A stretch of DNA of 64,000 bases from Candidatus Omnitrophota bacterium. GTDB lineage: Bacteria; Omnitrophota; Gorgyraeia; Gygaellales; Profunditerraquicolaceae. Shown piece by piece: positions 1 to 64,000 of this stretch. Positions within the stretch are counted from its first letter, which is position 1, and each line of letters starts with the position of its first letter. Below the pieces are notes generated by a model, which ran no database searches, was not told the origin of the DNA, and was given only the letters and a program-made list of their open reading frames with translations. The DNA lies in contig JAQUOV010000004.1 of NCBI GenBank assembly GCA_028716965.1, forward strand, positions 140,298 through 204,297. The letters are read 5' to 3'. The translations under genes and the position numbers were made by a program.

Positions 1-32
1 GGGACATTGATTATGAAAACAAAGGATATTAA

Positions 33-1022
33 ATGTTTAAAATATTATTTTCTTTAATTTTAATACTTATGCCAGTATTTTCTTTCGCGGAAACCATTGA
101 ACTTAAAGATGGAAAGGTCGTTGAAGGAAAAATTGTCGAAGAAACAGCTGATTGGATTAAGATCGATCTGGGAATAGGAGTCCCTATCACATATTACAAA
201 GAGGAGTTAAGGAATTATAATAAAAATGACGCGGTCCAAAAAGAAGTTAGTTTACCTTTGGTTGCCACGATAGATGAGCTGACTGCTGAGCAGAAGAAGA
301 ATCTCGAAGAAAATTACGTTACAACCGGTGTGGCCAATATTGATCTGGCATCTAAAGATACAGAAATCAAAGTGCGGCCTCCAAATGCGGAAGAATTGAC
401 CGACGCGGCAACCAAATTATATAACTCCGGATGCATCCAGGAAGCGTTAATAAAAACTCAAGAGGCAATAGATCAAAATAAGGATTATCTCCCGGCCTAT
501 CGCGTTATGGCGGATATGCTACAAGAAAGCGGCTCTGCCGATAAAAGCATCCCTCTCTATGATAAGATCTTGGAAAAAGATCCCAATGCCGATGAAGTTT
601 TTATGAACCGGGGTTATGCTTATGGCCGTTTAAACCAATTTGACCGGGCTATCTTGGATTATAATAAAGCCCTTGAGCTTAATCCAAAGTTATTTGGAGC
701 TATTGGTAACAGGGCCGCTGCTTATGTTAAGACTGGAAATATGGATCTTGCCAAGAAAGACTATGAAAATTTGACGGCTTTTAATAAAGAGCAGGCTTAT
801 TTTGGCTTAGGCAATATTGCTGCTTATTATGGTAATTGGGAAGAAGCTTTAAGTTATTATGATAAAACAATCCAAATATCGCCTGATTTTGCTCCGGCTT
901 ATCTAATGAAGGGGCAAATTTTACTGCAGGTGGACAGGAAGCCGGAAGGCATAGATCTGCTCAAGAAGGCAAAATCAATGGGAATGCAAATCCCGCCTAA
1001 TTTTGAAAAGCTCCTTAATTAA
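33..1022 (+). CDS. Secreted tetratricopeptide-repeat (TPR) protein with N-terminal signal peptide
   Basis: 329 aa ORF. Hydrophobic N-terminus ending FSFAE. Repeated TPR-like A/Y/G-patterned helices in the C-terminal two-thirds. Confidence 0.6.
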   Translation: MFKILFSLILILMPVFSFAETIELKDGKVVEGKIVEETADWIKIDLGIGVPITYYKEELRNYNKNDAVQKEVSLPLVATIDELTAEQKKNLEENYVTTGVANIDLASKDTEIKVRPPNAEELTDAATKLYNSGCIQEALIKTQEAIDQNKDYLPAYRVMADMLQESGSADKSIPLYDKILEKDPNADEVFMNRGYAYGRLNQFDRAILDYNKALELNPKLFGAIGNRAAAYVKTGNMDLAKKDYENLTAFNKEQAYFGLGNIAAYYGNWEEALSYYDKTIQISPDFAPAYLMKGQILLQVDRKPEGIDLLKKAKSMGMQIPPNFEKLLN

Positions 1023-1071
1023 TCGCAGAATTGACAAGCCGTGGTATTTGGGCTATAGTAGAGGAGTATAA

Positions 1072-1800
1072 ATGAGAATAATCAGTTCAATTTTGATATG
1101 GACAGCCAGCATCCTGTTGACTATCCTGCTTTTCTTTGTGGTTCTTGTCCTGACTATCCTGTTTTTTCCTTTTGACAAGAAAAAGAAGGTAACTCACGCG
1201 CAGTGCTATTGGTGGTCGGACGCGGTGATCGCCTTAAACCCTTTTTGGGACCTGAAGGTCAGCGGGCTTGAGAATATAGACCATAAAAGGACTTACGTCA
1301 TAATCTCCAACCATCAGAGCATGGCTGATATCGCGGTGCTTTATCAGACCAAGATGCAGTTTAAATGGGTGGCCAAGGCAAGTTTGTTTAAGGTCCCCTT
1401 TATCGGCTGGTGTCTTGGGTTGATCAAGCATATAAAGCTCCTGCGCGGAGATTTTGCAAGCATAAAAGAGATCTACCATCAGGCAAGCCAGTGGTTGAGA
1501 AAAGACATCTCCGTATTATTTTTCCCGGAGGGCACGCGCAGTTCCAGCAACAAGATGAATGAATTTCAAAACGGGGCTTTTAAACTGGCGATTAAAGAGA
1601 AGAAACCGATCCTGCCTATTTGTTTAATCGGTACGCGTGAAACGATCCCTAAAGGCAGTTGGATTTTTAAGAGTAAAGTTTCAGCCAGGCTTATAGTGTT
1701 GCCGGCAGTAGAAATTGATGGTTTTGGCCCGGGTGATTTTGCTTTACTCCGGGATAGGGTACGCGATAAGATTGAGGTTGCCGCAGCTAAGCCATGTTAA
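1072..1800 (+). CDS. plsC: 1-acyl-sn-glycerol-3-phosphate acyltransferase (PlsC family)
   Basis: N-terminal TM segment. HX4D motif (NHQSMAD) and FPEGTRS acyltransferase motif. Confidence 0.8.
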   Translation: MRIISSILIWTASILLTILLFFVVLVLTILFFPFDKKKKVTHAQCYWWSDAVIALNPFWDLKVSGLENIDHKRTYVIISNHQSMADIAVLYQTKMQFKWVAKASLFKVPFIGWCLGLIKHIKLLRGDFASIKEIYHQASQWLRKDISVLFFPEGTRSSSNKMNEFQNGAFKLAIKEKKPILPICLIGTRETIPKGSWIFKSKVSARLIVLPAVEIDGFGPGDFALLRDRVRDKIEVAAAKPC

Positions 1801-2567
1801 TAAATAGGGCGTACTTATTATCTTTGGGTTTTTTTGTTTTATTCCTGTTTGGATGTAACCGTATTCCGGACAGGGATGTTCTTTATCAGGTTTCCACTAT
1901 CCAGGCGCTTTCTGCCGGTGATTATGACGGCCAGGAGACGCTTCGCGCGCTTAAGGAACACGGTGATTTCGGCCTGGGGACATTTCAGGCACTGGAAGGC
2001 GAGATGGTGGCCCTGGGCGGCCTGTTCTATCAGGTTAAAGTCGATGGCCGCGCTTACCAGGTAAAGGAGGCAGCAGGGATTCCGTTTGCGCAGGTAACCT
2101 TTTTTGACAGCGATAAAACATTTATTATTGATAAGGAATTAAGTTATGCGGAACTGAAAGAATATTTGGATGAATTATTGCCCTCTAAAAATATCTTTTA
2201 TGCGGTAAAAATCAGCGGGTTGTTTAAGTATGTAAAGACCAGAAGCGTGCCTAAGCAAACTAAGCCATATCCGGGCCTTGACCAGGCAGTTAAGCAGCAG
2301 AGTGTTTTTGAATTTCATAATATCAGAGGAACGGTAATTGGCTGGCGCTCTCCGGGATATTCGCAGGGGTTTGGTGTTGGGGGTTATCATCTGCATTTTA
2401 TCAGTGAAGACAGGTTAAGCGGGGGGCATTTGCTGGATTTGCAAACATCCGGGGTTAAGGCAGAGATTGATCAAACCGCGGATTTCCATTTAAGCCTGCC
2501 GTTAAACCAGGAGTTTCTCGGCCTTGACCTTGAGCCTGACGCAGGGGAGGGGATGAAAAATGAATAG
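1794..2567 (+). CDS. Alpha-acetolactate decarboxylase homolog with lipoprotein signal (LFGC lipobox)
   Basis: LYQVSTIQALSAGDYDG...GDFGLGTF...EGEMVALGG...YQ block is characteristic of ALDC (AlsD/BudA). Overlaps the plsC stop by 7 nt. Confidence 0.65.
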   Translation: MLINRAYLLSLGFFVLFLFGCNRIPDRDVLYQVSTIQALSAGDYDGQETLRALKEHGDFGLGTFQALEGEMVALGGLFYQVKVDGRAYQVKEAAGIPFAQVTFFDSDKTFIIDKELSYAELKEYLDELLPSKNIFYAVKISGLFKYVKTRSVPKQTKPYPGLDQAVKQQSVFEFHNIRGTVIGWRSPGYSQGFGVGGYHLHFISEDRLSGGHLLDLQTSGVKAEIDQTADFHLSLPLNQEFLGLDLEPDAGEGMKNE

Positions 2568-2782
2568 AACACATAATGCGGTTGTTCTGTTCTTTACAAT
2601 TATAATTTGCGTATCATTTTTTCTTCCCTGGGTGAGCGTGGAGTCCCGGATGGCCGGCGGCATGTCCAAATTTTAAGCGGCAAGAAACAATCCAGTTATG
2701 GTCTTATTTATGTATCGGGCTGTTTAGTTTATTCAGGTTCAGCCGCCAGCAGCTTACGAAAGAATAAAGATCGGAGCGATAA

Positions 2783-3844
2783 ATGAAAAAAGGGTATAAG
2801 TTTATCATCGCGCTGTTTGCAATATTATTGGTTTTATTTTTTGTTGCCAGCATCCTGGTCAGCCTTTATGCCCCCAGGATTGTTGAGGACCAGATCCGCC
2901 AGAGCCTGAAAGTTAAGGCCAGCCTCGGGAAAATAAGCTTAAGCCCGCCTTTTACTGTTACCCTGGAGAGTCTGGAGATCGGCACCCTGGCGAATATAAA
3001 GAAGGTATCTTTCTCCCCGAATTTGATCGCTTTATTATCCGGTAAGATAATTATCCACGGCTTAACCATCAGTGGATCGGTGATCAACCTTGAACGTTCG
3101 TCGGATGGCAAATTGAACCTGCCGGTCTTGGACAAAAAAGGCAAGCCGCCGGAAATCTATCCTGCCAGCCTTAGGGTGGTGGATGCCAAGATAATTTTCA
3201 CGGATAGAAAAGTAAGCGCCGCGGGCTACCAGATCATCGTTGATAAATTAAATATCAGTGTTGCCAGGGCTTCTCTGCCCCTGGCCTCCCTAGCTACGGA
3301 TTTCAACGTAAGCGCCCAGTTTTTAAGCCCTGCGGGGAAGGTTTTTGGCGGTATCACTTTCTCCGGCTGGCTGGATTATCTGGCAAAAGGTATGGATGCC
3401 AAATTAGAGGTCAATGACCTGGAGGTAACCAATTTTTCCCCTTACTACGGTAATTTTATCTCAAACAAAAAACTTCTCTCGGCAAGGCTTAATCTTAACT
3501 CGACCTTTAAGGCTAAAAATAATGCTTTGAATATTATCACGGATTTTAACCTTTCCAATCTCGTTTATGACCAAGATGAACTGCAGGCGCCGGTTCCGGA
3601 TTTAGCTAAAAACGCCCTTGACCTGTTTACTGATGCCGATGGTAATTTGCATTTAGTATTTAATATTGATACTAAGCTGGATGACCCGGCCTTAAGCCAG
3701 GATAAACTGAAAGAGATAATCCTGAAAGCGGCGATGAAGAACCTTGCCAGCCAGTCACCGGAGCAAATAGTTGATAAAGTCAGCAGCGTGATAGATAAGT
3801 TTAAGGGGTATAGTAAAGAGTTGAAGGAGATATTCGGGAAATAG
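2783..3844 (+). CDS. Membrane-anchored AsmA-like/DUF748-like envelope protein (hypothetical)
   Basis: 353 aa with a single N-terminal TM helix followed by a beta-rich periplasmic region. Weak resemblance to the AsmA family. Confidence 0.35.
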   Translation: MKKGYKFIIALFAILLVLFFVASILVSLYAPRIVEDQIRQSLKVKASLGKISLSPPFTVTLESLEIGTLANIKKVSFSPNLIALLSGKIIIHGLTISGSVINLERSSDGKLNLPVLDKKGKPPEIYPASLRVVDAKIIFTDRKVSAAGYQIIVDKLNISVARASLPLASLATDFNVSAQFLSPAGKVFGGITFSGWLDYLAKGMDAKLEVNDLEVTNFSPYYGNFISNKKLLSARLNLNSTFKAKNNALNIITDFNLSNLVYDQDELQAPVPDLAKNALDLFTDADGNLHLVFNIDTKLDDPALSQDKLKEIILKAAMKNLASQSPEQIVDKVSSVIDKFKGYSKELKEIFGK

Positions 3845-3887
3845 CCCCCGGGCTCTCCGGGATGAGCCGCAGGCGTTTTTCCCACAG

Positions 3888-4553
3888 GTGATAATCATGG
3901 ATGAAGCAAAATCAAAAACCTTGAGAAATATTGAAGAAAAAATGGAGGCCCTGGACAGCGGTTCTTTACGCTACCACATTTTAGAGAGCGCCAAGAACTT
4001 TAAGCGTTCATGGATAGAGTTGGGCCGGGCCCTTTATTCGGCATGGAAAGACAAGATGTATAAGGAGTGGGGGTATGTAAACTTTGATATCTATGTCAGC
4101 CGCGAGATAGGCATACGTAAACAGACGGCAATGAAGCTGCTCAAGTCGTATTATTTCCTGGAAAAAGAGGAGCCGCAATATTTAAAAAACGATTATGCGC
4201 AAAGCAGCCAGGCTGCCAATATCCCCAGCTATGAGTCAGTGGATATCCTGCGCCAGGCGAAGAATAAGAAGGCATTAGATGCGGATGATTATAATAACCT
4301 GAAAAAAGAGATTTTTGAAAAGGGCAGGGATGCCCAGGAACTGAAGAAAAGCCTGGGCGTAATCATCAGGCAGCGCCAGGAGCTGGATCCGGAGGAAGCG
4401 CAGGAGAAAAGAAGGCTGGCTATGTTAAGGAGGGTTCTGGGTCAGTTGCGTATGTTGAAACAGGAGGCGGAGGTTTTAAAAATGCTTCCTATGCCGTTAA
4501 TTAAAGAGTTGGATGCCTTGATAAAGAAGATTGATGCTGCGCTGGGAGCGTAA
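3888..4553 (+). CDS. Hypothetical cytoplasmic protein
   Basis: 221 aa ORF with coding-like composition. No recognisable motif. Confidence 0.4.
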   Translation: MIIMDEAKSKTLRNIEEKMEALDSGSLRYHILESAKNFKRSWIELGRALYSAWKDKMYKEWGYVNFDIYVSREIGIRKQTAMKLLKSYYFLEKEEPQYLKNDYAQSSQAANIPSYESVDILRQAKNKKALDADDYNNLKKEIFEKGRDAQELKKSLGVIIRQRQELDPEEAQEKRRLAMLRRVLGQLRMLKQEAEVLKMLPMPLIKELDALIKKIDAALGA

Positions 4554-4559
4554 ATTTAT

Positions 4560-4973
4560 ATGGTAAATCTTGCCCGGGATGCTATGACCTTGGAAAAGAA
4601 GATGCTCGCTTTAGGGGTGCGCGATGATGATATTGTGGAAACCTTTATCCATTCAAGCGGGCCGGGGGGGCAGAATGTAAATAAGACTGCTACCTGCGTA
4701 TATCTTAAACATTTGCCTACCGGTCTTGAGGTGAAATGTCAGCGTCAGCGTTCGCAGTTGCTTAACCGCCGGTTAGCCAGGTACATACTTTTAAGCAAGA
4801 TTGAAAATAAGATCAAGCATAATCTTTTGCAGAAGCAGTCGCTTAAGGCAAAGATCAGGCGCCAGATGCGCAGGAAACCCAAAGGTGTAAAATTAAGGAT
4901 CCTTGAGCAAAAACGCCGGCATTCAGAAAAGAAATCTACGCGTAGAAAAATCCGCGAAATTGAGATTGCATAA
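4560..4973 (+). CDS. arfB: Alternative ribosome-rescue factor ArfB (peptidyl-tRNA hydrolase, RF-1 domain)
   Basis: GGQ motif (SSGPGGQNVNKT). Short ~137 aa with a basic C-terminal tail typical of ArfB/YaeJ. Confidence 0.8.
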   Translation: MVNLARDAMTLEKKMLALGVRDDDIVETFIHSSGPGGQNVNKTATCVYLKHLPTGLEVKCQRQRSQLLNRRLARYILLSKIENKIKHNLLQKQSLKAKIRRQMRRKPKGVKLRILEQKRRHSEKKSTRRKIREIEIA

Positions 4974-5024
4974 CTCTTTTCTTGTGGTATTATAATAAAA
5001 AGTAAATATGCAAGGAGGTTTGTT

Positions 5025-5150
5025 ATGGGGTACGGTTATGGTTTTATGAGCGGTTTGATTTCGTTGGCTTTAACTATTTGGCTGGTATATTTCAGCGTTG
5101 CAGTGCTTCAGAAACTGGATAAAATAATCGAGCTGTTAAACAAGAAGTAG
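5025..5150 (+). CDS. 41-aa predicted small membrane protein (micro-ORF; not in the supplied ORF track)
   Basis: ATG at 5025 preceded by AGGAGG at 5013-5018. Encodes MGYGYGFMSGLISLALTIWLVYFSVAVLQKLDKIIELLNKK, with one TM helix. Confidence 0.4.
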   Translation: MGYGYGFMSGLISLALTIWLVYFSVAVLQKLDKIIELLNKK

Positions 5151-5166
5151 CCTTTTATTAAATCCA

Positions 5167-5195
5167 TTGACTTGCAGGTTCAGTTAGCATATAAT
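5167..5195 (+). promoter_or_regulatory. Sigma70-like promoter upstream of rpsO (TTGACT-17-TATAAT)
   Basis: TTGACT at 5167-5172, 17-nt spacer, TATAAT at 5190-5195. Confidence 0.55.
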
Positions 5196-5218
5196 AATCA
5201 GAAAGGGAGGGAAGAAAA

Positions 5219-5488
5219 TTGGTTTTGGTAAAGGAAAAAAAAGCAAAATTGATTAACGAGTTTAAGGTGCATGCCAGGGATACTGGTTCCGCCGAGGTCC
5301 AGATAGCTATCTTGACCGAGAGGATCAATTCCCTGGGTGATCATTTTAAATCGCATAAAAAGGACCTGCATTCTCGCCGCGGCCTGCTTTTATTGGTTGG
5401 CAGACGCCGCAGCCTTCTTAAATATCTCAAGGATAAGGATTTAAAGAAGTACGAAGAGGTTCTGGGAAAACTTCACTTGAGAAAATAA
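5219..5488 (+). CDS. rpsO: 30S ribosomal protein S15
   Basis: TTG start. The sequence aligns along its length with S15 (…[12 protein letters not shown]…). Confidence 0.9.
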
Positions 5489-5531
5489 GGCCCCAAAAAC
5501 ATTTCACCTATAATAAAGAAAGAGCAAAATA

Positions 5532-7613
5532 ATGCAAAATAAAAGCTTGAAGATTAAATTTGGTAAAAATGACCTTATCCTGGAGACCGGCAGGATTGCT
5601 AAGCAGGCAAATGGTTCGGTCACCGTGACTTATGGCGCAACCGTGATTTTGGTTACTGCCTGTATGTCTAAGGATATAAGGGAAGGGCAGGATTTCTTTC
5701 CTTTGACGGTAGAATACCAGGAAAAGACCTATGCCGCAGGCAGGATCCCCGGCGGTTTCTTTAAGCGTGAAGGCAGGCCTTCAGAAAACGAAATCCTTGG
5801 CTCCCGTCTTATTGACCGGCCGATACGCCCGTTATTTCCCGAAGGGTTCTTGAATGAGGTCCAGGTCATGGCGATGGTCCTTTCAAGCGACGGTGAGAAT
5901 GACCCGAATATCCTGGCGTTGATCGGGGCAAGCGCAGCTTTATCCATTTCGGATATTCCTTTTAAAGGCCCTTTGGCAAGCTGCAGGGTAGCCAGGGTGG
6001 ACAACGAATTTATTTTGAATCCTACTTATGCCGAGCTTGAGAACGCGGACCTGGAGGTAGTGGTTGCCGGAAACAGCAATGGCGTAGTGATGCTTGAGTC
6101 AAAAGCCAAAGAGGTCTCCGAGGAGGTATATCTTGAGGCGGTGAAGTTTGGGATGGAGAGCCTTAAGCCTATACTCAGCATGCAGGAAGAGTTCTGCCGC
6201 CTTTATGGCGCAGAAAAGGCAAAGGTTGAACTTAAATTGATTGACCCGGCCTTAATGCAGAAGATTGAATCTCTTGCGCAGGAGAAACTAAATAAGGTAT
6301 ATAAATTAAGCAAGAAGGAAGAACGCGAAGAGGCAGTTGACCTGTTGACAAAAGAATTGGAATCGCAGTTAACTACTGAAGGTTTCCTTGCGGCGGATAT
6401 TTGTGCCGGGCTTCATGAAGTAGAGAAGAAGCAGGTACGCAAGATGATTGCCGATGAGAATATCCGTATTGATGGGCGTTCTTTCAAGGAGATCCGCCCG
6501 ATCAGCTGCGAAGTTTCTGTGCTTCCGCGTACGCACGGTTCAAGCCTTTTTACCCGCGGGCAGACCCAGAGTCTAGCCGTAACTACTTTAGGCACAGGCG
6601 AAGATGAGCAATTGATCGAGGCGCTTGATGGAGAGAGAAAGAAATCTTTTATGCTGCATTACAATTTCCCTTCTTTTAGCGTTGGAGAAACAAGGGCTAT
6701 ACGCGGACCCGGCAGGCGCGAGATAGGCCACGGGGCATTAGCGGAAAAGGCATTGCTTGCGGTAATGCCGCCGAAAGAGAAGTTCCCTTATACTATAAGA
6801 GTGGTTTCCGAGATTTTGGAATCCAACGGCTCAAGCAGTATGGCTTCGGTCTGCGCTGCTACCTTGTCATTAATGGATGCCGGCGTGCCGATTAAAGAAG
6901 CTGTAGGCGGGGTCGCCTTAGGTTTAGTGAAAGAGGGGAGCAAAACGGCAATCCTTACGGATATCGCCGGATTAGAGGACCATTTTGGAGATATGGATTT
7001 TAAGGTCGCCGGGACCCGCCAGGGTGTTACTGCCGTACAGCTGGATCTTAAGATAGACGGGATTAGTTTAGAACTGCTTAAGGATTGCCTTGCGCAGTCC
7101 AAGGAGTCAAGGTTTTTTATCCTGGATAAAATGAGTTCCGCGTTAAACAGCCCAAGAGAGGAACTTTCCAGTTTTGCCCCGCGCATAGATGTTTTAAAGA
7201 TCAATACCGAGAAGATCGGGGAACTGATCGGTCCGGGAGGAAAGACGATTAAGGCAATAATCGCCGCCACCGGCGCCAGTATTGATATAAAAGATGACGG
7301 TACAGTTTTGGTCGGCTCAACCGACGCGGGCAAATCCGATGCCGCCATTAAAATGATCAGAGCAATTACCGATGATGTGGAGGTAGGCCGGGTTTATTTC
7401 GGCAAGGTAAAACGCATTATGCCGTTCGGAGTCTTTGTAGAGATAGCCCCGCGTAAAGAAGGCCTAGTGCATGTTTCCGAGTTATCAAGTACTTTTGTGA
7501 AGAAAGTTGAAGACGTGGTAAAAGTCGGAGATGAATTTAAAGTCAAGGTTATCGGCATAGATGAGCTGGGCCGGATCAATTTAAGTAAAAAGCAGGCCGA
7601 GCAAAGCAGTTAA
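5532..7613 (+). CDS. pnp: Polyribonucleotide nucleotidyltransferase (PNPase)
   Basis: 693 aa with two RNase PH domains, KH and S1 domains. Follows rpsO in the classical rpsO-pnp synteny. Confidence 0.95.
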   Translation: MQNKSLKIKFGKNDLILETGRIAKQANGSVTVTYGATVILVTACMSKDIREGQDFFPLTVEYQEKTYAAGRIPGGFFKREGRPSENEILGSRLIDRPIRPLFPEGFLNEVQVMAMVLSSDGENDPNILALIGASAALSISDIPFKGPLASCRVARVDNEFILNPTYAELENADLEVVVAGNSNGVVMLESKAKEVSEEVYLEAVKFGMESLKPILSMQEEFCRLYGAEKAKVELKLIDPALMQKIESLAQEKLNKVYKLSKKEEREEAVDLLTKELESQLTTEGFLAADICAGLHEVEKKQVRKMIADENIRIDGRSFKEIRPISCEVSVLPRTHGSSLFTRGQTQSLAVTTLGTGEDEQLIEALDGERKKSFMLHYNFPSFSVGETRAIRGPGRREIGHGALAEKALLAVMPPKEKFPYTIRVVSEILESNGSSSMASVCAATLSLMDAGVPIKEAVGGVALGLVKEGSKTAILTDIAGLEDHFGDMDFKVAGTRQGVTAVQLDLKIDGISLELLKDCLAQSKESRFFILDKMSSALNSPREELSSFAPRIDVLKINTEKIGELIGPGGKTIKAIIAATGASIDIKDDGTVLVGSTDAGKSDAAIKMIRAITDDVEVGRVYFGKVKRIMPFGVFVEIAPRKEGLVHVSELSSTFVKKVEDVVKVGDEFKVKVIGIDELGRINLSKKQAEQSS

Positions 7614-7622
7614 TTTTAAGAA

Positions 7623-9812
7623 GTGAAAGAAAGAAGATTAAATGAGGTCAAAGGCGTTATTTTAATAGCGGTTGGGCTGATGGTTTTGGCCAGCCTCCTG
7701 CGCTTTGATCGTGCTGACCTCGTTTTTTTTACCTCGCACCCCAATTTTCCCCCTAAAAATCTGCTGGGAGTTTTCGGCGCCTATTTAGGCGGGTTTCTCG
7801 TATTCCTCTTCGGCAATATCTCAAGTTTTATTATCCCGTTTCTGGTCATTACCCTGGGTGTAAAGTATTTTCGTCAGGATAAGCCTTATCTTAGTATCCC
7901 GCGTATTATGGGGATGTTCGTATTGCTTATCTCCTTGAGTTCGCTTATCGGCATGTTTAATTTAAGCAACGATTTGTTAAGGTTTCATACCGCGGGGTTT
8001 TTGGGCGCGCTTACCTCCAACTTCATAACCGCATATTTCAGCCGTTTAGGCGGTTTTATTATTTTTATTACCTTTATTATCCTTTCCCTGGCCCTGGTTA
8101 CGGAAATCCTCATCTCTTCGCTTTTCTTGAAGACGCTTGAAAGATTAAAATCGTTTTTCTCGGGAATGTTCGATTTATCCAGCAGACAGAAGGCAACCTT
8201 GGTTAAGGTTAAGCAGAGCCTTTTGCATAAGAATAGCCTTTCCTCTAAGAAAGATGAGCAGCAGGCAGCTACTTCAAAACCAAAGATATTCATGCCTGAG
8301 GCCGCCGCCAGGCCGAAGATACAAATTAAATCCCGCCAGCAGGGAGAGGAAATAAAGATCAAGGCCAAGGAATTGAAGATCGGCGATTATCATCTGCCTT
8401 CCGTGGACCTGCTGGATGAAGCCCCTGAACCGGATACCAGGCAGATGAAGGAGGACCTTGAATCCAGCGCCAGGATCCTTGAGGATACATTGACAGATTT
8501 TGGGATCGCGGCCAAGGTCACGGATATTATCCGCGGCCCGGTAATTACGCGCTATGAACTTGAGCCTGCTCCCGGAGTAAAGATCAACCGTATCGAGGCT
8601 TTAAGCGATGATATCGCTTTGGCAATTAAAGCCCAGTCAGTAAGGATTATCGCGCCTATCCCGGGAAAAGGCCGGGTAGGGGTTGAGGTCCCTAATTTGC
8701 ACAGCGCTTTAGTGTGTATTAAAGACCTGCTCGTTTCTGCCGAATACCATAAACAAAAATCGTCTCTTACCCTGGCTTTAGGCAAGGATATTACCGGAAG
8801 GTCTGTCTTTGGCGACCTGGATGATATGCCGCACCTTTTGATTGCCGGCACTACCGGTTCCGGAAAGACTGTATGCGTGAATACCTGTATTTTATCTTTG
8901 CTTTTCAGGGGCTCGCCCAACGACCTGAAGTTTTTGATGATTGACCCGAAAATGGTGGAGCTGATGCCTTTTAACGGACTGCCGCATCTTTTGTGTCCGG
9001 TTGTTACCGACGCCAAGAAAGCGGCGGTTGCGCTTAATTGGGTAGTTGGACAAATGGAGGAGCGTTATCAGCTTTTGGCTAAGATAGGAGTGAGGAATAT
9101 CGAGGCCTATAATGAGAAACAACAAGAGAAGTTGCCTTATATCGTAGTGATAGTAGATGAATTCGCGGATCTGATGACCGTAGCGCGTGACCAGATTGAA
9201 AATGCGATTACCCGCCTGGCGCAGTTGTCGCGGGCGGTAGGCATACACCTGATTTTAGCCACGCAGCGGCCAAGCGTTGATGTAATTACCGGTGTAATTA
9301 AAGCGAACTTACCGGCGCGTATATCTTTTAAGGTCGCTTCTAAAGTTGATTCGCGCACGGTTTTGGATATGAATGGGGCGGAAACCTTATTAGGTAAAGG
9401 CGATATGCTATTCCTGCAACCCGGGAAAGAGGACCTTATCCGTATACAGGGGGCGCTGGTTAAAGACGGGGAGATTGAAAAGGTGGTAGAGTTTATCAAA
9501 GCGCAAGGGGAGCCGGCTTATAATGACCAGATCCTTAAGGAACAGCAAAAAAATAACTTGGCCGGAGGCGGGGAAAAAGATGAGCTTTATGACGAGGCGG
9601 TGCGCGTAATAATGGAAAGCAACCAGGCGTCGGTTTCCATATTGCAAAGGCGTATGCGTTTAGGCTATACGCGCGCTGCGCGTATTATAGATATAATGGA
9701 GATGGAAGGTTTGGTTGGCCCGTATGAGGGGAGTAAACCGCGCAGGATCCTGGTTGACCGCGAGGCGTGGCTTAAGGATTTGACAGGTCTTAAGGGGACA
9801 GAGAAAATATGA
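7623..9812 (+). CDS. ftsK: DNA translocase FtsK/SpoIIIE
   Basis: Several N-terminal TM helices, a linker, a Walker A motif (GTTGSGKT) and a C-terminal gamma domain. Confidence 0.9.
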   Translation: MKERRLNEVKGVILIAVGLMVLASLLRFDRADLVFFTSHPNFPPKNLLGVFGAYLGGFLVFLFGNISSFIIPFLVITLGVKYFRQDKPYLSIPRIMGMFVLLISLSSLIGMFNLSNDLLRFHTAGFLGALTSNFITAYFSRLGGFIIFITFIILSLALVTEILISSLFLKTLERLKSFFSGMFDLSSRQKATLVKVKQSLLHKNSLSSKKDEQQAATSKPKIFMPEAAARPKIQIKSRQQGEEIKIKAKELKIGDYHLPSVDLLDEAPEPDTRQMKEDLESSARILEDTLTDFGIAAKVTDIIRGPVITRYELEPAPGVKINRIEALSDDIALAIKAQSVRIIAPIPGKGRVGVEVPNLHSALVCIKDLLVSAEYHKQKSSLTLALGKDITGRSVFGDLDDMPHLLIAGTTGSGKTVCVNTCILSLLFRGSPNDLKFLMIDPKMVELMPFNGLPHLLCPVVTDAKKAAVALNWVVGQMEERYQLLAKIGVRNIEAYNEKQQEKLPYIVVIVDEFADLMTVARDQIENAITRLAQLSRAVGIHLILATQRPSVDVITGVIKANLPARISFKVASKVDSRTVLDMNGAETLLGKGDMLFLQPGKEDLIRIQGALVKDGEIEKVVEFIKAQGEPAYNDQILKEQQKNNLAGGGEKDELYDEAVRVIMESNQASVSILQRRMRLGYTRAARIIDIMEMEGLVGPYEGSKPRRILVDREAWLKDLTGLKGTEKI

Positions 9813-10642
9813 ACATTGAAACAGCCGGCACGCGGTTAAAGAAAATACGCCAGGAAAGAGGCTTAAGCCTGGAAGAGGTCCAGAAAAAGACCAAGATCCA
9901 TATTAATGTCTTGCGCGCCATTGAAGGCGACAGTATCTCTAATCTAAACCCGATTTATCTTAAGGGTTTCATTAAGATTTATTGTAACTACCTGGGCCTT
10001 GACCTTAAGGAGTACTTAGGTCAGGCCAGCCAGCCGCATAAACCGGTTTTGAATGCTGCCGTCGGCAGGGATATAGGTGAGCGTATTGAGAAAAAACCCG
10101 CCCTGGTAAAAGAGGTTTCAGTCAAGCTCAGCGCGTTCAGGCCTTCGCCGGGGCTTAAGAAAATAATCATATTTGCGTTAATCGGGATAGTTTTTATATT
10201 CTTAGTTGTCAAACTGACCAGGTTAATTTCCTCCTGGCATAAGAACGTATCACAAAAGGCCAGAGCCTCATCTGCTGTCAGGACCTCCAAGGTTAAGCGC
10301 GAACTCTTACCCAAAGAAGCGATAAATAAGTCTTCAGCAAAAAATATCCCCAAGCAGGACAAGGCGCAGAAGAATTTGTCCCAGGGTTTTATGCTCGGTG
10401 TCTTTGCCCGCGATAAATCCTGGGTTTCCGCCAAGGTGGACGGGAAACTTGTTTTTCACGGCATGCTTGAACGCGGCAGGTCTGAAACCTGGCAGGCCAA
10501 AGATAAAATCGAACTGTCCATCGGCGATGCCGGGGCCGTAGAATTGCAGGTTAATGACCAGCGTTTTACCAAGCTTGGGCGGCGCGGCCAGTCTTTAAAG
10601 AATATTGTCATTAATAGAGACGGCCTGAAGATAGCCCGATGA
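9809..10642 (+). CDS. rodZ: RodZ-like cytoskeleton protein (HTH-XRE, TM, C-terminal DUF4115)
   Basis: N-terminal HTH (LKKIRQERGLSLEEV), a single TM helix, and a C-terminal beta domain typical of RodZ. Confidence 0.65.
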   Translation: MNIETAGTRLKKIRQERGLSLEEVQKKTKIHINVLRAIEGDSISNLNPIYLKGFIKIYCNYLGLDLKEYLGQASQPHKPVLNAAVGRDIGERIEKKPALVKEVSVKLSAFRPSPGLKKIIIFALIGIVFIFLVVKLTRLISSWHKNVSQKARASSAVRTSKVKRELLPKEAINKSSAKNIPKQDKAQKNLSQGFMLGVFARDKSWVSAKVDGKLVFHGMLERGRSETWQAKDKIELSIGDAGAVELQVNDQRFTKLGRRGQSLKNIVINRDGLKIAR

Positions 10643-11886
10643 GGCATAAGCTGGGGATATTAACTTTAGGCTGTCCGAGAAACCTGGTGGATGCCGAAGC
10701 ACTGCTTGCCCGGCTTAAATCCAAAGGTTATTCCATAGTTGATGATATGGCCGAGGCCGAAACGGCCCTGGTAAATACCTGCGCTTTTATCGAAGAGGCA
10801 AAGCGCGAATCGGTTGACGCCATCCTGGATTTAATAGAGCTTAAAAAGAAGGGTAAGCTCAAGAAGATAATTGTTCATGGCTGCCTCTCCCAGCGTTACA
10901 GGGATTTAAGCAAAGAGCTTCCGGAGGTAGATGCCTTTGTAGGCTCGCTCGGGCTTAACCACGAATCAGGAAGGTTTGCTTTAACTCCTAAACACTACGC
11001 TTATTTAAAAATATGCGAAGGCTGCGTAAATAATTGCAGCTATTGTATTATTCCCAAGATTAAGGGTAAGCTAAAAAGCCTGGATGAGGGATCAATAATC
11101 CGGAGGGTAAAACGTTTTAACCGGGAGGGGATCTCCGAGCTTAATATTATCGGACAGGATATTACCGGCTTTGGCATGGATTCCTTGCCTAAAAGCCGCC
11201 TGGCCGGGCTGATAAGTAAAATTATCCGTAATGCGCCTGATATCGGATGGATCCGTCTTTTATATCTGAACCCTGAGCGCATATCCGATGAATTACTGGG
11301 GTTAATCAGGTCCCAGGAGCAGGTATGCAAGTATATTGATTTACCCGTGCAGCATATTAGTAACCGTATACTAAAACTAATGAACCGCCGGGTCACTAAA
11401 AAAGAGATAATCTCCCTGATTCATAAGATAAGGAAGGTTATCCCCGGAGTATCTTTGCGTACTTCGCTCATCGTAGGCTTTCCGTCAGAGTCGGATAAGG
11501 AGTTCAAGGAATTACTGAACTTTGTCAGAGAGGCAAGGTTTGAAAGATTGGGAGCTTTTATTTATTCCCGGGAAGAAGGTACTGCCGCTTATAGTTTTAA
11601 GGGGCAAATCAGCAAAGAAATCAAGCAACAAAGGTTTAACGCTGTTATGGCGGCACAGCAGATGGTATCTGCCGGTGTAAATGCCGGGTTTTTGGGCAAA
11701 AACATGCGCGTACTTATAGAGGAAAAACAGGATGGTGCTTATATCGGGCGCAGCCAGGCAGACGCCCCCGAGGTAGACGGCTTGGTTTATGTAAATTCCA
11801 AGCGCTTGCTTAAAATCGGGAAATTCACTGAGGTTAAAATAACCGACACCCTGGAGTATGACTTAGTGGGGGAGGCTGTAAATTGA
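10639..11886 (+). CDS. rimO: Ribosomal protein S12 methylthiotransferase RimO
   Basis: MTTase N-domain, radical SAM CxxxCxxC motif (CEGCVNNCSYC) and a C-terminal TRAM domain. Confidence 0.85.
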   Translation: MRHKLGILTLGCPRNLVDAEALLARLKSKGYSIVDDMAEAETALVNTCAFIEEAKRESVDAILDLIELKKKGKLKKIIVHGCLSQRYRDLSKELPEVDAFVGSLGLNHESGRFALTPKHYAYLKICEGCVNNCSYCIIPKIKGKLKSLDEGSIIRRVKRFNREGISELNIIGQDITGFGMDSLPKSRLAGLISKIIRNAPDIGWIRLLYLNPERISDELLGLIRSQEQVCKYIDLPVQHISNRILKLMNRRVTKKEIISLIHKIRKVIPGVSLRTSLIVGFPSESDKEFKELLNFVREARFERLGAFIYSREEGTAAYSFKGQISKEIKQQRFNAVMAAQQMVSAGVNAGFLGKNMRVLIEEKQDGAYIGRSQADAPEVDGLVYVNSKRLLKIGKFTEVKITDTLEYDLVGEAVN

Positions 11887-11937
11887 GAGCCTGCGCAGCA
11901 GCAAGCAAATTAAAATATTAAATACGAAAGAAGGTGT

Positions 11938-12519
11938 ATGATGAATCTTGCCAACCGTTTGACCATGTCACGGATTTTGTTAACCTTTGTGTTCATGTTC
12001 TTTTTGTTCTGCCAGGGGCTTTGGCCCAAGGTAGCCAGCTTGATCGTTTTTATCCTTGCTGCATTGTCTGATTTATTTGACGGTATGATTGCCCAGCGCA
12101 GGAACATGGTCACGGATTTTGGAAGACTTATGGACCCTATCGCCGATAAGATACTGGTGCTGGCGGCTTTTGCGGCGTTTGTGCAGCTGCAGCTGATTGA
12201 TGCCTGGATGTTCGTGATCATTATTGCCCGGGAGATCATGATCACTTCTTTGCGCCTTTTTGCCTTGAATAAAGGCAAGGTGCTTTCAGCGGCGCGGGCC
12301 GGAAAACATAAGACGGTTTTACAGATGGCCGTGATATTTACTATCCTTGGTTTTATTTTGCTTAAAGAAATAGTGCTCAGGTATTCCACCTGGAACCCTG
12401 CCTGGGAGAAGATTTTCCGCCAGGGGATATTCTGCCTTATGCTGCTTACGGTCGGTCTTACCCTTTATTCCGGGTTGTCATATCTTTGGGAGAACCGCAA
12501 GATAATTACCCGTCTATGA
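11938..12519 (+). CDS. pgsA: CDP-diacylglycerol--glycerol-3-phosphate 3-phosphatidyltransferase
   Basis: CDP-alcohol phosphatidyltransferase motif (DG...AR...G...DPIADK). Four TM helices. Confidence 0.85.
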   Translation: MMNLANRLTMSRILLTFVFMFFLFCQGLWPKVASLIVFILAALSDLFDGMIAQRRNMVTDFGRLMDPIADKILVLAAFAAFVQLQLIDAWMFVIIIAREIMITSLRLFALNKGKVLSAARAGKHKTVLQMAVIFTILGFILLKEIVLRYSTWNPAWEKIFRQGIFCLMLLTVGLTLYSGLSYLWENRKIITRL

Positions 12520-12980
12520 AGCTTGCCGCATTGTCTAATCTGCTGGTTAAGACAATCAGCACATTCTTTTTCGTCGGTTATCTGCCTTTGATCCCGGGGA
12601 CATTCGGCAGTATCGCGGGCATAGGCATATTTTACCTGTTTAACGGCAGAAGTTGGGCAGGTTATCTTTTATTGATCTTTTGCATAATGATCTTAGGGTT
12701 ATTAACCAGCGGCAGGGCGGAAAAGCTGCTGAACAGGAAGGATCCGGGTTGTATCGTGATTGATGAAGTAATGGGCATGCTTGTTGCCCTTAGTTTCCTG
12801 CCTCATGATCCAAAAATAATTATCCTGGCTTTCTTTATTTTCAGGATCCTTGATACGCTTAAGCCTTTTCCCGCTGGCAGGCTGCAGAATATGCACGGGG
12901 CAGTAGGGGTAATGGGCGATGACCTGGTTGCTGGCATCTATGCCAATATCGTGTTGCAGTTGATCTTAAGGTTAAGTTAA
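12486..12980 (+). CDS. pgpA: Phosphatidylglycerophosphatase A
   Basis: PGTFGS motif and membrane topology typical of PgpA. Follows pgsA. Confidence 0.8.
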   Translation: MGEPQDNYPSMKLAALSNLLVKTISTFFFVGYLPLIPGTFGSIAGIGIFYLFNGRSWAGYLLLIFCIMILGLLTSGRAEKLLNRKDPGCIVIDEVMGMLVALSFLPHDPKIIILAFFIFRILDTLKPFPAGRLQNMHGAVGVMGDDLVAGIYANIVLQLILRLS

Positions 12981-13541
12981 GAGGATAAATTTCTCCAGGA
13001 GCGCATAAGTTGGACCCTTTGGCTCAAGGGTGCTTTCAAACAGAGCAATCTTTCCGCAGGCAAACTCCCAATTTGCGCCGGCAATTTCGTTTTCTATCTT
13101 ATTAAGAACTTTTCCTAAATCAGCAGGGGCAATATGCTCTTTTACGCGGCCGATGGTAATGTGCGCGCGGAAAGGCCGTTGTTCCTGGGGTATACCTGTT
13201 TGGACCAGCCTTGTCTCCAGCTGAAGCGCAAGCTGCTTTAACCCTAAAGGCAGCTGGTCGCTCCCCATCCAGATTATCCTTGCCGCATGCATATTAGGGA
13301 AGACGCCCGCGCTGTTTATTTTAATCTTAAAAGCGGGAGATATTTTTGTTATTTCAGTAATTATTTCTTTAATCCCGTTTAACTGTTCAAAAGTGATATC
13401 CCCCAGGAATTTCAGGGTAAGGTGCAGGTTTTGCGGCTTGACCCATCTGATTTCAGGCGTTCCAGTTTTTAACCTCTCCTGGATCACTGAAAGACTATCT
13501 TGAATTTCCTCCGGGAGCTCTATGGCGATAAATGTGCGCAT
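12972..13541 (-). CDS. thpR: RNA 2',3'-cyclic phosphodiesterase (2'-5' RNA ligase family, LigT/ThpR)
   Basis: Two H-x-T-x motifs (HLTLKFLG and HITIGR). Confidence 0.8.
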   Translation of the reverse strand: MRTFIAIELPEEIQDSLSVIQERLKTGTPEIRWVKPQNLHLTLKFLGDITFEQLNGIKEIITEITKISPAFKIKINSAGVFPNMHAARIIWMGSDQLPLGLKQLALQLETRLVQTGIPQEQRPFRAHITIGRVKEHIAPADLGKVLNKIENEIAGANWEFACGKIALFESTLEPKGPTYALLEKFILLT

Positions 13542-13996
13542 AATAAACGCAATGCCTCTGCAATAGTTTTATTTCGGATGCCGTGCCGGCTTCCCCGGAA
13601 AGTAAATCTCCGGCAAATATTCTTATCTTTTTCGGACAGCGATATAAAGACAGTGCCTACCGGTTTATTTACGCTTGAACCGCCTGGCCCGGCAAGACCG
13701 GTTATACCGATGCCTAAATCTGCCTTTGATTTCTTGCGGATGCCTTCTGCCATTGATATTGCCACCTGGCGGGAAATCGCACCATATTTAGAGATAAGCT
13801 TTGCGGGGACCTGCAGGATTTTTTCTTTAGAGCTATTACTGTAAGCAACTATGCCCAGGAGGAAATAGGCCGAGGCGCCCGGCTTCTGGGTTAATTTAGC
13901 ACAAAGCAGCCCTCCGCTGCAGGATTCGGCAATGGCGATAGTTTTTTTCTGGTGGAGTAGCTGGTTATGGATTTCAGATATTATTTTATCAGGCAT
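13520..13996 (-). CDS. pncC: CinA C-terminal domain protein / NMN amidohydrolase PncC
   Basis: IAIAESCSGGLL motif of the CinA_C domain. Confidence 0.8.
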   Translation of the reverse strand: MPDKIISEIHNQLLHQKKTIAIAESCSGGLLCAKLTQKPGASAYFLLGIVAYSNSSKEKILQVPAKLISKYGAISRQVAISMAEGIRKKSKADLGIGITGLAGPGGSSVNKPVGTVFISLSEKDKNICRRFTFRGSRHGIRNKTIAEALRLLCAHLSP

Positions 13997-14025
13997 TACC
14001 GTTATTATAGCCGTTTTTAATTATG

Positions 14026-14053
14026 TTGACAAGCCCGGTTTTTCTGTTAAAAT
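14026..14053 (+). promoter_or_regulatory. Candidate promoter for the FMN riboswitch-ribBA leader (TTGACA-16-TAAAAT)
   Basis: TTGACA at 14026-14031, TAAAAT at 14048-14053. The -35 box overlaps a minus-strand TTGTCA-17-TATAAT promoter for cinA. Confidence 0.45.
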
Positions 14054-14065
14054 AATAACAATTAA

Positions 14066-14270
14066 TCTTTAGGGCAAGGTGACCTGCCTGACGGTAGGCA
14101 GGAATTCCTTACCGGCGGTGCAGCCCGCGAGCTGGCGCTTGGATTCTAGCGCCAGCAGATCCGGTGAGATTCCGGAGCCGATGGTGCCATGCGGATGGCC
14201 ACTGGCGCAATTCAAATTAACGCCAGGTGCGGTCTTCCGTATGTCGAAAGTCCAGATGGAAAAAGATTAA
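14066..14270 (+). ncRNA. FMN riboswitch (RFN element) aptamer
   Basis: Conserved RFN blocks: GGGCAAGGTGA...AATTCC..ACCGGCGGT..AGCCCGCGAGC...GGTGAGATTCCGGAGCCGATGGT...GAAAGTCCAGATGGAAAAAG. Lies immediately upstream of ribBA. Confidence 0.85.
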
Positions 14271-14280
14271 AATTAATACG

Positions 14281-14308
14281 CCCAAAGATTGCCTTTGGGT
14301 TTTTTATT
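14281..14308 (+). terminator. Intrinsic terminator (riboswitch expression platform)
   Basis: Hairpin CCCAAAGattgCCTTTGGG followed by TTTTTTATT. Confidence 0.75.
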
Positions 14309-14341
14309 AGTGCTTAAGGGCTGGATAGTGGAGATATAACC

Positions 14342-15550
14342 GTGTTTAATTCAATTCCCGAGATCATTGAAGATTTAAAAGCAGGCAGAATGGTGATTGT
14401 GGTTGATGATGAAGACCGCGAGAATGAAGGTGACCTGATCATGGCTGCTTCATTTATCAAACCCGAAGATATAAACTTTATGGCTAAGTTCGGACGCGGG
14501 CTTATTTGTGTGCCTATGGAAGAAGAGAGGCTGCGTTTGCTGGAGCTTGACCCGATGCTTAAGAATACCCTGCAGGCCAACGCGGAGGATCCTTTTAAGA
14601 CTGCCTGGATGATCTCTGTTGATGCCGCCAAAGGGGTGACTACGGGGATCTCTGCTTATGACCGGGCCAGGACAATTGAGGTCTTGATTAACGGACAAAG
14701 CAGGCCGGAAGACCTGGCGCGTCCGGGGCATATCTTTCCTTTGCGTTCACGGCGGGGAGGTGTTTTAGTCAGGGCAGGGCACACTGAAGCAAGTTTGGAT
14801 CTGATGCGCCTGGCAGGGCTTTATCCGGCGGGAGTGATTTGCGAGATTATGAATGATGATGGTTCCATGGCCCGCCTGCCGCAGCTTTTGGAGTTTGCCG
14901 GTAAGCACACTTTAAAGATTTGCACTATTGCCAGCCTTATTGAGTACCGGCGCAGGAAAGAGAAGCTGGTTGAGGCCATAGTTCAGACAAAGCTGCCTAC
15001 CAGATTCGGCGAATTCAGGTTGGTTATCTACCGTGATAAGACCAGTAACCAGACGCATATAGCGCTTTGTATGGGTAGCTGGTCTTCCGAGGCTATATTG
15101 GTACGCGTGCATTCGGAATGCCTGACCGGTGATGTTTTTGGTTCATTGCGCTGTGACTGCGGCAGGCAGTTAGAAAGAGCAATGCAGATTATCTCACTTG
15201 AGAAAAAAGGGGTAGTCCTTTATATGAACCAGGAGGGAAGAGGGATAGGCCTGGTGGAGAAGCTGCGCGCTTATAACCTTCAGGATAAAGGGATGGATAC
15301 GGTTGAAGCAAATGAAGCATTGGGGCATAAGGCTGACCTGCGTGATTATGGCATTGGCGCCCAGATCCTCGTGGATTTAGGAGTTAAGCAGATCAGGTTG
15401 TTGACTAATAACCCGCGTAAGATTGTCGGCCTGGAAGGTTATGGTTTGAAGGTTTCTGAACGCGTGCCTTTAGAGATAGAGCCTAACGCGGAGAATTACC
15501 GGTACCTTAAAACAAAAAAAGAAAAATTGGGGCATCATATAGATATATAG
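14342..15550 (+). CDS. ribBA: Bifunctional 3,4-dihydroxy-2-butanone-4-phosphate synthase / GTP cyclohydrolase II
   Basis: DHBP synthase N-domain ([11 protein letters not shown]) and GTP cyclohydrolase II C-domain (CxxC...C zinc site, RGIGL). Confidence 0.95.
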
Positions 15551-15610
15551 CGGGTAGGCAGTAGATAGAATGCAGTATGCAGGGAACATAGAAAAAGAAG
15601 GGAGAATGAG

Positions 15611-16078
15611 ATGGTAAAAGTAATGGAAGGGAACTTGTTGGCAAAGGGAAGGTCTTTTGGTTTGGTGGCTTCGCGGTTTAATGATTTTATGACCAAGGAG
15701 CTGGTAAGCGGCTGTATCGATACATTGGTCAGGCATGGCGCAGATGACAAAAATATTACTGTGGCCTGGGTCCCCGGGGCATTTGAGGTCCCTGTGGTGG
15801 CGCAGAAAATGGCTAAAACTAAGTCGTTTGATGCCTTGATTTGTTTAGGGACGGTTATCCGCGGGGCGACTCCGCATTTTGATTATATTGCTTCTGAAGC
15901 GGCAAAGGGCGTAGCCAAGGTTTCTTTGGACAGCGGGATCCCGGTTATCTTCGGCATTATTACCGCCGATACTATTGAACAGGCAGTAGAACGCGCAGGT
16001 TCTAAAGATGGTAATAAAGGCCGTGATGCGGCCCTTTCGGCTATAGAGATGGTGAATTTAACAGGGCAGTTGAAATAA
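15611..16078 (+). CDS. ribH: 6,7-dimethyl-8-ribityllumazine synthase
   Basis: 155 aa lumazine synthase fold (FNDFMT...GAFEVP...). Confidence 0.9.
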
Positions 16079-16194
16079 TATTATTAATCTCTTCCCGCCT
16101 CAGAATATTCGGCGGGATAATCCTTGTCCGTTTCGCTCGCAAGGACTGCGTTAGATAAAAACTATAAGGTGCTTGATTGGCGCATTAATTACTT

Positions 16195-16611
16195 ATGAGA
16201 AAAAGAACTAAGGCTCGTGAATATGTATTGCAAATGCTCTATCAGGTGGATATTACCCGGGGCAATTGGCAGGATATAATGAATAGCTTCTGGGAGTCTG
16301 GCCTTCAGGAAGATATTCCTGCTGAACTTAAGGAATTCTCCGCAGATTTGCTAAAAGGGGTGGTTGAGCATATGCACGAGATTGACGAAAAGATAAGCAA
16401 GTATGCGGCAAACTGGAAGCTTGAGCGTATGGCATTTGTGGACCGTAATATTATGCGCTTAGGTTGTTTTGAGCTTATTTTCCGTGAGGATATCCCCCCC
16501 AAAGTAACGATAAATGAAGCAGTAGAGCTGGCCAAGAAATATTCCGGGTCTGAATCCGGCAAGTTTGTCAATGCCATACTGGACCAGATAAAAATCGAGA
16601 AAGACAAGTAA
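16195..16611 (+). CDS. nusB: Transcription antitermination factor NusB
   Basis: 138 aa NusB family protein (RxxARExxLQxLY). Conserved position after ribH. Confidence 0.85.
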   Translation: MRKRTKAREYVLQMLYQVDITRGNWQDIMNSFWESGLQEDIPAELKEFSADLLKGVVEHMHEIDEKISKYAANWKLERMAFVDRNIMRLGCFELIFREDIPPKVTINEAVELAKKYSGSESGKFVNAILDQIKIEKDK

Positions 16612-16670
16612 CCTTCTTGCGCTTTTTGTATTAAGATATTAAAGGAGCAAGGAATCAAGGAAGGTATAAA

Positions 16671-17486
16671 ATGAAATACGCTGATTTGCATGTGCATACT
16701 TCTGAGAGCGACGGAACATTTACGCCTGAACAACTGGTTAAACAGGCGCTTGAGCGCGGGCTTTCAGCGATTGCCGTAGTTGACCATGATACGGTAGGGG
16801 CGATCCCCGGGGCCTTGAAAGCCGCGCAGGGGACGGATTTAGAGCTTATCCCGGGTATTGAGTTAACCGCGCAATACGGGAACCAGGAGATCCATATACT
16901 CGGATATTTTATAGATTTTCAGGATAAAGTATTGCTTGATAAATTAAAATTAGTACAGCTTAACCGTATTGAGCGTATCCATAAAATTGTAAGTAATCTG
17001 GAGGGGCAGGGGGTAAACCTTAATACGCAAACTGTTTTTGATATCTCCGGCAAAGGCAGCGTAGGCAGGATGCATATTGCCCGGGCGCTGGTTAAGGAGG
17101 GATGGGTTGCTACGCCCGCTGAAGCATTCAGAAAATACATCGGGGATAAATCTCCGGCCTATGTAGCGGGTTTTAGCCTTTCTCCGGCTGAGGCAATCAG
17201 CCTGATTAAGGGCTCAGGCGGAGTAGCTGTCCTGGCGCATCCGTATTTGCTGCATAATGACGAATTGATCCCTGAGTTTGCCGGTTATGGATTGCAAGGC
17301 ATAGAGGTTTATTATCCCGAGCATTCACAGTCTATGGTTAATTTTTATCTGGGCTTGGCGAAGAAACTGAATCTTTTGGTTACCGGCGGTTCGGATTTTC
17401 ACGGCAGCGTAAAACCCGAAATAAAATTAGGGACAATTAAAATACCTATTGAGCTGGTGGAGAAGCTGCGCCAGGGCATAAGATGA
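16671..17486 (+). CDS. PHP-domain metal-dependent phosphoesterase (TrpH/YciV-like)
   Basis: N-terminal HVHTSESDG PHP motif. The stop overlaps the ribD start (ATGA). Confidence 0.75.
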   Translation: MKYADLHVHTSESDGTFTPEQLVKQALERGLSAIAVVDHDTVGAIPGALKAAQGTDLELIPGIELTAQYGNQEIHILGYFIDFQDKVLLDKLKLVQLNRIERIHKIVSNLEGQGVNLNTQTVFDISGKGSVGRMHIARALVKEGWVATPAEAFRKYIGDKSPAYVAGFSLSPAEAISLIKGSGGVAVLAHPYLLHNDELIPEFAGYGLQGIEVYYPEHSQSMVNFYLGLAKKLNLLVTGGSDFHGSVKPEIKLGTIKIPIELVEKLRQGIR

Positions 17487-18580
17487 TTAAGAAAAGCGAT
17501 GAATATTACATGGGATTGGCTTTAAAGTTAGCCCTCAAGGCCAGAGGCGCAACTTCCCCCAATCCTTTAGTAGGAGCCTTGGTCGTAAAGTCCGGGAAGA
17601 TTGCCGGCAGGGGTTTTCATGCCAAAGCCGGCTTCGCTCATGCGGAGATTATCGCCATAGATGAAGCGGGGAGGAAGGCGAAGGGAGCTACTTTATATGT
17701 TACGCTTGAGCCGTGCGCGCATACGGGCCGCACCCCGCCGTGCGTGAACCGTATAATCCAAAGCGGTATAAGAGAAGTGGTTATCGGCATGATTGATCCT
17801 AACCCTTTGAACAACGGCAAGGGTGTTTTGTTGCTTAAAGAGAGTAATATTAATGTCAGGGTAGGAGTCTTAGGCGAACAGCTAAAGAAGGTGAATGAGG
17901 TTTTTATAAAATACATTACTACCGGCATCCCTTTTGTTACGGTTAAAGTTGCGCAGTCCCTTGACGGTCGTATCGCGACTTTTACCGGTGATTCTAAATG
18001 GATTACTTCGGACAGGTCGCGTGTTTTTGCGCATAAGATACGCAGAGATTACGATGCGATTATGGTAGGCGTAAATACGGTGCTGCGTGACAATCCCCGC
18101 CTTGATGCCGTTCCGCAGCAGGGGCGCTTAATCAAGATAATCATAGATAGCAATTTAAGTACTCCTGAAAATTCCAATATTTTTTCAGGGGCAAGCAAAG
18201 TAATCATTGTTACTTTGCCCAGCCATCCAGGACAGGAGACCGAGAACCGCAAGAATCTGGCGGCAAAAGCTACGATCCTTGAGGTGAAAGAGAAAGATGG
18301 GCAGATTAATTTACGCCACGCCCTTAAGAAATTAGCCGGGTTGCAAATCAGCAATATTATCGTTGAAGGCGGCGGTACGCTTATCGGTTCGCTGTTTGAT
18401 GAGAAGCTGGTGGATAAGATACTATTCTTCGTCAGCCCTAAGATCATCGGAGGCAAAAACGCTGTTTCATCGGTAATGGGCAGGGGCGTAAAACGCCCGG
18501 ATCAGGCGATAAAACTTGGCCAGCTAAAGACGCGCCGCCTGGCGGAAGATATACTTATTGAGGCAAACATAATAAAATAA
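17483..18580 (+). CDS. ribD: Bifunctional riboflavin biosynthesis protein RibD (deaminase/reductase)
   Basis: CMP/dCMP deaminase zinc motif (HAE...PCxxC) and a C-terminal RibD reductase domain. Confidence 0.9.
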   Translation: MIKKSDEYYMGLALKLALKARGATSPNPLVGALVVKSGKIAGRGFHAKAGFAHAEIIAIDEAGRKAKGATLYVTLEPCAHTGRTPPCVNRIIQSGIREVVIGMIDPNPLNNGKGVLLLKESNINVRVGVLGEQLKKVNEVFIKYITTGIPFVTVKVAQSLDGRIATFTGDSKWITSDRSRVFAHKIRRDYDAIMVGVNTVLRDNPRLDAVPQQGRLIKIIIDSNLSTPENSNIFSGASKVIIVTLPSHPGQETENRKNLAAKATILEVKEKDGQINLRHALKKLAGLQISNIIVEGGGTLIGSLFDEKLVDKILFFVSPKIIGGKNAVSSVMGRGVKRPDQAIKLGQLKTRRLAEDILIEANIIK

Positions 18581-19156
18581 ATGTTTACGGGCATAATTGA
18601 GGAGTTAGGAAAAGTTAAAAGAATAACCTATCGTGGCAGGGTTATGGTGCTTGAGGTTTCAGCGCAGAAGACGCTTTACGATGTCAGAATTGGAGACAGT
18701 ATCTCGCTTAACGGGGTGTGCCTGACGGTAACTTCCATTAAGGGTGGCGCTTTATGTTTTGAAGTAATGGCTGAAACGTTTAAGAAAACAAACCTTGGGT
18801 TGCTTAGGGTAGGCGAGGAAGTAAATATTGAGCGCAGCCTTAAGCTTGGGGATAGGTTATCCGGGCATTTTGTTACAGGGCATATTGATTGTTTAGGTTT
18901 GATCCGCAGGAAAGGGATGCATAAGGGGAACCTGGCTTTTGAGATTGCCGTACCGGAAAGTTTTATACGTTACTGCCTGCCTAAAGGGTCTATATCCCTT
19001 GATGGTATAAGCTTGACTTTAGCAGACAGGCGCGCGAATATTATCAGCGTTTATGTTATACCTCATACCCTTAAAAATACGACTTTAAGCTTTAAAGGTA
19101 CGTCTGACAAATTGAACGTGGAATTTGACATCCTCGCCAAAAGAAATTCTGCCTGA
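18581..19156 (+). CDS. ribE: Riboflavin synthase alpha subunit
   Basis: Two lumazine-binding repeats (MFTGII...GxSxxxNGVCLTV). Confidence 0.9.
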   Translation: MFTGIIEELGKVKRITYRGRVMVLEVSAQKTLYDVRIGDSISLNGVCLTVTSIKGGALCFEVMAETFKKTNLGLLRVGEEVNIERSLKLGDRLSGHFVTGHIDCLGLIRRKGMHKGNLAFEIAVPESFIRYCLPKGSISLDGISLTLADRRANIISVYVIPHTLKNTTLSFKGTSDKLNVEFDILAKRNSA

Positions 19157-19168
19157 TTCTTTCTGTTA

Positions 19169-19197
19169 TTGCGTAAGCTATAAATTTTTGGTATACT
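19169..19197 (+). promoter_or_regulatory. Candidate promoter upstream of the structured leader and tRNA-Pro (TTGCGT-17-TATACT)
   Basis: TTGCGT at about 19169, TATACT at about 19192-19197. Confidence 0.4.
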
Positions 19198-19317
19198 ATT
19201 TAATTAGGTATTTTACGGCACCCCGCGCAGAACGGAATTGCGCGGGTGCCGTGCTTGTGCACGGGGCGTGGTCATCCCGCACAAACCATGCGGGATTTCG
19301 CCACGCAAGATGTAATA

Positions 19318-19392
19318 CGGGGCGTGGCTCAGTTTGGCTAGAGCGCAGCGTTCGGGACGCTGAGGTCACAGGTTCAAGTCCTGTCGCCCCGA
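19318..19392 (+). tRNA. tRNA-Pro (anticodon CGG), CCA not encoded
   Basis: Cloverleaf folded by hand: acceptor CGGGGCG/CGCCCCG, D-arm GCTC..GAGC, anticodon stem CAGCG/CGCTG with loop TTCGGGA, T-arm ACAGG-TTCAAGT-CCTGT, discriminator A. The 3' flank is ACA. Confidence 0.85.
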
Positions 19393-19546
19393 CATAAATT
19401 TAACGAGTGGACAACTTATGAAGTGATAACGACATAAGTTGTAGCGTAAGCGTCCATGAGTTAATCCCGTTATCTGCCAGCGGTACTTTTGGCACAATGC
19501 GCAAAAGTACCGCGGAGCGGTTAGATAACGGGAGATAGCTTAGGCT

Positions 19547-19840
19547 ATGAAAAAGCAGTTGCATATTTATTATTCGGGCAGGGTCCAGGGAATAGGCTTT
19601 CGTTATACCATACGGGAGATCGCGAATTCTTTGAAGGTCTGCGGCTGGGTTAAGAATTTAGACGACGGCCGCGTAGAGGTATTGGCGGAAGCCGAAGAAG
19701 GGGCCTTGGATAATTTTCTTGAACAGGTAAATCAGCACTTTTCCCGTTATATCAGAGAAGCCAGCACAGATTGGCAGATGGACAGCCTGTCTGCCGGCAG
19801 GAAAGACGGTCAATTCCGCGATTTTCAAGTTACATTCTAA
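19547..19840 (+). CDS. acyP: Acylphosphatase
   Basis: VQGIGFRYT and GWVKNLDDGRVEV signature motifs. 97 aa. Confidence 0.85.
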   Translation: MKKQLHIYYSGRVQGIGFRYTIREIANSLKVCGWVKNLDDGRVEVLAEAEEGALDNFLEQVNQHFSRYIREASTDWQMDSLSAGRKDGQFRDFQVTF

Positions 19841-19846
19841 TCTTTA

Positions 19847-21856
19847 TTGGACAACCACATGCCCGCCCAAATCAGGAAAAAGATCGAGTCGTTAAAAGAA
19901 AAACTGAGAAGATACGATTATTCCTATTATGTTTTAAGCCAGCCCCAGGTTTCCGATAAAGAATATGACGATTTAATGCTTAAACTAAAGTCGCTTGAAG
20001 AGCAATATCCGCAGTTACGCACCGATGATTCTCCCAGCCAGCGCTTGAGTTCGGCAATAAGCCCGGGTTTTAAGACGGTTAAGCATAAAACCGGAATGTT
20101 CTCATTGGATAATACCTATTCTATTGATGAATTAGCCGGTTGGGATGAACGTGTGCGCAAAGGATTAGGAAGCGCTGCCGCTTATGAATATGTTGTTGAG
20201 CTTAAAATAGACGGAGTAAGCGCCAATTTGACTTATCTAAAGGGCAAGCTTACGGTAGGCTCAACGCGCGGTGACGGCCAGACAGGCGAAGACGTAACCG
20301 CGAATATAAAAACAATCCGCGCTATCCCTTTGCTTTTATTGGGAAAGGATATCCCGGATTTTATTGAGATCCGCGGCGAAGTGTATATGGATAAGAAAGA
20401 TTTTTCGCAGGTTAACAAAGAACGTATTGATAATGGCGATGTTTTGTTCGCTAACCCGCGTAATGCTACCAGTGGTTCGCTGAAGTTGCTGGACAGCAGC
20501 ATTGTCGCTAAAAGGCACCTTAATTTCTTCGCGCATTCCTTGGGCGCCTGCAGCAACCATACCATAAATACGCAATGGGAATTTCTGACCAGGCTTAAAG
20601 GTTGGGGAGTGCGTTCAAATATGCATTCCGAACTTTGCCGCAATATAGATGAAGTAATCGCTTACTGTAACAGGTGGCAGCAGAAACGCGATGAGTTAAG
20701 TTATGAAATCGACGGGGTAGTGATTAAGTTGAATAGCCTGAGCCAACAGAAGGAGCTGGGGTTTACCGCCAAAAGCCCGCGCTGGGCAGTGGCATATAAA
20801 TTTGCCGCCCGGCAGGCAACTACCGAAGTAACAGCCATTAAAGTCAACGTCGGCCGCACGGGGGTAATTACCCCGACAGCGGAACTTAGGCCTGTGGAGT
20901 GTTCAGGGGTAATTATAAGTAATGCCACTTTGCATAATTTTGATGAAATAAACAGGCTGGGGTTGCGTGAAGGAGACCGTGTGCTCATCGAGCGGGCCGG
21001 AGATGTGATACCGAAAGTAGTAAAAGTGATGGAACAAAGAGGCAGGAAAGCTTACGCTATTCCTGGAAAGTGCCCTGCCTGCGGGGAAAAGATCGTTAAA
21101 GAAAAAGAGGAGGATGTGGCTTACCGTTGCATAAACTCTGATTGCCCGGCGCAGCTTGAACGGGCGCTTTTGCACTTTGCCAGCCGCGATGCCATGGATA
21201 TTGAGGGTATGGGCGAAGCAGTGATTGCCCAACTGGTAAGTTTAAAAATACTTAAAAGCCTGGCGGATATTTATAATAAGCTGAACATGGAAAACTTATT
21301 GAGGCTTGAATTGTTTAAAGAAAAAAAGGCCGGCAACTTGTTGAATTCCATTGAAAAGAGTAAAGAGCGGCCTTTAGCGCGCCTGATTTTTGCTTTGGGT
21401 ATAAGACACGTAGGCCAGAAAGCCGCAAATACCTTGGCCGAAGAGTTTGGAGATATACAGAGGCTTATGCAGGCAAGGGCGGAAGACCTTGACAAGATAC
21501 CGGAGATAGGCCAGGTTATGGCAGGCTCTATTTCAACCTATTTTAATCTCAACCGGAACAGGAGTTTAATCCAGGAGTTAAGAGATTCCGGAGTTAATAT
21601 GCATCAGGCTCCTGCCAGCTTTAAAGCCAACAGGCTTACAGGTAAGACAGTGGTTTTTACCGGAGAATTGTACGGGTTCTCGCGCAGCCAGGCAGAGGAG
21701 CTGGTACGCCGGTCTAAAGGCAAGCCGACCTCCAATATAAGCAGCAAGACCGATATTCTGATAGCTGGGCTAAACGCAGGAACAAAATTAAAAAAGGCCA
21801 GGGAACTGGGAGTAAGGGTTATTGGCGAAGATGAATTTAAGGAGATGGTTAAATGA
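19847..21856 (+). CDS. ligA: NAD-dependent DNA ligase
   Basis: KIDG adenylation motif, OB fold, four-Cys zinc finger, HhH repeats and a BRCT domain. Confidence 0.95.
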   Translation: MDNHMPAQIRKKIESLKEKLRRYDYSYYVLSQPQVSDKEYDDLMLKLKSLEEQYPQLRTDDSPSQRLSSAISPGFKTVKHKTGMFSLDNTYSIDELAGWDERVRKGLGSAAAYEYVVELKIDGVSANLTYLKGKLTVGSTRGDGQTGEDVTANIKTIRAIPLLLLGKDIPDFIEIRGEVYMDKKDFSQVNKERIDNGDVLFANPRNATSGSLKLLDSSIVAKRHLNFFAHSLGACSNHTINTQWEFLTRLKGWGVRSNMHSELCRNIDEVIAYCNRWQQKRDELSYEIDGVVIKLNSLSQQKELGFTAKSPRWAVAYKFAARQATTEVTAIKVNVGRTGVITPTAELRPVECSGVIISNATLHNFDEINRLGLREGDRVLIERAGDVIPKVVKVMEQRGRKAYAIPGKCPACGEKIVKEKEEDVAYRCINSDCPAQLERALLHFASRDAMDIEGMGEAVIAQLVSLKILKSLADIYNKLNMENLLRLELFKEKKAGNLLNSIEKSKERPLARLIFALGIRHVGQKAANTLAEEFGDIQRLMQARAEDLDKIPEIGQVMAGSISTYFNLNRNRSLIQELRDSGVNMHQAPASFKANRLTGKTVVFTGELYGFSRSQAEELVRRSKGKPTSNISSKTDILIAGLNAGTKLKKARELGVRVIGEDEFKEMVK

Positions 21857-22347
21857 GATTAAAGAAGATAGTTTTGCTTTTACTATTTTGTGTTTTGCTG
21901 CTGGATATGGCAGGGTGCGAATCTTTTACCCGTAAATTCACCCGTAAATCCAAGAAGAATGACCAGGCGGTTGAAATGGTCCTTGCCCCCGAGGAATATA
22001 AAGGGCCGAATATGACTAAAGAAGAGCTTTACCGGCAGTATTTTCTGTTCTGGAAATCGTGGCAGGGTGAATTGAAGAATGCGTTTACCCAGAAGTTAAG
22101 CCTTAAAAAGAAGGAAGATTGCGCTCAGGAGGCGTTGAAGAACCTGGTGAATATGAAGAATATGCTGGTACCGGAGATGCAAAAGAGCATTGACGTGTAT
22201 ATTAATAAGACCATTGACCTTTTGGATTCTATAAGAAATGATGTTTACGGCATCAATGACAGCCGTAACCTTAATATTGCCGAAGGTATTGAGTCGGATA
22301 TCCATAAAGGTTTTGTTTACCCAAGAATAAAGAATTATTTAAAATGA
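21853..22347 (+). CDS. Hypothetical lipoprotein
   Basis: Signal peptide with a lipobox (LDMAGC). 164 aa, no recognised domain. The start overlaps the ligA stop by 4 nt. Confidence 0.45.
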   Translation: MRLKKIVLLLLFCVLLLDMAGCESFTRKFTRKSKKNDQAVEMVLAPEEYKGPNMTKEELYRQYFLFWKSWQGELKNAFTQKLSLKKKEDCAQEALKNLVNMKNMLVPEMQKSIDVYINKTIDLLDSIRNDVYGINDSRNLNIAEGIESDIHKGFVYPRIKNYLK

Positions 22348-22964
22348 TATTAGAAACAGTTAATGTCGGGGCAATGCAGGTTAATTGTTATATACTTGCC
22401 TGCGCAGAGGGAAGGAAGGCTGTAATTATTGATCCCGGCGACCAGGTGCATAAGATAAAGGCCGTTTTGGCCAGGCATAAGCTAAGCCCCGCGATGGTGA
22501 TTAATACCCATGGCCATTATGACCATATCGGAGGGGATGATGAATTTGGGGTTTGCGTGCATGTGCATAAGCAGGATTTGACAATGCTTGAAAACGCAGC
22601 CCGGAATCTTTCTGCCAGCTTTGCTCTGCCCTATAAAGTCAAATCCGAGATCAAGGTTTTAGGGGACAAAGAAACCATTGTAGTGGATTGCCTGGAATTA
22701 GAGATCCTGCACCTGCCCGGGCATACAGCAGGAGGCATTGGGATCTTAATGAAAAAGCCGCAGACGGGTATTGTCTTTACCGGGGATACATTATTTTTCC
22801 AGGGGGTTGGACGCTGCGATTTACCCGGGGGAAGCGAATACCTGCTTAATAAATCAATAAAGGAAAGATTGTTTACTTTGCCTGATGACACAAAGGTTTA
22901 TCCCGGTCACGGCCCGGAAACTACTATAGGCATAGAAAAGGCAAATAACCCATTTATAAGATAG
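22344..22964 (+). CDS. MBL-fold metallo-hydrolase (glyoxalase II-like)
   Basis: THGHYDHIGG metal-binding motif. Confidence 0.8.
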   Translation: MILETVNVGAMQVNCYILACAEGRKAVIIDPGDQVHKIKAVLARHKLSPAMVINTHGHYDHIGGDDEFGVCVHVHKQDLTMLENAARNLSASFALPYKVKSEIKVLGDKETIVVDCLELEILHLPGHTAGGIGILMKKPQTGIVFTGDTLFFQGVGRCDLPGGSEYLLNKSIKERLFTLPDDTKVYPGHGPETTIGIEKANNPFIR

Positions 22965-23031
22965 AATGAATCAGGCGCCTGGTAATGAAAACCATGCGCT
23001 TTAATGAATTCAATAAGGAAGAGGGTGCGGG

Positions 23032-23919
23032 GTGAAAGAACTTATTGGCTCATTTTTAGATTATCTTTCGGTTGAACGCGGCCTGGCCAAGAATACCACC
23101 ATTGCTTACCGCCAGGACCTGAATATTTACCTGGATTTTATGAGCAAGCGCAATATAAGCGCTCTTTCCAGGATTTCCAAGAATGATATTATTGAGTTCA
23201 TGCTTTCTGAAAAGGGAAAGGGTGTTTCTCCGACCAGTATCTCCCGTCGGCTGGCAGCCGTACGCATGTTCCATCGTTTTCTGGCCAGGGAAAGGGTTTT
23301 GAAGGATGACCCTACGGCCTTGATCGATTCTCCGAAATTATGGAAGAAGGTCCCGGATACTCTTTCCTTGAATGAAGTAGAGACGTTGATCAGCCAGCCT
23401 GACGTGCGGCTGCGCCAGGGGGCAAGGGATAAGGCTATCCTGGAGACTCTTTACGCTACGGGTATGCGTGTTTCCGAGTCCACCAATCTTAAGATTAATA
23501 ACGTTAATCTGGATATCGGTTTTTTGCGTTGTATCGGCAAAGGCAACAAAGAACGGGTTATCCCTTTGGGGAAGAAGGCAATCAATACTATCAAAAAGTA
23601 CCTGGAGTTTAGCCGGCCGCATTTCCTGAAGAATAAAGTATCGGAGTTTCTTTTTATAAACCGTTCCGGCAACAAGCTGTCCCGGCAGTCGGTTTGGAAA
23701 TTAATCAAGCAGTATGCCAAAGAAGCCAAGATCAAGAAACCGATAAAGGTACATACCTTAAGGCATTCGTTTGCCACGCATTTATTGGAAAGAGGGGCGG
23801 ACCTGCGTTCGGTACAGGAGATGCTCGGCCATTCTAACATCTCTACCACCCAGATCTATACGCATATAGACAGAGACAGGCTTAAGAAGATACATAAGAT
23901 GTTCCATCCCAGGCCATAA
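23032..23919 (+). CDS. xerD: Tyrosine recombinase XerC/XerD family
   Basis: C-terminal catalytic motifs R...HTLRHSFATHLLERGADLRSVQEMLGHSNISTTQIYTH. Confidence 0.8.
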   Translation: MKELIGSFLDYLSVERGLAKNTTIAYRQDLNIYLDFMSKRNISALSRISKNDIIEFMLSEKGKGVSPTSISRRLAAVRMFHRFLARERVLKDDPTALIDSPKLWKKVPDTLSLNEVETLISQPDVRLRQGARDKAILETLYATGMRVSESTNLKINNVNLDIGFLRCIGKGNKERVIPLGKKAINTIKKYLEFSRPHFLKNKVSEFLFINRSGNKLSRQSVWKLIKQYAKEAKIKKPIKVHTLRHSFATHLLERGADLRSVQEMLGHSNISTTQIYTHIDRDRLKKIHKMFHPRP

Positions 23920-23928
23920 AGGCAGCGG

Positions 23929-25287
23929 ATGATATATAACAGGCAGAAGGTAAAGGTTATGTATAATATGAAAGAATACTTAAAGAAAATTCCGCACGCA
24001 ATAAAGCGCCTGTTTGTTTTGGTAAAAGAGGTTTCTAGGGAAACTAAGATGCCGGCATATCTGGTCGGTGGTTTTCCGCGCGACCTTATCTTGGGAGCTA
24101 TGGACTGGGATCTGGATATAACCGTTGAAGGAGACGGTGTTAAATTCGCCGAGGTCCTGGCCGGCAAATTAGGCGCAGCTTTAATAAAACATGAAAGGTT
24201 CAGGACCGCCACAGTCATCCTTGACCATCGGGTAAAGGTGGATATTGCTACTACCCGTAAAGAAATTTACCCCTTCAGCGCTTCATTGCCGCTGGTCAGC
24301 CCCGGCTCTCTACGGGAAGACCTCTTCCGCCGTGATTTTACTATCAATGCCATGGCGTTTGGCCTTTCCGAAAGTATGGATTGGGAACTTATTGATATCT
24401 TTGGCGGAAAAGATGACCTGGCAGCAGGTAAGATCCGCGTGCTGCATGACCTAAGTTTTAAGGACGACCCTACGCGCATCTTAAGGGCTGTCCGTTTTAA
24501 GCAGCGCTATAACTTTAAGATTGAACCCAAAACGCTCTGCCTTTTAAAAGAGGCCGTAAATTCAGGTTTACTGGAAAAGGTCAATCCTCATAGAACGCGC
24601 GATGAGCTGATATTAATGCTCAAAGAGAGAAATCCTTCGGCGCAACTTAAACAGCTTAGCGCTTTGGGCGCTCTGTCTTTCATCAGCGATAAGCTAAGGC
24701 CCGGCAAACTAACTTATGATTTGTTTAAGTCCGTGCATAAAGAGATTATCTGGTTTATGCAAAATTTTCCCTTCCATAGGCAGTTTGAGGCATGGCTTAT
24801 TTATTTTGCTGCGCTCTTGAGGCCGCTGGCTTTGCCCGAGATTAAAAAGGTTGCGCGCAGGCTGGGCTTATCTAAAAAGGAAGAGCAGAAGATTGTCAGT
24901 TGCCGTAAAATTAATCAAAGGCTTATCCGGCGTTTGAAAAACAGACATATTACACCGGCAGAGATCTTTGGCTTACTCAAACCTTTAAGTTATGAAACAG
25001 TCATCCTGCTGCGCTCTGTTTCGCATGATAACGCCTTCAGGAAGCATATCGCGGATTTCCTCAAGATTTATAACGGAGTACGCCTTTGCATATCCGGGGA
25101 TGATTTATTCCGGCTGGGTGTTTTGCCGGGTCCAAGATATCAAAAGATATTAAATAAGGTATTGGCGGCCAGGCTTAACGGCAAAGTAAAAAGCCGCCAG
25201 GAAGAGCTTGCTTTGATCGGAAGGATATTAATGCATAAGAACGGAGAAGAAAAATGTCCAGACATGAGCGCGTTGAAGAAGCGATAA
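23929..25287 (+). CDS. cca: tRNA nucleotidyltransferase (CCA-adding enzyme) / poly(A) polymerase head-domain family
   Basis: GGxxRD...DxD nucleotidyltransferase motif (GGFPRDLILG...DLDITV). Confidence 0.75.
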   Translation: MIYNRQKVKVMYNMKEYLKKIPHAIKRLFVLVKEVSRETKMPAYLVGGFPRDLILGAMDWDLDITVEGDGVKFAEVLAGKLGAALIKHERFRTATVILDHRVKVDIATTRKEIYPFSASLPLVSPGSLREDLFRRDFTINAMAFGLSESMDWELIDIFGGKDDLAAGKIRVLHDLSFKDDPTRILRAVRFKQRYNFKIEPKTLCLLKEAVNSGLLEKVNPHRTRDELILMLKERNPSAQLKQLSALGALSFISDKLRPGKLTYDLFKSVHKEIIWFMQNFPFHRQFEAWLIYFAALLRPLALPEIKKVARRLGLSKKEEQKIVSCRKINQRLIRRLKNRHITPAEIFGLLKPLSYETVILLRSVSHDNAFRKHIADFLKIYNGVRLCISGDDLFRLGVLPGPRYQKILNKVLAARLNGKVKSRQEELALIGRILMHKNGEEKCPDMSALKKR

Positions 25288-25694
25288 AGAAGGAAGTCAG
25301 CCTGATTATCCATGATGAACTTAAAGACCCGCGCATAGGTTTTGTTACGATTACCCGGGTAGAATTGAGCAAGGATTTAAGGAACGCCAAAATCTTCTAT
25401 AGCGTCCTGGGGAAAGAAGAGGAGCACCAAAAAACGATGGTGGCATTAGATTCCGCCTTAGGTTTTATCCGCAGTCTGGTTGCCCAGAGAATTAACCTGC
25501 GTTTTGCCACCGAACTTATGTTTCAGGAAGACCGTTCAACCGAGTATAGCATAAGGATTGAAGAGGTATTGAATAAAATAAAAGAGCTTGACCGGTCCCG
25601 GGATGCTTCAGGAAGAGCAGCAGGGGTGAAGAGAAGAAAGGAAGGGCAGGATAGTGGGCCTAAAAAGAATATGCGCAAGCATAAAAAAGTATAA
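25254..25694 (+). CDS. rbfA: Ribosome-binding factor A with a basic C-terminal extension
   Basis: The N-terminal 110 aa match RbfA (RxxRVxExIxxEVS...). A K/R-rich tail of about 35 aa follows. Confidence 0.8.
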   Translation: MSRHERVEEAIKKEVSLIIHDELKDPRIGFVTITRVELSKDLRNAKIFYSVLGKEEEHQKTMVALDSALGFIRSLVAQRINLRFATELMFQEDRSTEYSIRIEEVLNKIKELDRSRDASGRAAGVKRRKEGQDSGPKKNMRKHKKV

Positions 25695-26625
25695 TAATTT
25701 CCTGATTACAGCGCACACCCGTTTGGAAGGGGATGCTTTAGGGGCAGAGCTTGCTTTTTACGCCTTAATCCGGAAATTAGGCAAGCAGGGGGTAATCCTG
25801 AATGAAGACAATATCCCTTACGGCCATGAGTTTCTTCCGGGGGTAAAGAAAATCCGCAGGCTGGATGCCGGATCGCCTTATATTAAATTTGGCTGCTTGG
25901 TAGTGCTGGATTGCGCTGATTTAAAGCGCACCGGAGAGGTATGGCGGCTGAATAAGGAAAATAAGCCCATTTTAAATATTGACCATCATATTAGTAATCA
26001 GGGGTTCGGGGATGAAAATTGGGTTGACCCGCATGCTTCGTCTTGTTCCGAAATGGTCTATCGTATTTACAAGCAGATGCGTTTGCCTATCGCTAAGCCC
26101 GAAGCCATCGCCATGTATACCGGGATAATGACAGACACAGGGTCATTCCGGTATTCCAACACCACCAGTTTTACCCACCAGGCTTCTGCCGAGCTATTGA
26201 AATTCGGGATTAATGTACCGCTTATCTACCGCTACGTTTATGAGAACCTGGCCTTAGAGGAAACAAGATTATTGGTTAAATTGCTTCCAAGGATACACTT
26301 TTCTGCGCAGGGCAGGATAGCTTATTTTAAACTTAACCGAAGTATAGCAAAGGACGGCACTATATCCATGGATTTAGGAGACCAGCTTTTGAGTTTTGCC
26401 CGGGCAATTAAAGGGGTGGAAGTAGTAATCTTGTTCAGGGAGAACCTGGAAGCCGGAGATCTTGTGCGTATTAATTTAAGAAGCCAGGGGAAAGTAGATG
26501 TAAATAAGGTAGCCGCATTTTTTGGCGGAGGGGGGCATAAAACCGCCGCAGGCTGCACCCCGCGCGGAGATATTAATAAGGTTATTAAAAAGGTCCTTGC
26601 CAGGATCCGGCAGGTTTTAAGATAA
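25654..26625 (+). CDS. nrnA: DHH-DHHA1 phosphoesterase NrnA (oligoribonuclease / pAp phosphatase)
   Basis: DHH motif (IDHH) and a C-terminal GGGGH DHHA1 motif. GTG start inferred. Confidence 0.8.
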   Translation: MGLKRICASIKKYNNFLITAHTRLEGDALGAELAFYALIRKLGKQGVILNEDNIPYGHEFLPGVKKIRRLDAGSPYIKFGCLVVLDCADLKRTGEVWRLNKENKPILNIDHHISNQGFGDENWVDPHASSCSEMVYRIYKQMRLPIAKPEAIAMYTGIMTDTGSFRYSNTTSFTHQASAELLKFGINVPLIYRYVYENLALEETRLLVKLLPRIHFSAQGRIAYFKLNRSIAKDGTISMDLGDQLLSFARAIKGVEVVILFRENLEAGDLVRINLRSQGKVDVNKVAAFFGGGGHKTAAGCTPRGDINKVIKKVLARIRQVLR

Positions 26626-26631
26626 CCATAG

Positions 26632-27543
26632 ATGATCATCATCACCAGTACCAACAAAATACCAAAGTTTAATAACCCCGTAGTTGCTCTAGGGGTTTTT
26701 GACGGACTGCATCGCGGCCACCGTAAGATACTGCAGTGCGCAGTCAGGAAAGCGCGCAAGATCAAAGGCACAAGCATAGCTTTGACCTTTTCCCCCCACC
26801 CCCAGAAGAAAAAAAGCCTTTATTCCCTGAAGCACCGCTTAAGGTTAATTTCCGAGTTAGGCGTAGAGGTGTGCATCGTAATTAATTTCAGCCCAAGTTT
26901 TGCGAAGATGAGCGCAACCGATTTTATCGCAAAAATACTGGTCAAAAAGATCCGCTCCCGGTTTATATATATCGGGGAGAATTTTCATTTCGGAAAAGGC
27001 GCTTCAGGTGATTATAGATTGCTGGCCAAGTATGCTAAAGAAAATAATTTTATTGTTAAAATATTCACAGTAATCAAGTCTGACGGCCGTCCGATCAGCA
27101 GCACCGCAATAAGAAACCTGATCAATAACTCTGAGATTAAAGAAGCAGAAAGGCTGCTTGGCCGTAAGGTAAGCGTTTTAGGCTCGGTAATCAGGGGCAG
27201 CAGGATTGCCAGGGCATTAGGGTTCCCTACGGCCAATATCAACCCCCATCATGAGATTATTCCGCCGGCAGGTATTTACGCGGTACGGGTTATATTTTCC
27301 GGCAAGCAGTATAACGGGATCTGTTATATCGGAAGCAGGCCTACGGTCTGCGTCAGGAAGGAGCCCCTTCATGTTGAGGTGCATATATTCGGTTTTCATA
27401 AAAAAATATATGGGAGGTTCCTTGAGATCCAGTTTGTAAAATTAATCCGTCCGGATAAGAAATTTGCCTCGCTAAAAGATCTCTCCATTCAAATCAAAAG
27501 AGATATAATCTCCTGCCGTAAGATCTTGAAAAGCCGCCGTTAA
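26632..27543 (+). CDS. ribF: Bifunctional riboflavin kinase / FMN adenylyltransferase
   Basis: GVFDGLHRGH FAD-synthetase motif and a C-terminal riboflavin kinase domain. Confidence 0.9.
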   Translation: MIIITSTNKIPKFNNPVVALGVFDGLHRGHRKILQCAVRKARKIKGTSIALTFSPHPQKKKSLYSLKHRLRLISELGVEVCIVINFSPSFAKMSATDFIAKILVKKIRSRFIYIGENFHFGKGASGDYRLLAKYAKENNFIVKIFTVIKSDGRPISSTAIRNLINNSEIKEAERLLGRKVSVLGSVIRGSRIARALGFPTANINPHHEIIPPAGIYAVRVIFSGKQYNGICYIGSRPTVCVRKEPLHVEVHIFGFHKKIYGRFLEIQFVKLIRPDKKFASLKDLSIQIKRDIISCRKILKSRR

Positions 27544-27619
27544 ATACCACAATAACTGGCCATTTGCATTCCTAAATGCACAATCTATTGTATTTTCTAT
27601 ATGTTAGGAAATTTTTTTC

Positions 27620-27648
27620 TTGACAAAAGGGGGTATTTTGTCTATACT
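27620..27648 (+). promoter_or_regulatory. Promoter of the dcw cluster (TTGACA-17-TATACT)
   Basis: TTGACA at 27620-27625, exact 17-nt spacer, TATACT at 27643-27648. Confidence 0.65.
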
Positions 27649-27658
27649 TTTGCTATTG

Positions 27659-27684
27659 AGTGGATAGAAGTGGAGTAAAGTGGA
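27659..27684 (+). promoter_or_regulatory. Putative MraZ operator: three AGTGGA direct repeats with 10-bp phasing
   Basis: AGTGGA at 27659-27664, 27669-27674 and 27679-27684, between the -10 box and the mraZ start. Confidence 0.6.
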
Positions 27685-27696
27685 AGAGAGGAAAAA

Positions 27697-28134
27697 ATGT
27701 TTTACGGTGAGTTCGAACATTCCATAGACCGTAAAGGCCGCCTGATTTTGCCTGCCAAATTTCGCGAAACCGCGAAGAACCAATTCGTTGAAAAATTCTT
27801 TGTTACCCGGGGTCTGGATAAATGCCTTTTTATGTTCTCCGAGGAGGAGTGGCGCTCCCAGGAAAATAAATTCAAGGGTTTGTCGTTTACCAAACAGCAG
27901 TCGCGTACTTTTAACCGCCTGCTTTTCAGCGGCGCGGTGGAGGTCTCTCCCGATAAACAGGGGAGAGTCTTGCTGCCCCAATACCTGAAAGATTTTGCCG
28001 ATATCAAGAGGGATGTGGTTATTGTCGGCGTTTCTAACCGCATAGAGATTTGGGCAAAAGACAAATGGCGTGATTTTTATTCAAACAGCCGGCAATCTTT
28101 CGAGGAGATTGCGGAAAAAATAATGGATGTTTAA
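27697..28134 (+). CDS. mraZ: Transcriptional regulator MraZ
   Basis: MFYGEFEHSIDRKGRLILPAKFRE start and duplicated SpoVT/AbrB-like halves. Confidence 0.9.
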   Translation: MFYGEFEHSIDRKGRLILPAKFRETAKNQFVEKFFVTRGLDKCLFMFSEEEWRSQENKFKGLSFTKQQSRTFNRLLFSGAVEVSPDKQGRVLLPQYLKDFADIKRDVVIVGVSNRIEIWAKDKWRDFYSNSRQSFEEIAEKIMDV

Positions 28135-29037
28135 GTGGTAGAAGAAAAGCTGCATATCCCAGTCATGTTGCGTGAAATTATAGATTATCTGGATCCAAAG
28201 CCCGGACAAATAATTGTAGATGCGACTCTCGGCACCGGCGGGCACGGATTTGAAATATTAAAAAAGATTGTTCCCGGCGGCCGGCTGGTGGGCATAGACC
28301 GTGATGAAGATTCGCTGGCTATTTGCCGTGAAAGGTTTAACGAATTTACCGGCAGCTACGAATTGGTGCATGCCAATTTTGTGGACCTGGATAAGGTCTT
28401 GGGGCATCTCGGCATAGGGCAGATAGGCGGGATACTGTTTGACCTGGGGATTTCTACGTATCAGCTTAAAGATGCAGAGAGGGGCTTTAGTTTCCAACAG
28501 GAAGGACCGCTGGATATGCGTTTGGATAAAAGCAGCTATATATCAGCCTATGATTTGGTGAATAACCTTAATGAAAACGAGATCTCCCATATGCTCTGGA
28601 GTTTTGGCCAGGAGCGCTGGCATAACCGCATCGCGCATTTGCTGGTTGAAGAACGCAGGAACCATCCTATTTCGACTACCAGTCAATTGGCGGATTTGGT
28701 GATGCGCGCTATTCCCTATAGATACCGCAGGAGTTATTATCGCATACATCCTGCTACGCGTACTTTTCAGGCCGTGCGTATTGCCGTAAACCGTGAATTG
28801 GAGATTTTGGAAAGCGCCATTAAAAAAGCAGTTGCAATCCTGGGGAAGAAAGCTAAGATATGTGTTATTTCTTTTCATTCATTAGAGGATCGGGTGGTAA
28901 AACATACGTTCCGTGCTCTTAAGGCTGACGGATTAATCGATATTATTACGGCAAAACCCATAACCCCTGCCGACGGGGAGGTAGAAGCCAACCCTTCCAG
29001 CCGCAGCAGTAAGCTCAGGGTAGCTGAAAGGATCTAG
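28135..29037 (+). CDS. rsmH: 16S rRNA (cytosine1402-N4)-methyltransferase RsmH
   Basis: HIPVML...GTGGH SAM-dependent methyltransferase motifs. Follows mraZ. Confidence 0.9.
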   Translation: MVEEKLHIPVMLREIIDYLDPKPGQIIVDATLGTGGHGFEILKKIVPGGRLVGIDRDEDSLAICRERFNEFTGSYELVHANFVDLDKVLGHLGIGQIGGILFDLGISTYQLKDAERGFSFQQEGPLDMRLDKSSYISAYDLVNNLNENEISHMLWSFGQERWHNRIAHLLVEERRNHPISTTSQLADLVMRAIPYRYRRSYYRIHPATRTFQAVRIAVNRELEILESAIKKAVAILGKKAKICVISFHSLEDRVVKHTFRALKADGLIDIITAKPITPADGEVEANPSSRSSKLRVAERI

Positions 29038-29042
29038 AGTAT

Positions 29043-29411
29043 ATGAAGATGACAAAATTTCTTTCCGTAACAATATTCGTTACTTCTTTTTGCGTACTTT
29101 ATGTTTATCAGCAGAGCGAGATTTTCCGCCTGGCCTACCTTGGCTCAAGAAGGCAGAATACTTATAATGAATTGTTTGATAAAAACACCGCCTTAAGTTA
29201 CAATATTAAGAAAAGTTCTTCTTTGGTAAATATCGGCAACCGGATAAGCCAGAGCCATGACTTCCAAATGCCGGACAAATACCGTTTTGTCAAGGTGGTG
29301 GCTTCTAAGGATGGGATTAAGCCGGTCAGTCAAAGCCAGGGCAGAGAAGGTTTACTGGCATCTATTTTTGGCCTGAAACAGGAAGCTCAAGCAAAGACAA
29401 TTAACCCCTAA
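29043..29411 (+). CDS. ftsL: Cell division protein FtsL-like
   Basis: 122 aa bitopic membrane protein between rsmH and ftsI. Confidence 0.6.
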   Translation: MKMTKFLSVTIFVTSFCVLYVYQQSEIFRLAYLGSRRQNTYNELFDKNTALSYNIKKSSSLVNIGNRISQSHDFQMPDKYRFVKVVASKDGIKPVSQSQGREGLLASIFGLKQEAQAKTINP

Positions 29412-29434
29412 TACTTATTATTCCTTAAAAAATA

Positions 29435-31138
29435 GTGTATATAAGCAACTATCGCCGAAGAAGCGAGGCGGTATTCCTGGTTTTCTTTATTTCTCTCCTG
29501 CTTTGCGTAGGGCGGCTTCTCTTCATCCAGTTTTTTCGTTCAAACTATTTATCTTCAATAGCCAGAAAACAGCATAACCAGTTTGTGGAATTAGAGCCCC
29601 GGCGCGGGACGATTTACGATTACAATCTCAAGGCGCAGGCATTTAATTTATCCATGGACTCCCTTTACGCCGAACCTAATGCCATTAAAGACGCAGACAA
29701 GGATAAGATAATAGAAAAGCTTTCGCCGATTATCGGCGCCGACAGTGATTACCTGCGGGAGAGGCTTTATCGCAAGAAAGCATTCATCTGGCTGGCGCGT
29801 AAGCTGACTGCGGATAAGTCCGAAGCAATAAGGGCGCTGAAGATCAAGGGGCTGGGATTTATAAAAGAGACTAAACGTATCTATCCTAACGGATATTTGG
29901 CCAGCCATATCATCGGCTTCAGCGGCATGGATAACGTAGGGCTGGAAGGCGTAGAAAGAGATTTTGATAATTACCTGAAAGGGGATGCCGGCTGGGCGAT
30001 CTTCCTGCGCGATGCCCGGCAAAAGAAACTGGATATCTGGGAAAAGATGGTTCTGCCCGTTGACGGCCTGGATTTAGTCTTGACCATTGATGAGGTTATC
30101 CAGTATATTGCCGAAAGGGAACTGGATAAGGCTTTTAAAAATTTTCATGCAAAAGGCGCCAGTATTATTGTGATGGACCCGCATACGGGAAGGATTCTGG
30201 CCATGGCCAGCCGGCCTAACTACGATTTAAATAATTATTCTTCCGTGAACAGGGAAGCTATGCGTAACCGCTCCATATGTGATTTGTTTGAACCCGGCTC
30301 GGTGTTTAAAATAGTTACCGCCTCTGCCGCGTTAGAAGAAAAAAAGGTTACAGAAGAAGATAAGATCTTTTGTGAAAATGGGGCTTACCGGGTAGGGGGG
30401 CACATCCTGCATGACCATCGGCCTCACGGCACGCTTACCTTCCGGCAGGTGATCGAAGAATCAAGTAATATCGGCACGGTAAAAGTCGCGCAGCTTTTGG
30501 GCCCGGATACGGTTTATCGGTATTTGAAGGATTTTGGTTTTGGTTCAAAGCTGGGTATTGATATTTCAGGCGAGATCTCGGGTATGATCAAGGCGCCCCG
30601 GGCATGGTCTAAGACCTCTATTTCAGCTATCCCCATCGGACAGGAGGTGGGGGTTACTGCTTTACAATTAGTCAGCGCAATCTCCGTAATCGCTAACGGC
30701 GGGCAACTGATGAGGCCGTATATTATTGATTCCATCCGTGATAAACAGGGCCGGGTAATTAAACAGAATAAACCGGTATTGATACGTAAAGTAATCTCAG
30801 TGGATACGGCAATGCGCATAAGAAAGATCCTTACCGGGGCTGTGGAAGAAGGGACCGGTAAGCTGGCTAAGGTTTCCGGGTTTAGCGCCGCCGGAAAAAC
30901 CGGTACCGCCCAGAAGCTTGAGCCAAACGGTACGTATTCACACAGTAAGTTTATCGCTTCCTTTATCGGTTTTGCTCCGGCGGAAGAACCTCTGCTGGCA
31001 ATTGTGGTGACAGTGGATGAGCCTTATCCGTATTATTTCGGCGGGGTAGTGGCAGCCCCGGTTTTCCAAAAAGTCGCAGGTGATGCCATCCGCTATATCA
31101 AAGGGAATGAAATACCTGTCGGGGTAATGGCACGATGA
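29435..31138 (+). CDS. ftsI: Peptidoglycan D,D-transpeptidase FtsI (PBP3)
   Basis: PBP dimerisation and transpeptidase domains with SxxK (SVFK), SxN and KTG(T) motifs. Confidence 0.9.
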   Translation: MYISNYRRRSEAVFLVFFISLLLCVGRLLFIQFFRSNYLSSIARKQHNQFVELEPRRGTIYDYNLKAQAFNLSMDSLYAEPNAIKDADKDKIIEKLSPIIGADSDYLRERLYRKKAFIWLARKLTADKSEAIRALKIKGLGFIKETKRIYPNGYLASHIIGFSGMDNVGLEGVERDFDNYLKGDAGWAIFLRDARQKKLDIWEKMVLPVDGLDLVLTIDEVIQYIAERELDKAFKNFHAKGASIIVMDPHTGRILAMASRPNYDLNNYSSVNREAMRNRSICDLFEPGSVFKIVTASAALEEKKVTEEDKIFCENGAYRVGGHILHDHRPHGTLTFRQVIEESSNIGTVKVAQLLGPDTVYRYLKDFGFGSKLGIDISGEISGMIKAPRAWSKTSISAIPIGQEVGVTALQLVSAISVIANGGQLMRPYIIDSIRDKQGRVIKQNKPVLIRKVISVDTAMRIRKILTGAVEEGTGKLAKVSGFSAAGKTGTAQKLEPNGTYSHSKFIASFIGFAPAEEPLLAIVVTVDEPYPYYFGGVVAAPVFQKVAGDAIRYIKGNEIPVGVMAR

Positions 31139-32550
31139 AGATCGCAGGCATGAAAATTAAAGGGATAAGTTGCAATTCTAAAGCCGTAAAAGATGATTTT
31201 GTCTTTGTGGCTATAAAAGGCAACCGCCTGGATGGCAGTTGTTATATTAAAGAAGCGCTGGCCAAAGGTGCAAGTGTAGTGGTCGCAGATGGGAAGATCC
31301 CAAGGATAAGAATACCTAAAGATGTAAAGCTGCTTGTGGTAAAAGATTGCCGTAAATTCCTGGCAGAGGCTTCTTCCGGATTCTATGGGCATCCTTCCGA
31401 TAGCCTTAAGGTTATCGGTATTACCGGCACTAACGGTAAGACAACCATCTCGTATTTAATCGAGGCCATAGCCGCTCAATCAGGGCATGGCTGCGGCGTA
31501 ATCGGCACGATTAATTACCGTTTTAAAGGCAGGGAGTTTTCCGCTAAGAATACAACGCCCGGACCGGTAGAGCTGCAGGAGCTGCTTGCAAAAATGCGTG
31601 CGCAGCGGACTAAGTACTGCGCGATGGAGGTTTCCTCGCATGCCCTGGACCAGGAAAGGGTTGCAGGTATAAATTTTAGCCACGCTGTTTTCACCAACCT
31701 TACCCAGGACCATCTGGATTACCATAAGAAGATGGAAAGTTATTTTCAGGCAAAGCTTAAGCTTTTTCGCAGCCTGCCCGAGTCAGGAGTTGCAATAATC
31801 AACAATGACGATAAATATGGCCGCAGGATCAAACAGTCAATCCGTTGCCGCCTGATAAGCTATGGAATAAAGAATAAGTCAACGGTTATGGCCAAAAAGA
31901 TAGATTCCGGGATAGAAGGGACTAATTTCTCCCTGGTTGCCCCGGGGATAAACACGAGGATTAAGACAAGGCTGATCGGTTTGTACAATGTTTATAATAT
32001 ACTGGCAGCTGTCTCCTGGGGTATAAGCGAAGGTTTACGCCTTAAAGATATTAAATCCGCAATTGATAAATTCAAGAATGTGCCTGGAAGGCTGGAGAGG
32101 CTTGAGAGTAAGGAAGGGTATAATATCTTTGTGGATTACGCGCATACGCCGGATGCGTTATTTAATGTTATCAGCGCCTTGAGGCCTTTAGTTGCGGGCA
32201 GGATGATTGTGATCTTTGGCTGCGGGGGAGAAAGGGATAAACTTAAGCGTCCGAAGATGGGGAAGATTGTAACAGGCCTTGCGGATTATGCCATTATTAC
32301 CAGCGATAACCCGCGCTCCGAAGAACCTTTGCGCATAATCAGCGATATCCGCGGCGGTATACGCAAGAATAATTATTGCGTAATTCCGGACAGATTTAAA
32401 GCCATAAAGACAGGTTTGAAAATGGTCAAAAGCGGCGATTGCCTGCTTATCGCCGGTAAAGGGCATGAAGAGTATCAGGTATTAAAAAACAGAATTTTAC
32501 ATTTTAGCGACAGGAAGGTAGTGCAAGAGTGTTTACGCTCAAAGAAATAA
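31135..32550 (+). CDS. murE: UDP-N-acetylmuramoyl-L-alanyl-D-glutamate--2,6-diaminopimelate ligase
   Basis: Mur ligase domains with GTNGKTT P-loop and a DNPR motif. Confidence 0.9.
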   Translation: MKIAGMKIKGISCNSKAVKDDFVFVAIKGNRLDGSCYIKEALAKGASVVVADGKIPRIRIPKDVKLLVVKDCRKFLAEASSGFYGHPSDSLKVIGITGTNGKTTISYLIEAIAAQSGHGCGVIGTINYRFKGREFSAKNTTPGPVELQELLAKMRAQRTKYCAMEVSSHALDQERVAGINFSHAVFTNLTQDHLDYHKKMESYFQAKLKLFRSLPESGVAIINNDDKYGRRIKQSIRCRLISYGIKNKSTVMAKKIDSGIEGTNFSLVAPGINTRIKTRLIGLYNVYNILAAVSWGISEGLRLKDIKSAIDKFKNVPGRLERLESKEGYNIFVDYAHTPDALFNVISALRPLVAGRMIVIFGCGGERDKLKRPKMGKIVTGLADYAIITSDNPRSEEPLRIISDIRGGIRKNNYCVIPDRFKAIKTGLKMVKSGDCLLIAGKGHEEYQVLKNRILHFSDRKVVQECLRSKK

Positions 32551-33890
32551 TTAAAGCCACGGAGGGCAAACTTATCCAGGGTAACCTGCAGGATAAGCCG
32601 GTAGGCATCTCCACTGATTCAAGGAGGATAAGTCCGAAGGAGGCGTTTTTGGCCCTGAAAGGGGATAATTATGATGGGCATAATTTTATTCCCGCAGCTC
32701 TAAAAGCAGGGGCAGTTTGCGTTATTGCCGAGAAGGTATCCGGTTTGCATGCCCCTAAGAATACAGCGCTTATCCGGGTAAAAGACACAGCTTTGGCCTT
32801 AGGCGACCTTGCCCGTTTCAGGCGGCAGGGATTCAGTAACCCGGTTATTGCCGTCTCCGGATCAAACGGTAAAACTACCACTAAAGATATGATCGCCTGG
32901 GTCCTGTCGGAAAATTACAGGGTATTGAAAAATGAAGGCACGCAAAATAACCAGGTCGGGCTGCCCCAGACATTAATCAAACTTAAGCAAGAGGATGATT
33001 TTGCGGTAGTTGAAATCGGCACCAACCATTTTGGAGAGGTAAATTATCTGGCCGAAATTGCCCGTGCGAATATCGGCATACTTACCAATATCGGGCCGTC
33101 TCACCTGGAATTCCTGAAGGATTTAAAAGGGGTATTAAAAGAAAAGTCGGACTTGTTAAATAACCTGGTTCATCCGGCAATAGCCCTGCTTAATAGCGAC
33201 GACCAATATCTGCGGGGTTTGATTAATCGTAAAAATAAGTGCCGGCATATGTTTAGCTATGGCACTAAAATGAAAAGCGATTTTTTCGCCACCGGCATTA
33301 GATTAGAGGAAGGGAGATTAAAGTTTAAGGTCAACCGGAAGAAGGATTTCGTATTATCTACGCTGGGCATGCACAATGTTTACAATGCCCTTGCCGCCAT
33401 TGCCGCCGGGCGCATACTCGGCCTGGGGCTGGGCGATATGGCCCGCAGGTTAGCGGATTTTGATTTTCCTAAAGGCAGGCTTAAACTTATTGAGGTTAAC
33501 GGGCTTAGATTTATAGACGATACTTATAATTCCAACCCGCTTTCTCTCAAGAATGCCCTTAATGCCCTGGGTGCCGTGGAGTGTAAAGGTAAAAAGATCC
33601 TGATTATGGGGGACATGCTTGAGTTGGGCAGGCAAAAAGAATTATTGCATAGGCAGGTTGCTGGTAGTATAACTAATATATGCGATGTGCTGGTTGCGGT
33701 GGGTAATTTAGCGGGGATAACTGCCCGCTCAGCCAAGGCGCGCGGTTTTAAAGGCCGGGATATATATTGTTGTGCTTCTCCCCGGCAGGCCCGCGAGCTG
33801 TTATTCCATAAGTTATCTGCCGGTTCAAAAGATATCATCCTGGTAAAAGGCTCCCGTTCGATGAAAATGGAAGAGGTTTTTAAAGTTTAA
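32529..33890 (+). CDS. murF: UDP-N-acetylmuramoyl-tripeptide--D-alanyl-D-alanine ligase
   Basis: Mur ligase family with GSNGKTTTK P-loop. Confidence 0.9.
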   Translation: MFTLKEIIKATEGKLIQGNLQDKPVGISTDSRRISPKEAFLALKGDNYDGHNFIPAALKAGAVCVIAEKVSGLHAPKNTALIRVKDTALALGDLARFRRQGFSNPVIAVSGSNGKTTTKDMIAWVLSENYRVLKNEGTQNNQVGLPQTLIKLKQEDDFAVVEIGTNHFGEVNYLAEIARANIGILTNIGPSHLEFLKDLKGVLKEKSDLLNNLVHPAIALLNSDDQYLRGLINRKNKCRHMFSYGTKMKSDFFATGIRLEEGRLKFKVNRKKDFVLSTLGMHNVYNALAAIAAGRILGLGLGDMARRLADFDFPKGRLKLIEVNGLRFIDDTYNSNPLSLKNALNALGAVECKGKKILIMGDMLELGRQKELLHRQVAGSITNICDVLVAVGNLAGITARSAKARGFKGRDIYCCASPRQARELLFHKLSAGSKDIILVKGSRSMKMEEVFKV

Positions 33891-34978
33891 TGTTTTACCA
33901 CCTGCTTTATCCTCTAAGAGATTTTATTTCCGCTTTTAATGTCTTCCGCTATATCACCTTCCGGGCGGCAATGGCCGCTTTAACCGCATTTATACTAAGC
34001 CTTATATTTGGGCCTGTGCTTATCAGGAAATTAAAAACACTTAAGCTCGGGGAGAAGATTAACAAGGCCGACAGCGTTAAGCTTGATGACCTGCACCGTC
34101 ATAAACAGAATACGCCGACGATGGGGGGGATCCTTATACTGGGTACGGTTATAATCTCAACCCTGCTTTGGGCAGATATTTCCAATCATTGCATCTGGAT
34201 TGTTTTATTCAGTACCGTCTGGCTGGGCTTAACCGGGTTCTTTGACGATTATTTAAAGCAGATAAAGAAGAAGGCAGACGGATTGCCGCCAATAGTAAAA
34301 CTCTCAAGCCAGATTATCTTAGGTTTGATACTGGGGATTATCCTTATTCTGGACAGCCAGTATAATGTCAAGCTGGAGATACCTTTTTTAAAGGCAGTTA
34401 ACCTGGATTTGGACGGTTTATATATCCTGTTTGTTATACTGGTGATCGCCGGTTCCTCCAATGCCGTAAATCTTACCGATGGGCTTGACGGCCTGGCTAT
34501 CGGTATTGTAGTGATGGTAGGTATTGCCTTCAGCGTGCTTTGTTACATATCCGGGAACATAAACTTAAGCAATTATCTATTGGTTTCTTACGTTAAAGGC
34601 GCCGGGGAGCTGACTATTTTCTGCGCAAGTATTATTGGTGCCGGCTTGGGTTTTTTATGGTTTAACTGTTACCCTGCCTCAGTCTTTATGGGGGATGTCG
34701 GATCACTGGCTTTAGGCGGGGCTATAGGCACGGTAGCCCTGTTGATTAAGAAAGAAATGCTGCTGATAATCGTAGGAGGTATATTTGTCCTGGAGGCATT
34801 CTCCGTTATCCTGCAGGTGGGTTGTTTTAAACTGACCAAGAAGCGTATTTTTAAAATTGCGCCATTACACCATCATTTCCAGTTTTTGGACTGGCCTGAA
34901 AATAAGGTAATCGTCAGGTTTTGGATTATCGCCGGATTGCTTGCCATGTTTACCTTAGTTACCCTGAAGCTCAGGTAG
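33890..34978 (+). CDS. mraY: Phospho-N-acetylmuramoyl-pentapeptide transferase
   Basis: Polytopic membrane protein with NAVNLTDGLDGLA and other MraY motifs. Confidence 0.95.
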   Translation: MFYHLLYPLRDFISAFNVFRYITFRAAMAALTAFILSLIFGPVLIRKLKTLKLGEKINKADSVKLDDLHRHKQNTPTMGGILILGTVIISTLLWADISNHCIWIVLFSTVWLGLTGFFDDYLKQIKKKADGLPPIVKLSSQIILGLILGIILILDSQYNVKLEIPFLKAVNLDLDGLYILFVILVIAGSSNAVNLTDGLDGLAIGIVVMVGIAFSVLCYISGNINLSNYLLVSYVKGAGELTIFCASIIGAGLGFLWFNCYPASVFMGDVGSLALGGAIGTVALLIKKEMLLIIVGGIFVLEAFSVILQVGCFKLTKKRIFKIAPLHHHFQFLDWPENKVIVRFWIIAGLLAMFTLVTLKLR

Positions 34979-34983
34979 GTTTT

Positions 34984-36261
34984 ATGAACAATACCAAATA
35001 CTTCAAAGGTAAGAATATTACTGTTGTGGGTTTGGCCCGCTCCGGCCTTGCCTGCGCTAATTTATTGCACAGCCTGGGCGCCTGCGTGCGAGTTACGGAT
35101 ATAAACGACAATACCCAAACCAGGGAGTCTGCCGCCGGGCTTTCTTCTAAAGGTATACCCGTTGAGCTTGGGTTGCACAGCGAGGATTTTATCAGGCAGG
35201 CGGAGCTGGTAGTCATTTCTCCCGGGGTGCCTCTTTGCGCGCAGCCGGTGATCTGGGCCAAGGAATTTTCCCGGCCGCTGATAAGTGAAATTGAGTTGGC
35301 AAGCATGCTTTGCCCGGCAGAGATTATTGCCGTAAGCGGTTCTAACGGGAAAACCACGGTCACCACTTTAATCGGCAAGGTCCTGGCGGAATCCGGGAAG
35401 AGGGTTTTTGTGTGCGGCAATATCGGCAACCCGTTTTGCGCGGAGGTAGAAAGAATTAAGCAGGGTGATTTTGTTGTACTTGAGGTAAGTTCGTTCCAGC
35501 TTGAGACGATCAGGGATTTTAAGCCGAAGATCGCAGTGATCCTGAATTTAACGCCCAATCATTTAGACCGCTATAATAATATGCAGGAGTACTTGAATGC
35601 GAAAAAGCGTATCTTTATTAACCAGGACGATAACGACTACCTGGTTTTAAACGCTGACGACCCTTTTTTAGATGCCGCTTCCCTTGGGGCCAAGTCAAAG
35701 ATTGTTTTCTTTAATAAAACAGGGGCCTTCAATCCAAATCAGAACGCGGTAATGGCAGTGGGCAAAATCTTAGGGGTTAAAGCGGAAGATATGCTTGGCG
35801 TTTTTCAGAAGTTCAAAGGTATCCAGCACCGTATGGAGGAGGTAGCGCAGATAAACGGCGTAAGATTTATTAATGATTCCAAGGCCACTACCGCGGATTC
35901 GGCGATCTGGGCGATCAAGAATATTGCCTCCCCCATAATTCTTATAGCCGGAGGCAGGCATAAAGGGATCGCTTACAGCGTGATACTGGAAGCGGCAAGG
36001 AATAAGGTTAAAAAGGCGTTTTTGATCGGCGAGGCCAGGGATATAATTGCCGCTGCTCTTGAGGCAGATTTACCGGTAGAGAAAACAGACAATTTAAATA
36101 TAGCCGTAAAGAAGGCTTATGAACAGGCTGCGCCGGGAGACTGCGTGTTATTCTCTCCCATGTGCTCAAGTTATGATATGTTCAAGGATTATGCGCAGCG
36201 GGGAGAGGCTTTCAAAAAAATGGTATTGGATTTAAGTAAAGGGGCCAGGCCGCATGATTAG
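34984..36261 (+). CDS. murD: UDP-N-acetylmuramoylalanine--D-glutamate ligase
   Basis: GLARSG Rossmann motif and GSNGKTT P-loop. Start placed at the ATG (MNNTKYF) within the longer ORF 34921..36261. Confidence 0.9.
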   Translation: MNNTKYFKGKNITVVGLARSGLACANLLHSLGACVRVTDINDNTQTRESAAGLSSKGIPVELGLHSEDFIRQAELVVISPGVPLCAQPVIWAKEFSRPLISEIELASMLCPAEIIAVSGSNGKTTVTTLIGKVLAESGKRVFVCGNIGNPFCAEVERIKQGDFVVLEVSSFQLETIRDFKPKIAVILNLTPNHLDRYNNMQEYLNAKKRIFINQDDNDYLVLNADDPFLDAASLGAKSKIVFFNKTGAFNPNQNAVMAVGKILGVKAEDMLGVFQKFKGIQHRMEEVAQINGVRFINDSKATTADSAIWAIKNIASPIILIAGGRHKGIAYSVILEAARNKVKKAFLIGEARDIIAAALEADLPVEKTDNLNIAVKKAYEQAAPGDCVLFSPMCSSYDMFKDYAQRGEAFKKMVLDLSKGARPHD

Positions 36262-37348
36262 GAGGACACGCATAAATTTGATTACTATCTCAACCGTGCT
36301 TGTCTGTGTTGGGATAGTAATGATTTACAGTTCTTCCAGTATTTATGCCTGGGAGAGATACGGAGACAGTTTTTATTTCCTGAAGCGGCATTTAGCCTTC
36401 CTGGTGGTAGGGTTGGTATTTACATTTCTGGCGATGGTCATTGACTACCGCTTATTCCGCAGGCACGCCCGCCTCATGTTCTGGGTTGCTTTCGCCTTGC
36501 TGGTATTAGTGCTTATCCCGGGATTGGGCAGGGAGGTCTCGGGCGCAAGGCGCTGGTTCAGGTTTAAATTCATCAGTTTTCAGCCTTCAGAATTTGCTAA
36601 TTTGGCGCTGGTTATTTATATAGCTGATTTTGTCTGCCGGAAAGGGGAACAGATTAAGACGCTGTTTAAAGGTTTTATCCCGCCGATATGCGCGCTGGGG
36701 TCAGTCTCTTTGCTCATACTCTTGCAGCCGGATTTGGGCACGACTATTGCTTTGGGCAGCGTAGTCCTGATTATGCTTTATATCGCCGGCGTAAGGGTGC
36801 AGTATATTTTAAGCCTGATACTCTGCAGCCTGCCGATGGTTTATCTCTTGATTTTCAGCGTGCCTTACCGCCGGGCCAGGATCCTGGCATTTCTAAACCC
36901 GTGGCTTGACCCTAAAGGCAGCGGTTTCCAGATCATCCAATCGCAAATTGCCATCGGTTCAGGCGGTTTATTCGGAGTAGGATTGGGCCATTCCCAGCAG
37001 AAGCTTTTTTATCTCCCCGCCGCGCATACCGATTTTATTTTCTCAATTATCGGCGAAGAGCTCGGCTTGTTCGGCACTCTTGGGATAATTGCGTTGTTTA
37101 TGATTTTTATCCGCCAGGGGCTTAGGATTATGAAAAACGCCCAGGATAAATTTGGATATTTTCTTGCCCTGGGGCTGGTTTTGATGATTTCTCTTAAGGC
37201 GATCGTCAATATCGGCGTCTCCTGCGGGGTTTTTCCGACTAAGGGGCTGCCTCTGCCGTTTATCAGCTACGGAGGTTCTTCGCTGATATTTGACATGGTC
37301 AGCTTAGGCATATTGATTAACATCGCCCGTTCCGGAGAATACCCATAA
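36254..37348 (+). CDS. ftsW: Peptidoglycan glycosyltransferase FtsW (SEDS family)
   Basis: Polytopic SEDS protein within the dcw cluster. Confidence 0.85.
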   Translation: MIRRTRINLITISTVLVCVGIVMIYSSSSIYAWERYGDSFYFLKRHLAFLVVGLVFTFLAMVIDYRLFRRHARLMFWVAFALLVLVLIPGLGREVSGARRWFRFKFISFQPSEFANLALVIYIADFVCRKGEQIKTLFKGFIPPICALGSVSLLILLQPDLGTTIALGSVVLIMLYIAGVRVQYILSLILCSLPMVYLLIFSVPYRRARILAFLNPWLDPKGSGFQIIQSQIAIGSGGLFGVGLGHSQQKLFYLPAAHTDFIFSIIGEELGLFGTLGIIALFMIFIRQGLRIMKNAQDKFGYFLALGLVLMISLKAIVNIGVSCGVFPTKGLPLPFISYGGSSLIFDMVSLGILINIARSGEYP

Positions 37349-38427
37349 TGCGTGTTTTACTGGTTACCGGCTCAAGCGGAGGGCATATCTTCCCCGCAAT
37401 GGCTTTAATGGAGCGCCTTAAGGCTGCTTGTGCCGATGTGCTGATGGTCTTGCCAAAAAAGAATAGCGGGAGTAAAATTGCAAGCGGACCGGAAAAGGTA
37501 AAATATATCCACGGCTCCAAGTTGGGTTTAAAATCAGGCAGCAAGAATATAATCGGCGCGTATTTTTTCCTTTTGGGGGCCTGGGAAGGCTTGCGCGCTA
37601 TAATTGCATTCAGGCCAGATGTTGTCGTTGGTTTCGGCAGCTTAGATACGGTTGCTTTGTTGTTTTGGGCATGGCTATTCAGGATAAAGACCGTAATCCA
37701 CGAACAGAATGTCTCACCCGGCAGGGCAAACCGGCTATTGGCTAAATTTGCGGACAAGGTGGCGGTATCATTTGCTCAAACGGGCGATTATTTCAATGTT
37801 TCTCCGGGGAAGATTGTTTTAACCGGTAATCCTCTGCGTAAAGGATTAGTCAGGACAGACAGGAAGCAGGCCCTGGATTTCTTTGGTTTCAAAGAAGGAA
37901 AATTTAACATACTGGTTATGGGCGGCAGCCAGGGCTCGCATAAATTAAATACTGTTTGTTCTGCGGCGCTATCTGGTTATCAGAAAAGAGATGATTTGCA
38001 GCTGGTGCATATTGCCGGGGATATGGACTTTGCGATGTTAAAACAGGCTTATGCGCAAGCCGGCATCGCGCATAAAGTTTTCAGTTTCTTCCCTGATATG
38101 CAGTATGCTTACAGTATGGCGGACCTGGTAATCTGCCGCGCGGGAGCGACCACGATTGCCGAGCTGGGGAGATTCGCAGTGCCTGCTTTATTAATCCCGT
38201 ACCCTTATGCCTACGCGCATCAGTTAGAAAACGCAAAGGTGCTTGAGGAGTCGGGTGCAGCTTTGATTGTCAGGGATGAGGAACTGTGCGTTGATAAAAT
38301 AGGATGCAGCATACGTAAGCTTATGGCTGAGCCCCAGAAATTAGAAGCCATGCGCCAGGCACATTCCCGCGCACAGCTTAAAGACGCCGCTTGCCTGCTT
38401 GCCGAGGAAGTCTTAAATTTGAATTGA
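37348..38427 (+). CDS. murG: UDP-N-acetylglucosamine--N-acetylmuramyl-(pentapeptide) pyrophosphoryl-undecaprenol N-acetylglucosamine transferase
   Basis: GT28 family with GGSxG and GGS glycine motifs. Confidence 0.9.
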   Translation: MRVLLVTGSSGGHIFPAMALMERLKAACADVLMVLPKKNSGSKIASGPEKVKYIHGSKLGLKSGSKNIIGAYFFLLGAWEGLRAIIAFRPDVVVGFGSLDTVALLFWAWLFRIKTVIHEQNVSPGRANRLLAKFADKVAVSFAQTGDYFNVSPGKIVLTGNPLRKGLVRTDRKQALDFFGFKEGKFNILVMGGSQGSHKLNTVCSAALSGYQKRDDLQLVHIAGDMDFAMLKQAYAQAGIAHKVFSFFPDMQYAYSMADLVICRAGATTIAELGRFAVPALLIPYPYAYAHQLENAKVLEESGAALIVRDEELCVDKIGCSIRKLMAEPQKLEAMRQAHSRAQLKDAACLLAEEVLNLN

Positions 38428-39200
38428 TGATAAACTGCTTGAGGTTACTGTTTATATTTTTGTTTTTGCCGCTGTCTCTTTTGGCAGAGGAGCAGCCCTG
38501 GCAGGTCTTTAAAAGCACGCATTTCCTTGTTTTTTATAAAGGCGCTAAAGAACCCCAGCTTAATGAGTTAACCGAAAGGGCCGAGGAGTATTATAATAAG
38601 ATTACCGATGATCTGGGTTTTGCCCGTTTTAACTTCTGGACCTGGGATGACCGGGCAAAGATATATTTGTCCGACAGCCAGGAAGAATACAGACAGTTGA
38701 CCGGCGACCCGGACTGGTCTGCGGGACATGCCCAGGCAGGCAGCAAACTTATCTATACATTTATTACTGCCCCGGGGTTCCTGGATAATGTCCTCGCCCA
38801 TGAAATGGCGCATATTATTTTCAGGGAGATGGTGGGATTTAATAACCCCGCTGTACCGCTTTGGCTTGATGAAGGGGTTGCATCCTTCCAGGAAAAAAAG
38901 TTCTCTTTTGTTAAGGCGGATTTAGCTGATAGAATAAGGCAGGGTGATTTCTTAAGCCTGGAAGACCTGGGTAAAGTTGATGTGGCCAATTTAACAGAGA
39001 CAGGCAGGGCAGAGTTGTTTTATGCGGAGTCATTCAGCCTGGTGCGGTATTTAATTGATACATTCGGCAAAGACAGGTTCGTACTTTTTTGCCAGAACCT
39101 GCGGGACTATAAAGACCTGCGCAGGGCTTTAGCGCTTACATATTCTTTTGGCAGCCTGGCGGAGTTTGAAAGCTCCTGGAAAAAATATATTCTTCAATGA
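38427..39200 (+). CDS. Secreted HExxH zinc-metallopeptidase-like protein (hypothetical) inserted in the dcw cluster
   Basis: Signal peptide (MINCLRLLFIFLFLPLSLLA) and HEMAH (HExxH) motif. No recognisable family otherwise. Start chosen at the internal ATG of ORF 38391..39200. Confidence 0.5.
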   Translation: MINCLRLLFIFLFLPLSLLAEEQPWQVFKSTHFLVFYKGAKEPQLNELTERAEEYYNKITDDLGFARFNFWTWDDRAKIYLSDSQEEYRQLTGDPDWSAGHAQAGSKLIYTFITAPGFLDNVLAHEMAHIIFREMVGFNNPAVPLWLDEGVASFQEKKFSFVKADLADRIRQGDFLSLEDLGKVDVANLTETGRAELFYAESFSLVRYLIDTFGKDRFVLFCQNLRDYKDLRRALALTYSFGSLAEFESSWKKYILQ

Positions 39201-40555
39201 ACGGATACTACCATTTCATAGGGATCGGCGGGATAGGGATGAGCGGGGTGGCGCACCTGATGCTTAAGGCGGGGGTCCCGGTCAGCGGTTCGGATTTGAA
39301 GCAGAGCCGGGTTACCGAGGAGCTCAAAAGGCTTGGCGCCAGGATATATATCGGCCATAATGCTGAAAATATAGACGGCCAAAGCGCCGTAGTTTATTCT
39401 TCAGCGATAAAAGAGGATAACCCCGAGATACTCCAAGCCAGGATCATGGGTATCCCGCTGCTTAAGAGGGCAGAGGCCCTGGCTTTGCTTATGCGCCAGA
39501 AGACCGCTATAGCTGTTGCCGGCAGCCATGGCAAGACTACTACCGCTTCGTTGATCTCTTATATGCTGCTTGAGGCAGGGCTTTGCCCGACGGCAGCCAT
39601 CGGCGGGATACTCAAGAATATTGATACCAACGCCTGTTTGGGCAGCGGCGAGTTTTTCGTAGCGGAGGCAGACGAATCAGACGGCTCATTCCTATGTTAT
39701 CAGCCCAAGTACTCCGTAATTACCAATATTGATTACGAGCATATGGATTATTACCATAATCTTGAGAATGAATTAAATGCTTTCAAGAATTTTCTAAAAT
39801 GCACTCAGCCGGGAGGCTGCGTTTTTGCCTGTTCAGACGACTCCAACCTTAAGGGGTTGTTTTCGGATTATAAAGAAAGAGTTGTTTTCTTCGGCTTGAA
39901 TGAACCTGCCGATATATGCGCCAGGAATATTGAACTTCGCGGTCTTACTTCGGACTTTGACTGTTATTCCAAAGGCAAATTTATCTGCCGGTTTCATCTG
40001 GCCCTGGGAGGAAGGCACAATATTTCTAATGCCCTGGCGGTTATCGGCCTGGGCCTTGAGCTGGGTATTGATTTAGCGCATATCCGCAGGACTTTGGAAG
40101 GATACAAAGGCGCAGGCCGCAGGCTGGAGATAAAATTTAAAAACGATAAATACCTGGTCCTGGATGATTACGCGCACCACCCCTCGGAAATAAAAGCCAC
40201 CCTGGCGGCGGTGGCTAATTTAAATGCCGGGCGCTTGATCGTAGTGTTCCAGCCGCACCGTTATAGCCGCACGCAGCTGCTTTTAAATGATTTTGCAGGT
40301 TCTTTTGAGCATGCCGATTACCTGATTGTTACGGATATTTATGCTGCCAGCGAGAAGCCGATAGACGGCATAGACGCTGCGGCATTGTTAAAAAAGATAA
40401 AGCAATACCAGCCTAAGAAGCAGGCGGTATATATGGATAAAGAAGCAATAACGGAGTTTCTTCTGCGTTTTATGCAAAGCGGCGACCTGGTAATTACTTT
40501 AGGCGCCGGGGATATCGTGAGGACCGCCGATGTTTTGGCCGAAAAGCTTAAATAA
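39197..40555 (+). CDS. murC: UDP-N-acetylmuramate--L-alanine ligase
   Basis: IGIGGIGMSG and GSHGKTTT Mur ligase motifs. Confidence 0.95.
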   Translation: MNGYYHFIGIGGIGMSGVAHLMLKAGVPVSGSDLKQSRVTEELKRLGARIYIGHNAENIDGQSAVVYSSAIKEDNPEILQARIMGIPLLKRAEALALLMRQKTAIAVAGSHGKTTTASLISYMLLEAGLCPTAAIGGILKNIDTNACLGSGEFFVAEADESDGSFLCYQPKYSVITNIDYEHMDYYHNLENELNAFKNFLKCTQPGGCVFACSDDSNLKGLFSDYKERVVFFGLNEPADICARNIELRGLTSDFDCYSKGKFICRFHLALGGRHNISNALAVIGLGLELGIDLAHIRRTLEGYKGAGRRLEIKFKNDKYLVLDDYAHHPSEIKATLAAVANLNAGRLIVVFQPHRYSRTQLLLNDFAGSFEHADYLIVTDIYAASEKPIDGIDAAALLKKIKQYQPKKQAVYMDKEAITEFLLRFMQSGDLVITLGAGDIVRTADVLAEKLK

Positions 40556-41411
40556 AAGAATAAAAACCGGAATAAAACTGGCCGCTTTAACAAGCTTTAA
40601 AGTCGGAGGCGCGGCAAAGTTTTTCTTTGAGGCGGAGAATATTAAAGAATTGCAGGAGGTATTGATTTTCGCCGGGCGCGCGGGGATCCCGGTCTTTATA
40701 TTAGGCGCAGGCAGTAATATTTTAGTCAGCGATGCGGGATTGGACGCTTTAGTGATCAAGCTGGGAGGAGAATTCTCAAAAATATTGTATAAGGATGGAA
40801 CTTGCCTGGAAGCAGGAGGCGCCGTTAAGCTAAGCCAGCTTATTTTGGGCGCAAAAGCCAATGGTTTATCCGGTCTGGAGTTTCTTGCGGGGATCCCCGG
40901 TACATTGGGAGGGGCCCTGGCAGGCAATGCCGGTTCCTGGGGCAGGTCAATAGGCTCTTTTGTGCAAGAGGTGCGCGTTTTAGATTACAGCGGTAAGCCC
41001 AGGTCCTTTAATACAAAGAAACTGAAGTTTTCGTATCGCAAGTCAAACTTGAATAAATATATTATCATCTCCTCCAGGCTTAAATTGCGCAAGGCAGATA
41101 AAGATGCGATTGCTTCAAAGATCAGAAAATACCTTTCAGCGAAGAAAAGGGCCCAGGGGGATAGCCTGCCCAGCGCAGGGTGTATTTTCAAGAATCCCGG
41201 GAAGCATCCTGCCGGAAAACTTATTGATGCCTGCGGTTTAAAAGGGGGCGCAAAAGGCGGGGCAGTGATCTCTAAAGCCCACGCGAATTTTATCCTGAAT
41301 AAAGGAAGGGCTTCCAGCGGGGATATCCAGTTTCTCATGCACTTGATGCAAAAAAAAGTGAAAGAAAAATTCAAAATTGATTTGCAGCCTGAAATAATAA
41401 TATGGAGATGA
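40530..41411 (+). CDS. murB: UDP-N-acetylenolpyruvoylglucosamine reductase
   Basis: FAD-binding domain with the GGGSN motif and a MurB C-terminal domain. Confidence 0.85.
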   Translation: MFWPKSLNKRIKTGIKLAALTSFKVGGAAKFFFEAENIKELQEVLIFAGRAGIPVFILGAGSNILVSDAGLDALVIKLGGEFSKILYKDGTCLEAGGAVKLSQLILGAKANGLSGLEFLAGIPGTLGGALAGNAGSWGRSIGSFVQEVRVLDYSGKPRSFNTKKLKFSYRKSNLNKYIIISSRLKLRKADKDAIASKIRKYLSAKKRAQGDSLPSAGCIFKNPGKHPAGKLIDACGLKGGAKGGAVISKAHANFILNKGRASSGDIQFLMHLMQKKVKEKFKIDLQPEIIIWR

Positions 41412-42346
41412 AAGAGTTCGGCAGGGTAGGGGTTTTAATGGGCGGCCCTTCTTCGGAGAGGGAGATATCCTTTAAAAGCGGCAAGGCAGTTTTATCGGCG
41501 CTTAGGGATTCGGGGGTAGAAGCGGCGGGTATTGATATTGTCACCGATAATAGAGAAGATAATATTCGCCTGCTGGATAGTTATAATCTGGACTGCGCCT
41601 TTATCGCCCTGCACGGACGCTTTGGCGAGGATGGCGCTATCCAGGAGATCTTGGAGCAGCTAAACTTACCTTATACCGGCTCCGGGGTAAATGCCAGCCG
41701 CCTGGCCATGGATAAGATAGGGGCATTAAGGATTTTTGAGGCGGGCAAGCTTTATGTACCCAGGTCACAATCCCTGGGAAGATCAGCTTATAATAAAAAC
41801 AAGGATTTTAAAAACGAGCTGGGATTCCCGCTTGTGGTAAAGCCGGCCAACCACGGTTCCAGTATCGGTCTTTCAATTGTGGAGTTTGAAGAAGCGATGC
41901 CGGCGGCTATAAGCCTGGCTTTCCAGTTTGATGAACGGATAGTTATTGAAGAATATATCCCGGGCAGGGAATTGACGGTCGGCGTTTTAGATGAAACGGC
42001 CCTTCCGGTAATTGAGATTGTGCCTAAACATAAATTCTTTGATTTTGAAGCAAAGTACCAGGCAGGGCTGACGGATTATATCGTCCCGGCTGCTTTGGAT
42101 GAAAAGGCTGCCCGTAAGGTTCAGCAGGCAGCCTTGGAGGCACATAAGCTTTTAGGCTGTTTCGGCTGTTCGCGCACGGATATCATATTAAGCAGGGATA
42201 ACCTGTCTTATGTGCTGGAGACCAATACCATACCCGGGATGACCTCCACCAGCCTGCTGCCTAAAGCCGCCAGGATCATAGGTATTGATTTTAACCGGTT
42301 GTGCCTTAAACTATTGGAATTAGCTTATGAAAAAGAAAAAGTTTAA
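41402..42346 (+). CDS. ddl: D-alanine--D-alanine ligase
   Basis: ATP-grasp fold with Ddl N- and C-terminal motifs. Confidence 0.9.
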   Translation: MEMKEFGRVGVLMGGPSSEREISFKSGKAVLSALRDSGVEAAGIDIVTDNREDNIRLLDSYNLDCAFIALHGRFGEDGAIQEILEQLNLPYTGSGVNASRLAMDKIGALRIFEAGKLYVPRSQSLGRSAYNKNKDFKNELGFPLVVKPANHGSSIGLSIVEFEEAMPAAISLAFQFDERIVIEEYIPGRELTVGVLDETALPVIEIVPKHKFFDFEAKYQAGLTDYIVPAALDEKAARKVQQAALEAHKLLGCFGCSRTDIILSRDNLSYVLETNTIPGMTSTSLLPKAARIIGIDFNRLCLKLLELAYEKEKV

Positions 42347-43115
42347 ATTGCCCCTGGCCGCTATTTTTATCCCGGTAATAATTTTACTTGCCATCTCTTT
42401 ATTATTGGGATATATTTGGAAAGTCTTGACTACCTCTGATTTTTTTTCGGTCAAACAGGTCTTTGTCAGGAATTCCGCTGAATCATTTGAGTATTTAAAA
42501 GGCAGGAACATGTTTGACCTGGAACTGAATAATGAATCGGCAAAGGCTTTATCGCATTGCCCGGATTGCCATAGGGTAAGGTTTTTAAGGATACTGCCGA
42601 ATTACCTGATTGTAGATTTTGTAAAGAGGCAGCCGGTTGCTCTGGTTAAATTTTATAAAAACTACGCCGTAGACCAGCAGGGGGTATTTTTTAACCCTAC
42701 AGGTTCTGAAGAAGAGGCGGCTTTACCCGTAATTTATGGCCTGGAGACAAAAATATTCGGGCCAAAACCGGGAGTAAAATATAACCGGCCGGAGCTTGAT
42801 TTAGCCTTGAATATCATTAAAGATTTTAAGGCGAATAGAGCATTGCGCACTTTTACCCTGAAGAGAATCGATGTCTCAAGCCTGCAGAGCGCGGGATTAT
42901 TCGTGCTCTTGCCTAAACAGGCTGTTGATTATACCAAGCGCATCCCGCAGGTGGAGTGGCTGGGTTTTGAGGTGCGTATCGGAGAAGGCAATATTAAGCA
43001 GAAGCTGATGATTTTAGGCGGCTTGCTTATGCAGCCGGATAAAGAGTGGGTAAATATCAAATATATCGACCTTAGGTTTAACGAACCGGTGATAAAACTG
43101 GACAATAAGAATTGA
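42327..43115 (+). CDS. ftsQ: Cell division protein FtsQ (POTRA domain)
   Basis: Bitopic membrane protein between ddl and ftsA. Confidence 0.7.
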   Translation: MKKKKFKLPLAAIFIPVIILLAISLLLGYIWKVLTTSDFFSVKQVFVRNSAESFEYLKGRNMFDLELNNESAKALSHCPDCHRVRFLRILPNYLIVDFVKRQPVALVKFYKNYAVDQQGVFFNPTGSEEEAALPVIYGLETKIFGPKPGVKYNRPELDLALNIIKDFKANRALRTFTLKRIDVSSLQSAGLFVLLPKQAVDYTKRIPQVEWLGFEVRIGEGNIKQKLMILGGLLMQPDKEWVNIKYIDLRFNEPVIKLDNKN

Positions 43116-43157
43116 CCTGCGGGAAAAGTTTACCGGTAAACAGCGGACAAGAAAATA

Positions 43158-44414
43158 ATGTTGAATAATAACTATATATGCGCGGTAGATATCGGTTCAA
43201 ATAAAATTGCAGCCAGCCTTGCGCAGATAAGAAAAAACCGCATAGAGAATATTTTTTTTGATACTATTCTTTCCGGCGGCGTTAAAGAAGGGGTGATTGT
43301 TGACGCGCTGGAGTTGATCTCCTGCCTGAGCAAGGTCCTGAAGAGCTTAAAGGCTAAATCCGGTTTAAAAATTAAATTTATCCATACTAATTTCTCAGGC
43401 AAGGGGATATCCACCAGGCACAGCCACGCAATTATCCCTTTGGCAGAAAGAGGAAACAAGGTAATTACCTCTACGGATATAGCTAATGCCAATGAGCAGG
43501 CGCGAATCCTCGGTTCAAGCCTGGAGGAGGAGATTATACATGTAATTCCGTCCAGCTATTCCATTGATTCCAAGAATAATGTAATCAACCCTGTTGGCCT
43601 ATATAGCCATAAGCTGGAGGCGGATTTATTCCTGATCTGTGCCAAGCTTTCTTCTTTACAAAGCTTAAGCCGCGCTGTCAGCCAGGCAGGGTATGAGATA
43701 AGGGACCTTTCTTTTTCCGGGCTGGCGACAAGCAAAGCGGTTTTTGGTAAAGAAGAAAAAAAAGGGTTAAGCGTATTTTGCGATATCGGCAGCGATATCA
43801 CGGACCTGCTTATTTTTAAAGACGGGCTGTTGCAGGATATACAGGTCCTGCCGTTAGGCGGCAATAGCTTGACGCTCCAGCTTTCTGAAGGCCTGAAGAT
43901 CAATTGTGAACTGGCCGAGGACATTAAGCGCTCCTATGGAGTTATCGGCGATGCCGGTACTATCCCCGAAGACAAAGAAATACTGGTGAAGAAAGATGAA
44001 TTTTACAAGCCCATAAAATACAGGCATGTGGCCCAAATGGCTACTGATTCCAGCCGCTTAATCTGCACGCAGATCAAGGAGGTCGTGGAGAAAAAGGTCG
44101 CGCTTCATGAAATTGACCATTTCGTGATGGCCGGCAGGACCCTGTTGAGCGACGGCTTCATTGAGATGATGGAGAATGTAATGGGTATACAGGTAAAGAT
44201 CGGCCGTATCCGCAACGCGCAGGTCTCCTCTTTATTAAAGGAGCACAGCGAGTTGTCCGGTCAGAAATATCTGACCTATTTGACCTGTATCGGCATGGCC
44301 TGCGAAGACCTGGAGAATAAAACCGTAGGAAGCGCCTCTTTAGTCAGGCCTGCCCAAAACCTGCTGGCCAGGTTAATAAACCGTTTTAAAGAAGTTTACC
44401 AGGAATATTTCTAA
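43158..44414 (+). CDS. ftsA: Cell division protein FtsA
   Basis: Actin/ASKHA fold (VDIGSNKI...DIGSDITDL). Confidence 0.9.
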   Translation: MLNNNYICAVDIGSNKIAASLAQIRKNRIENIFFDTILSGGVKEGVIVDALELISCLSKVLKSLKAKSGLKIKFIHTNFSGKGISTRHSHAIIPLAERGNKVITSTDIANANEQARILGSSLEEEIIHVIPSSYSIDSKNNVINPVGLYSHKLEADLFLICAKLSSLQSLSRAVSQAGYEIRDLSFSGLATSKAVFGKEEKKGLSVFCDIGSDITDLLIFKDGLLQDIQVLPLGGNSLTLQLSEGLKINCELAEDIKRSYGVIGDAGTIPEDKEILVKKDEFYKPIKYRHVAQMATDSSRLICTQIKEVVEKKVALHEIDHFVMAGRTLLSDGFIEMMENVMGIQVKIGRIRNAQVSSLLKEHSELSGQKYLTYLTCIGMACEDLENKTVGSASLVRPAQNLLARLINRFKEVYQEYF

Positions 44415-44482
44415 AAATTAGGGGGTGCTCCTATTTCTTTTGAATCTTAATGATGAAGGAATAGAAGCGCCCCCTAATTCCA

Positions 44483-44511
44483 TTGACCCTCTTAAGTTTA
44501 TTGTGTATAAT
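44483..44511 (+). promoter_or_regulatory. Promoter upstream of yggS (TTGACC-17-TATAAT)
   Basis: TTGACC at 44483-44488, TATAAT at 44506-44511. Preceded by a long imperfect hairpin at 44418-44477. Confidence 0.55.
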
Positions 44512-44525
44512 ACATACTTTAGCTT

Positions 44526-45176
44526 ATGATTAAAGAGAATATCTTAAGGGTTAATCAGCGTATCGCCGCTGTTTGCGACAGGATTAAAACTGACCCGCAG
44601 AAGATTATACTGGTTTGCGTAACTAAGGGCAGGCCGGTTGAGCAGATACGGGAAGCAGTTAATTCCGGCCTTAAATATCTCGGAGAAAACAGGGTGCAGG
44701 AGGCCAAGGGTAAATATATGCATATACCCGAGGCGCAGTGGCAGATGGTCGGGCATCTGCAGATGAATAAAGTAAAAGATGCTTTAAAGATATTTAACCT
44801 GATCCATTCCGTAGACAGCATTGCGCTGGCGCAGGAGATCAATAAACAGGCAGTTAAAATCAATAAAATCCAGGATATCCTGCTTGAGGTTAAAACATCT
44901 CCTGAAGTTACGAAATCCGGCTTTAAACCTGAAGCGCTCCCGGATGCCTGCGGGGCGATTTTGAGCCTGGGCAATCTTAGGGTTAAAGGGTTGATGACGA
45001 TCGCACCTGCCGCGGATAAAGCTGAAGATACCCGGCAGTATTTTGCTAAACTCAAGGCATTACGCGACAAGCTTAATCCTTCCTGGGTACTTTCCATGGG
45101 GATGACGGATGATTTTGAGGTAGCGATAGAAGAGGGCGCAGATATAATCCGGCTGGGAAGGGCAATTTTTGGGTAA
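44526..45176 (+). CDS. yggS: PLP homeostasis protein YggS/PLPBP
   Basis: Alanine-racemase N-terminal-like TIM barrel (…VTKGRPVE…GENRVQE…). Confidence 0.85.
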   Translation: MIKENILRVNQRIAAVCDRIKTDPQKIILVCVTKGRPVEQIREAVNSGLKYLGENRVQEAKGKYMHIPEAQWQMVGHLQMNKVKDALKIFNLIHSVDSIALAQEINKQAVKINKIQDILLEVKTSPEVTKSGFKPEALPDACGAILSLGNLRVKGLMTIAPAADKAEDTRQYFAKLKALRDKLNPSWVLSMGMTDDFEVAIEEGADIIRLGRAIFG

Positions 45177-45181
45177 GGTAT

Positions 45182-46021
45182 ATGCCAGAGACAAAGAAGA
45201 GGTTGGGTATAATTGGTTTTGGGAATATGGGAAGCAGTATCGCCGAAGGCGCGCGTTCCCTGTTTGAAATATCCGTATTTGATAAAGATAAACAGAAGCT
45301 GGCCGATAGCCGGGGGCTAAAGACCGAAACTCAAATTTCCGGTTTAATGAACAACTCCGATGCCGTAATGCTGGCGGTAAAACCGCAGGATTTTGATGCG
45401 TTACTTGTTGAGATCAAGCCTTATATCCAGGGTAAATTAATACTTAGCATTGCCGCCGGGATAACTACGGGTTACATTGAAAAGGTTTTGAATGGAGCCA
45501 GGGTGGTCAGGGCAATGCCGAATCTGGCGGTAAAGATATTAGCGGCAGAGACCGGCCTATCCAGAGGCAAATATGCCAAAGAGGAGGACCTGGATTTGGC
45601 GAAAAAAATATTCGCCCAGCTGGGTAAAATCTGGGTAGTAGAAGAAGGGATGCTTGATTCCATCACCGCCATTTCAGGAAGCGGGCCGGCTTATATTCTT
45701 TATGATATGGAAATTAATAAATTAGACCCTTTGAATATTCCGGTTGAGAAAAAAAACGATTATATAAAATGGTTAAAACAGGCAGCATTGGAAGTCGGGT
45801 TTGACCCTAAAATGGCTTTTGATCTGGCTGTCTGCACAACTGCTTCCAGCATACAGCTTTCGGCGCAAGCAGGAAATTCTCCGGCGCAGTTGCGTAAAAT
45901 GATCACCTCTGCCGGAGGCACGACGGAGGCAGCGATTAAAGTTTTGTCTATGAATGGTTCATGGGCTGAGGCGGCGCAGGCTGCCAGGAAACGCGCAAAA
46001 GAATTATCAAGGGAGGAATAG
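45182..46021 (+). CDS. proC: Pyrroline-5-carboxylate reductase
   Basis: GIIGFGNMGSSI Rossmann motif and a C-terminal P5CR dimerisation domain. Confidence 0.85.
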   Translation: MPETKKRLGIIGFGNMGSSIAEGARSLFEISVFDKDKQKLADSRGLKTETQISGLMNNSDAVMLAVKPQDFDALLVEIKPYIQGKLILSIAAGITTGYIEKVLNGARVVRAMPNLAVKILAAETGLSRGKYAKEEDLDLAKKIFAQLGKIWVVEEGMLDSITAISGSGPAYILYDMEINKLDPLNIPVEKKNDYIKWLKQAALEVGFDPKMAFDLAVCTTASSIQLSAQAGNSPAQLRKMITSAGGTTEAAIKVLSMNGSWAEAAQAARKRAKELSREE

Positions 46022-46023
46022 CT

Positions 46024-46884
46024 ATGCCGCGAATCGGGATTATCGGTGGAAGTGGATTGTATAAAATCGAGGGGATGGAGGTTATAAAAAAGGTAAGCCT
46101 GAAGACTCCTTTCGGCAGGCCTTCGGACAGCCTTACCATCGGCAGGCTGGAGGGCAAGGAGGTAGTTTTTCTGCCGCGCCACGGGGTGGGGCACCGCATA
46201 TCCCCGAGCGCAATAAATTACCGCGCAAATATTTTCGCGATGAAGAAATTAGATGTGGAACGGATCATCTCGGTGACTGCCTGCGGCAGCTTAAGGGAGG
46301 AGATGAAGCCCCTGGATTTCGTGGTAGTGGACCAGTTTGTGGACCGCACCAACCATGCCCGGAATATGAGTTTTTTTGACCAGGGGATCGTCAGCCATAT
46401 TGTTTTCAGCCATCCGGTCTGCCCGGACCTTTGCGCGCAGATATATTCGGCCGGAAAATCCCTGGATTTGACCATGCACAAAAGCGGAACATATATTAAT
46501 ATGGAAGGCCCGCAATTTTCAACTTTGGCAGAGAGCAGGCTTTACCGCAGCTGGGGTATGGATGTGATCGGGATGACCAATATGGCCGAAGCCAGGCTTA
46601 GCCGCGAAGCAGAGATATGCTATTCTACGCTGGCCTGTATTACGGACTATGATTGCTGGCACCCGGAGCATGCAAGCGTAACTTTGGATATGGTCATCAG
46701 CAACCTGCAGAAGAATGTGGAAAATGCCAAGAAGGTTATTTGCAAAGTGATCAAGGGGATAAACCAGGAACGCAGGTGCAGCTGCGGCAAGGCGCTGGAG
46801 TTTGCCATTGTCACAGATAAAAAACTTATCCCCTCAAGGGTGAAAAGGGACTTAAATATAATTATAGGAAAATACATAAAATGA
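46024..46884 (+). CDS. mtnP: S-methyl-5'-thioadenosine phosphorylase
   Basis: IGIIGGSGLY start and PNP/MTAP family fold. Confidence 0.8.
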   Translation: MPRIGIIGGSGLYKIEGMEVIKKVSLKTPFGRPSDSLTIGRLEGKEVVFLPRHGVGHRISPSAINYRANIFAMKKLDVERIISVTACGSLREEMKPLDFVVVDQFVDRTNHARNMSFFDQGIVSHIVFSHPVCPDLCAQIYSAGKSLDLTMHKSGTYINMEGPQFSTLAESRLYRSWGMDVIGMTNMAEARLSREAEICYSTLACITDYDCWHPEHASVTLDMVISNLQKNVENAKKVICKVIKGINQERRCSCGKALEFAIVTDKKLIPSRVKRDLNIIIGKYIK

Positions 46885-49664
46885 AACCCGAGAACAATCC
46901 GGCAGGCTCCGAATATAAACATACGTTGAACCTGCCTAAAACAGATTTTCCTATGAAGGCGGACCTGCCTAAGCGGGAACCGCTGATGCTGGAGCATTGG
47001 TCTAAATTGGATCTTTACGGGCTTATCCGTAAGAAACCGGTAAAAGGCAAATATGTCCTTCATGACGGCCCTCCTTATGCCAATGGGGATATCCATCTCG
47101 GCCATGCTTTAAATAAAACCTTAAAAGATATCGTTGTGAAATATAAAACCATGCAAGGGTATGATTCGCCGTATGTGCCCGGTTGGGACTGCCATGGCCT
47201 GCCTATTGAGCACCAATTGTTCAAAGAATTAAAAATAGCCAAGCACCAGATCCCGCAGCTTGAGTTCAGGAAGAAGGCACATGATTATGCGATGAAGCAT
47301 GTGGATGGCCAAAGGGAGCAGTTTAAGCGCCTGGGAGTATTCGGGGATTGGGAAAACCCGTATTTGACTCTAAGCCACGAATACGAAGAGGCGATTATCA
47401 GATCTTTTAATGATTTATATAAGAAAGGGTTTATCCAGCGCGGCCTTAAGCCGGTAAATTGGTGTTTTAAATGCGAAACTGCCTTGGCAGAGGCAGAGGT
47501 GGAATATGAAAATCATGTTTCTCCTTCGGTATTTGTAAAATTTAAGGCAAAAGAAGGAAAAGGGTTGTTGAAAGATACTTATTTTGTGATTTGGACCACT
47601 ACCCCATGGACCTTAATTGCCAATGTGGCCGTCTCTGTCCATCCGGAGTTCAGCTATTCTTATATTAAATCGGGTAAGGGGAATTTGATTATTGCCGATG
47701 TGCGCCTTGCGGTGTTGGAGCAGATGGGCATTGATAAATATGAAGTGATAAAGAATTTTAAAGGCAAGGACCTGGAGGGTATTATTTATGACCATCCGTT
47801 CGGTTTGCGCTCGGGGAAAGTAGTCCTGGCAGATTATGTTTCCGCCGAGGAGGGGACAGGTTTGGTGCATACGGCTCCCGGCCACGGCGCGGAGGATTAC
47901 CAGACAGGATTAAAATACGGCCTGGAGATTGTGATGCCGGTTGACGCAAGGGGTAAATTTAATTCCAGTTCCGGAGAATTTGCCGGCCAGAATGTCTATG
48001 ATGCAAATAAGGCGATCGTCGAAAAATTGCAGTCCATAGGGGCCTTGCTTTTAGAAGAGAAGATAGCTCACTCTTATCCGCATTGCTGGCGCTGCAAGCA
48101 TCCGGTAATTTTCAGGGCGACCAAACAGTGGTTCCTGAATATTGACCACAATGGTTTGCGTAAGAGCGTGCTTAAAGCGATAAAAGAAGATGTGCATTGG
48201 ATACCCGGGGCCGGGCAGGAGAGGATTTCATCAATGGTGGAATTGCGCCCGGACTGGTGCCTTTCACGCCAGAGATACTGGGGCGTACCGCTGCCGGCTT
48301 TGGTTTGCCAGGATTGCAAAGAAGAGTTTTTTAATACCGAGGTAATTGAGAAGTTCGCGCAATTTGCTGCAACGGAAGGATCTGACAGCTGGTTCAGCCG
48401 CAAGATAAATGATTTTATTCCCAAAGGCTTAACTTGCCCGGAATGCAAAAAAGGAAAAACATTTTCTAAAGGCGCGGATATCCTGGATGTCTGGTTTGAT
48501 TCCGGGGTAAGCGCTCAGGCAGTATTGAAAAAAAGAAAAGAATTAGGGGGGATCCCCGCGCAATTATACCTGGAAGGTTCTGACCAGCACAGGGGGTGGT
48601 TTCAGTCATCAATTATCCCGGCAATGGCAATTGACGGCAAGGCGCCTTTTGAAAATGTGCTTACGCATGGTTTTGTGGTTGACGGCGAAGGCAGGAAAAT
48701 GTCCAAGTCTTGCGGCAACGTCATCTCTCCGTTTGAGATCATCAAGGATTATGGCGCGGATATCTTAAGGATGTGGGTGGCCTCAAGCGATTACAATGAG
48801 GATATCCGTATCTCCAAGGAGATCCTTACCCGGCTTTCGGAGGCTTACCGCAAGATCCGCAACACCGCTAAATTTATTTTAAGCAACCTTTATGATTTTA
48901 ACCCGGATAAAGACAGGGTAGCTTACGATAATTTAAGAGCGATAGATAAATGGGTGCTTCAGGAGACAAAATTTGCATTAATGCAGGCAAGGAACGCCTA
49001 TGATTCTTTCGAATTCCACAAGGCTTATAAAACTATCTATGATCTTTGTAATGAACAGCTGTCAATGTATTATTTGGATATGGTTAAGGGTCGTCTCTAT
49101 ACTTATGGAGCTAAGACTACAGAAAGGCGTGCTACACAAACAGCAATTTTTGAAGCATTGAATATGATTGTGCGGATGATTGCCCCAATTTTTGTATTTA
49201 CCGCAGAGGAGATTTGGCAGCAAATGCCCCAAAATAAAGGGTCGGAAAATATCACAAGTGTGCATCTTTTAGAATGGCCTGAACCTGAGACTCTGGCTCC
49301 CGAAGATGATATCAACTTGCGTTTGGGGGTAGTAATATTGCGGATTCCTCTGGTAGCTAAAGCATTGGAAGAGTTGCGCGGCAAAGGGCAAATCGGCAGT
49401 TCTTTTGATGCCAGAATAAAACTGTTGACAAAAAGCCCAGAACGTTATACATTCTTACAAAGCTTAAATACCCAGCTCTGTGAGATTTTTAAGGTTTCAC
49501 AGGTTGAGGTAGTAAAGGATGATCAGCTTAGTGAAGAAATAAAAATAGAAGTAGCTAAGGCTGACGGTGTTAAATGCCCGCGCTGCTGGAACTACTCATT
49601 AAAGGTAGGAAGCAACCCGCAGCATCCTTTGATCTGCGATAATTGCCTTAAAGCGGTCTGTTAG
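46881..49664 (+). CDS. ileS: Isoleucine--tRNA ligase
   Basis: HIGH (HLGHAL) and KMSKS motifs, a CP1 editing domain and a C-terminal zinc finger. Confidence 0.95.
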   Translation: MKPENNPAGSEYKHTLNLPKTDFPMKADLPKREPLMLEHWSKLDLYGLIRKKPVKGKYVLHDGPPYANGDIHLGHALNKTLKDIVVKYKTMQGYDSPYVPGWDCHGLPIEHQLFKELKIAKHQIPQLEFRKKAHDYAMKHVDGQREQFKRLGVFGDWENPYLTLSHEYEEAIIRSFNDLYKKGFIQRGLKPVNWCFKCETALAEAEVEYENHVSPSVFVKFKAKEGKGLLKDTYFVIWTTTPWTLIANVAVSVHPEFSYSYIKSGKGNLIIADVRLAVLEQMGIDKYEVIKNFKGKDLEGIIYDHPFGLRSGKVVLADYVSAEEGTGLVHTAPGHGAEDYQTGLKYGLEIVMPVDARGKFNSSSGEFAGQNVYDANKAIVEKLQSIGALLLEEKIAHSYPHCWRCKHPVIFRATKQWFLNIDHNGLRKSVLKAIKEDVHWIPGAGQERISSMVELRPDWCLSRQRYWGVPLPALVCQDCKEEFFNTEVIEKFAQFAATEGSDSWFSRKINDFIPKGLTCPECKKGKTFSKGADILDVWFDSGVSAQAVLKKRKELGGIPAQLYLEGSDQHRGWFQSSIIPAMAIDGKAPFENVLTHGFVVDGEGRKMSKSCGNVISPFEIIKDYGADILRMWVASSDYNEDIRISKEILTRLSEAYRKIRNTAKFILSNLYDFNPDKDRVAYDNLRAIDKWVLQETKFALMQARNAYDSFEFHKAYKTIYDLCNEQLSMYYLDMVKGRLYTYGAKTTERRATQTAIFEALNMIVRMIAPIFVFTAEEIWQQMPQNKGSENITSVHLLEWPEPETLAPEDDINLRLGVVILRIPLVAKALEELRGKGQIGSSFDARIKLLTKSPERYTFLQSLNTQLCEIFKVSQVEVVKDDQLSEEIKIEVAKADGVKCPRCWNYSLKVGSNPQHPLICDNCLKAVC

Positions 49665-49713
49665 ATAACAATGGTTTGGCAAGCTGATAGCCAAAGCCAA
49701 GGGGGAAGCTAAA

Positions 49714-50100
49714 TTGAAGAAAAAATTTACTAAAAAAGAATTTAAAGATTTCAAGAAGATAATCCTTAAGAAGAAGGAAGAGGTGCTTGATGACCTCAAG
49801 CATATAACCGACGATACCTTGAAGAAATCACAGAAGGAGGCCTCGGGCGATATCTCCGGCTATACCTATCATATGGCTGATGTAGCAACCGATAATTATG
49901 ACCGGGAATTTTCACTGGGGCTGGCCTCTAATGAAAGAAGGGCTCTTTATGAGCTGGATGATGCTTTAAAGAGGATAGAGGAAGGGACTTTCGGTTTTTG
50001 CGATGACTGCAAAGGCCCGATCGCCAAGATCAGATTAAAGGCAGTGCCTTCTGCCCGGCTGTGCATTAAATGCCAGGAGAAAAGGGAGAAGAGAAGATAG
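49714..50100 (+). CDS. DksA/TraR-family C4 zinc-finger protein
   Basis: C-terminal CDDC...CIKC zinc finger. TTG start with a GGGGGAAG ribosome-binding site. Confidence 0.7.
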   Translation: MKKKFTKKEFKDFKKIILKKKEEVLDDLKHITDDTLKKSQKEASGDISGYTYHMADVATDNYDREFSLGLASNERRALYELDDALKRIEEGTFGFCDDCKGPIAKIRLKAVPSARLCIKCQEKREKRR

Positions 50101-50113
50101 CCCCTAATTTCAG

Positions 50114-50557
50114 GTGCATGGGATGATTTTTGTCATCGTTTCCAGCGTTATCTTATTGGACCAGCTAAGTAAATTTGCCGCCGTAAAATTCCTGCAGTTA
50201 AATACCCCGGTCAGCCTGATAAAAGATTTTTTATATATTACGCTGGTCTATAACCGCGGGGCGGCATTCGGGATGCTTAAGGACCAGGTGTTGCTTTTTA
50301 TTGCCGTCTCTTTCTTTGTTATCCTGTTTATCTTTCGCCATTTGAAAAACAAAAAGAACCCGGCTATTTTTAAAATATGCTTAAGCCTGATTTTGGCCGG
50401 GGCAATAGGTAACTTAATCGACCGCTTGCGCTTTGGGTATGTAATTGATTTTCTGGATTTGCGTTTCTGGCCGGTTTTTAATCTTGCGGATTCCGCGCTG
50501 ACTATAGGGGCGCTGTTATTAAGCTGGGAGATATTATTCGGTAAAAATGCTGCCTGA
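50114..50557 (+). CDS. lspA: Lipoprotein signal peptidase II
   Basis: NRGAAFG and FNLAD motifs. Conserved ileS-lspA neighbourhood. Confidence 0.9.
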   Translation: MHGMIFVIVSSVILLDQLSKFAAVKFLQLNTPVSLIKDFLYITLVYNRGAAFGMLKDQVLLFIAVSFFVILFIFRHLKNKKNPAIFKICLSLILAGAIGNLIDRLRFGYVIDFLDLRFWPVFNLADSALTIGALLLSWEILFGKNAA

Positions 50558-51287
50558 AATCTGCCACATCGGTAATTTTACGGTTTATTCATACGGCCTT
50601 ATGCTGGTTGTGGCTTTTTTTGTTTCCACCCATTTAGCTTCCTGCCAGGCGGAAAAAATGCATATTGACCCGAACAAGATTTTTAACCTTTGTTTTTATG
50701 TATTTATTTCCGGTATCATCGGCTCGCGGGTTTTCTATATCGTCAGCAATCTTCCTTTTTATATTAAACATCCGCTTGAGATTATCATGCTGCAGCATGG
50801 AGGGATGGCCATTTTCGGGGGGATCATCTTTGGTTCTATCTGTGCCTGTATATACATATTAAGGAATAAGCTGCAGTTGCTGCCGACTTTAGATTTACTG
50901 GCCCCTTTCATCGCTTTGGGGCAGGCCATCGGCAGGATAGGGTGTTTTCTAAACGGCTGCTGTTACGGCAAGCCTTCAGCATTCGGGATATATTCTCCGG
51001 TTGCCGGAGAGGTGCTTATCCCCACGCAGTTATATTCCAGCTTTCTGATGTTCTTAATATTCTTCGTCTTGAGGTTTATGCAGGACAGAAAACACCTGCC
51101 CGGGCAGATCTTATACAGCTATCTCTTCCTTTATTCAGTAAAACGTTTTTTCATTGAATTTTTCCGCAATGACAGCCCGAGGATATTCCAGGGGTTAACT
51201 CTTTTCCAGCTTTTAAGCCTGGCAATATTTTTTTTCTCCCTTACCATGCTGGTCAGGATATTTTACGTTAAAAAAGAAGCAAAATGA
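50547..51287 (+). CDS. lgt: Prolipoprotein diacylglyceryl transferase
   Basis: Lgt signature G-rich motif (GRIGCFLNGCCYGK). Confidence 0.9.
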   Translation: MLPEICHIGNFTVYSYGLMLVVAFFVSTHLASCQAEKMHIDPNKIFNLCFYVFISGIIGSRVFYIVSNLPFYIKHPLEIIMLQHGGMAIFGGIIFGSICACIYILRNKLQLLPTLDLLAPFIALGQAIGRIGCFLNGCCYGKPSAFGIYSPVAGEVLIPTQLYSSFLMFLIFFVLRFMQDRKHLPGQILYSYLFLYSVKRFFIEFFRNDSPRIFQGLTLFQLLSLAIFFFSLTMLVRIFYVKKEAK

Positions 51288-52198
51288 AGGAATTATCTTT
51301 TATCGTTTTGCCTGAACAGGCGAAGATGCGCCTGGATTTATTATTAGCAGAATATGCCGCCTGCAATAATTTAGGCTTATCACGCACGAATATCCAAAAG
51401 CTTATTGCCGCCGGGAATGTTTTTTTAGATTCGCGCCCGGCTAATAAGCCCCACCAGAAGGTAAAATCAGCAGAAGAGGTAAAGGTCATGCTTCCGGAAA
51501 AAGAAAAGGCACAGATACTGCCGGAGCGGATATCGCTTGAAGTAATCTATGAAGATGATGACCTGGCGCTTATTAATAAGCAGCCGGGCCTGGTGGTACA
51601 TCCGGCACCCGGTAACCGGGAGCATACTTTGGTTAATGCTTTGCTCAGCCGCTTCGCCCAGCTCTCCGATATCAACAAAAACCGTCCGGGGATCGTCCAC
51701 CGTTTGGATAAGGAAACCAGCGGCTTGCTGGTTATTGCGAAAAATAATCCCAGCCATTTAAAATTAGCCAGGCAGTTTGCCGAGCACAGTATCCAGCGCA
51801 AATATGTGGCTATAGTTTCGGGAAGGGTGGAATTTGACGAGGATGTGATCGAGGCGCCGATCGGCAGGCATCCTTCAAAAAGAAAAAGCATGTCGGTAAG
51901 TTTTTTAGAAAATACCCGTTATGCCAAGACGCATTACCGCACTTTAAAAAGAAGCGCTGATTTCAGTTTTCTGGAGTTGAGGCCTTTTACCGGCAGGACA
52001 CACCAGTTAAGGGTGCACCTTGCTTTTTTAGGCCACCCTATTTTAGGCGATGCCAAATACGGCAGGGACAAGATTTTCCCCCGCATGGCCCTGCACGCCC
52101 AGGAGATCGGCTTTATCCATCCGTCCACGGGTAAGTTTATGCATTTCTCAAGCCCGATCCCGCGGGAGTTCCAGGATTTTATTAAGAAAAACTTTTAA
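51284..52198 (+). CDS. rluD: RluA-family pseudouridine synthase (RluD-like)
   Basis: N-terminal S4 domain and HRLDKETSGLLV catalytic motif. Confidence 0.85.
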   Translation: MKELSFIVLPEQAKMRLDLLLAEYAACNNLGLSRTNIQKLIAAGNVFLDSRPANKPHQKVKSAEEVKVMLPEKEKAQILPERISLEVIYEDDDLALINKQPGLVVHPAPGNREHTLVNALLSRFAQLSDINKNRPGIVHRLDKETSGLLVIAKNNPSHLKLARQFAEHSIQRKYVAIVSGRVEFDEDVIEAPIGRHPSKRKSMSVSFLENTRYAKTHYRTLKRSADFSFLELRPFTGRTHQLRVHLAFLGHPILGDAKYGRDKIFPRMALHAQEIGFIHPSTGKFMHFSSPIPREFQDFIKKNF

Positions 52199-52495
52199 GG
52201 AGAGATATTTTACGTGGTTAAGCTTAAAATCCCCATAGCTACTCGTTTTGAATCAAAAATCATTTTTGTTCATTATCCTGCTTCGTAAACTCGGCAGGCC
52301 CTTGCATAGAACGCAAGGACTGCGTTCGATAAAAAATATAAGGTGCTTGATTTCGCGCAGCAAGCGCGCACTTGCCACTCCTGTTTGGCAAGGTGCGCTA
52401 AATTGTTATGGGTGCTCAATTTTTTGCTTGCTTTTTACGTAACCAATGTTATAGTAAAGGTTAACGAATACGCGTAAAATCATAAAGGAGGTAAG

Positions 52496-53344
52496 ATGGA
52501 TTTCAAAGGGCCTATCTTGAAATTTATTTTGATTGGTTTGACTGTTATCTCTTTAGTTTTTGCCGGGGTATTTGTACACTTGTACCAGAATGAACGCCTG
52601 AAAGCTGAAAAGCTGCAATCCCAGGTTGATGAGTTAACCGCCCGGGAACGCGTACTTGAGGATAAGCTTGAGGCTTCCAATAAAAATGTTGCGGAGTTGA
52701 TCTCTAAACTGCAGGAAAGCAAGGACCGGATTGCCAGTATAGGAGAAGAACTGAATAAGGAAAAGTCAACGCGGCAGGACGCGCTGAAGGAGCTGGAGCA
52801 GATTAAGACAGAGATTGAGCAGCAGAAATTCTCGCGCCAGGATTTAGAGAGCAAACTTGGAAAGGCTTTAGCAGAGGGCAATAAGTTGAAAGAACAGCTG
52901 CAGATTATTAACCGGCAAAAAGATGAGCTTGAGGTAAAGCTCAAAGATTTAGAATCCGCTTCTGCCGGCGTAGAGCTGGGAAAGGTAGTAGTAAACAGCG
53001 AGTCTGTTGAGCCTTATCGGGAGGGGAATGCTTCGGAGGCAAAAAAGACGGATTCTTCTTCTCCTGTTTCGCTAAAGGATAAAAAACAGGAAGGCCTTTC
53101 CAAGAACAATCTTTTGGAAGGCAGGATCACGGTAGTAAATAAAGAATATAATTTTGTAGTGATAAACTTAGGTGAAAAAGAAGGCCTGAATAAAGGAGAC
53201 CAATTTTCCGTATATCATGAGGGCAAAATGATCGGTGATATAACAGTGGAAAAGGTCCATGAATCAATGTCTGCCGCGGGTTTTGCAGCAGACCTAAAAA
53301 ATACAATCAAAGAGAACGATATAGTAATACAAAAGGTCAAATGA
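52496..53344 (+). CDS. Membrane-anchored coiled-coil protein with a C-terminal beta-rich domain (hypothetical)
   Basis: N-terminal TM helix, then about 130 aa of heptad-rich E/K/L/Q sequence, then a C-terminal GRITVVNKEYNFVVINLG...GDQFSV domain. Strong GGAGG ribosome-binding site. Confidence 0.55.
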   Translation: MDFKGPILKFILIGLTVISLVFAGVFVHLYQNERLKAEKLQSQVDELTARERVLEDKLEASNKNVAELISKLQESKDRIASIGEELNKEKSTRQDALKELEQIKTEIEQQKFSRQDLESKLGKALAEGNKLKEQLQIINRQKDELEVKLKDLESASAGVELGKVVVNSESVEPYREGNASEAKKTDSSSPVSLKDKKQEGLSKNNLLEGRITVVNKEYNFVVINLGEKEGLNKGDQFSVYHEGKMIGDITVEKVHESMSAAGFAADLKNTIKENDIVIQKVK

Positions 53345-54654
53345 GGCCTTTTGCAATAAAAGACAAATTTATCCCACGCGGCAGCATTAGCCTCTCCGGA
53401 GATAAATCCATAGCCCACCGGGCGTTGATTATCGGCGCCTTAAGCAGCGGTAAAACCATTATAAAGAACTTTCCTATCCACGATGATTCCCTGGCTACTT
53501 TAAGGGTCCTTTCCGCTTTAGGAGCCAAGATTGCGCGCGGTAATAAGCAGCAGGTTGCGGTATGTGGCGGTACGGGATTAAGGAAGCCGCGCAAGCCTCT
53601 GTTTGTGGGTAATTCGGGTACGACCTTGCGTTTGATTTTAGGTGTCTTGTCCGGAGCGGGTTTTGAATCCAGGGTGGCTGCGGGTAAATACCTTTCTGCA
53701 AGGCCGATGGCCAGGGTAAATAAGCCTTTGCGCCTGATGGGGGCAAAGATCATTGCCAGGAAGGCCGGCGGGGAAGAGTATGCTCCTTTATTTGTCAGCG
53801 GAGGCAGCCTTAAAGGCATTGTTTACCGCATGCCCGTTGCTTCAGCGCAGGTTAAATCCGCAATTCTTTTGGCAGGCTTGTTTGCTTCAGGTAAAACTTG
53901 CGTAATTGAAAGCGTAAAAACCCGTGACCATACCGAAAGGATGCTTAAGGTATTCGGCGCCAATATAACCGCGGGCAAAAAAAACATAACTTTGACCCCG
54001 GATAAAAAATTAATCAGCCCGGGATTAATTTATATCCCGGGTGATATCTCTTCGGCAGCCTTTTTAATAGTATTAGCTGCGATAATCCCCGGCGCTAAGA
54101 TTGTTATTGAGCGGGTAAGCCTTAATCCCAGCCGTTGCGGGATAATTAATGTGCTTAAAAGGATGGGGGTGAATATAGAGGTATTGCCTTTAAAGGGCAA
54201 TGGTGCGCAAAGTTTTGAACCGCTGGGTGACCTTATAGTAACCAGCGGGAAGCTCAAGGGAATTACAGTTGAGCCATCCGAGATCCCTTCTTTAATTGAT
54301 GAACTGCCCATTCTCATGGTAGCTGCTTGTTTTGCGGAAGGCAGAACCGTAATCAAGGGTGCCGGAGAGCTGAGGTTTAAGGAAACGGACAGAATTAATT
54401 CCATGCTTACAAACTTAAGATCTATGGGGGCAAACATCCATTCAGCCAAATCCGGCGGCCTGGAAAATATAATTATAAAGGGTAAGGGTATGCTTAAGGG
54501 GGCCAGGCTTAGGAGTTTTGGGGACCACCGCACAGCCATGAGCATGGTGATTGCCGCTTTAGCAGCTAAAGGCAGCTCAAGATTGGATGATATCAGTTGT
54601 ATCAGCAAGTCTTTCCCCGGTTTTTTATCCGCATTAAAGAGGCTACTGAGATAA
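53341..54654 (+). CDS. aroA: 3-phosphoshikimate 1-carboxyvinyltransferase (EPSP synthase)
   Basis: LSGDKSIAHRALIIGAL and other EPSPS motifs. Confidence 0.9.
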   Translation: MRPFAIKDKFIPRGSISLSGDKSIAHRALIIGALSSGKTIIKNFPIHDDSLATLRVLSALGAKIARGNKQQVAVCGGTGLRKPRKPLFVGNSGTTLRLILGVLSGAGFESRVAAGKYLSARPMARVNKPLRLMGAKIIARKAGGEEYAPLFVSGGSLKGIVYRMPVASAQVKSAILLAGLFASGKTCVIESVKTRDHTERMLKVFGANITAGKKNITLTPDKKLISPGLIYIPGDISSAAFLIVLAAIIPGAKIVIERVSLNPSRCGIINVLKRMGVNIEVLPLKGNGAQSFEPLGDLIVTSGKLKGITVEPSEIPSLIDELPILMVAACFAEGRTVIKGAGELRFKETDRINSMLTNLRSMGANIHSAKSGGLENIIIKGKGMLKGARLRSFGDHRTAMSMVIAALAAKGSSRLDDISCISKSFPGFLSALKRLLR

Positions 54655-54663
54655 ACATATTAT

Positions 54664-54692
54664 TTGACAAGGGGTTTAAACTCTGTTAAAAT
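54664..54692 (+). promoter_or_regulatory. Promoter upstream of mreB (TTGACA-17-TAAAAT)
   Basis: TTGACA at 54664-54669, TAAAAT at 54687-54692. Confidence 0.6.
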
Positions 54693-54723
54693 CACTACAC
54701 TGTATTAATTTTCAGGAGATTGT

Positions 54724-55797
54724 ATGGTAAAATTCAGCCAACAGCTAAAGAGAACGGTAAATTTTGTCTTGGGCCTTTTTTCCAATGATATGGGGATTGA
54801 CCTTGGGACAGCTACGACCCTGGTTTTTGTTAAAGGGGAAGGGGTAGTCCTTTGTGAACCTTCGGTTGTAGCAATTGAACGCGGGACTTCACATGTGCTG
54901 GCCGTAGGAGAAGAGGCTAAGCGCATGCTTGGCCGGACTCCCGGCAATATCATCGCCATTAGGCCGATGAAAGACGGGGTTATCTCTGATTTTGAAATTA
55001 CCGAAGCCATGCTTCGTTATTTTATCAAGAAGGTACACCACCGCAGGGTTTTAGTAAGGCCCAGGATCGTTATCGCAATCCCCTCAGGGATAACGGAGGT
55101 AGAGAAGCGGGCGGTAAAAGATTCTGCTGAACGCGCCGGAGCAAGAGAGGTATTCCTGATTGAAGAGCCGATTGCCGCAGCTATAGGCGTAGGGCTGCCT
55201 ATCCAGGAGCCGGTCGGAAATATGATTATTGATATAGGAGGCGGGACTACGGAGATAGCGGTAATCTCGCTTGCGGGGACAGTTTTTTCAAAATCCATCC
55301 GCATCGGCGGAGATGAAATGAATGAAGCGATCATTGAATACCTAAGGAAGACATACAACCTTTTGGTCGGCGAACGCACCGCCGAAGATATTAAGATAAA
55401 GATCGGCTCGGCTTATCCGATGGAAGAAGAGATGAGCATGGAGGTCAAGGGCAGGGACCTTGTGGCAGGATTACCGAAGATCGTTACTATTACCAGTGAA
55501 GAGGTCCGTGAATCCCTGCAGGAGCCTCTGCGCGCCATAGTAGAGGTTACTAAAATATCGTTGGAGAGGACCCCCCCGGAGTTAGCCGCTGATCTTATTG
55601 AGCATGGGATTGTGATGGCAGGCGGCGGTTCATTATTGAGAGGGTTGGATAAATTGATCTCTGAAGAGACCGGTTTGCCTGTTCATATCACTGATGATCC
55701 GGTTACTGCGGTTGCTAACGGTACCGGCCGGGTGCTTAGCGAAATTCAATATCTTAAGAAGGTAACTGTTTCGGTGAAGACCGAAACACGCAGCTAA
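54724..55797 (+). CDS. mreB: Rod shape-determining protein MreB
   Basis: [22 protein letters not shown]-terminus and actin-like fold. Confidence 0.95.
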
Positions 55798-55802
55798 TTT
55801 CC

Positions 55803-55990
55803 GCCACCAGGCGGATACCGACGCAATACCATTAAGCGTCGGGTATAAGCCACCAGGCGGACACCGACGCAATTCCGTTAAGCGTCGGGTGTAAGCCACC
55901 AGGCGGACACCGACGCAATATTCGCCACGAGGCGAACACTTGCGCAATACAAATAAGCGCAAGGCGCCAATTAGCGCCAGGTGCAGAGCC
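55803..55990. repeat. Tandem 46-bp hairpin repeat array (2.5 units) plus palindromic hairpin elements
   Basis: Units at 55803-55848, 55849-55894 and a partial third at 55895-55920. Each contains CCGCC..GGCGG and CCGACGC..GCGTCGG hairpins. Further hairpins follow, including CACTTGCGC-loop-GCGCAAGG. Confidence 0.8.
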
Positions 55991-56011
55991 AATCATTCTT
56001 CCTAGCTAAAT

Positions 56012-56785
56012 GTGTTTAAGTTATCCCGCAAAACCATAATCAATCTAATCATTGTTGTCTGCACAGCGCTTTTGGTTTATATATCCTCCCCTTTTCTAAA
56101 AAATTCAACCCAGAAAACGTTTAATCCCCATCTTGGCTTGATCGGTTTACTCAAACGTGAATGCTCAGGAATTATCTTCTACCACCGCAATATGGTTAAG
56201 CTTGAGAGGTTAAGCAGCGAAGCGGAAAACCTGCGCCGGAGGTTGTTTGACCTGCGGGAGATTGAGCAGGAGAACTTACGGCTTAAGAGTATCCTTAATT
56301 TCAAACAGAGATCGCCCCTGCGGATTATCCCGGCCAGGGTGATTGCCCGTTCTCCCGACAGCTGGTCTTCCAGCGTGATTATTGATAAGGGCAGAGATAG
56401 CGGCATAAGGACAGGCATGGCGGTGATTAATACGCAAGGGTTGGTGGGCAGGGTAATAGAAAGCTCCGGCAGTAACAGCAAGATATTATTGATCAACGAC
56501 CCTAGCCAGGGGGTATCCAGTATTGTGCAGCGCACACGCCAGGAGGGGTTGGCCAGCGGCAGCCTGGGAGCAAATTTAATTATGCGTTATCTTCCGGCTG
56601 ATGCGCAGATTGCGGTGGGGGATATAATCATTACCTCGGAATTAAGCCGGGTTTACCCGAAAGGCCTGCTTGTGGGTACGGTGGTCAATATAGGAAAAGA
56701 ATTTTCCGGCCTTAGCTGTTACGCCGTGGTTAAGCCCGCGGTTAAGCTTTCCGATATTGAAGAGGTGTTGGTGATTATCCCATGA
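56012..56785 (+). CDS. mreC: Rod shape-determining protein MreC
   Basis: GTG start, N-terminal TM helix, coiled coil and a beta domain. Sits downstream of mreB. Confidence 0.8.
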   Translation: MFKLSRKTIINLIIVVCTALLVYISSPFLKNSTQKTFNPHLGLIGLLKRECSGIIFYHRNMVKLERLSSEAENLRRRLFDLREIEQENLRLKSILNFKQRSPLRIIPARVIARSPDSWSSSVIIDKGRDSGIRTGMAVINTQGLVGRVIESSGSNSKILLINDPSQGVSSIVQRTRQEGLASGSLGANLIMRYLPADAQIAVGDIIITSELSRVYPKGLLVGTVVNIGKEFSGLSCYAVVKPAVKLSDIEEVLVIIP

Positions 56786-57252
56786 AAAAATGGCTTATCT
56801 TTTTTGCTTTAATTATTATTGCTACACTGCAATTAAACTGGCCGGCATCTTTAAGTTTTTTTAATACCAAGCCCGACCTGCTTTTGATATTCTCCATCTC
56901 TCTGGTTTTCTATTTCAACTTTAAGACCGCCTTGGTCTCAAGTGTCCTGGCGGGATTGTTTAAGGATGCCTTTCTGCCTTCGGCTATTGCAATAAATACG
57001 CTTTCTTTTGCCGTATGGAGTTATTTAACCTTCCGCTTGTCTTCCCAGGTCTCTACCGAGAACAGTTATGTACGCCTGGCCATAATCCTGATCATAGCCG
57101 TCTTGAATAATATTGTAATCGGCATACAAAGCTTGAATTCCGGCAGCTTTATCCCGGCCGGTATTTTTTTGCGCAGCCTGATTATCTCTTCACTTTACAC
57201 GGGGGCCTTATCTCCCCTGGTTTTTAAGCTTACTAAGAAGATAGCCGGATAA
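56782..57252 (+). CDS. mreD: Rod shape-determining protein MreD
   Basis: Small polytopic membrane protein following mreC. Confidence 0.65.
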   Translation: MKKWLIFFALIIIATLQLNWPASLSFFNTKPDLLLIFSISLVFYFNFKTALVSSVLAGLFKDAFLPSAIAINTLSFAVWSYLTFRLSSQVSTENSYVRLAIILIIAVLNNIVIGIQSLNSGSFIPAGIFLRSLIISSLYTGALSPLVFKLTKKIAG

Positions 57253-57259
57253 TATTCTT

Positions 57260-58975
57260 ATGGAAAGAAAACATATCTTAAGGTTTTTGATTATTTTGAT
57301 GTTTGTTGCCTTGCTTGCCGGGTTATTGAACCTTGATTTGCTGCAGGGAGCCAAGTTCCGCAGGCTAAGCGATAGTAATTGTATCCGGCTGATAGCGCAG
57401 TCTGGCGCAAGAGGCAATATCCTGGACCGTCATGGCCAGGTTATTGTAGATAATAAGATTTCTTATGACGTCTTGATCCTGCCTCAAGAGTTAAACCAGC
57501 TTGACCGTATCCTTAGCGGGGTAAGCCGCATATTGGGGGTAGAAACTAAAGAGCTCAAGGATGCCTTTAGAAGCAACTATATTTCTTCAAGCATTCCGGT
57601 TACCGTAGCGGGCAATATTGACCTTAAGAAAGCGGTCTTGTTGGGGGAATATAAGATGGAGGAACCCAGTATTATTATCCAGCCCAGGCCGTTAAGGAAT
57701 TACCCGTACGGGGCATTGGCTTCTCATGTTATCGGGTACGTAAATGAGATTGACCGCTGGCGCTTAACTAAACTGGAAGATTACGGGTATAAGACTAAAG
57801 ATATTGTCGGCTTCGGCGGAGTGGAAGAAAAATATGATTATTATTTGCGGCAGGAGGAGGGCGGGTTATCGGTTGAGGTAAACCACCGGGGTAAATTCAT
57901 GCGCGTGCTGGGCTTTGAGCCGCCGGTAAATGGCAAAGATGTCCAGCTGACGCTGGACCTTAATATCCAGAAGATCGCCGAAGACAGCCTTGCCGCACGC
58001 AAGGGCAGCATAGTCTTGATGGACCCGCAAAGCGGCCAGGTCCTGGCTTTGGCTAATTATCCTAATTTTAACCCCGCGGTCTTTGTAAGCAAGCGTACCA
58101 GGCTTATTTCCGGGTTATTCAATAATCCCGATGCCCCGTTAATCAACCGGGCAACCTCATCCAGCTATCCTCCGGCGTCTGTTTTTAAGTTAGTCGTAGC
58201 CAGCGCAGCCCTGGAGCTAAAAAAGATAAATCTTTCTACCAGCTTCCTCTGCCGCGGATGGACTATGATCGGAGCAAGAAAATTTTCCTGTTGGGACGTG
58301 CACGGCGCGCAGGATATCGTTGCGGCCATCGCGCATTCCTGCGACGTATTTTTTTATAAGACAGGCCTGCTTACGGGGGCGCAAAATATTCATGATTATG
58401 CTTTGAAGTTGGGCTTAGGCAGAAGCCCGGGCTTTGAGCTTCCTTATGAGACAGCAGGGTTCATCCCCTCGCCCTTATGGAGGAAAATAAATAAATTCCA
58501 AAACTGGTTTGATGGAGATACTGCTAATTTAAGTATCGGCCAGGGTGATTGCCTGGTTAGCCCGTTGCAGGCGGCTGGTATGATGGCGGTGTTTGCTAAC
58601 GGCGGGTATTTACCCAGCCCGTATATTATTAAGGCGGTCGGGGGCTTGGATCTTTCGGCAAAGAAGAGAAAACTTTCCCGGGTTGATTTCAAGAAAAGCA
58701 CTTTTGAGATTATCTGCCGGGGCCTGCGCGCGGTGGTTGCTGATGCCAGGGGCACAGGGAATGTTTTAGCTGGGCTCGGGGTCAAGGTGGCCGGCAAAAC
58801 CGGCACTGCCCAGGTCTCGCGCGGCTCAACTCACGCCTGGTTCGTCGGGTTTTTCCCGTTTGATAATCCAAAATACGTGATTTGTGTTTTATTGGAGAAT
58901 GGCGGGCCCGGGCATGCTGCCTGTGTGGTTGCCAGGCAGGTCATAGAGGCGATGAATAAGCGCAATCTTATATGA
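57260..58975 (+). CDS. mrdA: Peptidoglycan D,D-transpeptidase MrdA (PBP2)
   Basis: PBP dimerisation and transpeptidase domains with SVFK, SCD and KTGT motifs. Follows mreD. Confidence 0.9.
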   Translation: MERKHILRFLIILMFVALLAGLLNLDLLQGAKFRRLSDSNCIRLIAQSGARGNILDRHGQVIVDNKISYDVLILPQELNQLDRILSGVSRILGVETKELKDAFRSNYISSSIPVTVAGNIDLKKAVLLGEYKMEEPSIIIQPRPLRNYPYGALASHVIGYVNEIDRWRLTKLEDYGYKTKDIVGFGGVEEKYDYYLRQEEGGLSVEVNHRGKFMRVLGFEPPVNGKDVQLTLDLNIQKIAEDSLAARKGSIVLMDPQSGQVLALANYPNFNPAVFVSKRTRLISGLFNNPDAPLINRATSSSYPPASVFKLVVASAALELKKINLSTSFLCRGWTMIGARKFSCWDVHGAQDIVAAIAHSCDVFFYKTGLLTGAQNIHDYALKLGLGRSPGFELPYETAGFIPSPLWRKINKFQNWFDGDTANLSIGQGDCLVSPLQAAGMMAVFANGGYLPSPYIIKAVGGLDLSAKKRKLSRVDFKKSTFEIICRGLRAVVADARGTGNVLAGLGVKVAGKTGTAQVSRGSTHAWFVGFFPFDNPKYVICVLLENGGPGHAACVVARQVIEAMNKRNLI

Positions 58976-60075
58976 GGAGCTCATTTCTTAGGATACTGGT
59001 CCTGGCGTTGATTATTTCAAGCCTGGGAGTTTTATCCATTTACAGCAGTACTTATCAAAAAGAAGGGACGCCCTGGCAGGATATCCATATGCGCCAGATG
59101 CTTTGGATATTGATCGGATTGATCTGTTTCTTTATCATGGCGCACCTTAATTATCGCAGGCTTTGGGACATTAACTATCTTATTTATGGGGTGGCGATAT
59201 TTTTCCTTTTACTGGTTTTTGGTTTAGGGATTATCAGGCTCGGCGCGCAGCGCTGGCTTAAGTTTGCCTGGTTCAATTTTCAGCCATCCGAGTTTGCGAA
59301 ACTGGCGGTAATCATATTCCTGGCGCGTTATTTCAGCCGTAAGTCAGCAGATGATATATCGCTTTTATCCGGGAAATTCGGCATCTTCAGGGGCATAATC
59401 CTGCCGTTCATTTTTGTGGCTGTCCCGATGTTCTTGATTATAGAGCAGCCGGATTTAGGCAGCGGATTGATGCTGCTTCTGGTTTTTGTTTCTTTGTTAT
59501 ACCTGACTAATGTCCGGTTAAAGTATATCATTGCCTTAATGTTCATTATTATGCTGCCGCTGCCTTTCTTCTGGCATTTCTTGCGTGATTATCAGAAGCA
59601 GAGGCTGCTTGTTTTCCTGAACCCGAACATTGACCCTTTAGGGGCAGGCTATACGGTAATACAATCGCGCATCGCCATAGGTTCCGGAGGCCTCTTAGGC
59701 AAAGGGTGGCTGTCCGGGACACAGAGCCAGCTGTTCTTTCTGCCGGAATCTCATACGGATTTTATCTTTGCTACTTTCTCCGAACAGTGGGGGTTTTTGG
59801 GCAGCAGCCTGCTTCTGCTTATGTATTATTTGATTATCCGCCAAGGTTTTATTATCGCCGGAAGGACGCAGGATTCATTCGGCAGGCTGCTTGCTTACGG
59901 GATATCCCTTTTATTGGCCTTACAGGTATTTATTAATATCGCCATGAATATGGGCTTGGCGCCGGTGGTCGGCCTGCCTTTGCCATTGATGAGCTATGGC
60001 GGTTCAAGCGTATTATCTACTTTCATCGCCCTGGGCATTTTAGTAAATATTGACCGAACGAGGAGCGTATTTTAG
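58972..60075 (+). CDS. rodA: Peptidoglycan glycosyltransferase RodA (SEDS family)
   Basis: Polytopic SEDS protein downstream of mrdA. Confidence 0.85.
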   Translation: MRSSFLRILVLALIISSLGVLSIYSSTYQKEGTPWQDIHMRQMLWILIGLICFFIMAHLNYRRLWDINYLIYGVAIFFLLLVFGLGIIRLGAQRWLKFAWFNFQPSEFAKLAVIIFLARYFSRKSADDISLLSGKFGIFRGIILPFIFVAVPMFLIIEQPDLGSGLMLLLVFVSLLYLTNVRLKYIIALMFIIMLPLPFFWHFLRDYQKQRLLVFLNPNIDPLGAGYTVIQSRIAIGSGGLLGKGWLSGTQSQLFFLPESHTDFIFATFSEQWGFLGSSLLLLMYYLIIRQGFIIAGRTQDSFGRLLAYGISLLLALQVFINIAMNMGLAPVVGLPLPLMSYGGSSVLSTFIALGILVNIDRTRSVF

Positions 60076-60077
60076 GC

Positions 60078-61862
60078 ATGAGCGAAGATATGTTATTAAA
60101 TGTGCATCGCCCGGCTCAATACCTGGGTAATGAGTGGAACGCCTGTAAAAAAGATTTTAATTCCTGCGCCGTAAGTTTCGCGCTGGGGTTCCCGGATTTA
60201 TATGAAATAGGGATGAGTAACCTGGGAGTGCGCATTATTTACGGTGTATTGAATAATATCCCTGATGTAATTTGCGAAAGGTTTTTCGCCCCGGAGGCGG
60301 ATATGGAGGCAGTTTTGAAGGCTGCCAATAGCCGTCTTTGTTCCTGGGAGTCAAAGCGGGAATTGGCCGGTTTTGATATCCTGGGTTTTTCTCTCGGTTC
60401 CGAATTAAACTATACCAATACCTTAAATATACTGGAATTAGCGGGTCTGCCGTTACAATCCTGCTTAAGGGATTGCCGGTATCCTTTGGTTATCGCCGGG
60501 GGGCCGTGCGCGCTTAACCCGGAACCGATGGCGGATTTTTTTGATTTGTTCATTATAGGGGAGGCCGAAGAGGCAAGTGTAGATATTTTGAATTTATACC
60601 GCAAATATAAAAATGATTATAAAAGCGGCAGGTTAACAAAGGCAGACCTCTTATCGGAGTTTTCCCAGATAGAGGGTGTTTATGCGCCTGCGCTTTACGC
60701 TGCGGAATATAATGATGCCGGAGAGTTGGCGGGATTTTTTCCAAAACCGCCTGGGCCCGACGGCCGGCCTGCGCGCAAGAGCCCGCCTTTAAAAATCAAA
60801 AAGCGCGTAATAGACGATCTTGATTCCGTTTATTTCCCCAGCAACTGGATGGTCCCTTATGTCCAGACTGTCCATGACCGTATTACCCTGGAGATCATGC
60901 GCGGTTGCCCTAACCGCTGCCGTTTTTGCCAGGCGAGGAGCCAGTATTATCCCCTAAGGATAAGGAGTAGAGAGAAGGTGGCCTCATTGGCTGCTTTGGC
61001 TTATGCCTCAAGCGGCTATGAAGAATTATCGCTGGCCGGTTTGTCGGTAAGCGATTACCCCGGTTTGGAAAAACTGGTTTCCAGCTTAACCTGTGCCTTT
61101 AAGGAACAGGCTGTTAATTTATCGCTGCCTTCGTTAAAAGCCAGGGCATTGTTAGGTAATGTCTCTACCCTGATTGCCAAAATAAAGAAGACCGGCTTGA
61201 CCTTTGCGCCTGAAGCCGGGACAGAAAGGCTGCGCCAGGTTTTAGCTAAGGATTTTTCGGAGGATGATTTTTTCAAAGCGGCAGAAGAGGCGTATCGCGC
61301 GGGTTATCAGCATCTGAAATTATATTTTCTTATCGGCTTGCCCGGAGAAACAGAATCGGATTTGGAAGGGATAATAAATTTTGCGCAAAACGCATCAGCG
61401 CTTAAGAAAAAGATTAAGGGGGGCGCAGCGCAGATTAATATCAGCGTGAACCCTCTCATCCCCAAGCCGCATACGCCTCTACAGTGGTTGAAGATGGAGC
61501 CTTTAGCTGCGATCAGGGAAAAGCAGGATTATTTAAGGTCCCATTGCAAAAATAAAAGGCTTAAATTCAACTTTCATAACCACGAGATGGGTTTTTTAGA
61601 AGGGGTGCTTTCCCGCGGGAACAGGTTGTTAAGCGCGGTTATATTGTCGGCTTATCAAAAAGGTGCCAGGTTTGACGCCTGGTCCGCTTCTTTTTCGTTC
61701 TCCAGGTGGCTGGATGCGTTTTCTGAACAGGGGATTGACCCGCAAAGGTATCTTAAGGGAAAATCTACTTCGGAAATGCTGCCCTGGGATTTTATTGATA
61801 CCGGGATTAAAAAAGAAGATCTGGCCGCGGAGTTTGATAAAACCTGTCATCCTGTTCTGTAA
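60078..61862 (+). CDS. B12-binding-domain radical SAM protein of unknown function (TIGR03960-like)
   Basis: CxxxCxxC radical SAM motif (CPNRCRFC) and an N-terminal B12-binding-like region. 594 aa. The start lies 3 nt after the rodA stop. Confidence 0.65.
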   Translation: MSEDMLLNVHRPAQYLGNEWNACKKDFNSCAVSFALGFPDLYEIGMSNLGVRIIYGVLNNIPDVICERFFAPEADMEAVLKAANSRLCSWESKRELAGFDILGFSLGSELNYTNTLNILELAGLPLQSCLRDCRYPLVIAGGPCALNPEPMADFFDLFIIGEAEEASVDILNLYRKYKNDYKSGRLTKADLLSEFSQIEGVYAPALYAAEYNDAGELAGFFPKPPGPDGRPARKSPPLKIKKRVIDDLDSVYFPSNWMVPYVQTVHDRITLEIMRGCPNRCRFCQARSQYYPLRIRSREKVASLAALAYASSGYEELSLAGLSVSDYPGLEKLVSSLTCAFKEQAVNLSLPSLKARALLGNVSTLIAKIKKTGLTFAPEAGTERLRQVLAKDFSEDDFFKAAEEAYRAGYQHLKLYFLIGLPGETESDLEGIINFAQNASALKKKIKGGAAQINISVNPLIPKPHTPLQWLKMEPLAAIREKQDYLRSHCKNKRLKFNFHNHEMGFLEGVLSRGNRLLSAVILSAYQKGARFDAWSASFSFSRWLDAFSEQGIDPQRYLKGKSTSEMLPWDFIDTGIKKEDLAAEFDKTCHPVL

Positions 61863-61870
61863 CAAATTTA

Positions 61871-61899
61871 TTGTCATTCGGGCACTTAAGGGGTATAAT
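61871..61899 (+). promoter_or_regulatory. Promoter upstream of the MshEN gene (TTGTCA-17-TATAAT)
   Basis: TTGTCA at 61871-61876, TATAAT at 61894-61899. Confidence 0.5.
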
Positions 61900-61937
61900 A
61901 AATTTATATATATTACTTTGTATAATAAATAAAATAT

Positions 61938-62387
61938 ATGGCTGTCAGGAAAATTAATAATAAGCAATTAGGGGAGTTGCTGCTTGAGCAGGGGATTATC
62001 AGCCAGGAGCAGTTGGGCCATGCCTTAGAGCTTCAAAGGGGCAAGGACATGCTGATAGGAGAGATCCTGGTTGAGCTGGGGTATGTGAAAGAGGATGATA
62101 TCGCCCAGTCTTTAACCGCGCAATATGGCTTTCCTTACCTGTCTTTAGGCAACTATGACGTAAGCCCGGAGATAACCAGCATTATCCCGGCAAGGGTGGC
62201 CAGGCAGTATTTACTTGTTCCGATTGATAAAATAGGGAATAACCTGACACTGGCTATGTCTAACCCCTTAAATGCGCAGGCTATTTATGATGTAGAGCTG
62301 CTTAGCAGCTGCAGCGTACAGGCATTTGTTTCCACCTCTTCTGATATCAAGAGGGCGATTGAGAAATACTATAAGAATAAAGAATAG
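61938..62387 (+). CDS. Stand-alone GspE-N / MshEN domain protein (putative c-di-GMP receptor)
   Basis: KQLGELLLEQGIISQEQLGHALELQ fits the MshEN c-di-GMP-binding motif (LGxxLLxxGhhxxxxLxxALxxQ). Confidence 0.6.
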   Translation: MAVRKINNKQLGELLLEQGIISQEQLGHALELQRGKDMLIGEILVELGYVKEDDIAQSLTAQYGFPYLSLGNYDVSPEITSIIPARVARQYLLVPIDKIGNNLTLAMSNPLNAQAIYDVELLSSCSVQAFVSTSSDIKRAIEKYYKNKE

Positions 62388-62417
62388 GGTAGTAAAGATC
62401 AGCGTAAGGGAGTAATT

Positions 62418-63488
62418 ATGGCTGTTCAAGGGAAAATACTTTTTATCTGCGATGACAAGTCTTATGTTATTGAAATCAAGGAGCAGCTGTCCAGGCTGGG
62501 AGATTATACTTTGATTGCAGAATCTACAGCGCAGGCAGGGGTGATCAGTTTAGAGCACCATATGTGCGACTTGGTTATTATAAGGTACGCCATCCCGGAA
62601 CTGGATATTCTTGCTGCGATAAGCGACCTGAAGAAGGTGGACCCTGATTGCGTGATTATTGTTTTGCTGGAGGTAGAGGTGGAGGGGCAGGCTAACCAGT
62701 TTGCGGAGATAGGGGTCTTTGAGACTTTGGGCTGGCCGGTTAAAACAGATAATCTGAAATTTGCGGTGGAGAAGGGGGTTAAACTGCATGCGTTATTGGC
62801 GGCTAACCGCAAGATAGTACTTGGGCTTAAAGAGAACAATAAGGCCCTGGAAAAACAGAATACGCTTTTGGCAAAAAGGATTGAAGATTCCACCGGTAAT
62901 TTAAGCAGACTTTATGAGGATTTGCGTTCCACATATATGCGTACTATCCGGGTATTGGCGCAGGCAATTGAAGCGCGGGATCATTATACGCACAGCCATT
63001 CTGAGACTGTTGCGCGTTATGCGGTGGCTATCGCCAACTACCTTAAGCTTCCGGCTAAAGATGTTGAGGTGATCCGCCAGGCTTGTGAGCTCCATGACCT
63101 GGGTAAAATAGGCATCGGGGACAGTATTTTGTTAAAAGCCTCCGCGCTTACCCCCGAAGAGTGGGAAGAGATAAAGAAGCATCCTATTATCGGAGCGCAG
63201 ATCCTGGAGCCGCTTACTTTTCTGGGCGGCGTAGTAGATTTGGTCAGGCAGCACCATGAACATTATGATGGTTCAGGTTATCCGGAAGGCAGGAAGGGCG
63301 AGGATATACTTTTGGGCGCGCGCATAATCCATGTGGCTGATTCTTACGAGGCCATGCGTTCGGCGCGTTCCTACAGGAAGATTCCCCTGATGAAGGAGGA
63401 GGCGATCCTGGAGATCAAGGTCAACAGCGGTACGCAGTTTGACCCCAAGATAGTTGATGCTTTCCTGCAGGTGGTGGATAACCTATAG
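62418..63488 (+). CDS. Response-regulator receiver - HD-GYP domain protein (c-di-GMP phosphodiesterase)
   Basis: N-terminal REC-like fold (CDD...D), then HD (HSHSETVARYAVA, HDLGK) and GYP (HHEHYDGSGYP) motifs. Confidence 0.8.
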   Translation: MAVQGKILFICDDKSYVIEIKEQLSRLGDYTLIAESTAQAGVISLEHHMCDLVIIRYAIPELDILAAISDLKKVDPDCVIIVLLEVEVEGQANQFAEIGVFETLGWPVKTDNLKFAVEKGVKLHALLAANRKIVLGLKENNKALEKQNTLLAKRIEDSTGNLSRLYEDLRSTYMRTIRVLAQAIEARDHYTHSHSETVARYAVAIANYLKLPAKDVEVIRQACELHDLGKIGIGDSILLKASALTPEEWEEIKKHPIIGAQILEPLTFLGGVVDLVRQHHEHYDGSGYPEGRKGEDILLGARIIHVADSYEAMRSARSYRKIPLMKEEAILEIKVNSGTQFDPKIVDAFLQVVDNL

Positions 63489-63571
63489 ATCAGCAGGCAA
63501 TTCAGGCCTTAAAGGCCTGTAAAGTTAACAACTTAAGGTTTAAGCAGAATATAAATATTCTAAAAAAACCC

Positions 63572-63599
63572 TTGACAAAATGTAGTTTTGTAATAGAAT
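63572..63599 (+). promoter_or_regulatory. Candidate promoter with A-rich UP element (TTGACA-16-TAGAAT)
   Basis: aaaaaaaccc-TTGACA at 63572-63577, TAGAAT at 63594-63599. Upstream of the rRNA leader. Confidence 0.45.
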
Positions 63600-63708
63600 A
63601 ACGTTTCCCTTCCAAAAGGGGCAAATTATTGTGAAAATAATTAAGACGCTGTTGACAATTTCCGGCAACTAACCACTATACGACAAATAGGGCGTAAAGA
63701 TAAATTTT

Positions 63709-63742
63709 GCGCCCCGACAGTTTGTCGGGGCGTATTTTTTTT
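63709..63742 (+). terminator. Intrinsic terminator
   Basis: GCGCCCCGACA-GTTT-GTCGGGGCG stem-loop followed by TATTTTTTTT. Confidence 0.7.
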
Positions 63743-63807
63743 GCCGCAGAAGCGGCACACTGGCGCAATTTCCAGTAGCGCCAGGTGGGAGCATAGATTT
63801 GGATCAC

Positions 63808-63823
63808 TGCTCTTTTGATAATT
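63808..63823 (+). promoter_or_regulatory. boxA-like antitermination element in the rRNA leader
   Basis: TGCTCTTTTGATAATT resembles the rrn boxA consensus TGCTCTTTAACAATTTA. Confidence 0.4.
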
Positions 63824-63977
63824 GAATTGCCAAGCGAGGCCAAGGTAATTCGCCGTAGAGGCGGCGCACTTGCGCAAATCAAATTAGCGCAAGGTGCGTT
63901 AAAGATTACTAAGGTCAATTTCATGAGGTTAGAAATTAAATAAATCACTAGAGCCTTCATACAAATTTCTCAAATTT

Positions 63978-64000
63978 TTTCGGAGAGTTTGATCCTGGCT
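63978..64000 (+). rRNA. rrs: 16S rRNA gene, 5' end (truncated by the window edge)
   Basis: AGAGTTTGATCCTGGCT at 63984-64000 is the universal 16S 5' (27F) sequence. The mature 5' end probably lies a few nt upstream. Confidence 0.85.

Follow-up and report, generated by a model that had tools for sequence, protein, structure and literature searches.

The GC-rich hairpin that the original prediction had flagged within an FMN riboswitch is one copy of a bipartite repeat of the Omnitrophota, 46-48 bases long and made of two hairpins. The family is apparently undescribed so far. Its copies appear to have spread by precise insertion upstream of ribosome-binding sites, beside tRNA genes, into the repeat's own loop and into the outer loops of FMN riboswitches. 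The best reading is that of a small mobile element, non-autonomous and REP/MITE-like, kept under structural constraint, and this is considered probable with some reservation. Members of the Omnitrophota have not been brought into culture; most of them are ultra-small, and their genomes are compact (Seymour et al. 2023, PMC10066038). Nothing on the element was found in the literature on repeats, palindromes, hairpins and RNA motifs of Omnitrophota, Omnitrophica or Velamenicoccus, or in a preprint of 2026 that reports complete genomes of the phylum (bioRxiv 10.64898/2026.06.07.730766).

The first hairpin of the unit, HP1, has a 5-6 bp stem whose sequence is free to vary, and its loop has the form ACNN or AGAA(A). 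It is directly adjoined by the second, HP2, which consists of CAC, six stem bases, the 11-nt loop AAWWCMNATWA, the complementary six bases, a bulged G and GTG. On the sense strand, this loop reads TWATNGGWATT. HP2 alone is a 30-nt imperfect palindrome, and it is the addition of the other hairpin that gives the unit its 46-48 nt. The position profile has an invariant CAC...GGTG foot, with an A preceding the CAC. The GC-rich hairpin with a 9-bp stem had been correctly recognized, but the bulged G conserved on its 3' arm was not described, and HP1, which directly precedes it and brings the unit to about 48 nt, was missed. Among the matches listed, 62 genomes keep the 11-nt loop and the bulge, and the sequence of loop and foot is common to several orders of the phylum. 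The loop consensus is identical for both transcription orientations of the copies.

A covariance model built on the whole bipartite unit (R1) finds eight full copies, at E = 1e-13 to 1e-4, and one interrupted host unit in the window, that is, the whole 64,000-nt stretch of DNA analysed (Table 1). All eight are intergenic, and one lies on the minus strand. The dispersed intergenic family of GC-rich hairpins is thereby borne out. The five copies originally quoted are real, and their coordinates and sequences were all recovered in the window; three of the eight full copies, including the minus-strand one, had been missed. The pattern search that was proposed with the prediction gives 3 matches, or 4 in a relaxed form, and none in 100 dinucleotide-preserving shuffles. 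Seven of the eight copies are in the sense-forward orientation, which is the minority one, so the window is atypical of the family.

Table 1. Copies of the repeat and associated features in the window
Feature	Position	Strand	Details
Host FMN riboswitch aptamer (P1-P6)	14062-14275	+	upstream of ribBA
Extra 20-nt hairpin in L2 of the riboswitch	14083-14102
Copy at P6 tip of the riboswitch	14185-14231	+	R1 45 bits, E = 2.7e-9
Whole P6 insertion (L6)	~14186-14247
HP1-like segment of the riboswitch copy	14186-14199	+
HP2 of the riboswitch copy	14200-14229	+	CAC TGGCGC AATTCAAATTA ACGCCA G GTG
Intrinsic terminator after the riboswitch	14280-14306
tRNA-Pro-leader copy	19217-19264	-	R1 58.7 bits; overlooked by the original prediction
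tRNA-Pro	19318-19393		ARAGORN call
Diverged copy	52353-52399	+	R1 27.1 bits, E = 9e-5
Array unit 1	~55800-55847	+	R1 58.6 bits; begins 2 nt past the mreB stop codon
Array unit 2, HP1 truncated	~55846-55893	+	R1 45.6 bits
Array unit 3 (host unit)	55892-55983	+	read directly from the sequence
Array unit 4, nested in the HP2 loop of unit 3	~55921-55968	+	R1 59.4 bits, top match in the window
First copy upstream of 16S rRNA	63742-63789	+	R1 55.2 bits; HP1 loop AGAA
Second copy upstream of 16S rRNA	63851-63898	+	R1 57.8 bits; ~90 nt 5' of 16S

Several of these copies have peculiarities of their own. The diverged copy has an inner HP2 stem of 5 bp (TTGCC/GGCAA) and a loop of 10 nt. Between mreB and mreC, identified through their products MreB and MreC, four units form a head-to-tail and nested array (55800-55983) with a repeat period of 46 nt. 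In its first unit, the C-G pair of the foot has become T-A (TAC...GGTA). The HP2 loop of the third unit is broken after AATA by the fourth, and its stem arms, CGACGC and GCGCCA, have lost full complementarity. The first of the two copies before the 16S rRNA, which begins at the window end, directly follows a strong hairpin of terminator type (63708-63734, with a T8 run). At the minus-strand copy, it is the plus strand that reads in the gene orientation, within the 5' leader of tRNA-Pro.

The copy first noticed is indeed hosted by an FMN riboswitch, with the RF00050 core, helices P1-P6 and riboflavin genes downstream. The core aligns across five genomes, and the predicted fold has the P1 closing stem and the terminator. 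The gene downstream carries DHBP synthase and GTP cyclohydrolase II domains and lies in a ribBA-ribH context. The window riboswitch scores 54.2 bits (E = 1e-11) with Rfam RF00050, below the gathering threshold of 66.2 bits, because cmscan cannot bridge the insertions; its orthologues score 70-98 bits. The original prediction had described the insertion as atypical for such riboswitches, and the orthologue alignment agrees, with 62 nt (GATGGT-GAAAGTCC) in the window versus 17 nt in the related locus L036. Compared with RF00050, the core, the P1-P6 architecture, the downstream terminator and the gene context are the same, and what the window adds is the 62-nt L6 segment with the repeat and the 20-nt L2 hairpin. 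L6 is empty in L036 and filled in four genomes; orthologous copies with covarying HP2 stems occupy it in L009 and L116, and a variant in L099. L099 and L116 carry a copy in L3, the loop of P3. In the predicted fold, the HP1-like segment and the 3' flank pair into a single long rod on P6. The element would merely lengthen the distal tip of P6, or of P3 in some relatives. Such filled and empty variants are natural insertion experiments, showing loops that tolerate about 45-90 nt of extra structure.

That the stems are under structural selection, as had been claimed from a single G/T change compensated by C/A, is upheld by very strong covariation. The change itself is found as described (TGGCGC/GCGCCA versus TTGCGC/GCGCAA). 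In a genome scan whose pattern left three stem positions free, these positions were complementary in 113 of the 123 matches listed, with more than eight stem variants, and HP1 was present in every true match among those listed. Across 136 aligned model hits, 96% of the stem cells pair, double changes occur at 14 of the 15 pairs, and 405 cells are compensatory. None of 500 shuffles reached these values of pairing and compensation, and slid controls paired at 27-55%. Orthologous copies likewise keep the loop and alter the stems by compensation. Wobble pairs make up about 1% in the stems, and the mismatches comprise 23 G:T, 29 A:C and 48 others. A wobble bias toward either strand is absent, which speaks for a constraint at the DNA level rather than a strand-specific RNA one; strand-specific RNA selection is rejected on these G:U versus A:C counts.

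The family is not specific to one genome, being conserved in no fewer than 62 species, which represent at least three orders of the phylum. Among the matches listed, at least 118 loci from at least 62 species-representative genomes fit the free-position pattern, one chance cyanobacterial match being left out of the species count. About 50 of these 62 genomes bear the label Omnitrophota or Omnitrophica, and the three MAGs that were mapped fall in three different orders. Altogether, 141 cores were found in about 0.9 Mb of related loci, seen as 8-kb pieces, and extrapolation from these pieces gives perhaps 50-250 copies per genome. The viral collection gave one match only, a chance hit, and phage carriage is rejected on this ground. 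Both the viral and the cyanobacterial chance hits are without HP1 and without stem complementarity. When the whole window was searched against Rfam 15 at gathering thresholds, tRNA alone was matched, and in the array and the riboswitch, scanned with permissive settings, there were chance-level hits only, FMN excepted. A known Rfam family is thus rejected as the identity of the element.

A typical copy fills the space from the upstream stop codon to the next gene's Shine-Dalgarno (SD) sequence, or adjoins the 5' end of a tRNA. At both kinds of site, the CACC...GTG strand is the sense strand. It is sense and upstream of a gene in 86 of the 100 classifiable copies among the matches listed, and the strand on which the hairpin was originally read is the minority orientation relative to transcription. 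Counted in that original orientation, the flanking genes among the matches listed are both antisense in 73 cases, both sense in 12, divergent in 13 and convergent in 2. The oppositely transcribed copies, about 14%, include all those in riboswitches and rRNA leaders and the mreB-mreC array. The distance to start codons is fixed, with the 3' arm of HP1 ending in ...CAA at the boundary with GGAGG. In L098, L110, L080 and L071, the SD itself lies within the HP1 stem (TCCTCC...GGAGGA), and at tRNA genes HP1 overlaps positions +1 to +3. The downstream genes are diverse housekeeping genes, and the same junctions, namely those of ndk, argH, rplT and a Zn-ribbon gene, are filled in different species. 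Upstream ORFs stop inside the HP2 loop, which gives their products tails in '...TPR' before the stop.

Three kinds of regulatory site were considered for such positions and rejected. The element has no -10/-35 geometry, and canonical sigma-70 promoters are found elsewhere in the window. It is not an intrinsic terminator, as no T-run follows the copies and a terminator scan picks other hairpins. As for CsrA/Rsm sites, which have a GGA in the hairpin loop and another at the SD, the loop GGA would need T at loop position 4 (64%) and C at position 6 (81%) and is not conserved; a search of the window and the related loci gave no csrA homologue.

The evidence for mobility comes from filled and empty orthologous sites, compared between species, and from the arrangement of neighbouring copies; inside a single species, no insertion was seen. 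Between ribBA and ribH, L036 has a copy where L009, L086 and L116 have none, and removal of 44 nt from the L036 spacer leaves one of 16 nt that resembles that of L116. The diverged copy of the window lies in an 81-nt insertion between CTTGA and TTTTYACGTAAC, which the orthologous L024 spacer lacks. The mreB-mreC arrays differ among the window, L016 and L024, having the same unit-3 arrangement and a different inner unit. At least 12 of the 141 copies, at 12 loci besides the window, are nested in an HP2 loop, always in the same position and orientation, and L010 has triple nesting. Adjacent pairs within 150 nt are head-to-tail, with 13 on the same strand and 0 on opposite strands; a looser covariance model gives a few weaker opposite-strand hits near strong ones. 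When filled sites are compared with empty ones, the insertion measures 44-46 nt and has no clear duplication; nested cases have 1-2 extra loop nucleotides at times. The filled and empty sites, the head-to-tail arrays and the same-position nesting together argue for a mobile origin. The general likeness to REP elements had thus been rightly sensed, as seen from the presence or absence at orthologous sites, the arrays, the nesting and the ORFs ending inside the element.

It is proposed that such a mobile element integrates precisely at asymmetric, purine-rich RG^AA sites with no obvious target duplication, examples being AGG^AAGGAGG before the SD and TNGG^AATT in the element's own loop. This target is weakly indicated by the flank consensus and a few filled/empty pairs, and it misfits the riboswitch and some tRNA flanks. 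Its asymmetry would explain the 86% orientation bias with respect to the downstream gene. Recognition would probably take place at the DNA level, by a phylum-conserved candidate protein that would read the CAC/GTG foot together with the loop and bulged G of HP2. The copies would be co-transcribed with their host RNAs. They may persist because each folds by itself, being tolerated only where a self-contained stem-loop is harmless. That orthologous copies were retained and changed by compensation suggests a host role gained by some of them; an RNA end-protecting or insulating hairpin is a speculative candidate for it. The breadth across orders is atypical of a selfish REP or MITE, and a host-selected binding site fits it at least equally well. 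The regular juxtaposition to the SD and to tRNA position +1, together with the strong orientation bias, could likewise reflect function rather than target choice.

Such a function is the core of the likeliest alternative, which on the whole is still doubtful. Here, the sense-strand CACC...GTG hairpin with HP1 would be a host-encoded cis-acting RNA motif, directly 5' of the SD or the tRNA, at which an RNA-binding protein or RNase conserved in the Omnitrophota binds or processes the transcript. It would control translation initiation, uncouple cistrons, or define or stabilise processed 5' ends, the arrays and nesting being by-products of duplication. The sense orientation at fixed spacing, the SD within HP1, the overlap with the tRNA start and the recurrent filling of the same gene junctions all speak for it, as do the loop and foot constant across orders and the compensated stems of orthologues. 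However, the loop consensus of the oppositely transcribed copies is indistinguishable from that of the rest, and G:U is not in excess over A:C on either strand, wobble being rare. In many cases, nesting breaks the loop of an SD-adjacent host unit. Presence also varies at orthologous junctions of housekeeping operons, ORFs extend into the element, and an Rfam match is lacking.

Another reading, judged unlikely, is that of a self-targeting hairpin module unrelated to REP/RAYT. It would be integrated in a loop-specific and strand-specific manner by a vertically inherited candidate protein, and would also have been domesticated. The 11-nt HP2 loop might then serve both as the recognition signal and as the favoured integration site, comparable to the nick sites of HUH Rep proteins. 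The module may have become a standard part placed before ribosome-binding sites, at housekeeping junctions, and before tRNAs.

A classical REP/REPIN family moved by a REP-associated tyrosine transposase (RAYT) was also suggested in the original prediction, and it now appears improbable. Like REP, BIME and REPIN sequences, whose palindromes measure 20-40 bp, the copies are short, GC-rich and imperfectly palindromic, have a conserved bulge, and are multicopy and extragenic, mostly between co-oriented genes, and they share with them co-transcription with host genes, occasional overlap of gene ends and long persistence. According to Di Nocera et al. 2013 (PMC3733652), REP families carry a GTAG or CGTC tag, unpaired at one end. 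In contrast, the element is without this tag and has the CAC...GGTG foot, and its unit is made of two non-identical hairpins. Its copies are head-to-tail or nested and never form the inverted pairs common in REPINs and BIMEs, they lie directly 5' of the SD rather than mainly 3' of genes, and their consensus spans several orders.

An IS200-like Y1_Tnp gene is present in the element-bearing L010 (Pfam E = 8e-17), where it sits between ftsW and murG. It is bordered by unrelated inverted repeats, TAGAACTGTCCCCC and GACCGTTTCTA, and not by the element; the same paper (PMC3733652) does record RAYT genes between unrelated long inverted repeats. With IS200 TnpA and E. coli YafM as tblastn queries, no Y1 gene was found in the window, and that of L010 was the only one among the 118 loci. 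Its 24 relatives were taken from a metagenome scan with flanks of up to 3 kb, and none of these loci (about 95 kb) carries a copy. The predicted RAYT or IS200-like link was found neither in the window nor in the 118 loci, and no RAYT flanked by the element was seen. A transposase enclosed by inverted copies is rejected as well, since ordinary genes lie between copies, such as purD in L007.

Chance palindromes or ordinary look-alike intrinsic terminators, for which there is little beyond the GC-rich intergenic nature of the hairpins and the one copy just past a real terminator, are hardly credible given the empty shuffles, the model E-values down to 1e-13, the lack of a following T-run, the loop and bulge kept in 62 genomes among the matches listed, and the two chance hits devoid of HP1 and stem complementarity.

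The non-autonomous mobile element that we favour can further be compared with other small repeats. It differs from a MITE in lacking terminal inverted repeats, its ends belonging to different hairpins, and a clear target-site duplication. With the PATEs of the IS200/IS605 family it shares a hairpin at each end and precise orientation-specific insertion, and probably also a short asymmetric target without evident duplication, for which RG^AA is a consensus. The hairpins recognised by TnpA have strict Watson-Crick stems and a conserved extrahelical base, and so does the element. In contrast to the PATEs, its two hairpins are unrelated in sequence, with HP1 free to vary, it prefers a target inside its own hairpin loop, and a cognate TnpA was not found in the searched loci.

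The SDR elements of cyanobacteria, which Elhai and colleagues reportedly described in 2008 as very small nested repeats, and the Rickettsia palindromic elements are likewise tiny non-coding hairpin repeats. They, too, enter one another and structured-RNA or protein genes, lengthening helices or adding neutral segments. The element differs from them in sequence, size and host phylum, and they are lineage-specific whereas it is conserved over several orders. They are not known to target sites next to the SD. Among the REP sequences, those between malE and malF of E. coli stabilise the upstream mRNA, and by analogy the element could do the same.

The occurrence of the element at many housekeeping junctions across orders is unexpected in compact genomes. 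Either the element is a genomic parasite of great success and precise targeting, or it is a signal, regulatory or architectural, that these bacteria share. It also matters for annotation, as it drops a genuine FMN riboswitch below the Rfam threshold, creates spurious ORFs and lengthens real ones. As a lineage marker, it could help to place metagenomic contigs in the Omnitrophota. Should the mobilising or binding protein come to light, it could represent a new system for the specific recognition of hairpins in DNA or RNA.

Finally, the tRNA-Pro leader also holds copies in other genomes. Those of L095 and L086 directly abut the tRNA, and that of L027 is a nested variant. By eye, the orthologous copies in the tRNA-Pro leader and in the P6 of the FMN riboswitch look more conserved than the adjacent leader sequence.

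The best-supported reading of this 46-48-nt, two-hairpin intergenic repeat is that of a small non-autonomous element, mobile now or once, with a strong target and orientation preference (a purine-rich spacer before a Shine-Dalgarno sequence (SD) or a tRNA, and its own loop) and with copies kept under structural constraint. At least some copies may have a host RNA function.

All five GC-rich hairpins of the original prediction were verified in the window, with coordinates and sequences as given. Its search pattern gave three matches there, or four when relaxed, while 100 dinucleotide-preserving shuffles yielded none. When the flanks were read, a shorter hairpin (HP1) was found directly 5' of each of these hairpins (HP2), and thus the full unit is about 48 nt. 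In HP2, a 6-bp stem closes an 11-nt loop and is framed by CAC on the 5' side and by a bulged G and GTG on the 3' side; HP1 has a stem of 5-6 bp, variable in sequence, and a loop of 4-5 nt. A covariance model built on the element (R1) and run without filters recovered eight full copies in the window, with E-values from 6e-13 to 9e-5 and no other hit below E = 0.1; three of the eight had been overlooked. Across these copies, 87% of the cells in both helices are paired, with two-sided changes in 9 of 15 pairs. A T-run 3' of the element is absent for every window copy.

Features in the window; strands of element copies (all found with R1) refer to the orientation CAC-stem-loop-stem-G-GTG
Feature	Position	Strand	Setting
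Hairpin, 20 nt (CCTGCCTGACGGTAGGCAGG)	14083-14102		L2 of FMN riboswitch
Element copy	14185-14231	+	within FMN riboswitch, 5' of ribBA (DHBP synthase and GTP cyclohydrolase II domains), ribH and nusB
Filler, about 40 nt (CGGGTAGGCAGTAGATAGAATGCAGTATGCAGGGAACATAG)	15551-15592		ribBA-ribH spacer
Second dispersed element	16085-16185		ribH-nusB spacer; shared core 16138-16178
Element copy (overlooked)	19217-19264	-	between promoter-like TTGCGT-17-TATACT (read by eye) and tRNA-Pro
Extra stem-loop	19254-19317		between element and tRNA-Pro
dcw cluster, complete	~27-44 kb		
Second dispersed element	52280-52356		before gene 52496; shared core 52312-52352
Element copy, diverged	52353-52399	+	pseudouridine synthase gene on one side, next gene on the other
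Head-to-tail array, period 46 nt	55800-55983		starts 2 nt past mreB stop codon; mreC downstream
Element copy, array (overlooked)	55800-55847	+	
Element copy, array (overlooked)	55848-55893	+	
Third array unit	55892-55983		HP2 loop broken after AATA by fourth unit (sequence read)
Element copy, array	55921-55968	+	complete fourth unit, 55921-55966
Promoter-like TTGACA-16-TAGAAT	63572-63599		5' of 16S rRNA gene, ahead of both element copies
Promoter-like TTGACA...TATACG (by eye)	63651-63680 (near)		5' of 16S rRNA gene
12-bp hairpin and T8 run	63708-63742		after both promoter-like sites, ahead of element copies
Element copy	63742-63789	+	after strong terminator-like hairpin, 243 nt before 16S rRNA start (window end)
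Element copy	63851-63898	+	after the same hairpin, 134 nt before 16S rRNA start

The family is not confined to this genome. One genome for each of 185,579 bacterial and archaeal species was scanned with the pattern CACNNNCGCAAWWYMNWKNNGCGNNNGGTG, in which three middle stem positions per arm were left free on purpose, and at least 118 loci (denoted L with a number below) were found. The listed loci fall in 63 assemblies by accession prefix: some 50 bear the label Candidatus Omnitrophota or Omnitrophica, around ten are third-party-annotation MAGs labelled "uncultured Planctomycetales/Planctomycetia", and the rest carry the labels Deltaproteobacteria, "bacterium" and cyanobacterium, one each. All three free positions are complementary in 113 of the 123 matches listed, with more than eight different stem sequences, and HP1 lies directly 5' of CAC in each of these 113. 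The cyanobacterial match (one of three pairs, without HP1) was rejected as a chance hit, as was the sole match that this pattern gave among 2.9 million viral contigs. Three element-bearing MAGs, each from a different order, are included in the supplement of Seymour et al. 2023 (PMC10066038): UBA6233 (class Velamenicoccia, order Gygaellales, GTDB order GIF10), CG1_02_44_16 (order Velamenicoccales, GTDB order UBA1572) and GWA2_41_15 (class Gorgyraia, GTDB order UBA10183), the last mapped by name only, as the element locus is in another assembly whose title contains that name, Hainich-H51-bin333. The family is accordingly conserved over much of the phylum. The observation behind the original prediction was confirmed and much extended, the family being wider and more organised than supposed.

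The earlier claim of structural selection on the stems also holds. In an alignment of 136 covariance-model hits, fitted to the model but with HP1 and the middle of HP2 free of the seed-pattern constraint, standard pairs occupy 96.1% of stem cells and two-sided changes occur in 14 of 15 pairs (405 cells). None of 500 shuffles reached any of these measures, and slid controls paired at 27-55%. Two variant copies were also seen, one in L099 (7639-7684) with an 8-nt loop, TTCCTATA, and one in L116 (2662-2705) with the foot CGC...GCG in place of CAC...GTG; the family is therefore looser than the search pattern, and pattern-based counts are underestimates.

The element shows an orientation bias relative to the downstream gene. 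Flanking ORFs were called by a simple script around 141 HP2 cores. Both neighbours are antisense to the orientation used in the table at 73 copies and sense at 12; a further 13 lie between divergent genes, with the CACC strand sense to the gene preceded, and two between convergent ones. Hence, in 86 of the 100 classifiable copies, the sense strand just 5' of a gene reads 5'-CACC-stem-TWATNGGWATT-stem-GTG-HP1-3', the reverse complement of the strand originally described. The commonest layout is an upstream stop, a spacer of 0-20 nt, HP2, HP1 (3' arm ...CAA), GGAGG as SD, about 7 nt and the start codon; a strict filter for it retained 48 cases. In a few copies, the SD lies within the HP1 stem (TCCTCC...GGAGGA). 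The genes downstream are varied housekeeping genes (L20, NDK, S6, transaldolase, PanD, PFK, PurE, SSB, a Zn-ribbon protein, ArgH). The upstream stop codon is at most 3 nt from the element or within it in 19 cases. Several upstream ORFs stop on TAA, TGA or TAG of the HP2 loop and so end in "...TPR*", and gene callers will thus add a few element-encoded residues to these proteins; such ORFs were noted in L011, L012, L021, L033, L038, L091 and L113. The second recurrent site is the tRNA 5' leader (L043, L059, L070, L086, L095, L102, L114), where the 3' arm of HP1 overlaps the first tRNA bases. The minus-strand window copy likewise reads CACC...GTG, then HP1, on the strand of tRNA-Pro. The window departs from this pattern, with the minority sense-forward orientation in seven of its eight copies. 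Its plus strand (1-64000) carries nearly all long ORFs, the tRNA and the rRNA start, a very strong gene-strand bias that is relevant when element orientation is read.

Gain and loss of copies can be seen among the closest relatives in the listed loci, which are syntenic with the window and about 80% identical in DNA. In L036, the ribBA-ribH junction is occupied by a complete copy, TAA ACAGG [CACC...GTAAAC] AAGGAGGAAAT ATG, where L009, L086 and L116 have only a purine-rich spacer of 16-19 nt; removal of 44 nt from the L036 spacer leaves 16 nt resembling L116. The window has its filler here, absent in L009, L086 and L116, and the junction therefore looks like a hot spot for insertion. Similarly, the 52.2-52.5 kb spacer holds an 81-nt insertion with the diverged copy that is missing from L024. 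The mreB-mreC arrays of the window, L016 and L024 differ in unit number, and the nested inner unit of the window is unlike that of L016/L024 in HP1 as well as in the stem and loop of HP2. Of 141 copies, at least 12 (in 12 loci) lie inside another unit, always in the host's orientation and always after AAWW(T) of its HP2 loop, with nesting three levels deep in L010. As HP2 loops make up very little of any genome, this points to a strong target preference rather than chance. By a strict search for HP2, neighbouring copies are without exception head-to-tail (13 same-strand pairs, no opposite-strand pair); the looser covariance model gives a few weaker opposite-strand hits close to strong copies.

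Judging from the flank consensus and a few site pairs, integration would occur at purine-rich, asymmetric sites, RG^AA in gene orientation, although the riboswitch flanks and some tRNA flanks do not fit. Examples would be AGG^AAGGAGG ahead of the SD and TNGG^AATT in the element's own loop; the AA of the target would become part of the outer T-A pairs of HP1. No clear target duplication was seen at the junctions examined.

No Rfam family matches the element, and full-text literature searches found no published description of it. CsrA sites, promoters and terminators were rejected as its identity. It differs from MITEs in having neither terminal inverted repeats nor a clear target duplication. 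By the definition of Di Nocera et al. 2013 (PMC3733652), the element resembles REPs in size class, GC-rich imperfect palindrome, copy number and extragenic location, but it is bipartite and lacks both the tags and the inverted pairing. The original interpretation is partly right: the family is REP-like and structurally constrained, but no link to a REP-associated tyrosine transposase (RAYT) was found in the DNA searched. One gene with the IS200-like domain Y1_Tnp was found (L010 5651-6142, minus strand; 163 aa, IS200-like/RAYT-like), between ftsW and murG of the dcw cluster, and the two inverted-repeat pairs that flank it (GACCGTTTCTA, TAGAACTGTCCCCC) are unrelated to the element. Eight metagenome contigs carry relatives at 59-66% identity; the flanks of 24 metagenome relatives, up to 3 kb per side, contain no element, a weak negative that concerns flanks only. 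The closest mechanistic analogue is IS200/IS605-type single-strand transposition, with a hairpin at each end, strand-specific precise insertion and a conserved bulge; by this analogy, the element may have been moved in such a manner.

The FMN riboswitches of the window and its relatives show where the element can sit within a structured RNA. When five orthologues are aligned, the core is invariant and insertions occur at three points. L2 is filled in the window only, its hairpin being absent from the four other riboswitches and without another copy in the window or compared loci. L3 holds a full element copy in L099 and a degenerate one in L116. L6 holds a full copy in the window, L009 and L116, the 8-nt-loop variant in L099, and only GCCG-T8A-CGGC in L036; the atypical, element-bearing insertion noticed earlier is thus real. 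The HP2 stems of the three full L6 copies (TGGCGC/ACGCCA, CCGCGC/GCGCGG, CTGCGC/GCGCAT) differ by largely compensatory changes. The window riboswitch scores 54.2 bits against Rfam (threshold 66.2 bits; orthologues 70-98 bits), and cmscan forces P6 and P1 positions onto inserted sequence. The predicted fold of the leader has P1, P2-P6 and a terminator, with the HP1-like segment pairing with the 3' flank and the whole insertion forming one rod on P6. In the FMN riboswitch structure, P3 and P6 reportedly point with their distal ends away from the ligand-binding junction, which would explain the tolerance of the element there.

Whether constraint acts on DNA or RNA can be weighed from the mismatches. 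Against 1,904 Watson-Crick cells there are 23 G:T, 29 A:C and 48 other mismatches; wobble pairs are rare, neither strand is favoured, and the loop consensus is equal whichever strand is transcribed. A one-strand RNA function accounts for this less well than does DNA recognition or a requirement that both strands can fold. In the tRNA-Pro leader, the orthologous copies look better conserved than the leader around them, and the loop is conserved across orders; post-insertion selection, or gene conversion, is therefore likely.

Some neighbouring features were also observed. The extra stem-loop before tRNA-Pro (GGCGTGG..CCCGCA-CAAACCA-TGCGGG..CCACGC) is accompanied by a second copy, 10 nt long, of the tRNA 5' end (CGGGGCGTGG); in the orthologues L095 and L086, the element adjoins the tRNA directly. 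The 12-bp hairpin before the 16S rRNA gene may be the terminator of the upstream gene or an attenuator of the rRNA leader. The dcw cluster was identified by ORF order and synteny with L010 only. The second dispersed element, a CCTTG...CAAGG hairpin followed by ACTGCGTTNGATAAAAANTATAAGGTGCTTGATT, has a core 95% identical over 41 nt between its two copies. It fills the ribH-nusB spacer (116 nt, versus 3-17 nt in L009, L086 and L116), occurs likewise in L024 at the site orthologous to its second copy, and may be a mobile module or one that carries a promoter.

Follow-up and report, generated by a model that had tools for sequence, protein, structure and literature searches.

The window, a stretch of 64,000 nucleotides of Omnitrophota DNA, contains related short intergenic elements at three places: the spacer between ribH and nusB, the region upstream of a coiled-coil gene, and the leader of the rRNA genes, where the 16S 5' end is at about 63982. 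Pfam confirmed ribH and nusB, and the positions upstream of nusB, the coiled-coil gene and 16S given in the original prediction are correct. The two strong copies lie where they had been placed. Copy A (16122-16178) and copy B (52300-52352) have 39 of 41 core bases in common, where chance alone would give no such pair. GCAAGGACTGCGTTNGATAAAAANTATAAGGTGCTTGATT occurs exactly at 16139-16178 and at 52313-52352, with no match in 100 shuffles, and a repeat search aligned A with B over 41 nt at 95% identity. The match of 45 of 48 positions reported earlier holds if one indel is allowed after TTGATT; ungapped, the 48-mers agree at 39 of 48. The hairpin CCTTG(C)...(G)CAAGG described before each of A and B is present, with unlike loops of 13 nt in A (11 nt counting the flanking U-G pair) and 7 nt in B. 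Both copies carry a lineage-specific GCGTT variant even though their sites are not orthologous.

There were also two weaker copies of a sister type (Table 1). Copy C, overlooked earlier, immediately follows B and was matched by a covariance model built without window sequence (R2; 52363-52424, 58.4 bits, E = 2e-15). Copy D, in the rRNA leader, had been described as a degenerate version of A and B. A related unit does exist there, but the A/B-type covariance model did not detect it, even with filters off, and it was the second-best window match of the model made purely from sister-type units of other genomes (R2 match 63861-63923, 22.6 bits, rough E about 1.5e-4). D is therefore a sister-subtype relative rather than a degenerate A/B copy. 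Its tail has GGTGCT without the GCT.

Table 1. Features of the four copies and their surroundings in the window
Feature	Position	Strand	Basis or remark
A, upstream hairpin hp0, CCCGCC-11 nt-GGCGGG, then ATAAT	16094-16116	+	sequence reading; in RNA MFE fold
A, unit hairpin hp1, CCTTG(T) / (G)CAAGG, loop CCGTTTCGCTC	16122-16144	+	covariance model R1 match 16110-16180, 81.2 bits
A, conserved tail ACTGCGTTAGATAAAAACTATAAGGTGC	16145-16172	+	exact pattern match
A, terminal hexamer TTGATT, without -10 box after it	16173-16178	+	nusB ATG at 16195
GGCGCA, possible partner of UGCGUU at start of A tail	16179-16184	+	MFE fold of 16079-16200, z = -2.4
B, upstream hairpin hp0, CCTGC-12 nt-GCAGG	52277-52298	+	sequence reading; in centroid fold
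B, unit hairpin hp1, CCTTGC-ATAGAAC-GCAAGG	52300-52318	+	covariance model R1 match 52288-52354, 61.9 bits
B, tail ACTGCGTTCGATAAAAAATATAAGGTGC and terminal TTGATT	52319-52352	+	pattern match, repeat search
Linker TCGCGCAG after B; CGCAG complementary to CUGCG at start of B tail	52353-52360	+	
C, sister-type unit: hairpin GCGCACTTGCC / GGCAAGGTGCGC with one bulged G; tail TAAATTGTTATGGGTGC, terminal TCAATT	52366-52421	+	
D, sister-type unit in 16S leader: hairpin CGCACTTGCGC / GCGCAAGGTGCG; tail TTAAAGATTACTAAGGT-CAATTT	63865-63921	+	
Predicted sigma-70-type promoter of coiled-coil gene: -35 TTGCTT (52428-52433), 16-nt spacer, TGt-TATAGT (52450-52455)	52428-52455	+	

An intergenic repeat family in Omnitrophota

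The same unit was found in the genomes of about 10 Omnitrophota species and on 58 metagenome contigs. The genome scan, which used one genome per species and a looser pattern admitting both subtypes, returned 33 stretches. Fifteen were genuine loci, from about 10 MAGs and confined to Omnitrophota (two of the MAGs are labelled Planctomycetales). The other 18, from unrelated phyla, had neither the unit hairpin nor the A-rich tail; their number is close to the estimated chance level, and those inspected resemble coding sequence. The metagenome scan returned 59 contigs (L034-L092), from lake, groundwater and sediment samples; one of them (L061) is a chance match. There was no copy in the viral contigs scanned. 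Covariance model R1 identified 73 units in 59 metagenome loci and 18 strong matches in the window and the Omnitrophota genome loci. Strict copies appeared sparse on the few long contigs, with two each in 64 kb and 269 kb and one in 228 kb, or about one per 30-130 kb. The window by itself, with just two strong copies in 64 kb, would agree with a chance similarity or a single local duplication of no wider meaning. Given the shuffling result and the dozens of copies in other genomes and metagenomes, that reading can practically be dismissed, and the claim that the match is more than chance or local duplication was borne out.

The family is undescribed, with no Rfam family or paper covering the element. 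Rfam 15 had no family over any copy when the whole window was searched at gathering score, and permissive searches gave none at 13800-16300 or 52150-52520 (E up to 1 and up to 10) or at eight related loci (E up to 1). A literature search for an intergenic repeat of Omnitrophota found nothing relevant.

All units identified with R1 are intergenic, overlapping flanking ORFs by at most 20 nt, and they have the orientation of the flanking genes in about 96% of cases. The exceptions represent three independent contexts, with antisense copies in the housekeeping spacers rplI-dnaB (L003), rpmE-prfA (L057, the same as L074) and L007. The original prediction implied further copies that are neither equally frequent inside genes nor randomly oriented, and this is the pattern found. 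GC skew was dominated by coding-strand bias (+0.13 to +0.2), and orientation relative to transcription and to replication was inseparable. The downstream genes belong to at least 38 unrelated families or clusters, plus tRNA genes, with no functional theme; the idea of a signal common to three particular operons does not hold for such a distribution. At orthologous loci, the tail and TTGATT are conserved like the -10 box, with flanking proteins just 61-90% identical.

Each unit consists of a short sense-strand hairpin (hp1), a sequence-conserved tail of about 33 bases and a terminal hexamer, often with a second hairpin (hp0) upstream. The unit hairpin, whose folding energy has a median of -7.7 kcal/mol, consists of a covarying stem of 5-8 bp around a conserved interior, YUCG...CUCR. 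The tail consensus, ACTGCGYT-rGAyAAAAnCTATAAGGTGC, is almost unvarying across genomes. A solo unit or an array has TTGATT at its 3' end (TCAATT in the sister types), among loci that were gathered via the motif itself, TTGATT included. Over the whole family, 98.7% of hp1 cells are paired. Covariation was seen in five of the six pairs, with compensatory double changes in 62 cells, a level reached by none of 500 shuffles. Stems differ inside one array (CCTTGC/GCAAGG beside CCTGCC/GGCAGG). Because differing, covarying stems within an array rule out a double-stranded palindromic protein site, a palindromic transcription-factor site was rejected. An hp0-like hairpin, ending in ..CGGG/GG and followed by AUWAU, precedes most solo or first units elsewhere, and in L025 and L017 its 5' arm changes only such that G-U pairs persist.

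Units occur singly or in tandem arrays of two to four (four in L013; arrays also in L006, L009, L028, L032 and L048). An array starts with a partial tail or hp0 and ends with TTGATT, and its period is 53-62 bp, with no helical phasing. The number of units per orthologous locus ranges from 0.5 to 3. The order seen in the B+C array of the window, an A-unit followed by TCGCGCAGCAAGC and a C-unit, recurs in L037, L071, L079 and L083, and there were clusters in which A-type units, sister-type units and other hairpin modules are mixed. In the orthologues L056 and L086 the tail and promoter are kept and the hairpin is absent. Within 14 nt after TTGATT, CGCAG or GCGCA was present in 13 of 66 units compared to a background of 0.2%, a 100-fold enrichment; a putative CUGCG/CGCAG-type helix may close the tail into a loop.

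Related hairpins are also found in the loops of the FMN riboswitch. At the tRNA-Arg locus, on five contigs, the element is flanked by direct repeats of 17-20 nt of the tRNA 3' end. Neither terminal inverted repeats nor a general duplication of the target site was seen at the collected loci. An element of the MITE or Correia type was rejected: the sequences at the two ends of the unit (..ATCCTTG and GCTTGATT..) do not form inverted repeats, and no flanking duplication recurs save at tRNA-Arg.

Predicted promoters downstream of the units

All promoters described here are consensus predictions, defined by a -35-like hexamer, a spacer of 16-18 nt and a TAnnnT -10 box. A strong predicted promoter of the sigma-70 type follows 30 of the 66 distinct terminal units in a fixed register. 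TTGATT itself is the -35 box in 13 of the 66 (1.76 expected; maximum of 6 in 200 shuffles). In another register, the -35 box lies 4-8 nt past the end of TTGATT (+10 to +14 counted from its start); there were 17 such units, compared to an expectation of 0.19. Positions +15 to +84 account for 7 cases in all. The in-register cases span about 13 independent gene contexts. Where TTGATT is the -35 box, GAyAAAAnCTATAA is located at about -55 to -42, and GGTGC at -41 to -37, where UP elements are A-rich. In the B+C array of the window, the predicted -35 box (52428) lies 12 nt past the start of C's terminal hexamer, in the same 10-14 nt register as 17 other units; this promoter of the coiled-coil gene scored 9.9 in our own promoter scoring and was under the stricter threshold of the scan tool. 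A link to transcription initiation, as had been suggested, thus exists in the form of predicted promoters in fixed register.

Other copies have no such promoter. There was no sigma-70-like promoter in 15500-16400, the region of copy A in the ribH-nusB spacer, and none was predicted at the tRNA-Arg locus or after units with a further hairpin behind them. Because some copies are without a predicted promoter, promoter supply is not the function of every copy. Neither the nusB copy, with no recognisable promoter after it, nor the three independent antisense copies in housekeeping spacers fit the original prediction. Since the motif often borders immediately on predicted promoters of the ordinary kind, it is no signal peculiar to nusB or rRNA.

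The original prediction also proposed that the conserved block might itself be a promoter for an alternative, unknown sigma factor. The block does precede unrelated genes, and the ribBA-ribH-nusB operon lies behind an FMN riboswitch, so nusB might need a promoter of its own. By inspection, however, no pair of conserved blocks fits the spacing of sigma-54, sigma-28, ECF or Bacteroidetes-type promoters, and in TATAAG, which itself varies (TTTAAG, TATGAG, CTTAAG), the invariant final T of a -10 box is missing. The complete promoters predicted after the units are of the ordinary TTGACA/TATAAT type, to which a unit contributes no more than the -35 hexamer (TTGATT) and its upstream DNA. Internal tandem units would be redundant promoters, and operon spacers hold antisense copies. 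We consider an unknown sigma factor very improbable. A promoter in or before the unit was rejected as well: there is GATAAT before hp1 and TATAAG in the tail, yet no consistent -35 box.

Interpretation and comparison with known repeats

The explanation that we favour, at roughly even odds, is that the motif represents a single unit from a mosaic, lineage-specific repeat family that lies between the genes of Omnitrophota, is similar to REP, BOX and Correia elements, and furnishes upstream promoter DNA. Units would be duplicated in tandem (1-4 copies), combined with other hairpin modules, and kept in the interval from a gene's stop codon to the promoter or start codon that follows. The tail would work as DNA, as the upstream region of ordinary sigma-70-type promoters, with its last six bases either forming the -35 box or preceding a TTGACA box by one helical turn. 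The hairpin could matter in single-stranded form, either at the 3' end of the upstream transcript or in DNA that is single-stranded while the element spreads or is duplicated. Being placed within transcription units, A in the ribH-nusB spacer and D in the rRNA leader would simply be transcribed and fold independently. The analysis establishes the family relationship, the covarying hairpin, the location between genes, the bias in orientation, the register to predicted promoters and the conservation at orthologous sites; beyond that, units may be mobile, may stimulate the promoters behind them and may have a role at RNA 3' ends.

The retention of units at orthologous sites with a near-invariant tail exceeds what is usual for selfish repeats and would fit a site for a trans-acting factor equally well, and the conserved hairpin interior, YUCG...CUCR, suggests specific recognition by a factor outside the repeat model. 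The unit may also act in processing or as an RNase site, or be a transcription-factor site, as raised in the original prediction. The unit could also be a lineage-wide gene-boundary signal, recognised by a novel factor of both sequence and structure specificity that couples the end of a transcription unit to initiation at the following one. Or it could be a new kind of mobile promoter module, a hairpin-guided mini-element that has no inverted repeats, bears an outward -35 box and targets promoter-proximal DNA. We regard these readings as unlikely.

Alternatively, the hairpins and the tail, closed by the CUGCG/CGCAG helix, might be an intercistronic or 3'-UTR signal in RNA, for processing, for 3'-end protection or as an aid to translation initiation of genes without a Shine-Dalgarno sequence, such as nusB; copy D in the rRNA leader might be tied to Nus-factor antitermination. 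The sense orientation in about 96% of contexts is consistent with such a signal, as are the bias of wobble G-U pairs to the sense strand (12 vs 3), the enrichment of CGCAG/GCGCA shortly after TTGATT and the minimum free energy fold of the nusB spacer into three hairpins (z = -2.4). The hairpin usually starts 3-60 nt past the upstream stop codon and must therefore be transcribed. In addition, copy D is part of the 16S leader, other copies separate frr from tRNA genes (L017, L035) or stand immediately before start codons lacking a Shine-Dalgarno sequence (nusB in the window, L025, and ribB in L052), and AAGGUG in the tail is complementary to the anti-Shine-Dalgarno sequence. Several observations are difficult to reconcile with a role in RNA. 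In at least 30 of 66 cases the predicted promoter of the downstream gene is 3' of the unit, so the unit is absent from the mRNA of that gene. Copies in divergent spacers (L002, L008, L073) have no co-directional gene upstream, a canonical terminator precedes some units (L034, L070), and the tail can persist after loss of the hairpin. The hairpin is weak, no U-tract comes after it (ACUGCGCU has 2 U in 8 nt), and a terminator scan was negative at A and B; an intrinsic terminator was therefore rejected. The tail resembles neither the boxA consensus GYTCTTTAANA (PMC5725501) nor the canonical boxA-like sequence of the window, TGCTCTTTTGATAA, which is elsewhere (63808-63821), and a boxA/Nus site was rejected because GGTGCTTGATT in the motif is without the CUCUUU core. 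No Rfam family matches. Overall, an RNA signal seems doubtful.

The fixed promoter register, with two positions about one helical turn apart (-35 offsets of 0 and 10-14), would also be expected if the tail were a conserved site for a global DNA-binding protein or the alpha-CTD by the -35 box, like the Fis sites and the UP element that precede rRNA and tRNA promoters in E. coli. Arrays would then be multiple sites, each selected independently and not spreading. Consistent with this, the tail-only loci L056 and L086 retain the promoter, the tail is invariant at orthologous loci that differ in their flanking proteins, the downstream genes include plausibly highly expressed ones (tRNAs, L21, nusB, gatC, ATP synthase, glmS), and an A-rich spacer separates the two conserved GC-containing blocks, CTGCGYT and GGTGCT, which stand about 22 bp apart. 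In contrast, the covariation of the attached hairpin within a single array would be meaningless for a double-stranded site, and the array periods lack helical phasing. About half of the units, including those at nusB, ribB, the tRNA-Arg locus and the rRNA leader, have no in-register promoter, and there are antisense copies in operon spacers. More than 38 independent origins of a 33-nt site are also less likely than duplication of a unit. We give a global operator only a small chance of being correct.

Several further candidates were considered for the unit and rejected. A small ORF or leader peptide is not conserved: the 24-codon TTG ORF of copy A, which overlaps nusB at ATGA, is closed in B and L025, and none of the unit lengths (53, 55, 56 and 62 nt) is divisible by 3. 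ACAAGGA is near the CsrA consensus, but its GG lies within the stem and the flanks are mismatched. A possible IHF site, AATCAAGCACCTTA on the reverse strand, has a spacing that is off by 1 nt. Derivation of the tail from a tRNA was not supported by local alignment to tRNA-Arg(CCG), with or without CGCGCAG (p = 0.4-0.8 vs shuffles).

Omnitrophota are uncultured, and their gene-expression signals are almost undescribed. The element is a recognisable marker of transcription-unit boundaries and of probable strong promoters in this phylum, and it is a clean case of a covarying hairpin and a conserved tail kept together across genus- to family-level divergence. It also holds a caution for motif searches, since a conserved motif before unrelated genes here represents a repeat family and no regulon. 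If the tail does stimulate or create promoters, promoter DNA would have been spread via duplication of a small cassette.

The copy in the 16S leader (D) and the copy upstream of nusB recall the rrn antitermination signals (boxB hairpin, boxA and boxC), which likewise combine a hairpin with a conserved single-stranded block, and for Pseudomonas it has been proposed that Nus factors autoregulate through a boxA in front of ribH-nusB (PMC5725501). Most Omnitrophota copies, however, lie upstream of promoters rather than in leaders. UP elements are A/T-rich tracts at -40 to -60 that stimulate transcription through the alpha-CTD. These and Fis sites are similar in position, since the tail has its A-rich part at about -55 to -42 where TTGATT is the -35 box, and several units are upstream of tRNA promoters. 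They differ in that UP elements conserve A/T composition, not a 33-nt sequence with GC blocks, and have no covarying hairpin. The rRNA promoters of the window have plain A-rich DNA upstream and no unit.

Like REP and BIME elements, the units are intergenic and hairpin-forming, single or clustered, and form a mosaic of conserved modules; REPs, too, are often found where a transcription unit ends and share a transcript with the gene before them. As imperfect palindromes they are longer and GC-rich; they alternate in orientation within BIMEs, have no 30-nt non-palindromic tail, occur in hundreds per genome and are tied to RAYT transposases. The Omnitrophota units are far rarer on long contigs and are direct repeats with weak hairpins, and a fixed promoter register is not a feature of REPs. 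Correia elements of Neisseria (NEMIS/CREE), promoter-bearing MITEs and IS ends are also small repeats that bring in -35 or -10 hexamers and so create or alter the promoters of neighbouring genes, and co-transcribed Correia copies fold into hairpins. Terminal inverted repeats and duplication of a TA target are features of Correia elements; inspection of the Omnitrophota units revealed neither.

BOX elements of S. pneumoniae, boxA-(boxB)n-boxC, have no sequence similarity to the Omnitrophota units. Their boxA and boxC pair into one long stem-loop, whereas in Omnitrophota every unit forms a small hairpin by itself and TTGATT closes the array. The influence of BOX on expression has been demonstrated experimentally; the promoter role of the Omnitrophota element is a predicted one. 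In organization the two are alike: BOX has a variable number of direct internal modules of about 45-60 bp, varies in copy number among strains and is located near promoters of unrelated genes, and the Omnitrophota arrays likewise consist of variable direct modules between fixed end modules.

Copies of the unit within the window

The degenerate 40-mer GCAAGGACTGCGTTNGATAAAAANTATAAGGTGCTTGATT occurs exactly at 16139-16178 and 52313-52352, and its pattern had no match in any of 100 shuffles. This bears out the two strong copies, A and B, of the original prediction. Their cores are identical at 39 of 41 positions; the earlier figure of 45 of 48 is reached with one gap, and the ungapped count is 39 of 48. 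A CCTTG..CAAGG hairpin precedes both, with entirely different loops. A covariance model of this type (R1) had just two matches in the window even with all filters off, A at 81 bits and B at 62 bits.

A second unit directly after B (copy C; GCGCACTTGCC..GGCAAGGTGCGC TAAATTGTTATGGGTGCTCAATT) was spotted by eye, and the rRNA-leader sequence (copy D) is closer to this sister type than to A and B. The four top window matches of a second model (R2), built from sister-type units of other genomes only, were C (58.4 bits), D (22.6 bits; E ~1e-4, rough like all E-values of the models built here), A (19.5 bits) and B (18.4 bits). The proposed third copy is therefore a real relative, at rank 2, although a distant one of the sister type, and copy C had been overlooked.

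The gene-like long ORFs of the window, 60 or so, all lie on the + strand. By Pfam matches, the neighbours of copy A are ribBA, ribH and nusB; those of copy B encode a pseudouridine synthase and a coiled-coil protein. Because an FMN riboswitch lies upstream of ribBA, the operon that includes nusB begins downstream of a riboswitch. The riboswitch loops appear to hold extra hairpins, including one of a CAC-stem-AAT..TTA-stem-GGTG family that recurs in the window, and a canonical terminator follows. Stems of this family covary (TGGCGC/GCGCCA, TTGCGC/GCGCAA, CGACGC/GCGTCG), with one bulged G in the 3' arm, and the hairpin of copy D is a member. Copy D is part of the 16S leader, about 60 nt ahead of the 16S 5' end and downstream of two clear predicted promoters and a boxA-like sequence. 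Elsewhere, an intergenic tandem array of five or more small hairpins (GCCACCAGGCGGA plus CACCGACGCAAT..TTAAGCGTCGGGTRTAA, 46-nt period) looks like a different module of the same mosaic repeat system.

Coordinates of the units and associated features (window positions unless a related locus, L, is named)
Feature	Position	Details
FMN riboswitch upstream of ribBA	14064-14270	54.2 bits, below the Rfam gathering score of 66.2
CAC..GGTG-type hairpins	14200, 55937, 63758, 63867	first at 14200-14230, in riboswitch
Terminator after riboswitch	~14280-14305	
Copy A	16122-16178	ribH-nusB spacer
Starts without Shine-Dalgarno after TTGATT	16179-16197; L025 ~3994-4013; L052	L052: ribB start
AACTTAYG..CRTAAGTT module	19398-19470; L005 2612-2664; L021 ~4700-4757; L054, L080	
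Copy B	52300-52352	before coiled-coil gene
Copy C	52366-52421	TCAATT at 52416-52421
Predicted promoter TTGCTT-16-TGtTATAGT	52428-52455	starts 12 nt past start of C's TCAATT
Small-hairpin array	55803-55970	repeat analysis
16S leader	63572-63985	predicted consensus promoters, TTGACA at ~63572 and ~63653
Terminator-like hairpin, 16S leader	63709-63741	T8 run; then another hairpin
BoxA-like TGCTCTTTTGATAA, 16S leader	63808-63821	
Copy D	63865-63921	16S leader
Antisense units	L003 5246-5317; L057 3872-3941 (= L074); L007	L003, rplI-dnaB; L057, rpmE-prfA
tRNA-Arg(CCG) flanking repeat	L076 7887-8070; L043, L047, L062, L078	five contigs
Conserved lipoprotein-gene 5' UTR	L028, L051, L069, L072, L079	alignment

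Structure and distribution of the family

A unit is often preceded by an extra hairpin ending ..GG and then AUWAU. The unit hairpin CCYNN...NNRGG follows, then the tail (consensus ACTGCGYT-rGAyAAAAnCTATAAGGTGC), and TTGATT closes a solo unit or an array. Across 68 distinct sequences, in an alignment fitted to the model and hence somewhat favouring structure, 98.7% of cells were paired and five of the six pairs had compensatory changes (62 double-change cells); no shuffle and no slid register came near these values. The unit hairpin is strongly supported. Its interior is kept as YUCG...CUCR, and its stability is modest (median -7.7 kcal/mol). Direct tandem arrays have 2-4 units with a period of 53-62 nt, often a partial tail at the start and always the terminal hexamer at the end.

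Species-representative genomes scanned with CAAGGN{0,2}TGCGYTN{8,18}GGTGCTYRATT returned 33 stretches. Fifteen, with the full unit, come from Candidatus Omnitrophota MAGs (two labelled Planctomycetales), among them a close relative (L025; NusB 89% identical) with the unit likewise in the ribH-nusB spacer. The other 18, about the number estimated for chance, are in unrelated phyla without the unit hairpin or A-rich tail, and those inspected look like coding sequence. This distribution assigns the window itself to Omnitrophota. The pattern GGACTGCGYTN{10,16}AGGTGCTTGATT recovered 59 metagenome contigs, one of them (L061) a chance match. R1 found 73 units in these 59 loci and 18 strong matches in the window and Omnitrophota genome loci; as the loci were gathered by the motif itself, these are neither per-genome copy numbers nor frequencies of end types. 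There was no copy in the viral contigs scanned, no Rfam family describes the element, and we found no description of it in literature on Omnitrophota intergenic repeats. The element is undescribed and confined to a single lineage within an uncultured phylum.

Genomic context and promoter register

All units are intergenic, and the hairpin usually starts 3-60 nt past the upstream stop codon. In about 85 arrays the units point in the direction of the flanking genes, save for three independent antisense exceptions; at one of these (L057) the gene for Rho precedes rpmE. Divergent spacers hold a few of the units (L002, L008, L073). The 38 downstream gene clusters have no function in common: they include a peptidoglycan-binding lipoprotein, an OmpA-family lipoprotein, a deoxyhypusine-synthase-like protein, MEDS, SLOG, adenylosuccinate lyase, GlmS, PyrR, Rrf2, ATP synthase subunits, GatC, FolE, RibBA, L21, NusB and several tRNAs. 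The unit at the tRNA-Arg(CCG) locus lies between direct repeats of 17-20 nt from the tRNA 3' end (ATTCCTGCCAGGCGCAA), which resemble the footprint of an insertion or the scar left by site-specific recombination. Flanking GGCAGG/CCUGCC segments there could form alternative or enclosing helices.

The most informative result is the register between units and predicted promoters. For each of 66 distinct terminal units, we scored the following 150 nt for sigma-70-type promoters, taking a score of at least 10 as strong. TTGATT was itself the -35 hexamer of a strong predicted promoter in 13 units (shuffles, 1.76; maximum, 6), with a spacer of 16-17 nt and usually a TGnTAAAAT -10 box. In 17 others of the 66, the predicted -35, mostly TTGACA or TTGACT, started +10 to +14 from the start of TTGATT (shuffles, 0.19). 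Only seven predicted promoters fell anywhere between +15 and +84. With orthologues collapsed, the two classes comprise about 5-6 and 8 independent gene contexts; they are offset from each other by about one helical turn. The B+C array is in the second class; after its predicted promoter come the coiled-coil gene's Shine-Dalgarno sequence and ATG. Promoter scoring found none after copy A, whose TTGATT sits 16 nt ahead of the nusB ATG.

Orthologous loci, with flanking proteins 61-90% identical, show almost no change in the last unit, TTGATT or the -10 box, and variation in the promoter spacer and hairpin loops. At the lower identities of this range, neutrally evolving spacers should, by our expectation, align poorly. 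One orthologous site holds anything from a hairpin-less tail (L056/L086) to two or three units, so the tail is the constant part beside the promoter, with hairpin-plus-tail units gained and lost. Between predicted promoter and peptidoglycan-binding lipoprotein gene, a conserved 5' UTR (GGYAAGGAGGTGAA ... ACGTCATAATA ... AGAGAGGAG ATG) may be an undescribed leader element.

CGCGCA or CGCAG follows TTGATT in about a fifth of units (13 of 66; background, 0.2%). Either is complementary to CUGCG at the tail start, and this helix is present in the fold predicted for the ribH-nusB spacer (z = -2.4); since both sides are invariant, the proposed tail-closing helix is without covariation support. In other loci this class is often followed by another hairpin (AACTTACG..CGTAAGTT) and by boxA-like GYGCTCATTWAAA abutting start codons without Shine-Dalgarno sequences. 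The GCGTT tail variant of copies A and B is associated with C or G as the base that follows TTGATT (p = 0.02). No Shine-Dalgarno sequence precedes nusB of the window and of L025 or ribB of L052, which start 15-17 nt past TTGATT; the context of their ATG, ..AACTTATG / TTACTTATG, is similar to the AACTTACG hairpin module's 5' arm. A conserved AACTTAYG..CRTAAGTT module, a long hairpin and then boxA-like GYGCTCATTWAAA, abuts the start codon of a Shine-Dalgarno-less gene in four independent loci; a version follows tRNA-Pro in the window.

A probable repeat family with promoter-associated copies

The original prediction took the motif as a shared regulatory or processing signal of three unrelated genes or operons. 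The combined features of the element point to a repeat family and not to a gene-specific regulatory signal: a structure-conserved hairpin with a sequence-conserved tail, direct arrays of variable unit number, a mosaic with other hairpin modules, strictly intergenic location, an orientation bias that is strong and not absolute, antisense copies in housekeeping spacers, hairpins in riboswitch loops and the tRNA-Arg duplication. The constant spacing to ordinary promoters predicted by consensus matches, together with tail retention between orthologues, suggests that many copies are maintained as upstream promoter DNA, where TTGATT would serve as, or beside, the -35 box. We put the probability of this reading, repeat family and retention together, at about one half.

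A pure operator for a trans-acting factor, Fis/UAS-like, seems unlikely. Stems that differ within a single array (CCTTGC/GCAAGG beside CCTGCC/GGCAGG in L048 and L052) argue that pairing was selected as structure and not as a double-stranded protein site. The hairpin would matter in single-stranded form, as RNA of the upstream transcript or as single-stranded DNA. Non-Watson-Crick pairs (12 G-U versus 3 C-A) favour sense-strand folding, and we regard a primarily RNA-level element as no less doubtful than the operator. GC skew mostly reflects coding bias and gives no means of telling RNA from single-stranded DNA; it is +0.13 on the gene strand of the window and +0.1 to +0.2 in related loci, an unusually strong coding-strand excess of G. 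Very little probability falls to an alternative-sigma promoter or to chance; the predicted promoters in register are of the sigma-70 type. On the preferred reading, a repeat family akin to REP/BIME, BOX or Correia elements, the element is a previously undescribed representative of an already known sort of genomic feature.

Follow-up and report, generated by a model that had tools for sequence, protein, structure and literature searches.

The PHP-domain gene embedded in the riboflavin operon of a Candidatus Omnitrophota MAG is, judged by sequence and predicted fold, an orthologue of the widespread COG0613 PHP phosphoesterases represented by RNase AM/YciV/TrpH and Cv1693. Its product is probably a pAp phosphatase or a 5'-3' oligoribonuclease, encoded in an old nusB-PHP(-ftsY) block interleaved with the rib genes, and comparative gene order suggests that its position is best explained by history rather than by riboflavin chemistry. 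ARPP (ARAPDP) dephosphorylation is still described without a universal dedicated enzyme in 2025-2026 reviews, so that any phosphatase found in a rib operon is worth checking, and the original prediction had proposed the PHP protein as a candidate for this step. Operon membership alone misleads: the same operon contains nusB, and that of a sister lineage also ftsY.

In the window, the 64,000-nucleotide stretch of DNA that we analysed, the cluster runs FMN element-ribBA-ribH-nusB-PHP-ribD-ribE, with the genes identified by Pfam and NCBIfam (Table 1). The original prediction had given the same order, and the profile searches agree with it, the riboswitch scoring weakly. The PHP open reading frame starts with ATG, has a GGAAGG Shine-Dalgarno-like motif 8 nt upstream and encodes a protein of 271 amino acids. 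Its N terminus, MKYADLHVHTSESDG, includes the predicted HVHTSESDG motif. The TGA stop codon (17484-17486) overlaps the ATG of ribD (17483-17485) as ATGA, so that the coordinates bear out the predicted overlap and the translation the motif.

Table 1. Features of the riboflavin cluster, in window coordinates.
Feature	Positions	Strand	Evidence and remarks
Sigma-70-like promoter candidate, TTGACA-16-TGnTAAAAT	14026-14053	+	11/12 hexamer matches; upstream of the FMN element
FMN riboswitch aptamer RF00050, weak-scoring	14081-14211	+	54.2 bits (gathering 66.2), E 1.5e-11; full-length, model positions 1-138
Terminator-like hairpin and T-run	14280-14306	+	8-bp stem GCCCAAAG...CTTTGGGT, then TTTTTTATT; between the aptamer and the ribBA start
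ribBA (DHBP synthase / GTP cyclohydrolase II)	14342-15550	+	PF00926 and PF00925; NF006803, 610 bits (cut-off 569)
ribH (lumazine synthase)	15611-16078	+	PF00885; TIGR00114, 182.7 bits (cut-off 84.6)
nusB (transcription antitermination factor)	16195-16611	+	PF01029; TIGR01951, 151.8 bits (cut-off 88.35)
PHP-domain phosphoesterase, TrpH/YciV (RNase AM)/Cv1693 family	16671-17486	+	Pfam, NCBIfam, fold and residues; predicted pAp phosphatase or 5'-3' oligoribonuclease
ribD (deaminase/reductase)	17483-18580	+	TIGR00326, 352.6 bits (cut-off 156.35)
ribE (riboflavin synthase)	18581-19156	+	PF00677 twice; NF006767, 211.9 bits (cut-off 155)
tRNA-Pro(CGG)	19318-19393	+	3' boundary of the cluster; kept after ribE in relatives

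A whole-window Rfam search did not report RF00050 at the gathering threshold, and the FMN element was found by a permissive local Rfam search. It is very probably a real, divergent riboswitch, a weak-scoring homologue rather than a chance match, because the match is full-length and homologous elements, all above gathering score (69-110 bits), occupy the corresponding place ahead of ribBA in 10 of 10 Omnitrophota relatives. The hairpin and T-run that follow the aptamer are its probable expression platform. The promoter candidate is a consensus match only, the total of such sites in the region being no higher than expected from shuffled sequence. We found no FMN riboswitch at gathering score in the Verrucomicrobiota, Planctomycetota and Auribacter loci. 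Between ribH and nusB, no conserved internal promoter was detected; the spacer is itself not conserved and ranges in length from about 20 to 150 nt, which gives no support to separate transcription of nusB and PHP.

The PHP protein matched the Pfam PHP family (PF02811) at 45.4 bits against a cut-off of 26.4, and the N-terminal motifs H7-x-H9, D14 and H39 are present. Its AF2 model (pLDDT 96.7) predicts a PHP barrel with an inserted helical domain, the architecture of the solved COG0613 members of the TrpH/YciV/Cv1693 type. In Foldseek alignments spanning 267-274 columns, the model superposed with TM scores of 0.90 on Vibrio cholerae RNase AM (9etk) and on BAD_1165 (3e0f), and of 0.87 on Cv1693 with AMP and Pi (2yb1). 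A profile of the family searched against the PDB recovered 9etk, 3e0f, 7ug9 and 2yb1 at 208-220 bits. The top NCBIfam matches were 3',5'-nucleoside bisphosphate phosphatase (NF041577, 185.3 bits) and RNase RNM (NF047791, 166 bits), both missing their equivalog cut-offs of 400 and 375 widely. The sequence places the protein in the broader family and stops short of equating it in function with either enzyme. Identity to the characterised enzymes is 31-33%, and 27% to the truncated PHP domain of 7ug9.

RNase AM is a 5'-3' exo- and oligoribonuclease that matures the 5' ends of rRNAs, and also acts as a diribonuclease and as a deFADding enzyme. The Omnitrophota protein resembles it (Escherichia coli 7UG9, V. 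cholerae 9ETK) in its two-domain organization and its length, about 270-290 residues, and has all metal ligands and the equivalents of the R107/R110/R141 pocket and of F161 (PMC9410882, PMC11528712). It differs from RNase AM in sequence (27-32% identity) and in context: the query gene follows nusB in a rib operon, and the E. coli gene adjoins the trp operon. Cv1693 of Chromobacterium violaceum (2YB1), a pAp phosphatase of the amidohydrolase/PHP superfamily, is 31% identical; its NCBIfam model gave the best match (185 bits), a score below the equivalog cut-off. According to PMC9410882 and PMC11528712, the Cv1693 complex with the products AMP and Pi defines the binding mode, and the residues involved are all kept in the query. 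The best PDB sequence match was BAD_1165 of Bifidobacterium adolescentis (3E0F/3O0F; 118.5 bits, 33% identity), an uncharacterised structural-genomics PHP phosphoesterase that adds nothing on function.

We compared residues across 32 ribD-adjacent sequences, including that of the window, and 48 others. The nine metal ligands H7, H9, D14, H39, E64, H75, H190, D242 and H244 do not vary among the 80 relatives and 3 PDB sequences. The same holds for R99, R102 and R133, which form the 5'-phosphate pocket, and for the base-stacking F153: each is invariant throughout the four context groups and in the 3 PDB sequences. In E. coli RNase AM, the metal ligands are H13, D20, H45, E72, H83, H198, D255 and H257, R107, R110 and R141 form the 5'-phosphate pocket, and F161 stacks on the base (PMC9410882); H15, the counterpart of query H9, is counted as a ligand by homology, no such role being listed for it in that paper. 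The equivalent of the stacking phenylalanine, F154 in Cv1693, is strictly conserved across RNase AM (PMC11528712). The arginine of the gammaproteobacterial HPGR motif, R201 in E. coli, which contacts the scissile phosphate, is replaced by L193 in the query (H190-P-Y-L193). Arginine occurs at this column in 0 of the 80 relatives and is also absent from 3e0f; the HPGR arginine may be specific to the proteobacterial enzymes. Differences specific to the rib-linked clade are restricted to positions 134 and 166-167, and the characterised enzymes differ from one another there too.

From the conserved residues and the solved homologues we infer a mechanism in which a trinuclear metal centre on a distorted (beta/alpha)7 PHP barrel would attack the phosphoester at the 3' position of a nucleotide. 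The 5'-phosphate of that nucleotide would be clamped by the three arginines at the interface of the PHP and insertion domains, while the base stacks on the phenylalanine. Such a geometry would suit a 3',5'-nucleoside bisphosphate (pAp) phosphatase, an enzyme that hydrolyses 5'-phosphorylated short RNA stepwise from 5' to 3', or both. The RNA hydrolysis would cover oligo- or diribonuclease activity and possibly the trimming of rRNA 5' ends.

Related loci were recovered with a 12-sequence alignment. In every Omnitrophota-type locus recovered, PHP has nusB on its upstream and ribD on its downstream side, with its stop codon about 0-40 nt from the ribD start; these loci number 31 at the species level in addition to the window, with protein identities as low as 41%. 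The six-gene order persists across deep divergence within Omnitrophota while the flanks vary, from LigT-CinA to GroES-GroEL and others. A search seeded with RibD gave the same result: PHP is present in 5 of the 5 informative metagenome loci with RibD at least 49% identical. Conservation of the gene within the rib clusters of relatives, which the original prediction had named as a check, is thus confirmed for Omnitrophota.

Co-location with rib genes is constant in Omnitrophota; it does not extend to several Verrucomicrobiota loci, to Planctomycetota or to the loci of other phyla. The Auribacter locus (L047) reads ribBA-ribH-nusB-PHP-ftsY-ribD-ribE. There, in 12 of 12 Verrucomicrobiota loci and in two Planctomycetota loci (L019 and L027), ftsY follows PHP, and nusB is immediately upstream of PHP in all PVC-type loci. 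Three Verrucomicrobiota loci (L052, L055 and L066) have nusB-PHP-ftsY with no rib gene within 4-7 kb, and in the two Planctomycetota loci PHP comes after ribH-nusB without adjoining ribD or ribE. PHP adjoins neither nusB nor a rib gene in 33 loci from other phyla. Conversely, no locus among those recovered has PHP with rib genes in the absence of nusB, and none of about 65 canonical ribD-ribE-ribBA-ribH(-nusB) operons of other bacteria contains a PHP gene. In a neighbour-joining tree of 80 species-level orthologues and 3 PDB sequences, a rough plain distance tree without support values, the clades follow the phyla and the rib-linked sequences are not set apart by a long branch. We therefore rejected a specialised rib-linked subfamily, since the tree follows phyla and the specificity residues are unchanged.

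These gene orders suggest that an old nusB-PHP-ftsY housekeeping block became interleaved with rib genes in PVC-related phyla. Auribacter would have kept the full order, and Omnitrophota would have lost ftsY at this site; the loss would bring PHP up against ribD, and nusB and PHP would consequently be co-transcribed behind the FMN riboswitch. The alternative that the original prediction offered to its own candidate, a TrpH/YciV-type enzyme found in the operon by chance, is right about the family, which fold and residues bear out, and wrong about chance, the gene having an old linkage to nusB instead. Some observations sit less comfortably with a nucleotide or RNA 5'-end phosphoesterase in a nusB block. 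The tight coupling to ribD and the FMN riboswitch in all ten relatives would also fit a gene of the pathway, and the missing HPGR arginine, the two missed equivalog cut-offs and the modest identity to characterised enzymes all count against it. Standing next to nusB is in its own right weak evidence of function, since the ribH-nusB pair is widespread and has, to our knowledge, no known functional link.

The reading put forward by the original prediction is that the PHP protein is the ARPP phosphatase of riboflavin synthesis. In Omnitrophota it would be either a dedicated enzyme or a nucleotide phosphoesterase with this as an additional activity; we regard both forms as unlikely. The ribityl 5'-phosphate of ARPP would bind at the trinuclear metal centre and undergo hydrolysis there, and lumazine synthase, whose gene is the second one upstream, would take up the product. 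The constant place of PHP inside the rib cluster of the window and of all 31 Omnitrophota-type species loci, close to the ribD start, its presence in all five RibD-seeded loci and its position behind the riboswitch in the ten relatives are what this reading would predict. The PHP fold can serve as a biosynthetic monoesterase, as the PHP-fold histidinol-phosphate phosphatases exemplify, and these provide a precedent. The step also lacks a universal dedicated enzyme, and the enzymes known to perform it belong to three unrelated folds (PMC13151069, PMC12051542): the HAD phosphatases YigB and YbjI of E. coli, YcsE, YwtE and YitU of Bacillus subtilis and HADs of Bacteroides thetaiotaomicron and Arabidopsis, and, in Aquifex, a histidine-family phosphatase (9MMH) and an IMPase (9MMI). 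As three unrelated folds already perform the step, a further one is plausible. ARPP phosphatases are a functional class that no sequence signature defines. What the PHP protein would share with these enzymes is the proposed reaction only, in which the phosphomonoester of a riboflavin intermediate is hydrolysed, and for it as for most of them specificity is a matter of assay (PMC13151069, PMC12051542), whereas the folds are unrelated and the HAD and histidine phosphatases use an Asp and a His nucleophile, respectively, in place of a trinuclear metal centre. In a 2026 review, no established bacterial ARPP phosphatase is described as encoded in a rib operon, which is stated explicitly for B. subtilis. 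We found no prior report linking a PHP protein with ARPP dephosphorylation in the 2025-2026 literature searched.

The same co-location, real as it is, supports an ARPP activity weakly, since nusB, and in Auribacter ftsY, share it equally. NusB is also under the control of the riboswitch, and neither it nor ftsY is a riboflavin gene. Orthologues that stand in nusB-PHP-ftsY blocks without rib genes or are unlinked in other phyla, and the canonical rib operons that do without PHP, argue further against a role in the pathway. So do the residues. The arginine triad and the stacking phenylalanine place a second (5') phosphate off the metal centre, and ARPP has one phosphate only; under selection for ARPP as the substrate one would expect these residues to drift, yet they are invariant in 32 of the 32 rib-adjacent sequences. 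The catalytic residues show no clade-specific remodelling; the only differences are at the three variable positions. Of the original candidacy, the co-location therefore stands; the orthologues without rib genes and the retained nucleotide-binding residues speak against the rest. Recruitment of an RNase AM/Cv1693-type PHP protein as the ARPP phosphatase of Omnitrophota, perhaps as a second activity, is improbable in our estimation but would be noteworthy if true: it would add a further unrelated family for the step and be the first such enzyme within an FMN-riboswitch rib operon. In a weaker variant, the PHP protein would tie flavin supply to RNA 5'-end or FAD-cap metabolism.

It is considerably more doubtful that the protein removes FAD caps from RNA or acts on FAD-related dinucleotides, its expression being tied to flavin supply through the FMN riboswitch. 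In its favour, the RNase AM of E. coli breaks down FAD-capped RNA in vitro and has an effect on cellular FAD-cap levels (PMC9410882), and the window orthologue is transcribed behind an FMN riboswitch. This reading is nevertheless speculative, the activity being a general property of 5'-3' exoribonucleases according to the authors of PMC9410882. High FMN would lower expression through the riboswitch, the opposite of what a remover of FAD caps would seem to need, and the sister phyla have nusB-PHP-ftsY without an FMN riboswitch at gathering score. Other COG0613 chemistry, such as PhnPP-type hydrolysis of 5-phosphoribosyl 1,2-cyclic phosphate or histidinol-phosphate phosphatase activity, is hardly credible and both assignments were rejected: the NCBIfam matches behind them (NF041661, cyclic phosphate dihydrolase, 95.5 bits; NF004981, histidinol-phosphatase domain, 32 bits) fall far short of their cut-offs (500 and 117), the models for RNase AM and pAp phosphatase reach roughly double these scores or more, and phn or his genes appeared in 0 of 80 neighbourhoods when recurrent neighbours were clustered and the recurrent clusters annotated.

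The nusB-PHP-ftsY block is conserved across Omnitrophota-related and PVC phyla, and Clostridia-type genomes have a separate rny-ymdB-spoVS-PHP neighbourhood, a second one linked to RNA turnover, in which PHP follows recA-rny (RNase Y)-ymdB-spoVS; in one Anaerolineales locus the preceding genes are rny-spoVS. As far as gene order can indicate, both neighbourhoods suggest that the non-proteobacterial branch of the RNase AM family, which is large and uncharacterised, has a role in RNA processing.

The gene for the 271-residue PHP-domain phosphoesterase opens with an ATG codon, 8 nt downstream of a GGAAGG Shine-Dalgarno-like motif, and the N terminus of its product reads MKYADLHVHTSESDG. Its TGA stop codon overlaps the ATG of ribD in an ATGA sequence. 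The flanking genes were confirmed using Pfam and NCBIfam models, and the original prediction of a PHP gene embedded in the riboflavin operon and coupled to ribD is correct. The window belongs to a Candidatus Omnitrophota MAG, and an identical protein is recorded as "PHP domain-containing protein."

Features of the riboflavin operon and its surroundings (window positions)
Feature	Position	Strand	Basis or location
PNPase, FtsK, RodZ, RimO/MiaB-like radical-SAM enzyme, PgsA and PgpA genes	5532-12980		upstream
LigT-like 2'-5' RNA ligase/phosphoesterase and CinA-domain (nicotinamide-nucleotide amidase-like) genes	12972-13996	-	divergent from the rib operon
Promoter-like site	14026-14053		5' of FMN element
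FMN element	14081-14211		RF00050, full-length match
Terminator-like hairpin and T-run	14280-14306		3' of FMN element
ribBA	14342-15550		Pfam, NCBIfam
ribH	15611-16078		Pfam, NCBIfam
nusB	16195-16611		Pfam, NCBIfam
PHP	16671-17486	+	ORF, Pfam PHP domain
ribD	17483-18580		Pfam, NCBIfam
ribE	18581-19156		Pfam, NCBIfam
tRNA-Pro(CGG)	19318-19393		3' of ribE
Acylphosphatase gene	19547-19840		3' of ribE
ligA	19847-21856		3' of ribE
Genes for a 164-aa protein, MBL-fold hydrolase, XerC/D-like recombinase and CCA-adding/poly(A) polymerase family enzyme	21853-25287		downstream

No FMN riboswitch was reported in the window at the Rfam gathering score. A permissive search returned a full-length match ahead of ribBA with 54.2 bits (gathering score, 66.2; E value, 1.5e-11) that contains mismatched P1 pairs. 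Since an FMN riboswitch is found at the equivalent place in 10 of 10 Omnitrophota relatives (69-110 bits), the window element is a weak-scoring homologue, in line with the riboswitch originally proposed, and its aptamer may be decaying or unusually divergent.

The Pfam match extended over just the N-terminal portion of the PHP domain. The best NCBIfam models were those of 3',5'-nucleoside bisphosphate phosphatase (185 bits; cut-off, 400) and RNase RNM (166 bits; cut-off, 375). Models for a cyclic phosphate dihydrolase of the PhnPP type (95 bits; cut-off, 500) and for a histidinol-phosphatase (32 bits; cut-off, 117) scored far lower and were rejected. The sole sequence relatives in the PDB were BAD_1165 (3e0f/3o0f), Vibrio cholerae RNase AM (9etk), the Chromobacterium violaceum pAp phosphatase Cv1693 (2yb1) and Escherichia coli RNase AM (7ug9), each at approximately 118 bits with the single sequence and at 208-220 bits with a profile of 48 family sequences. 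An AlphaFold2 model built from the same 48-sequence alignment (mean pLDDT, 96.7) superimposed over its whole length, helical insertion domain included, with TM scores of 0.90 for 9etk and 3e0f and 0.87 for 2yb1.

E. coli RNase AM binds three Mn ions through H13, D20, H45, E72, H83, H198, D255 and H257, holds the 5'-phosphate of the first nucleotide in a buried pocket formed by R107, R110 and R141, and stacks F161 on the base of that nucleotide (PMC9410882). The PHP protein has the corresponding metal ligands (H7, D14, H39, E64, H75, H190, D242 and H244, plus H9, equivalent to E. coli H15), pocket (R99, R102 and R133) and stacking residue (F153), and none of these varies, either in the 48-sequence alignment (representatives of 50%-identity clusters) or, irrespective of gene context, in 80 species-level relatives. 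In contrast, R201 of the proteobacterial HPGR motif is replaced by L193, and none of the 80 relatives has Arg there. The PHP protein thus belongs to the COG0613 family without being a certified equivalog of either characterised enzyme.

Gene context was compared in 80 PHP-seeded loci, one genome per GTDB species (40-83% identity), by locating the window rib, nusB and neighbour proteins by tblastn, clustering all neighbouring ORFs and annotating the recurrent clusters with Pfam. Conservation inside rib clusters, the check suggested with the original prediction, holds within Omnitrophota, with nusB-PHP-ribD kept in all 31 Omnitrophota-type loci, down to 41% PHP identity, usually within a full ribBA-ribH-nusB-PHP-ribD-ribE cluster whose outer flanks vary (LigT-CinA, GroES-GroEL and others). 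One Omnitrophota locus (L022:2738-5636) has nusB-PHP-ribD-ribE with no ribBA or ribH in the 2.7 kb upstream, which shows that nusB-PHP-ribDE can occur apart from the 5' half of the cluster. Seven Omnitrophota-type loci come from "uncultured Planctomycetia/Planctomycetales" MAGs (L006, L017, L020, L025, L026, L032 and L054); their PHP sequences nest within Omnitrophota clades, except L054, which falls with Verrucomicrobiota, and the depositors' labels are probably imprecise.

Outside this group the partners of PHP change. Candidatus Auribacter (L047:4767-10434) has ribBA-ribH-nusB-PHP-ftsY-ribD-ribE, with no FMN riboswitch at the gathering score. All 12 Verrucomicrobiota loci have PHP-ftsY, 11 of them with nusB directly upstream; half run on into ribD-ribE, and ribD is missing from the other six, three of which (L052, L055 and L066) are free of rib genes for at least 4 kb in both directions. 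Two Planctomycetota loci (L019 and L027) have ribH-nusB-PHP-ftsY without ribD or ribE. The nusB stop codon overlaps the PHP start in several relatives, and the ribH-nusB spacer shrinks to about 20 nt. In none of the 80 loci does PHP lie beside rib genes without nusB. The persistent unit is nusB-PHP(-ftsY) rather than PHP-ribD. The nusB-PHP-ftsY block is common to PVC-related phyla (further loci, L062, L067, L070, L075, L079, L042 and L131, the last a Verrucomicrobiota-type locus from a RibD-seeded scan), and we found no description of it in the literature searched.

The reciprocal scan of metagenome contigs, seeded on RibD, placed PHP directly upstream of ribD in five of five informative loci with RibD identity of at least 49%. 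About 65 more distant loci were of the canonical ribD-ribE-ribBA-ribH type, with nusB next in about nine; a PHP gene was absent from all of them.

Neither nusB nor rib genes flank PHP in 33 loci from Bacillota, Chloroflexota, Nitrospirota, Desulfobacterota-like and FCB-group phyla and Aerophobetes. RNase Y and SpoVS are encoded upstream in eight of these, with YmdB between them in seven and RecA further upstream in several. The seven Clostridia-type loci (L030, L050, L053, L071, L074, L077 and L082; about 1000-7800) read recA-rny-ymdB-spoVS before PHP, and an Anaerolineales MAG (L072) has rny-spoVS; an M19 dipeptidase gene sometimes intervenes, and aminotransferase and cobU/cobQ-like genes lie downstream.

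A rough neighbour-joining distance tree of the 80 proteins and three PDB sequences, without support values, grouped them by phylum (Verrucomicrobiota, Bacillota, Chloroflexota, Nitrospirota, Desulfobacterota-like, FCB, and Omnitrophota with Planctomycetota nested), and the rib-linked sequences were not set apart by a long branch. This topology fits vertical inheritance of one housekeeping orthologue. Column-by-column comparison across context groups showed unchanged catalytic and specificity residues. Only two differences are clade-specific, both in Omnitrophota: L/M replaces the P134 of other phyla, and the P-[RK] pair at 166-167, which Verrucomicrobiota, Bacillota, Nitrospirota and others conserve, has been lost. 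The characterised enzymes differ from one another at these positions as well.

The PHP protein is probably an RNase AM-type enzyme acting as a pAp phosphatase and/or 5'-3' oligoribonuclease, because the conserved pocket would bind a 5'-phosphate at a distance from the metal centre during cleavage of a second phosphoester, whereas 5-amino-6-(5-phosphoribitylamino)uracil (ARPP), the substrate originally proposed, has a single phosphate. A role as the ARPP phosphatase appears quite unlikely. Operon membership, tight coupling and FMN-riboswitch control speak for it, as do the stable six-gene arrangement in Omnitrophota and the promiscuity of the known enzymes for this step, which belong to three unrelated folds (PMC13151069, PMC12051542). 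However, the first three arguments hold equally for nusB, and membership and coupling hold for ftsY too in Auribacter. A PHP-family candidate for the step is mentioned neither in those two papers nor in the literature found by full-text searches. A flavin link through the deFADding activity reported for RNase AM (PMC9410882) is more speculative. The PHP protein adds a new member to a known enzyme family, in an operon arrangement specific to its lineage. Its predicted RNase AM-type activity may serve RNA 5'-end processing or turnover, as hinted by the nusB and RNase Y/YmdB neighbourhoods. In the simplest history, an Auribacter-like ancestral cluster would have carried rib genes interspersed with three genes outside the riboflavin pathway, and loss of ftsY from the site in Omnitrophota would have brought PHP against ribD.

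The wider surroundings are of housekeeping type, both upstream and downstream, where the 164-aa protein is conserved and has no Pfam match. In most Omnitrophota loci, the conserved tRNA-Pro/acylphosphatase/ligA trio follows the rib cluster, and the Omnitrophota subclade to which the window belongs also conserves the divergent LigT-CinA arrangement.
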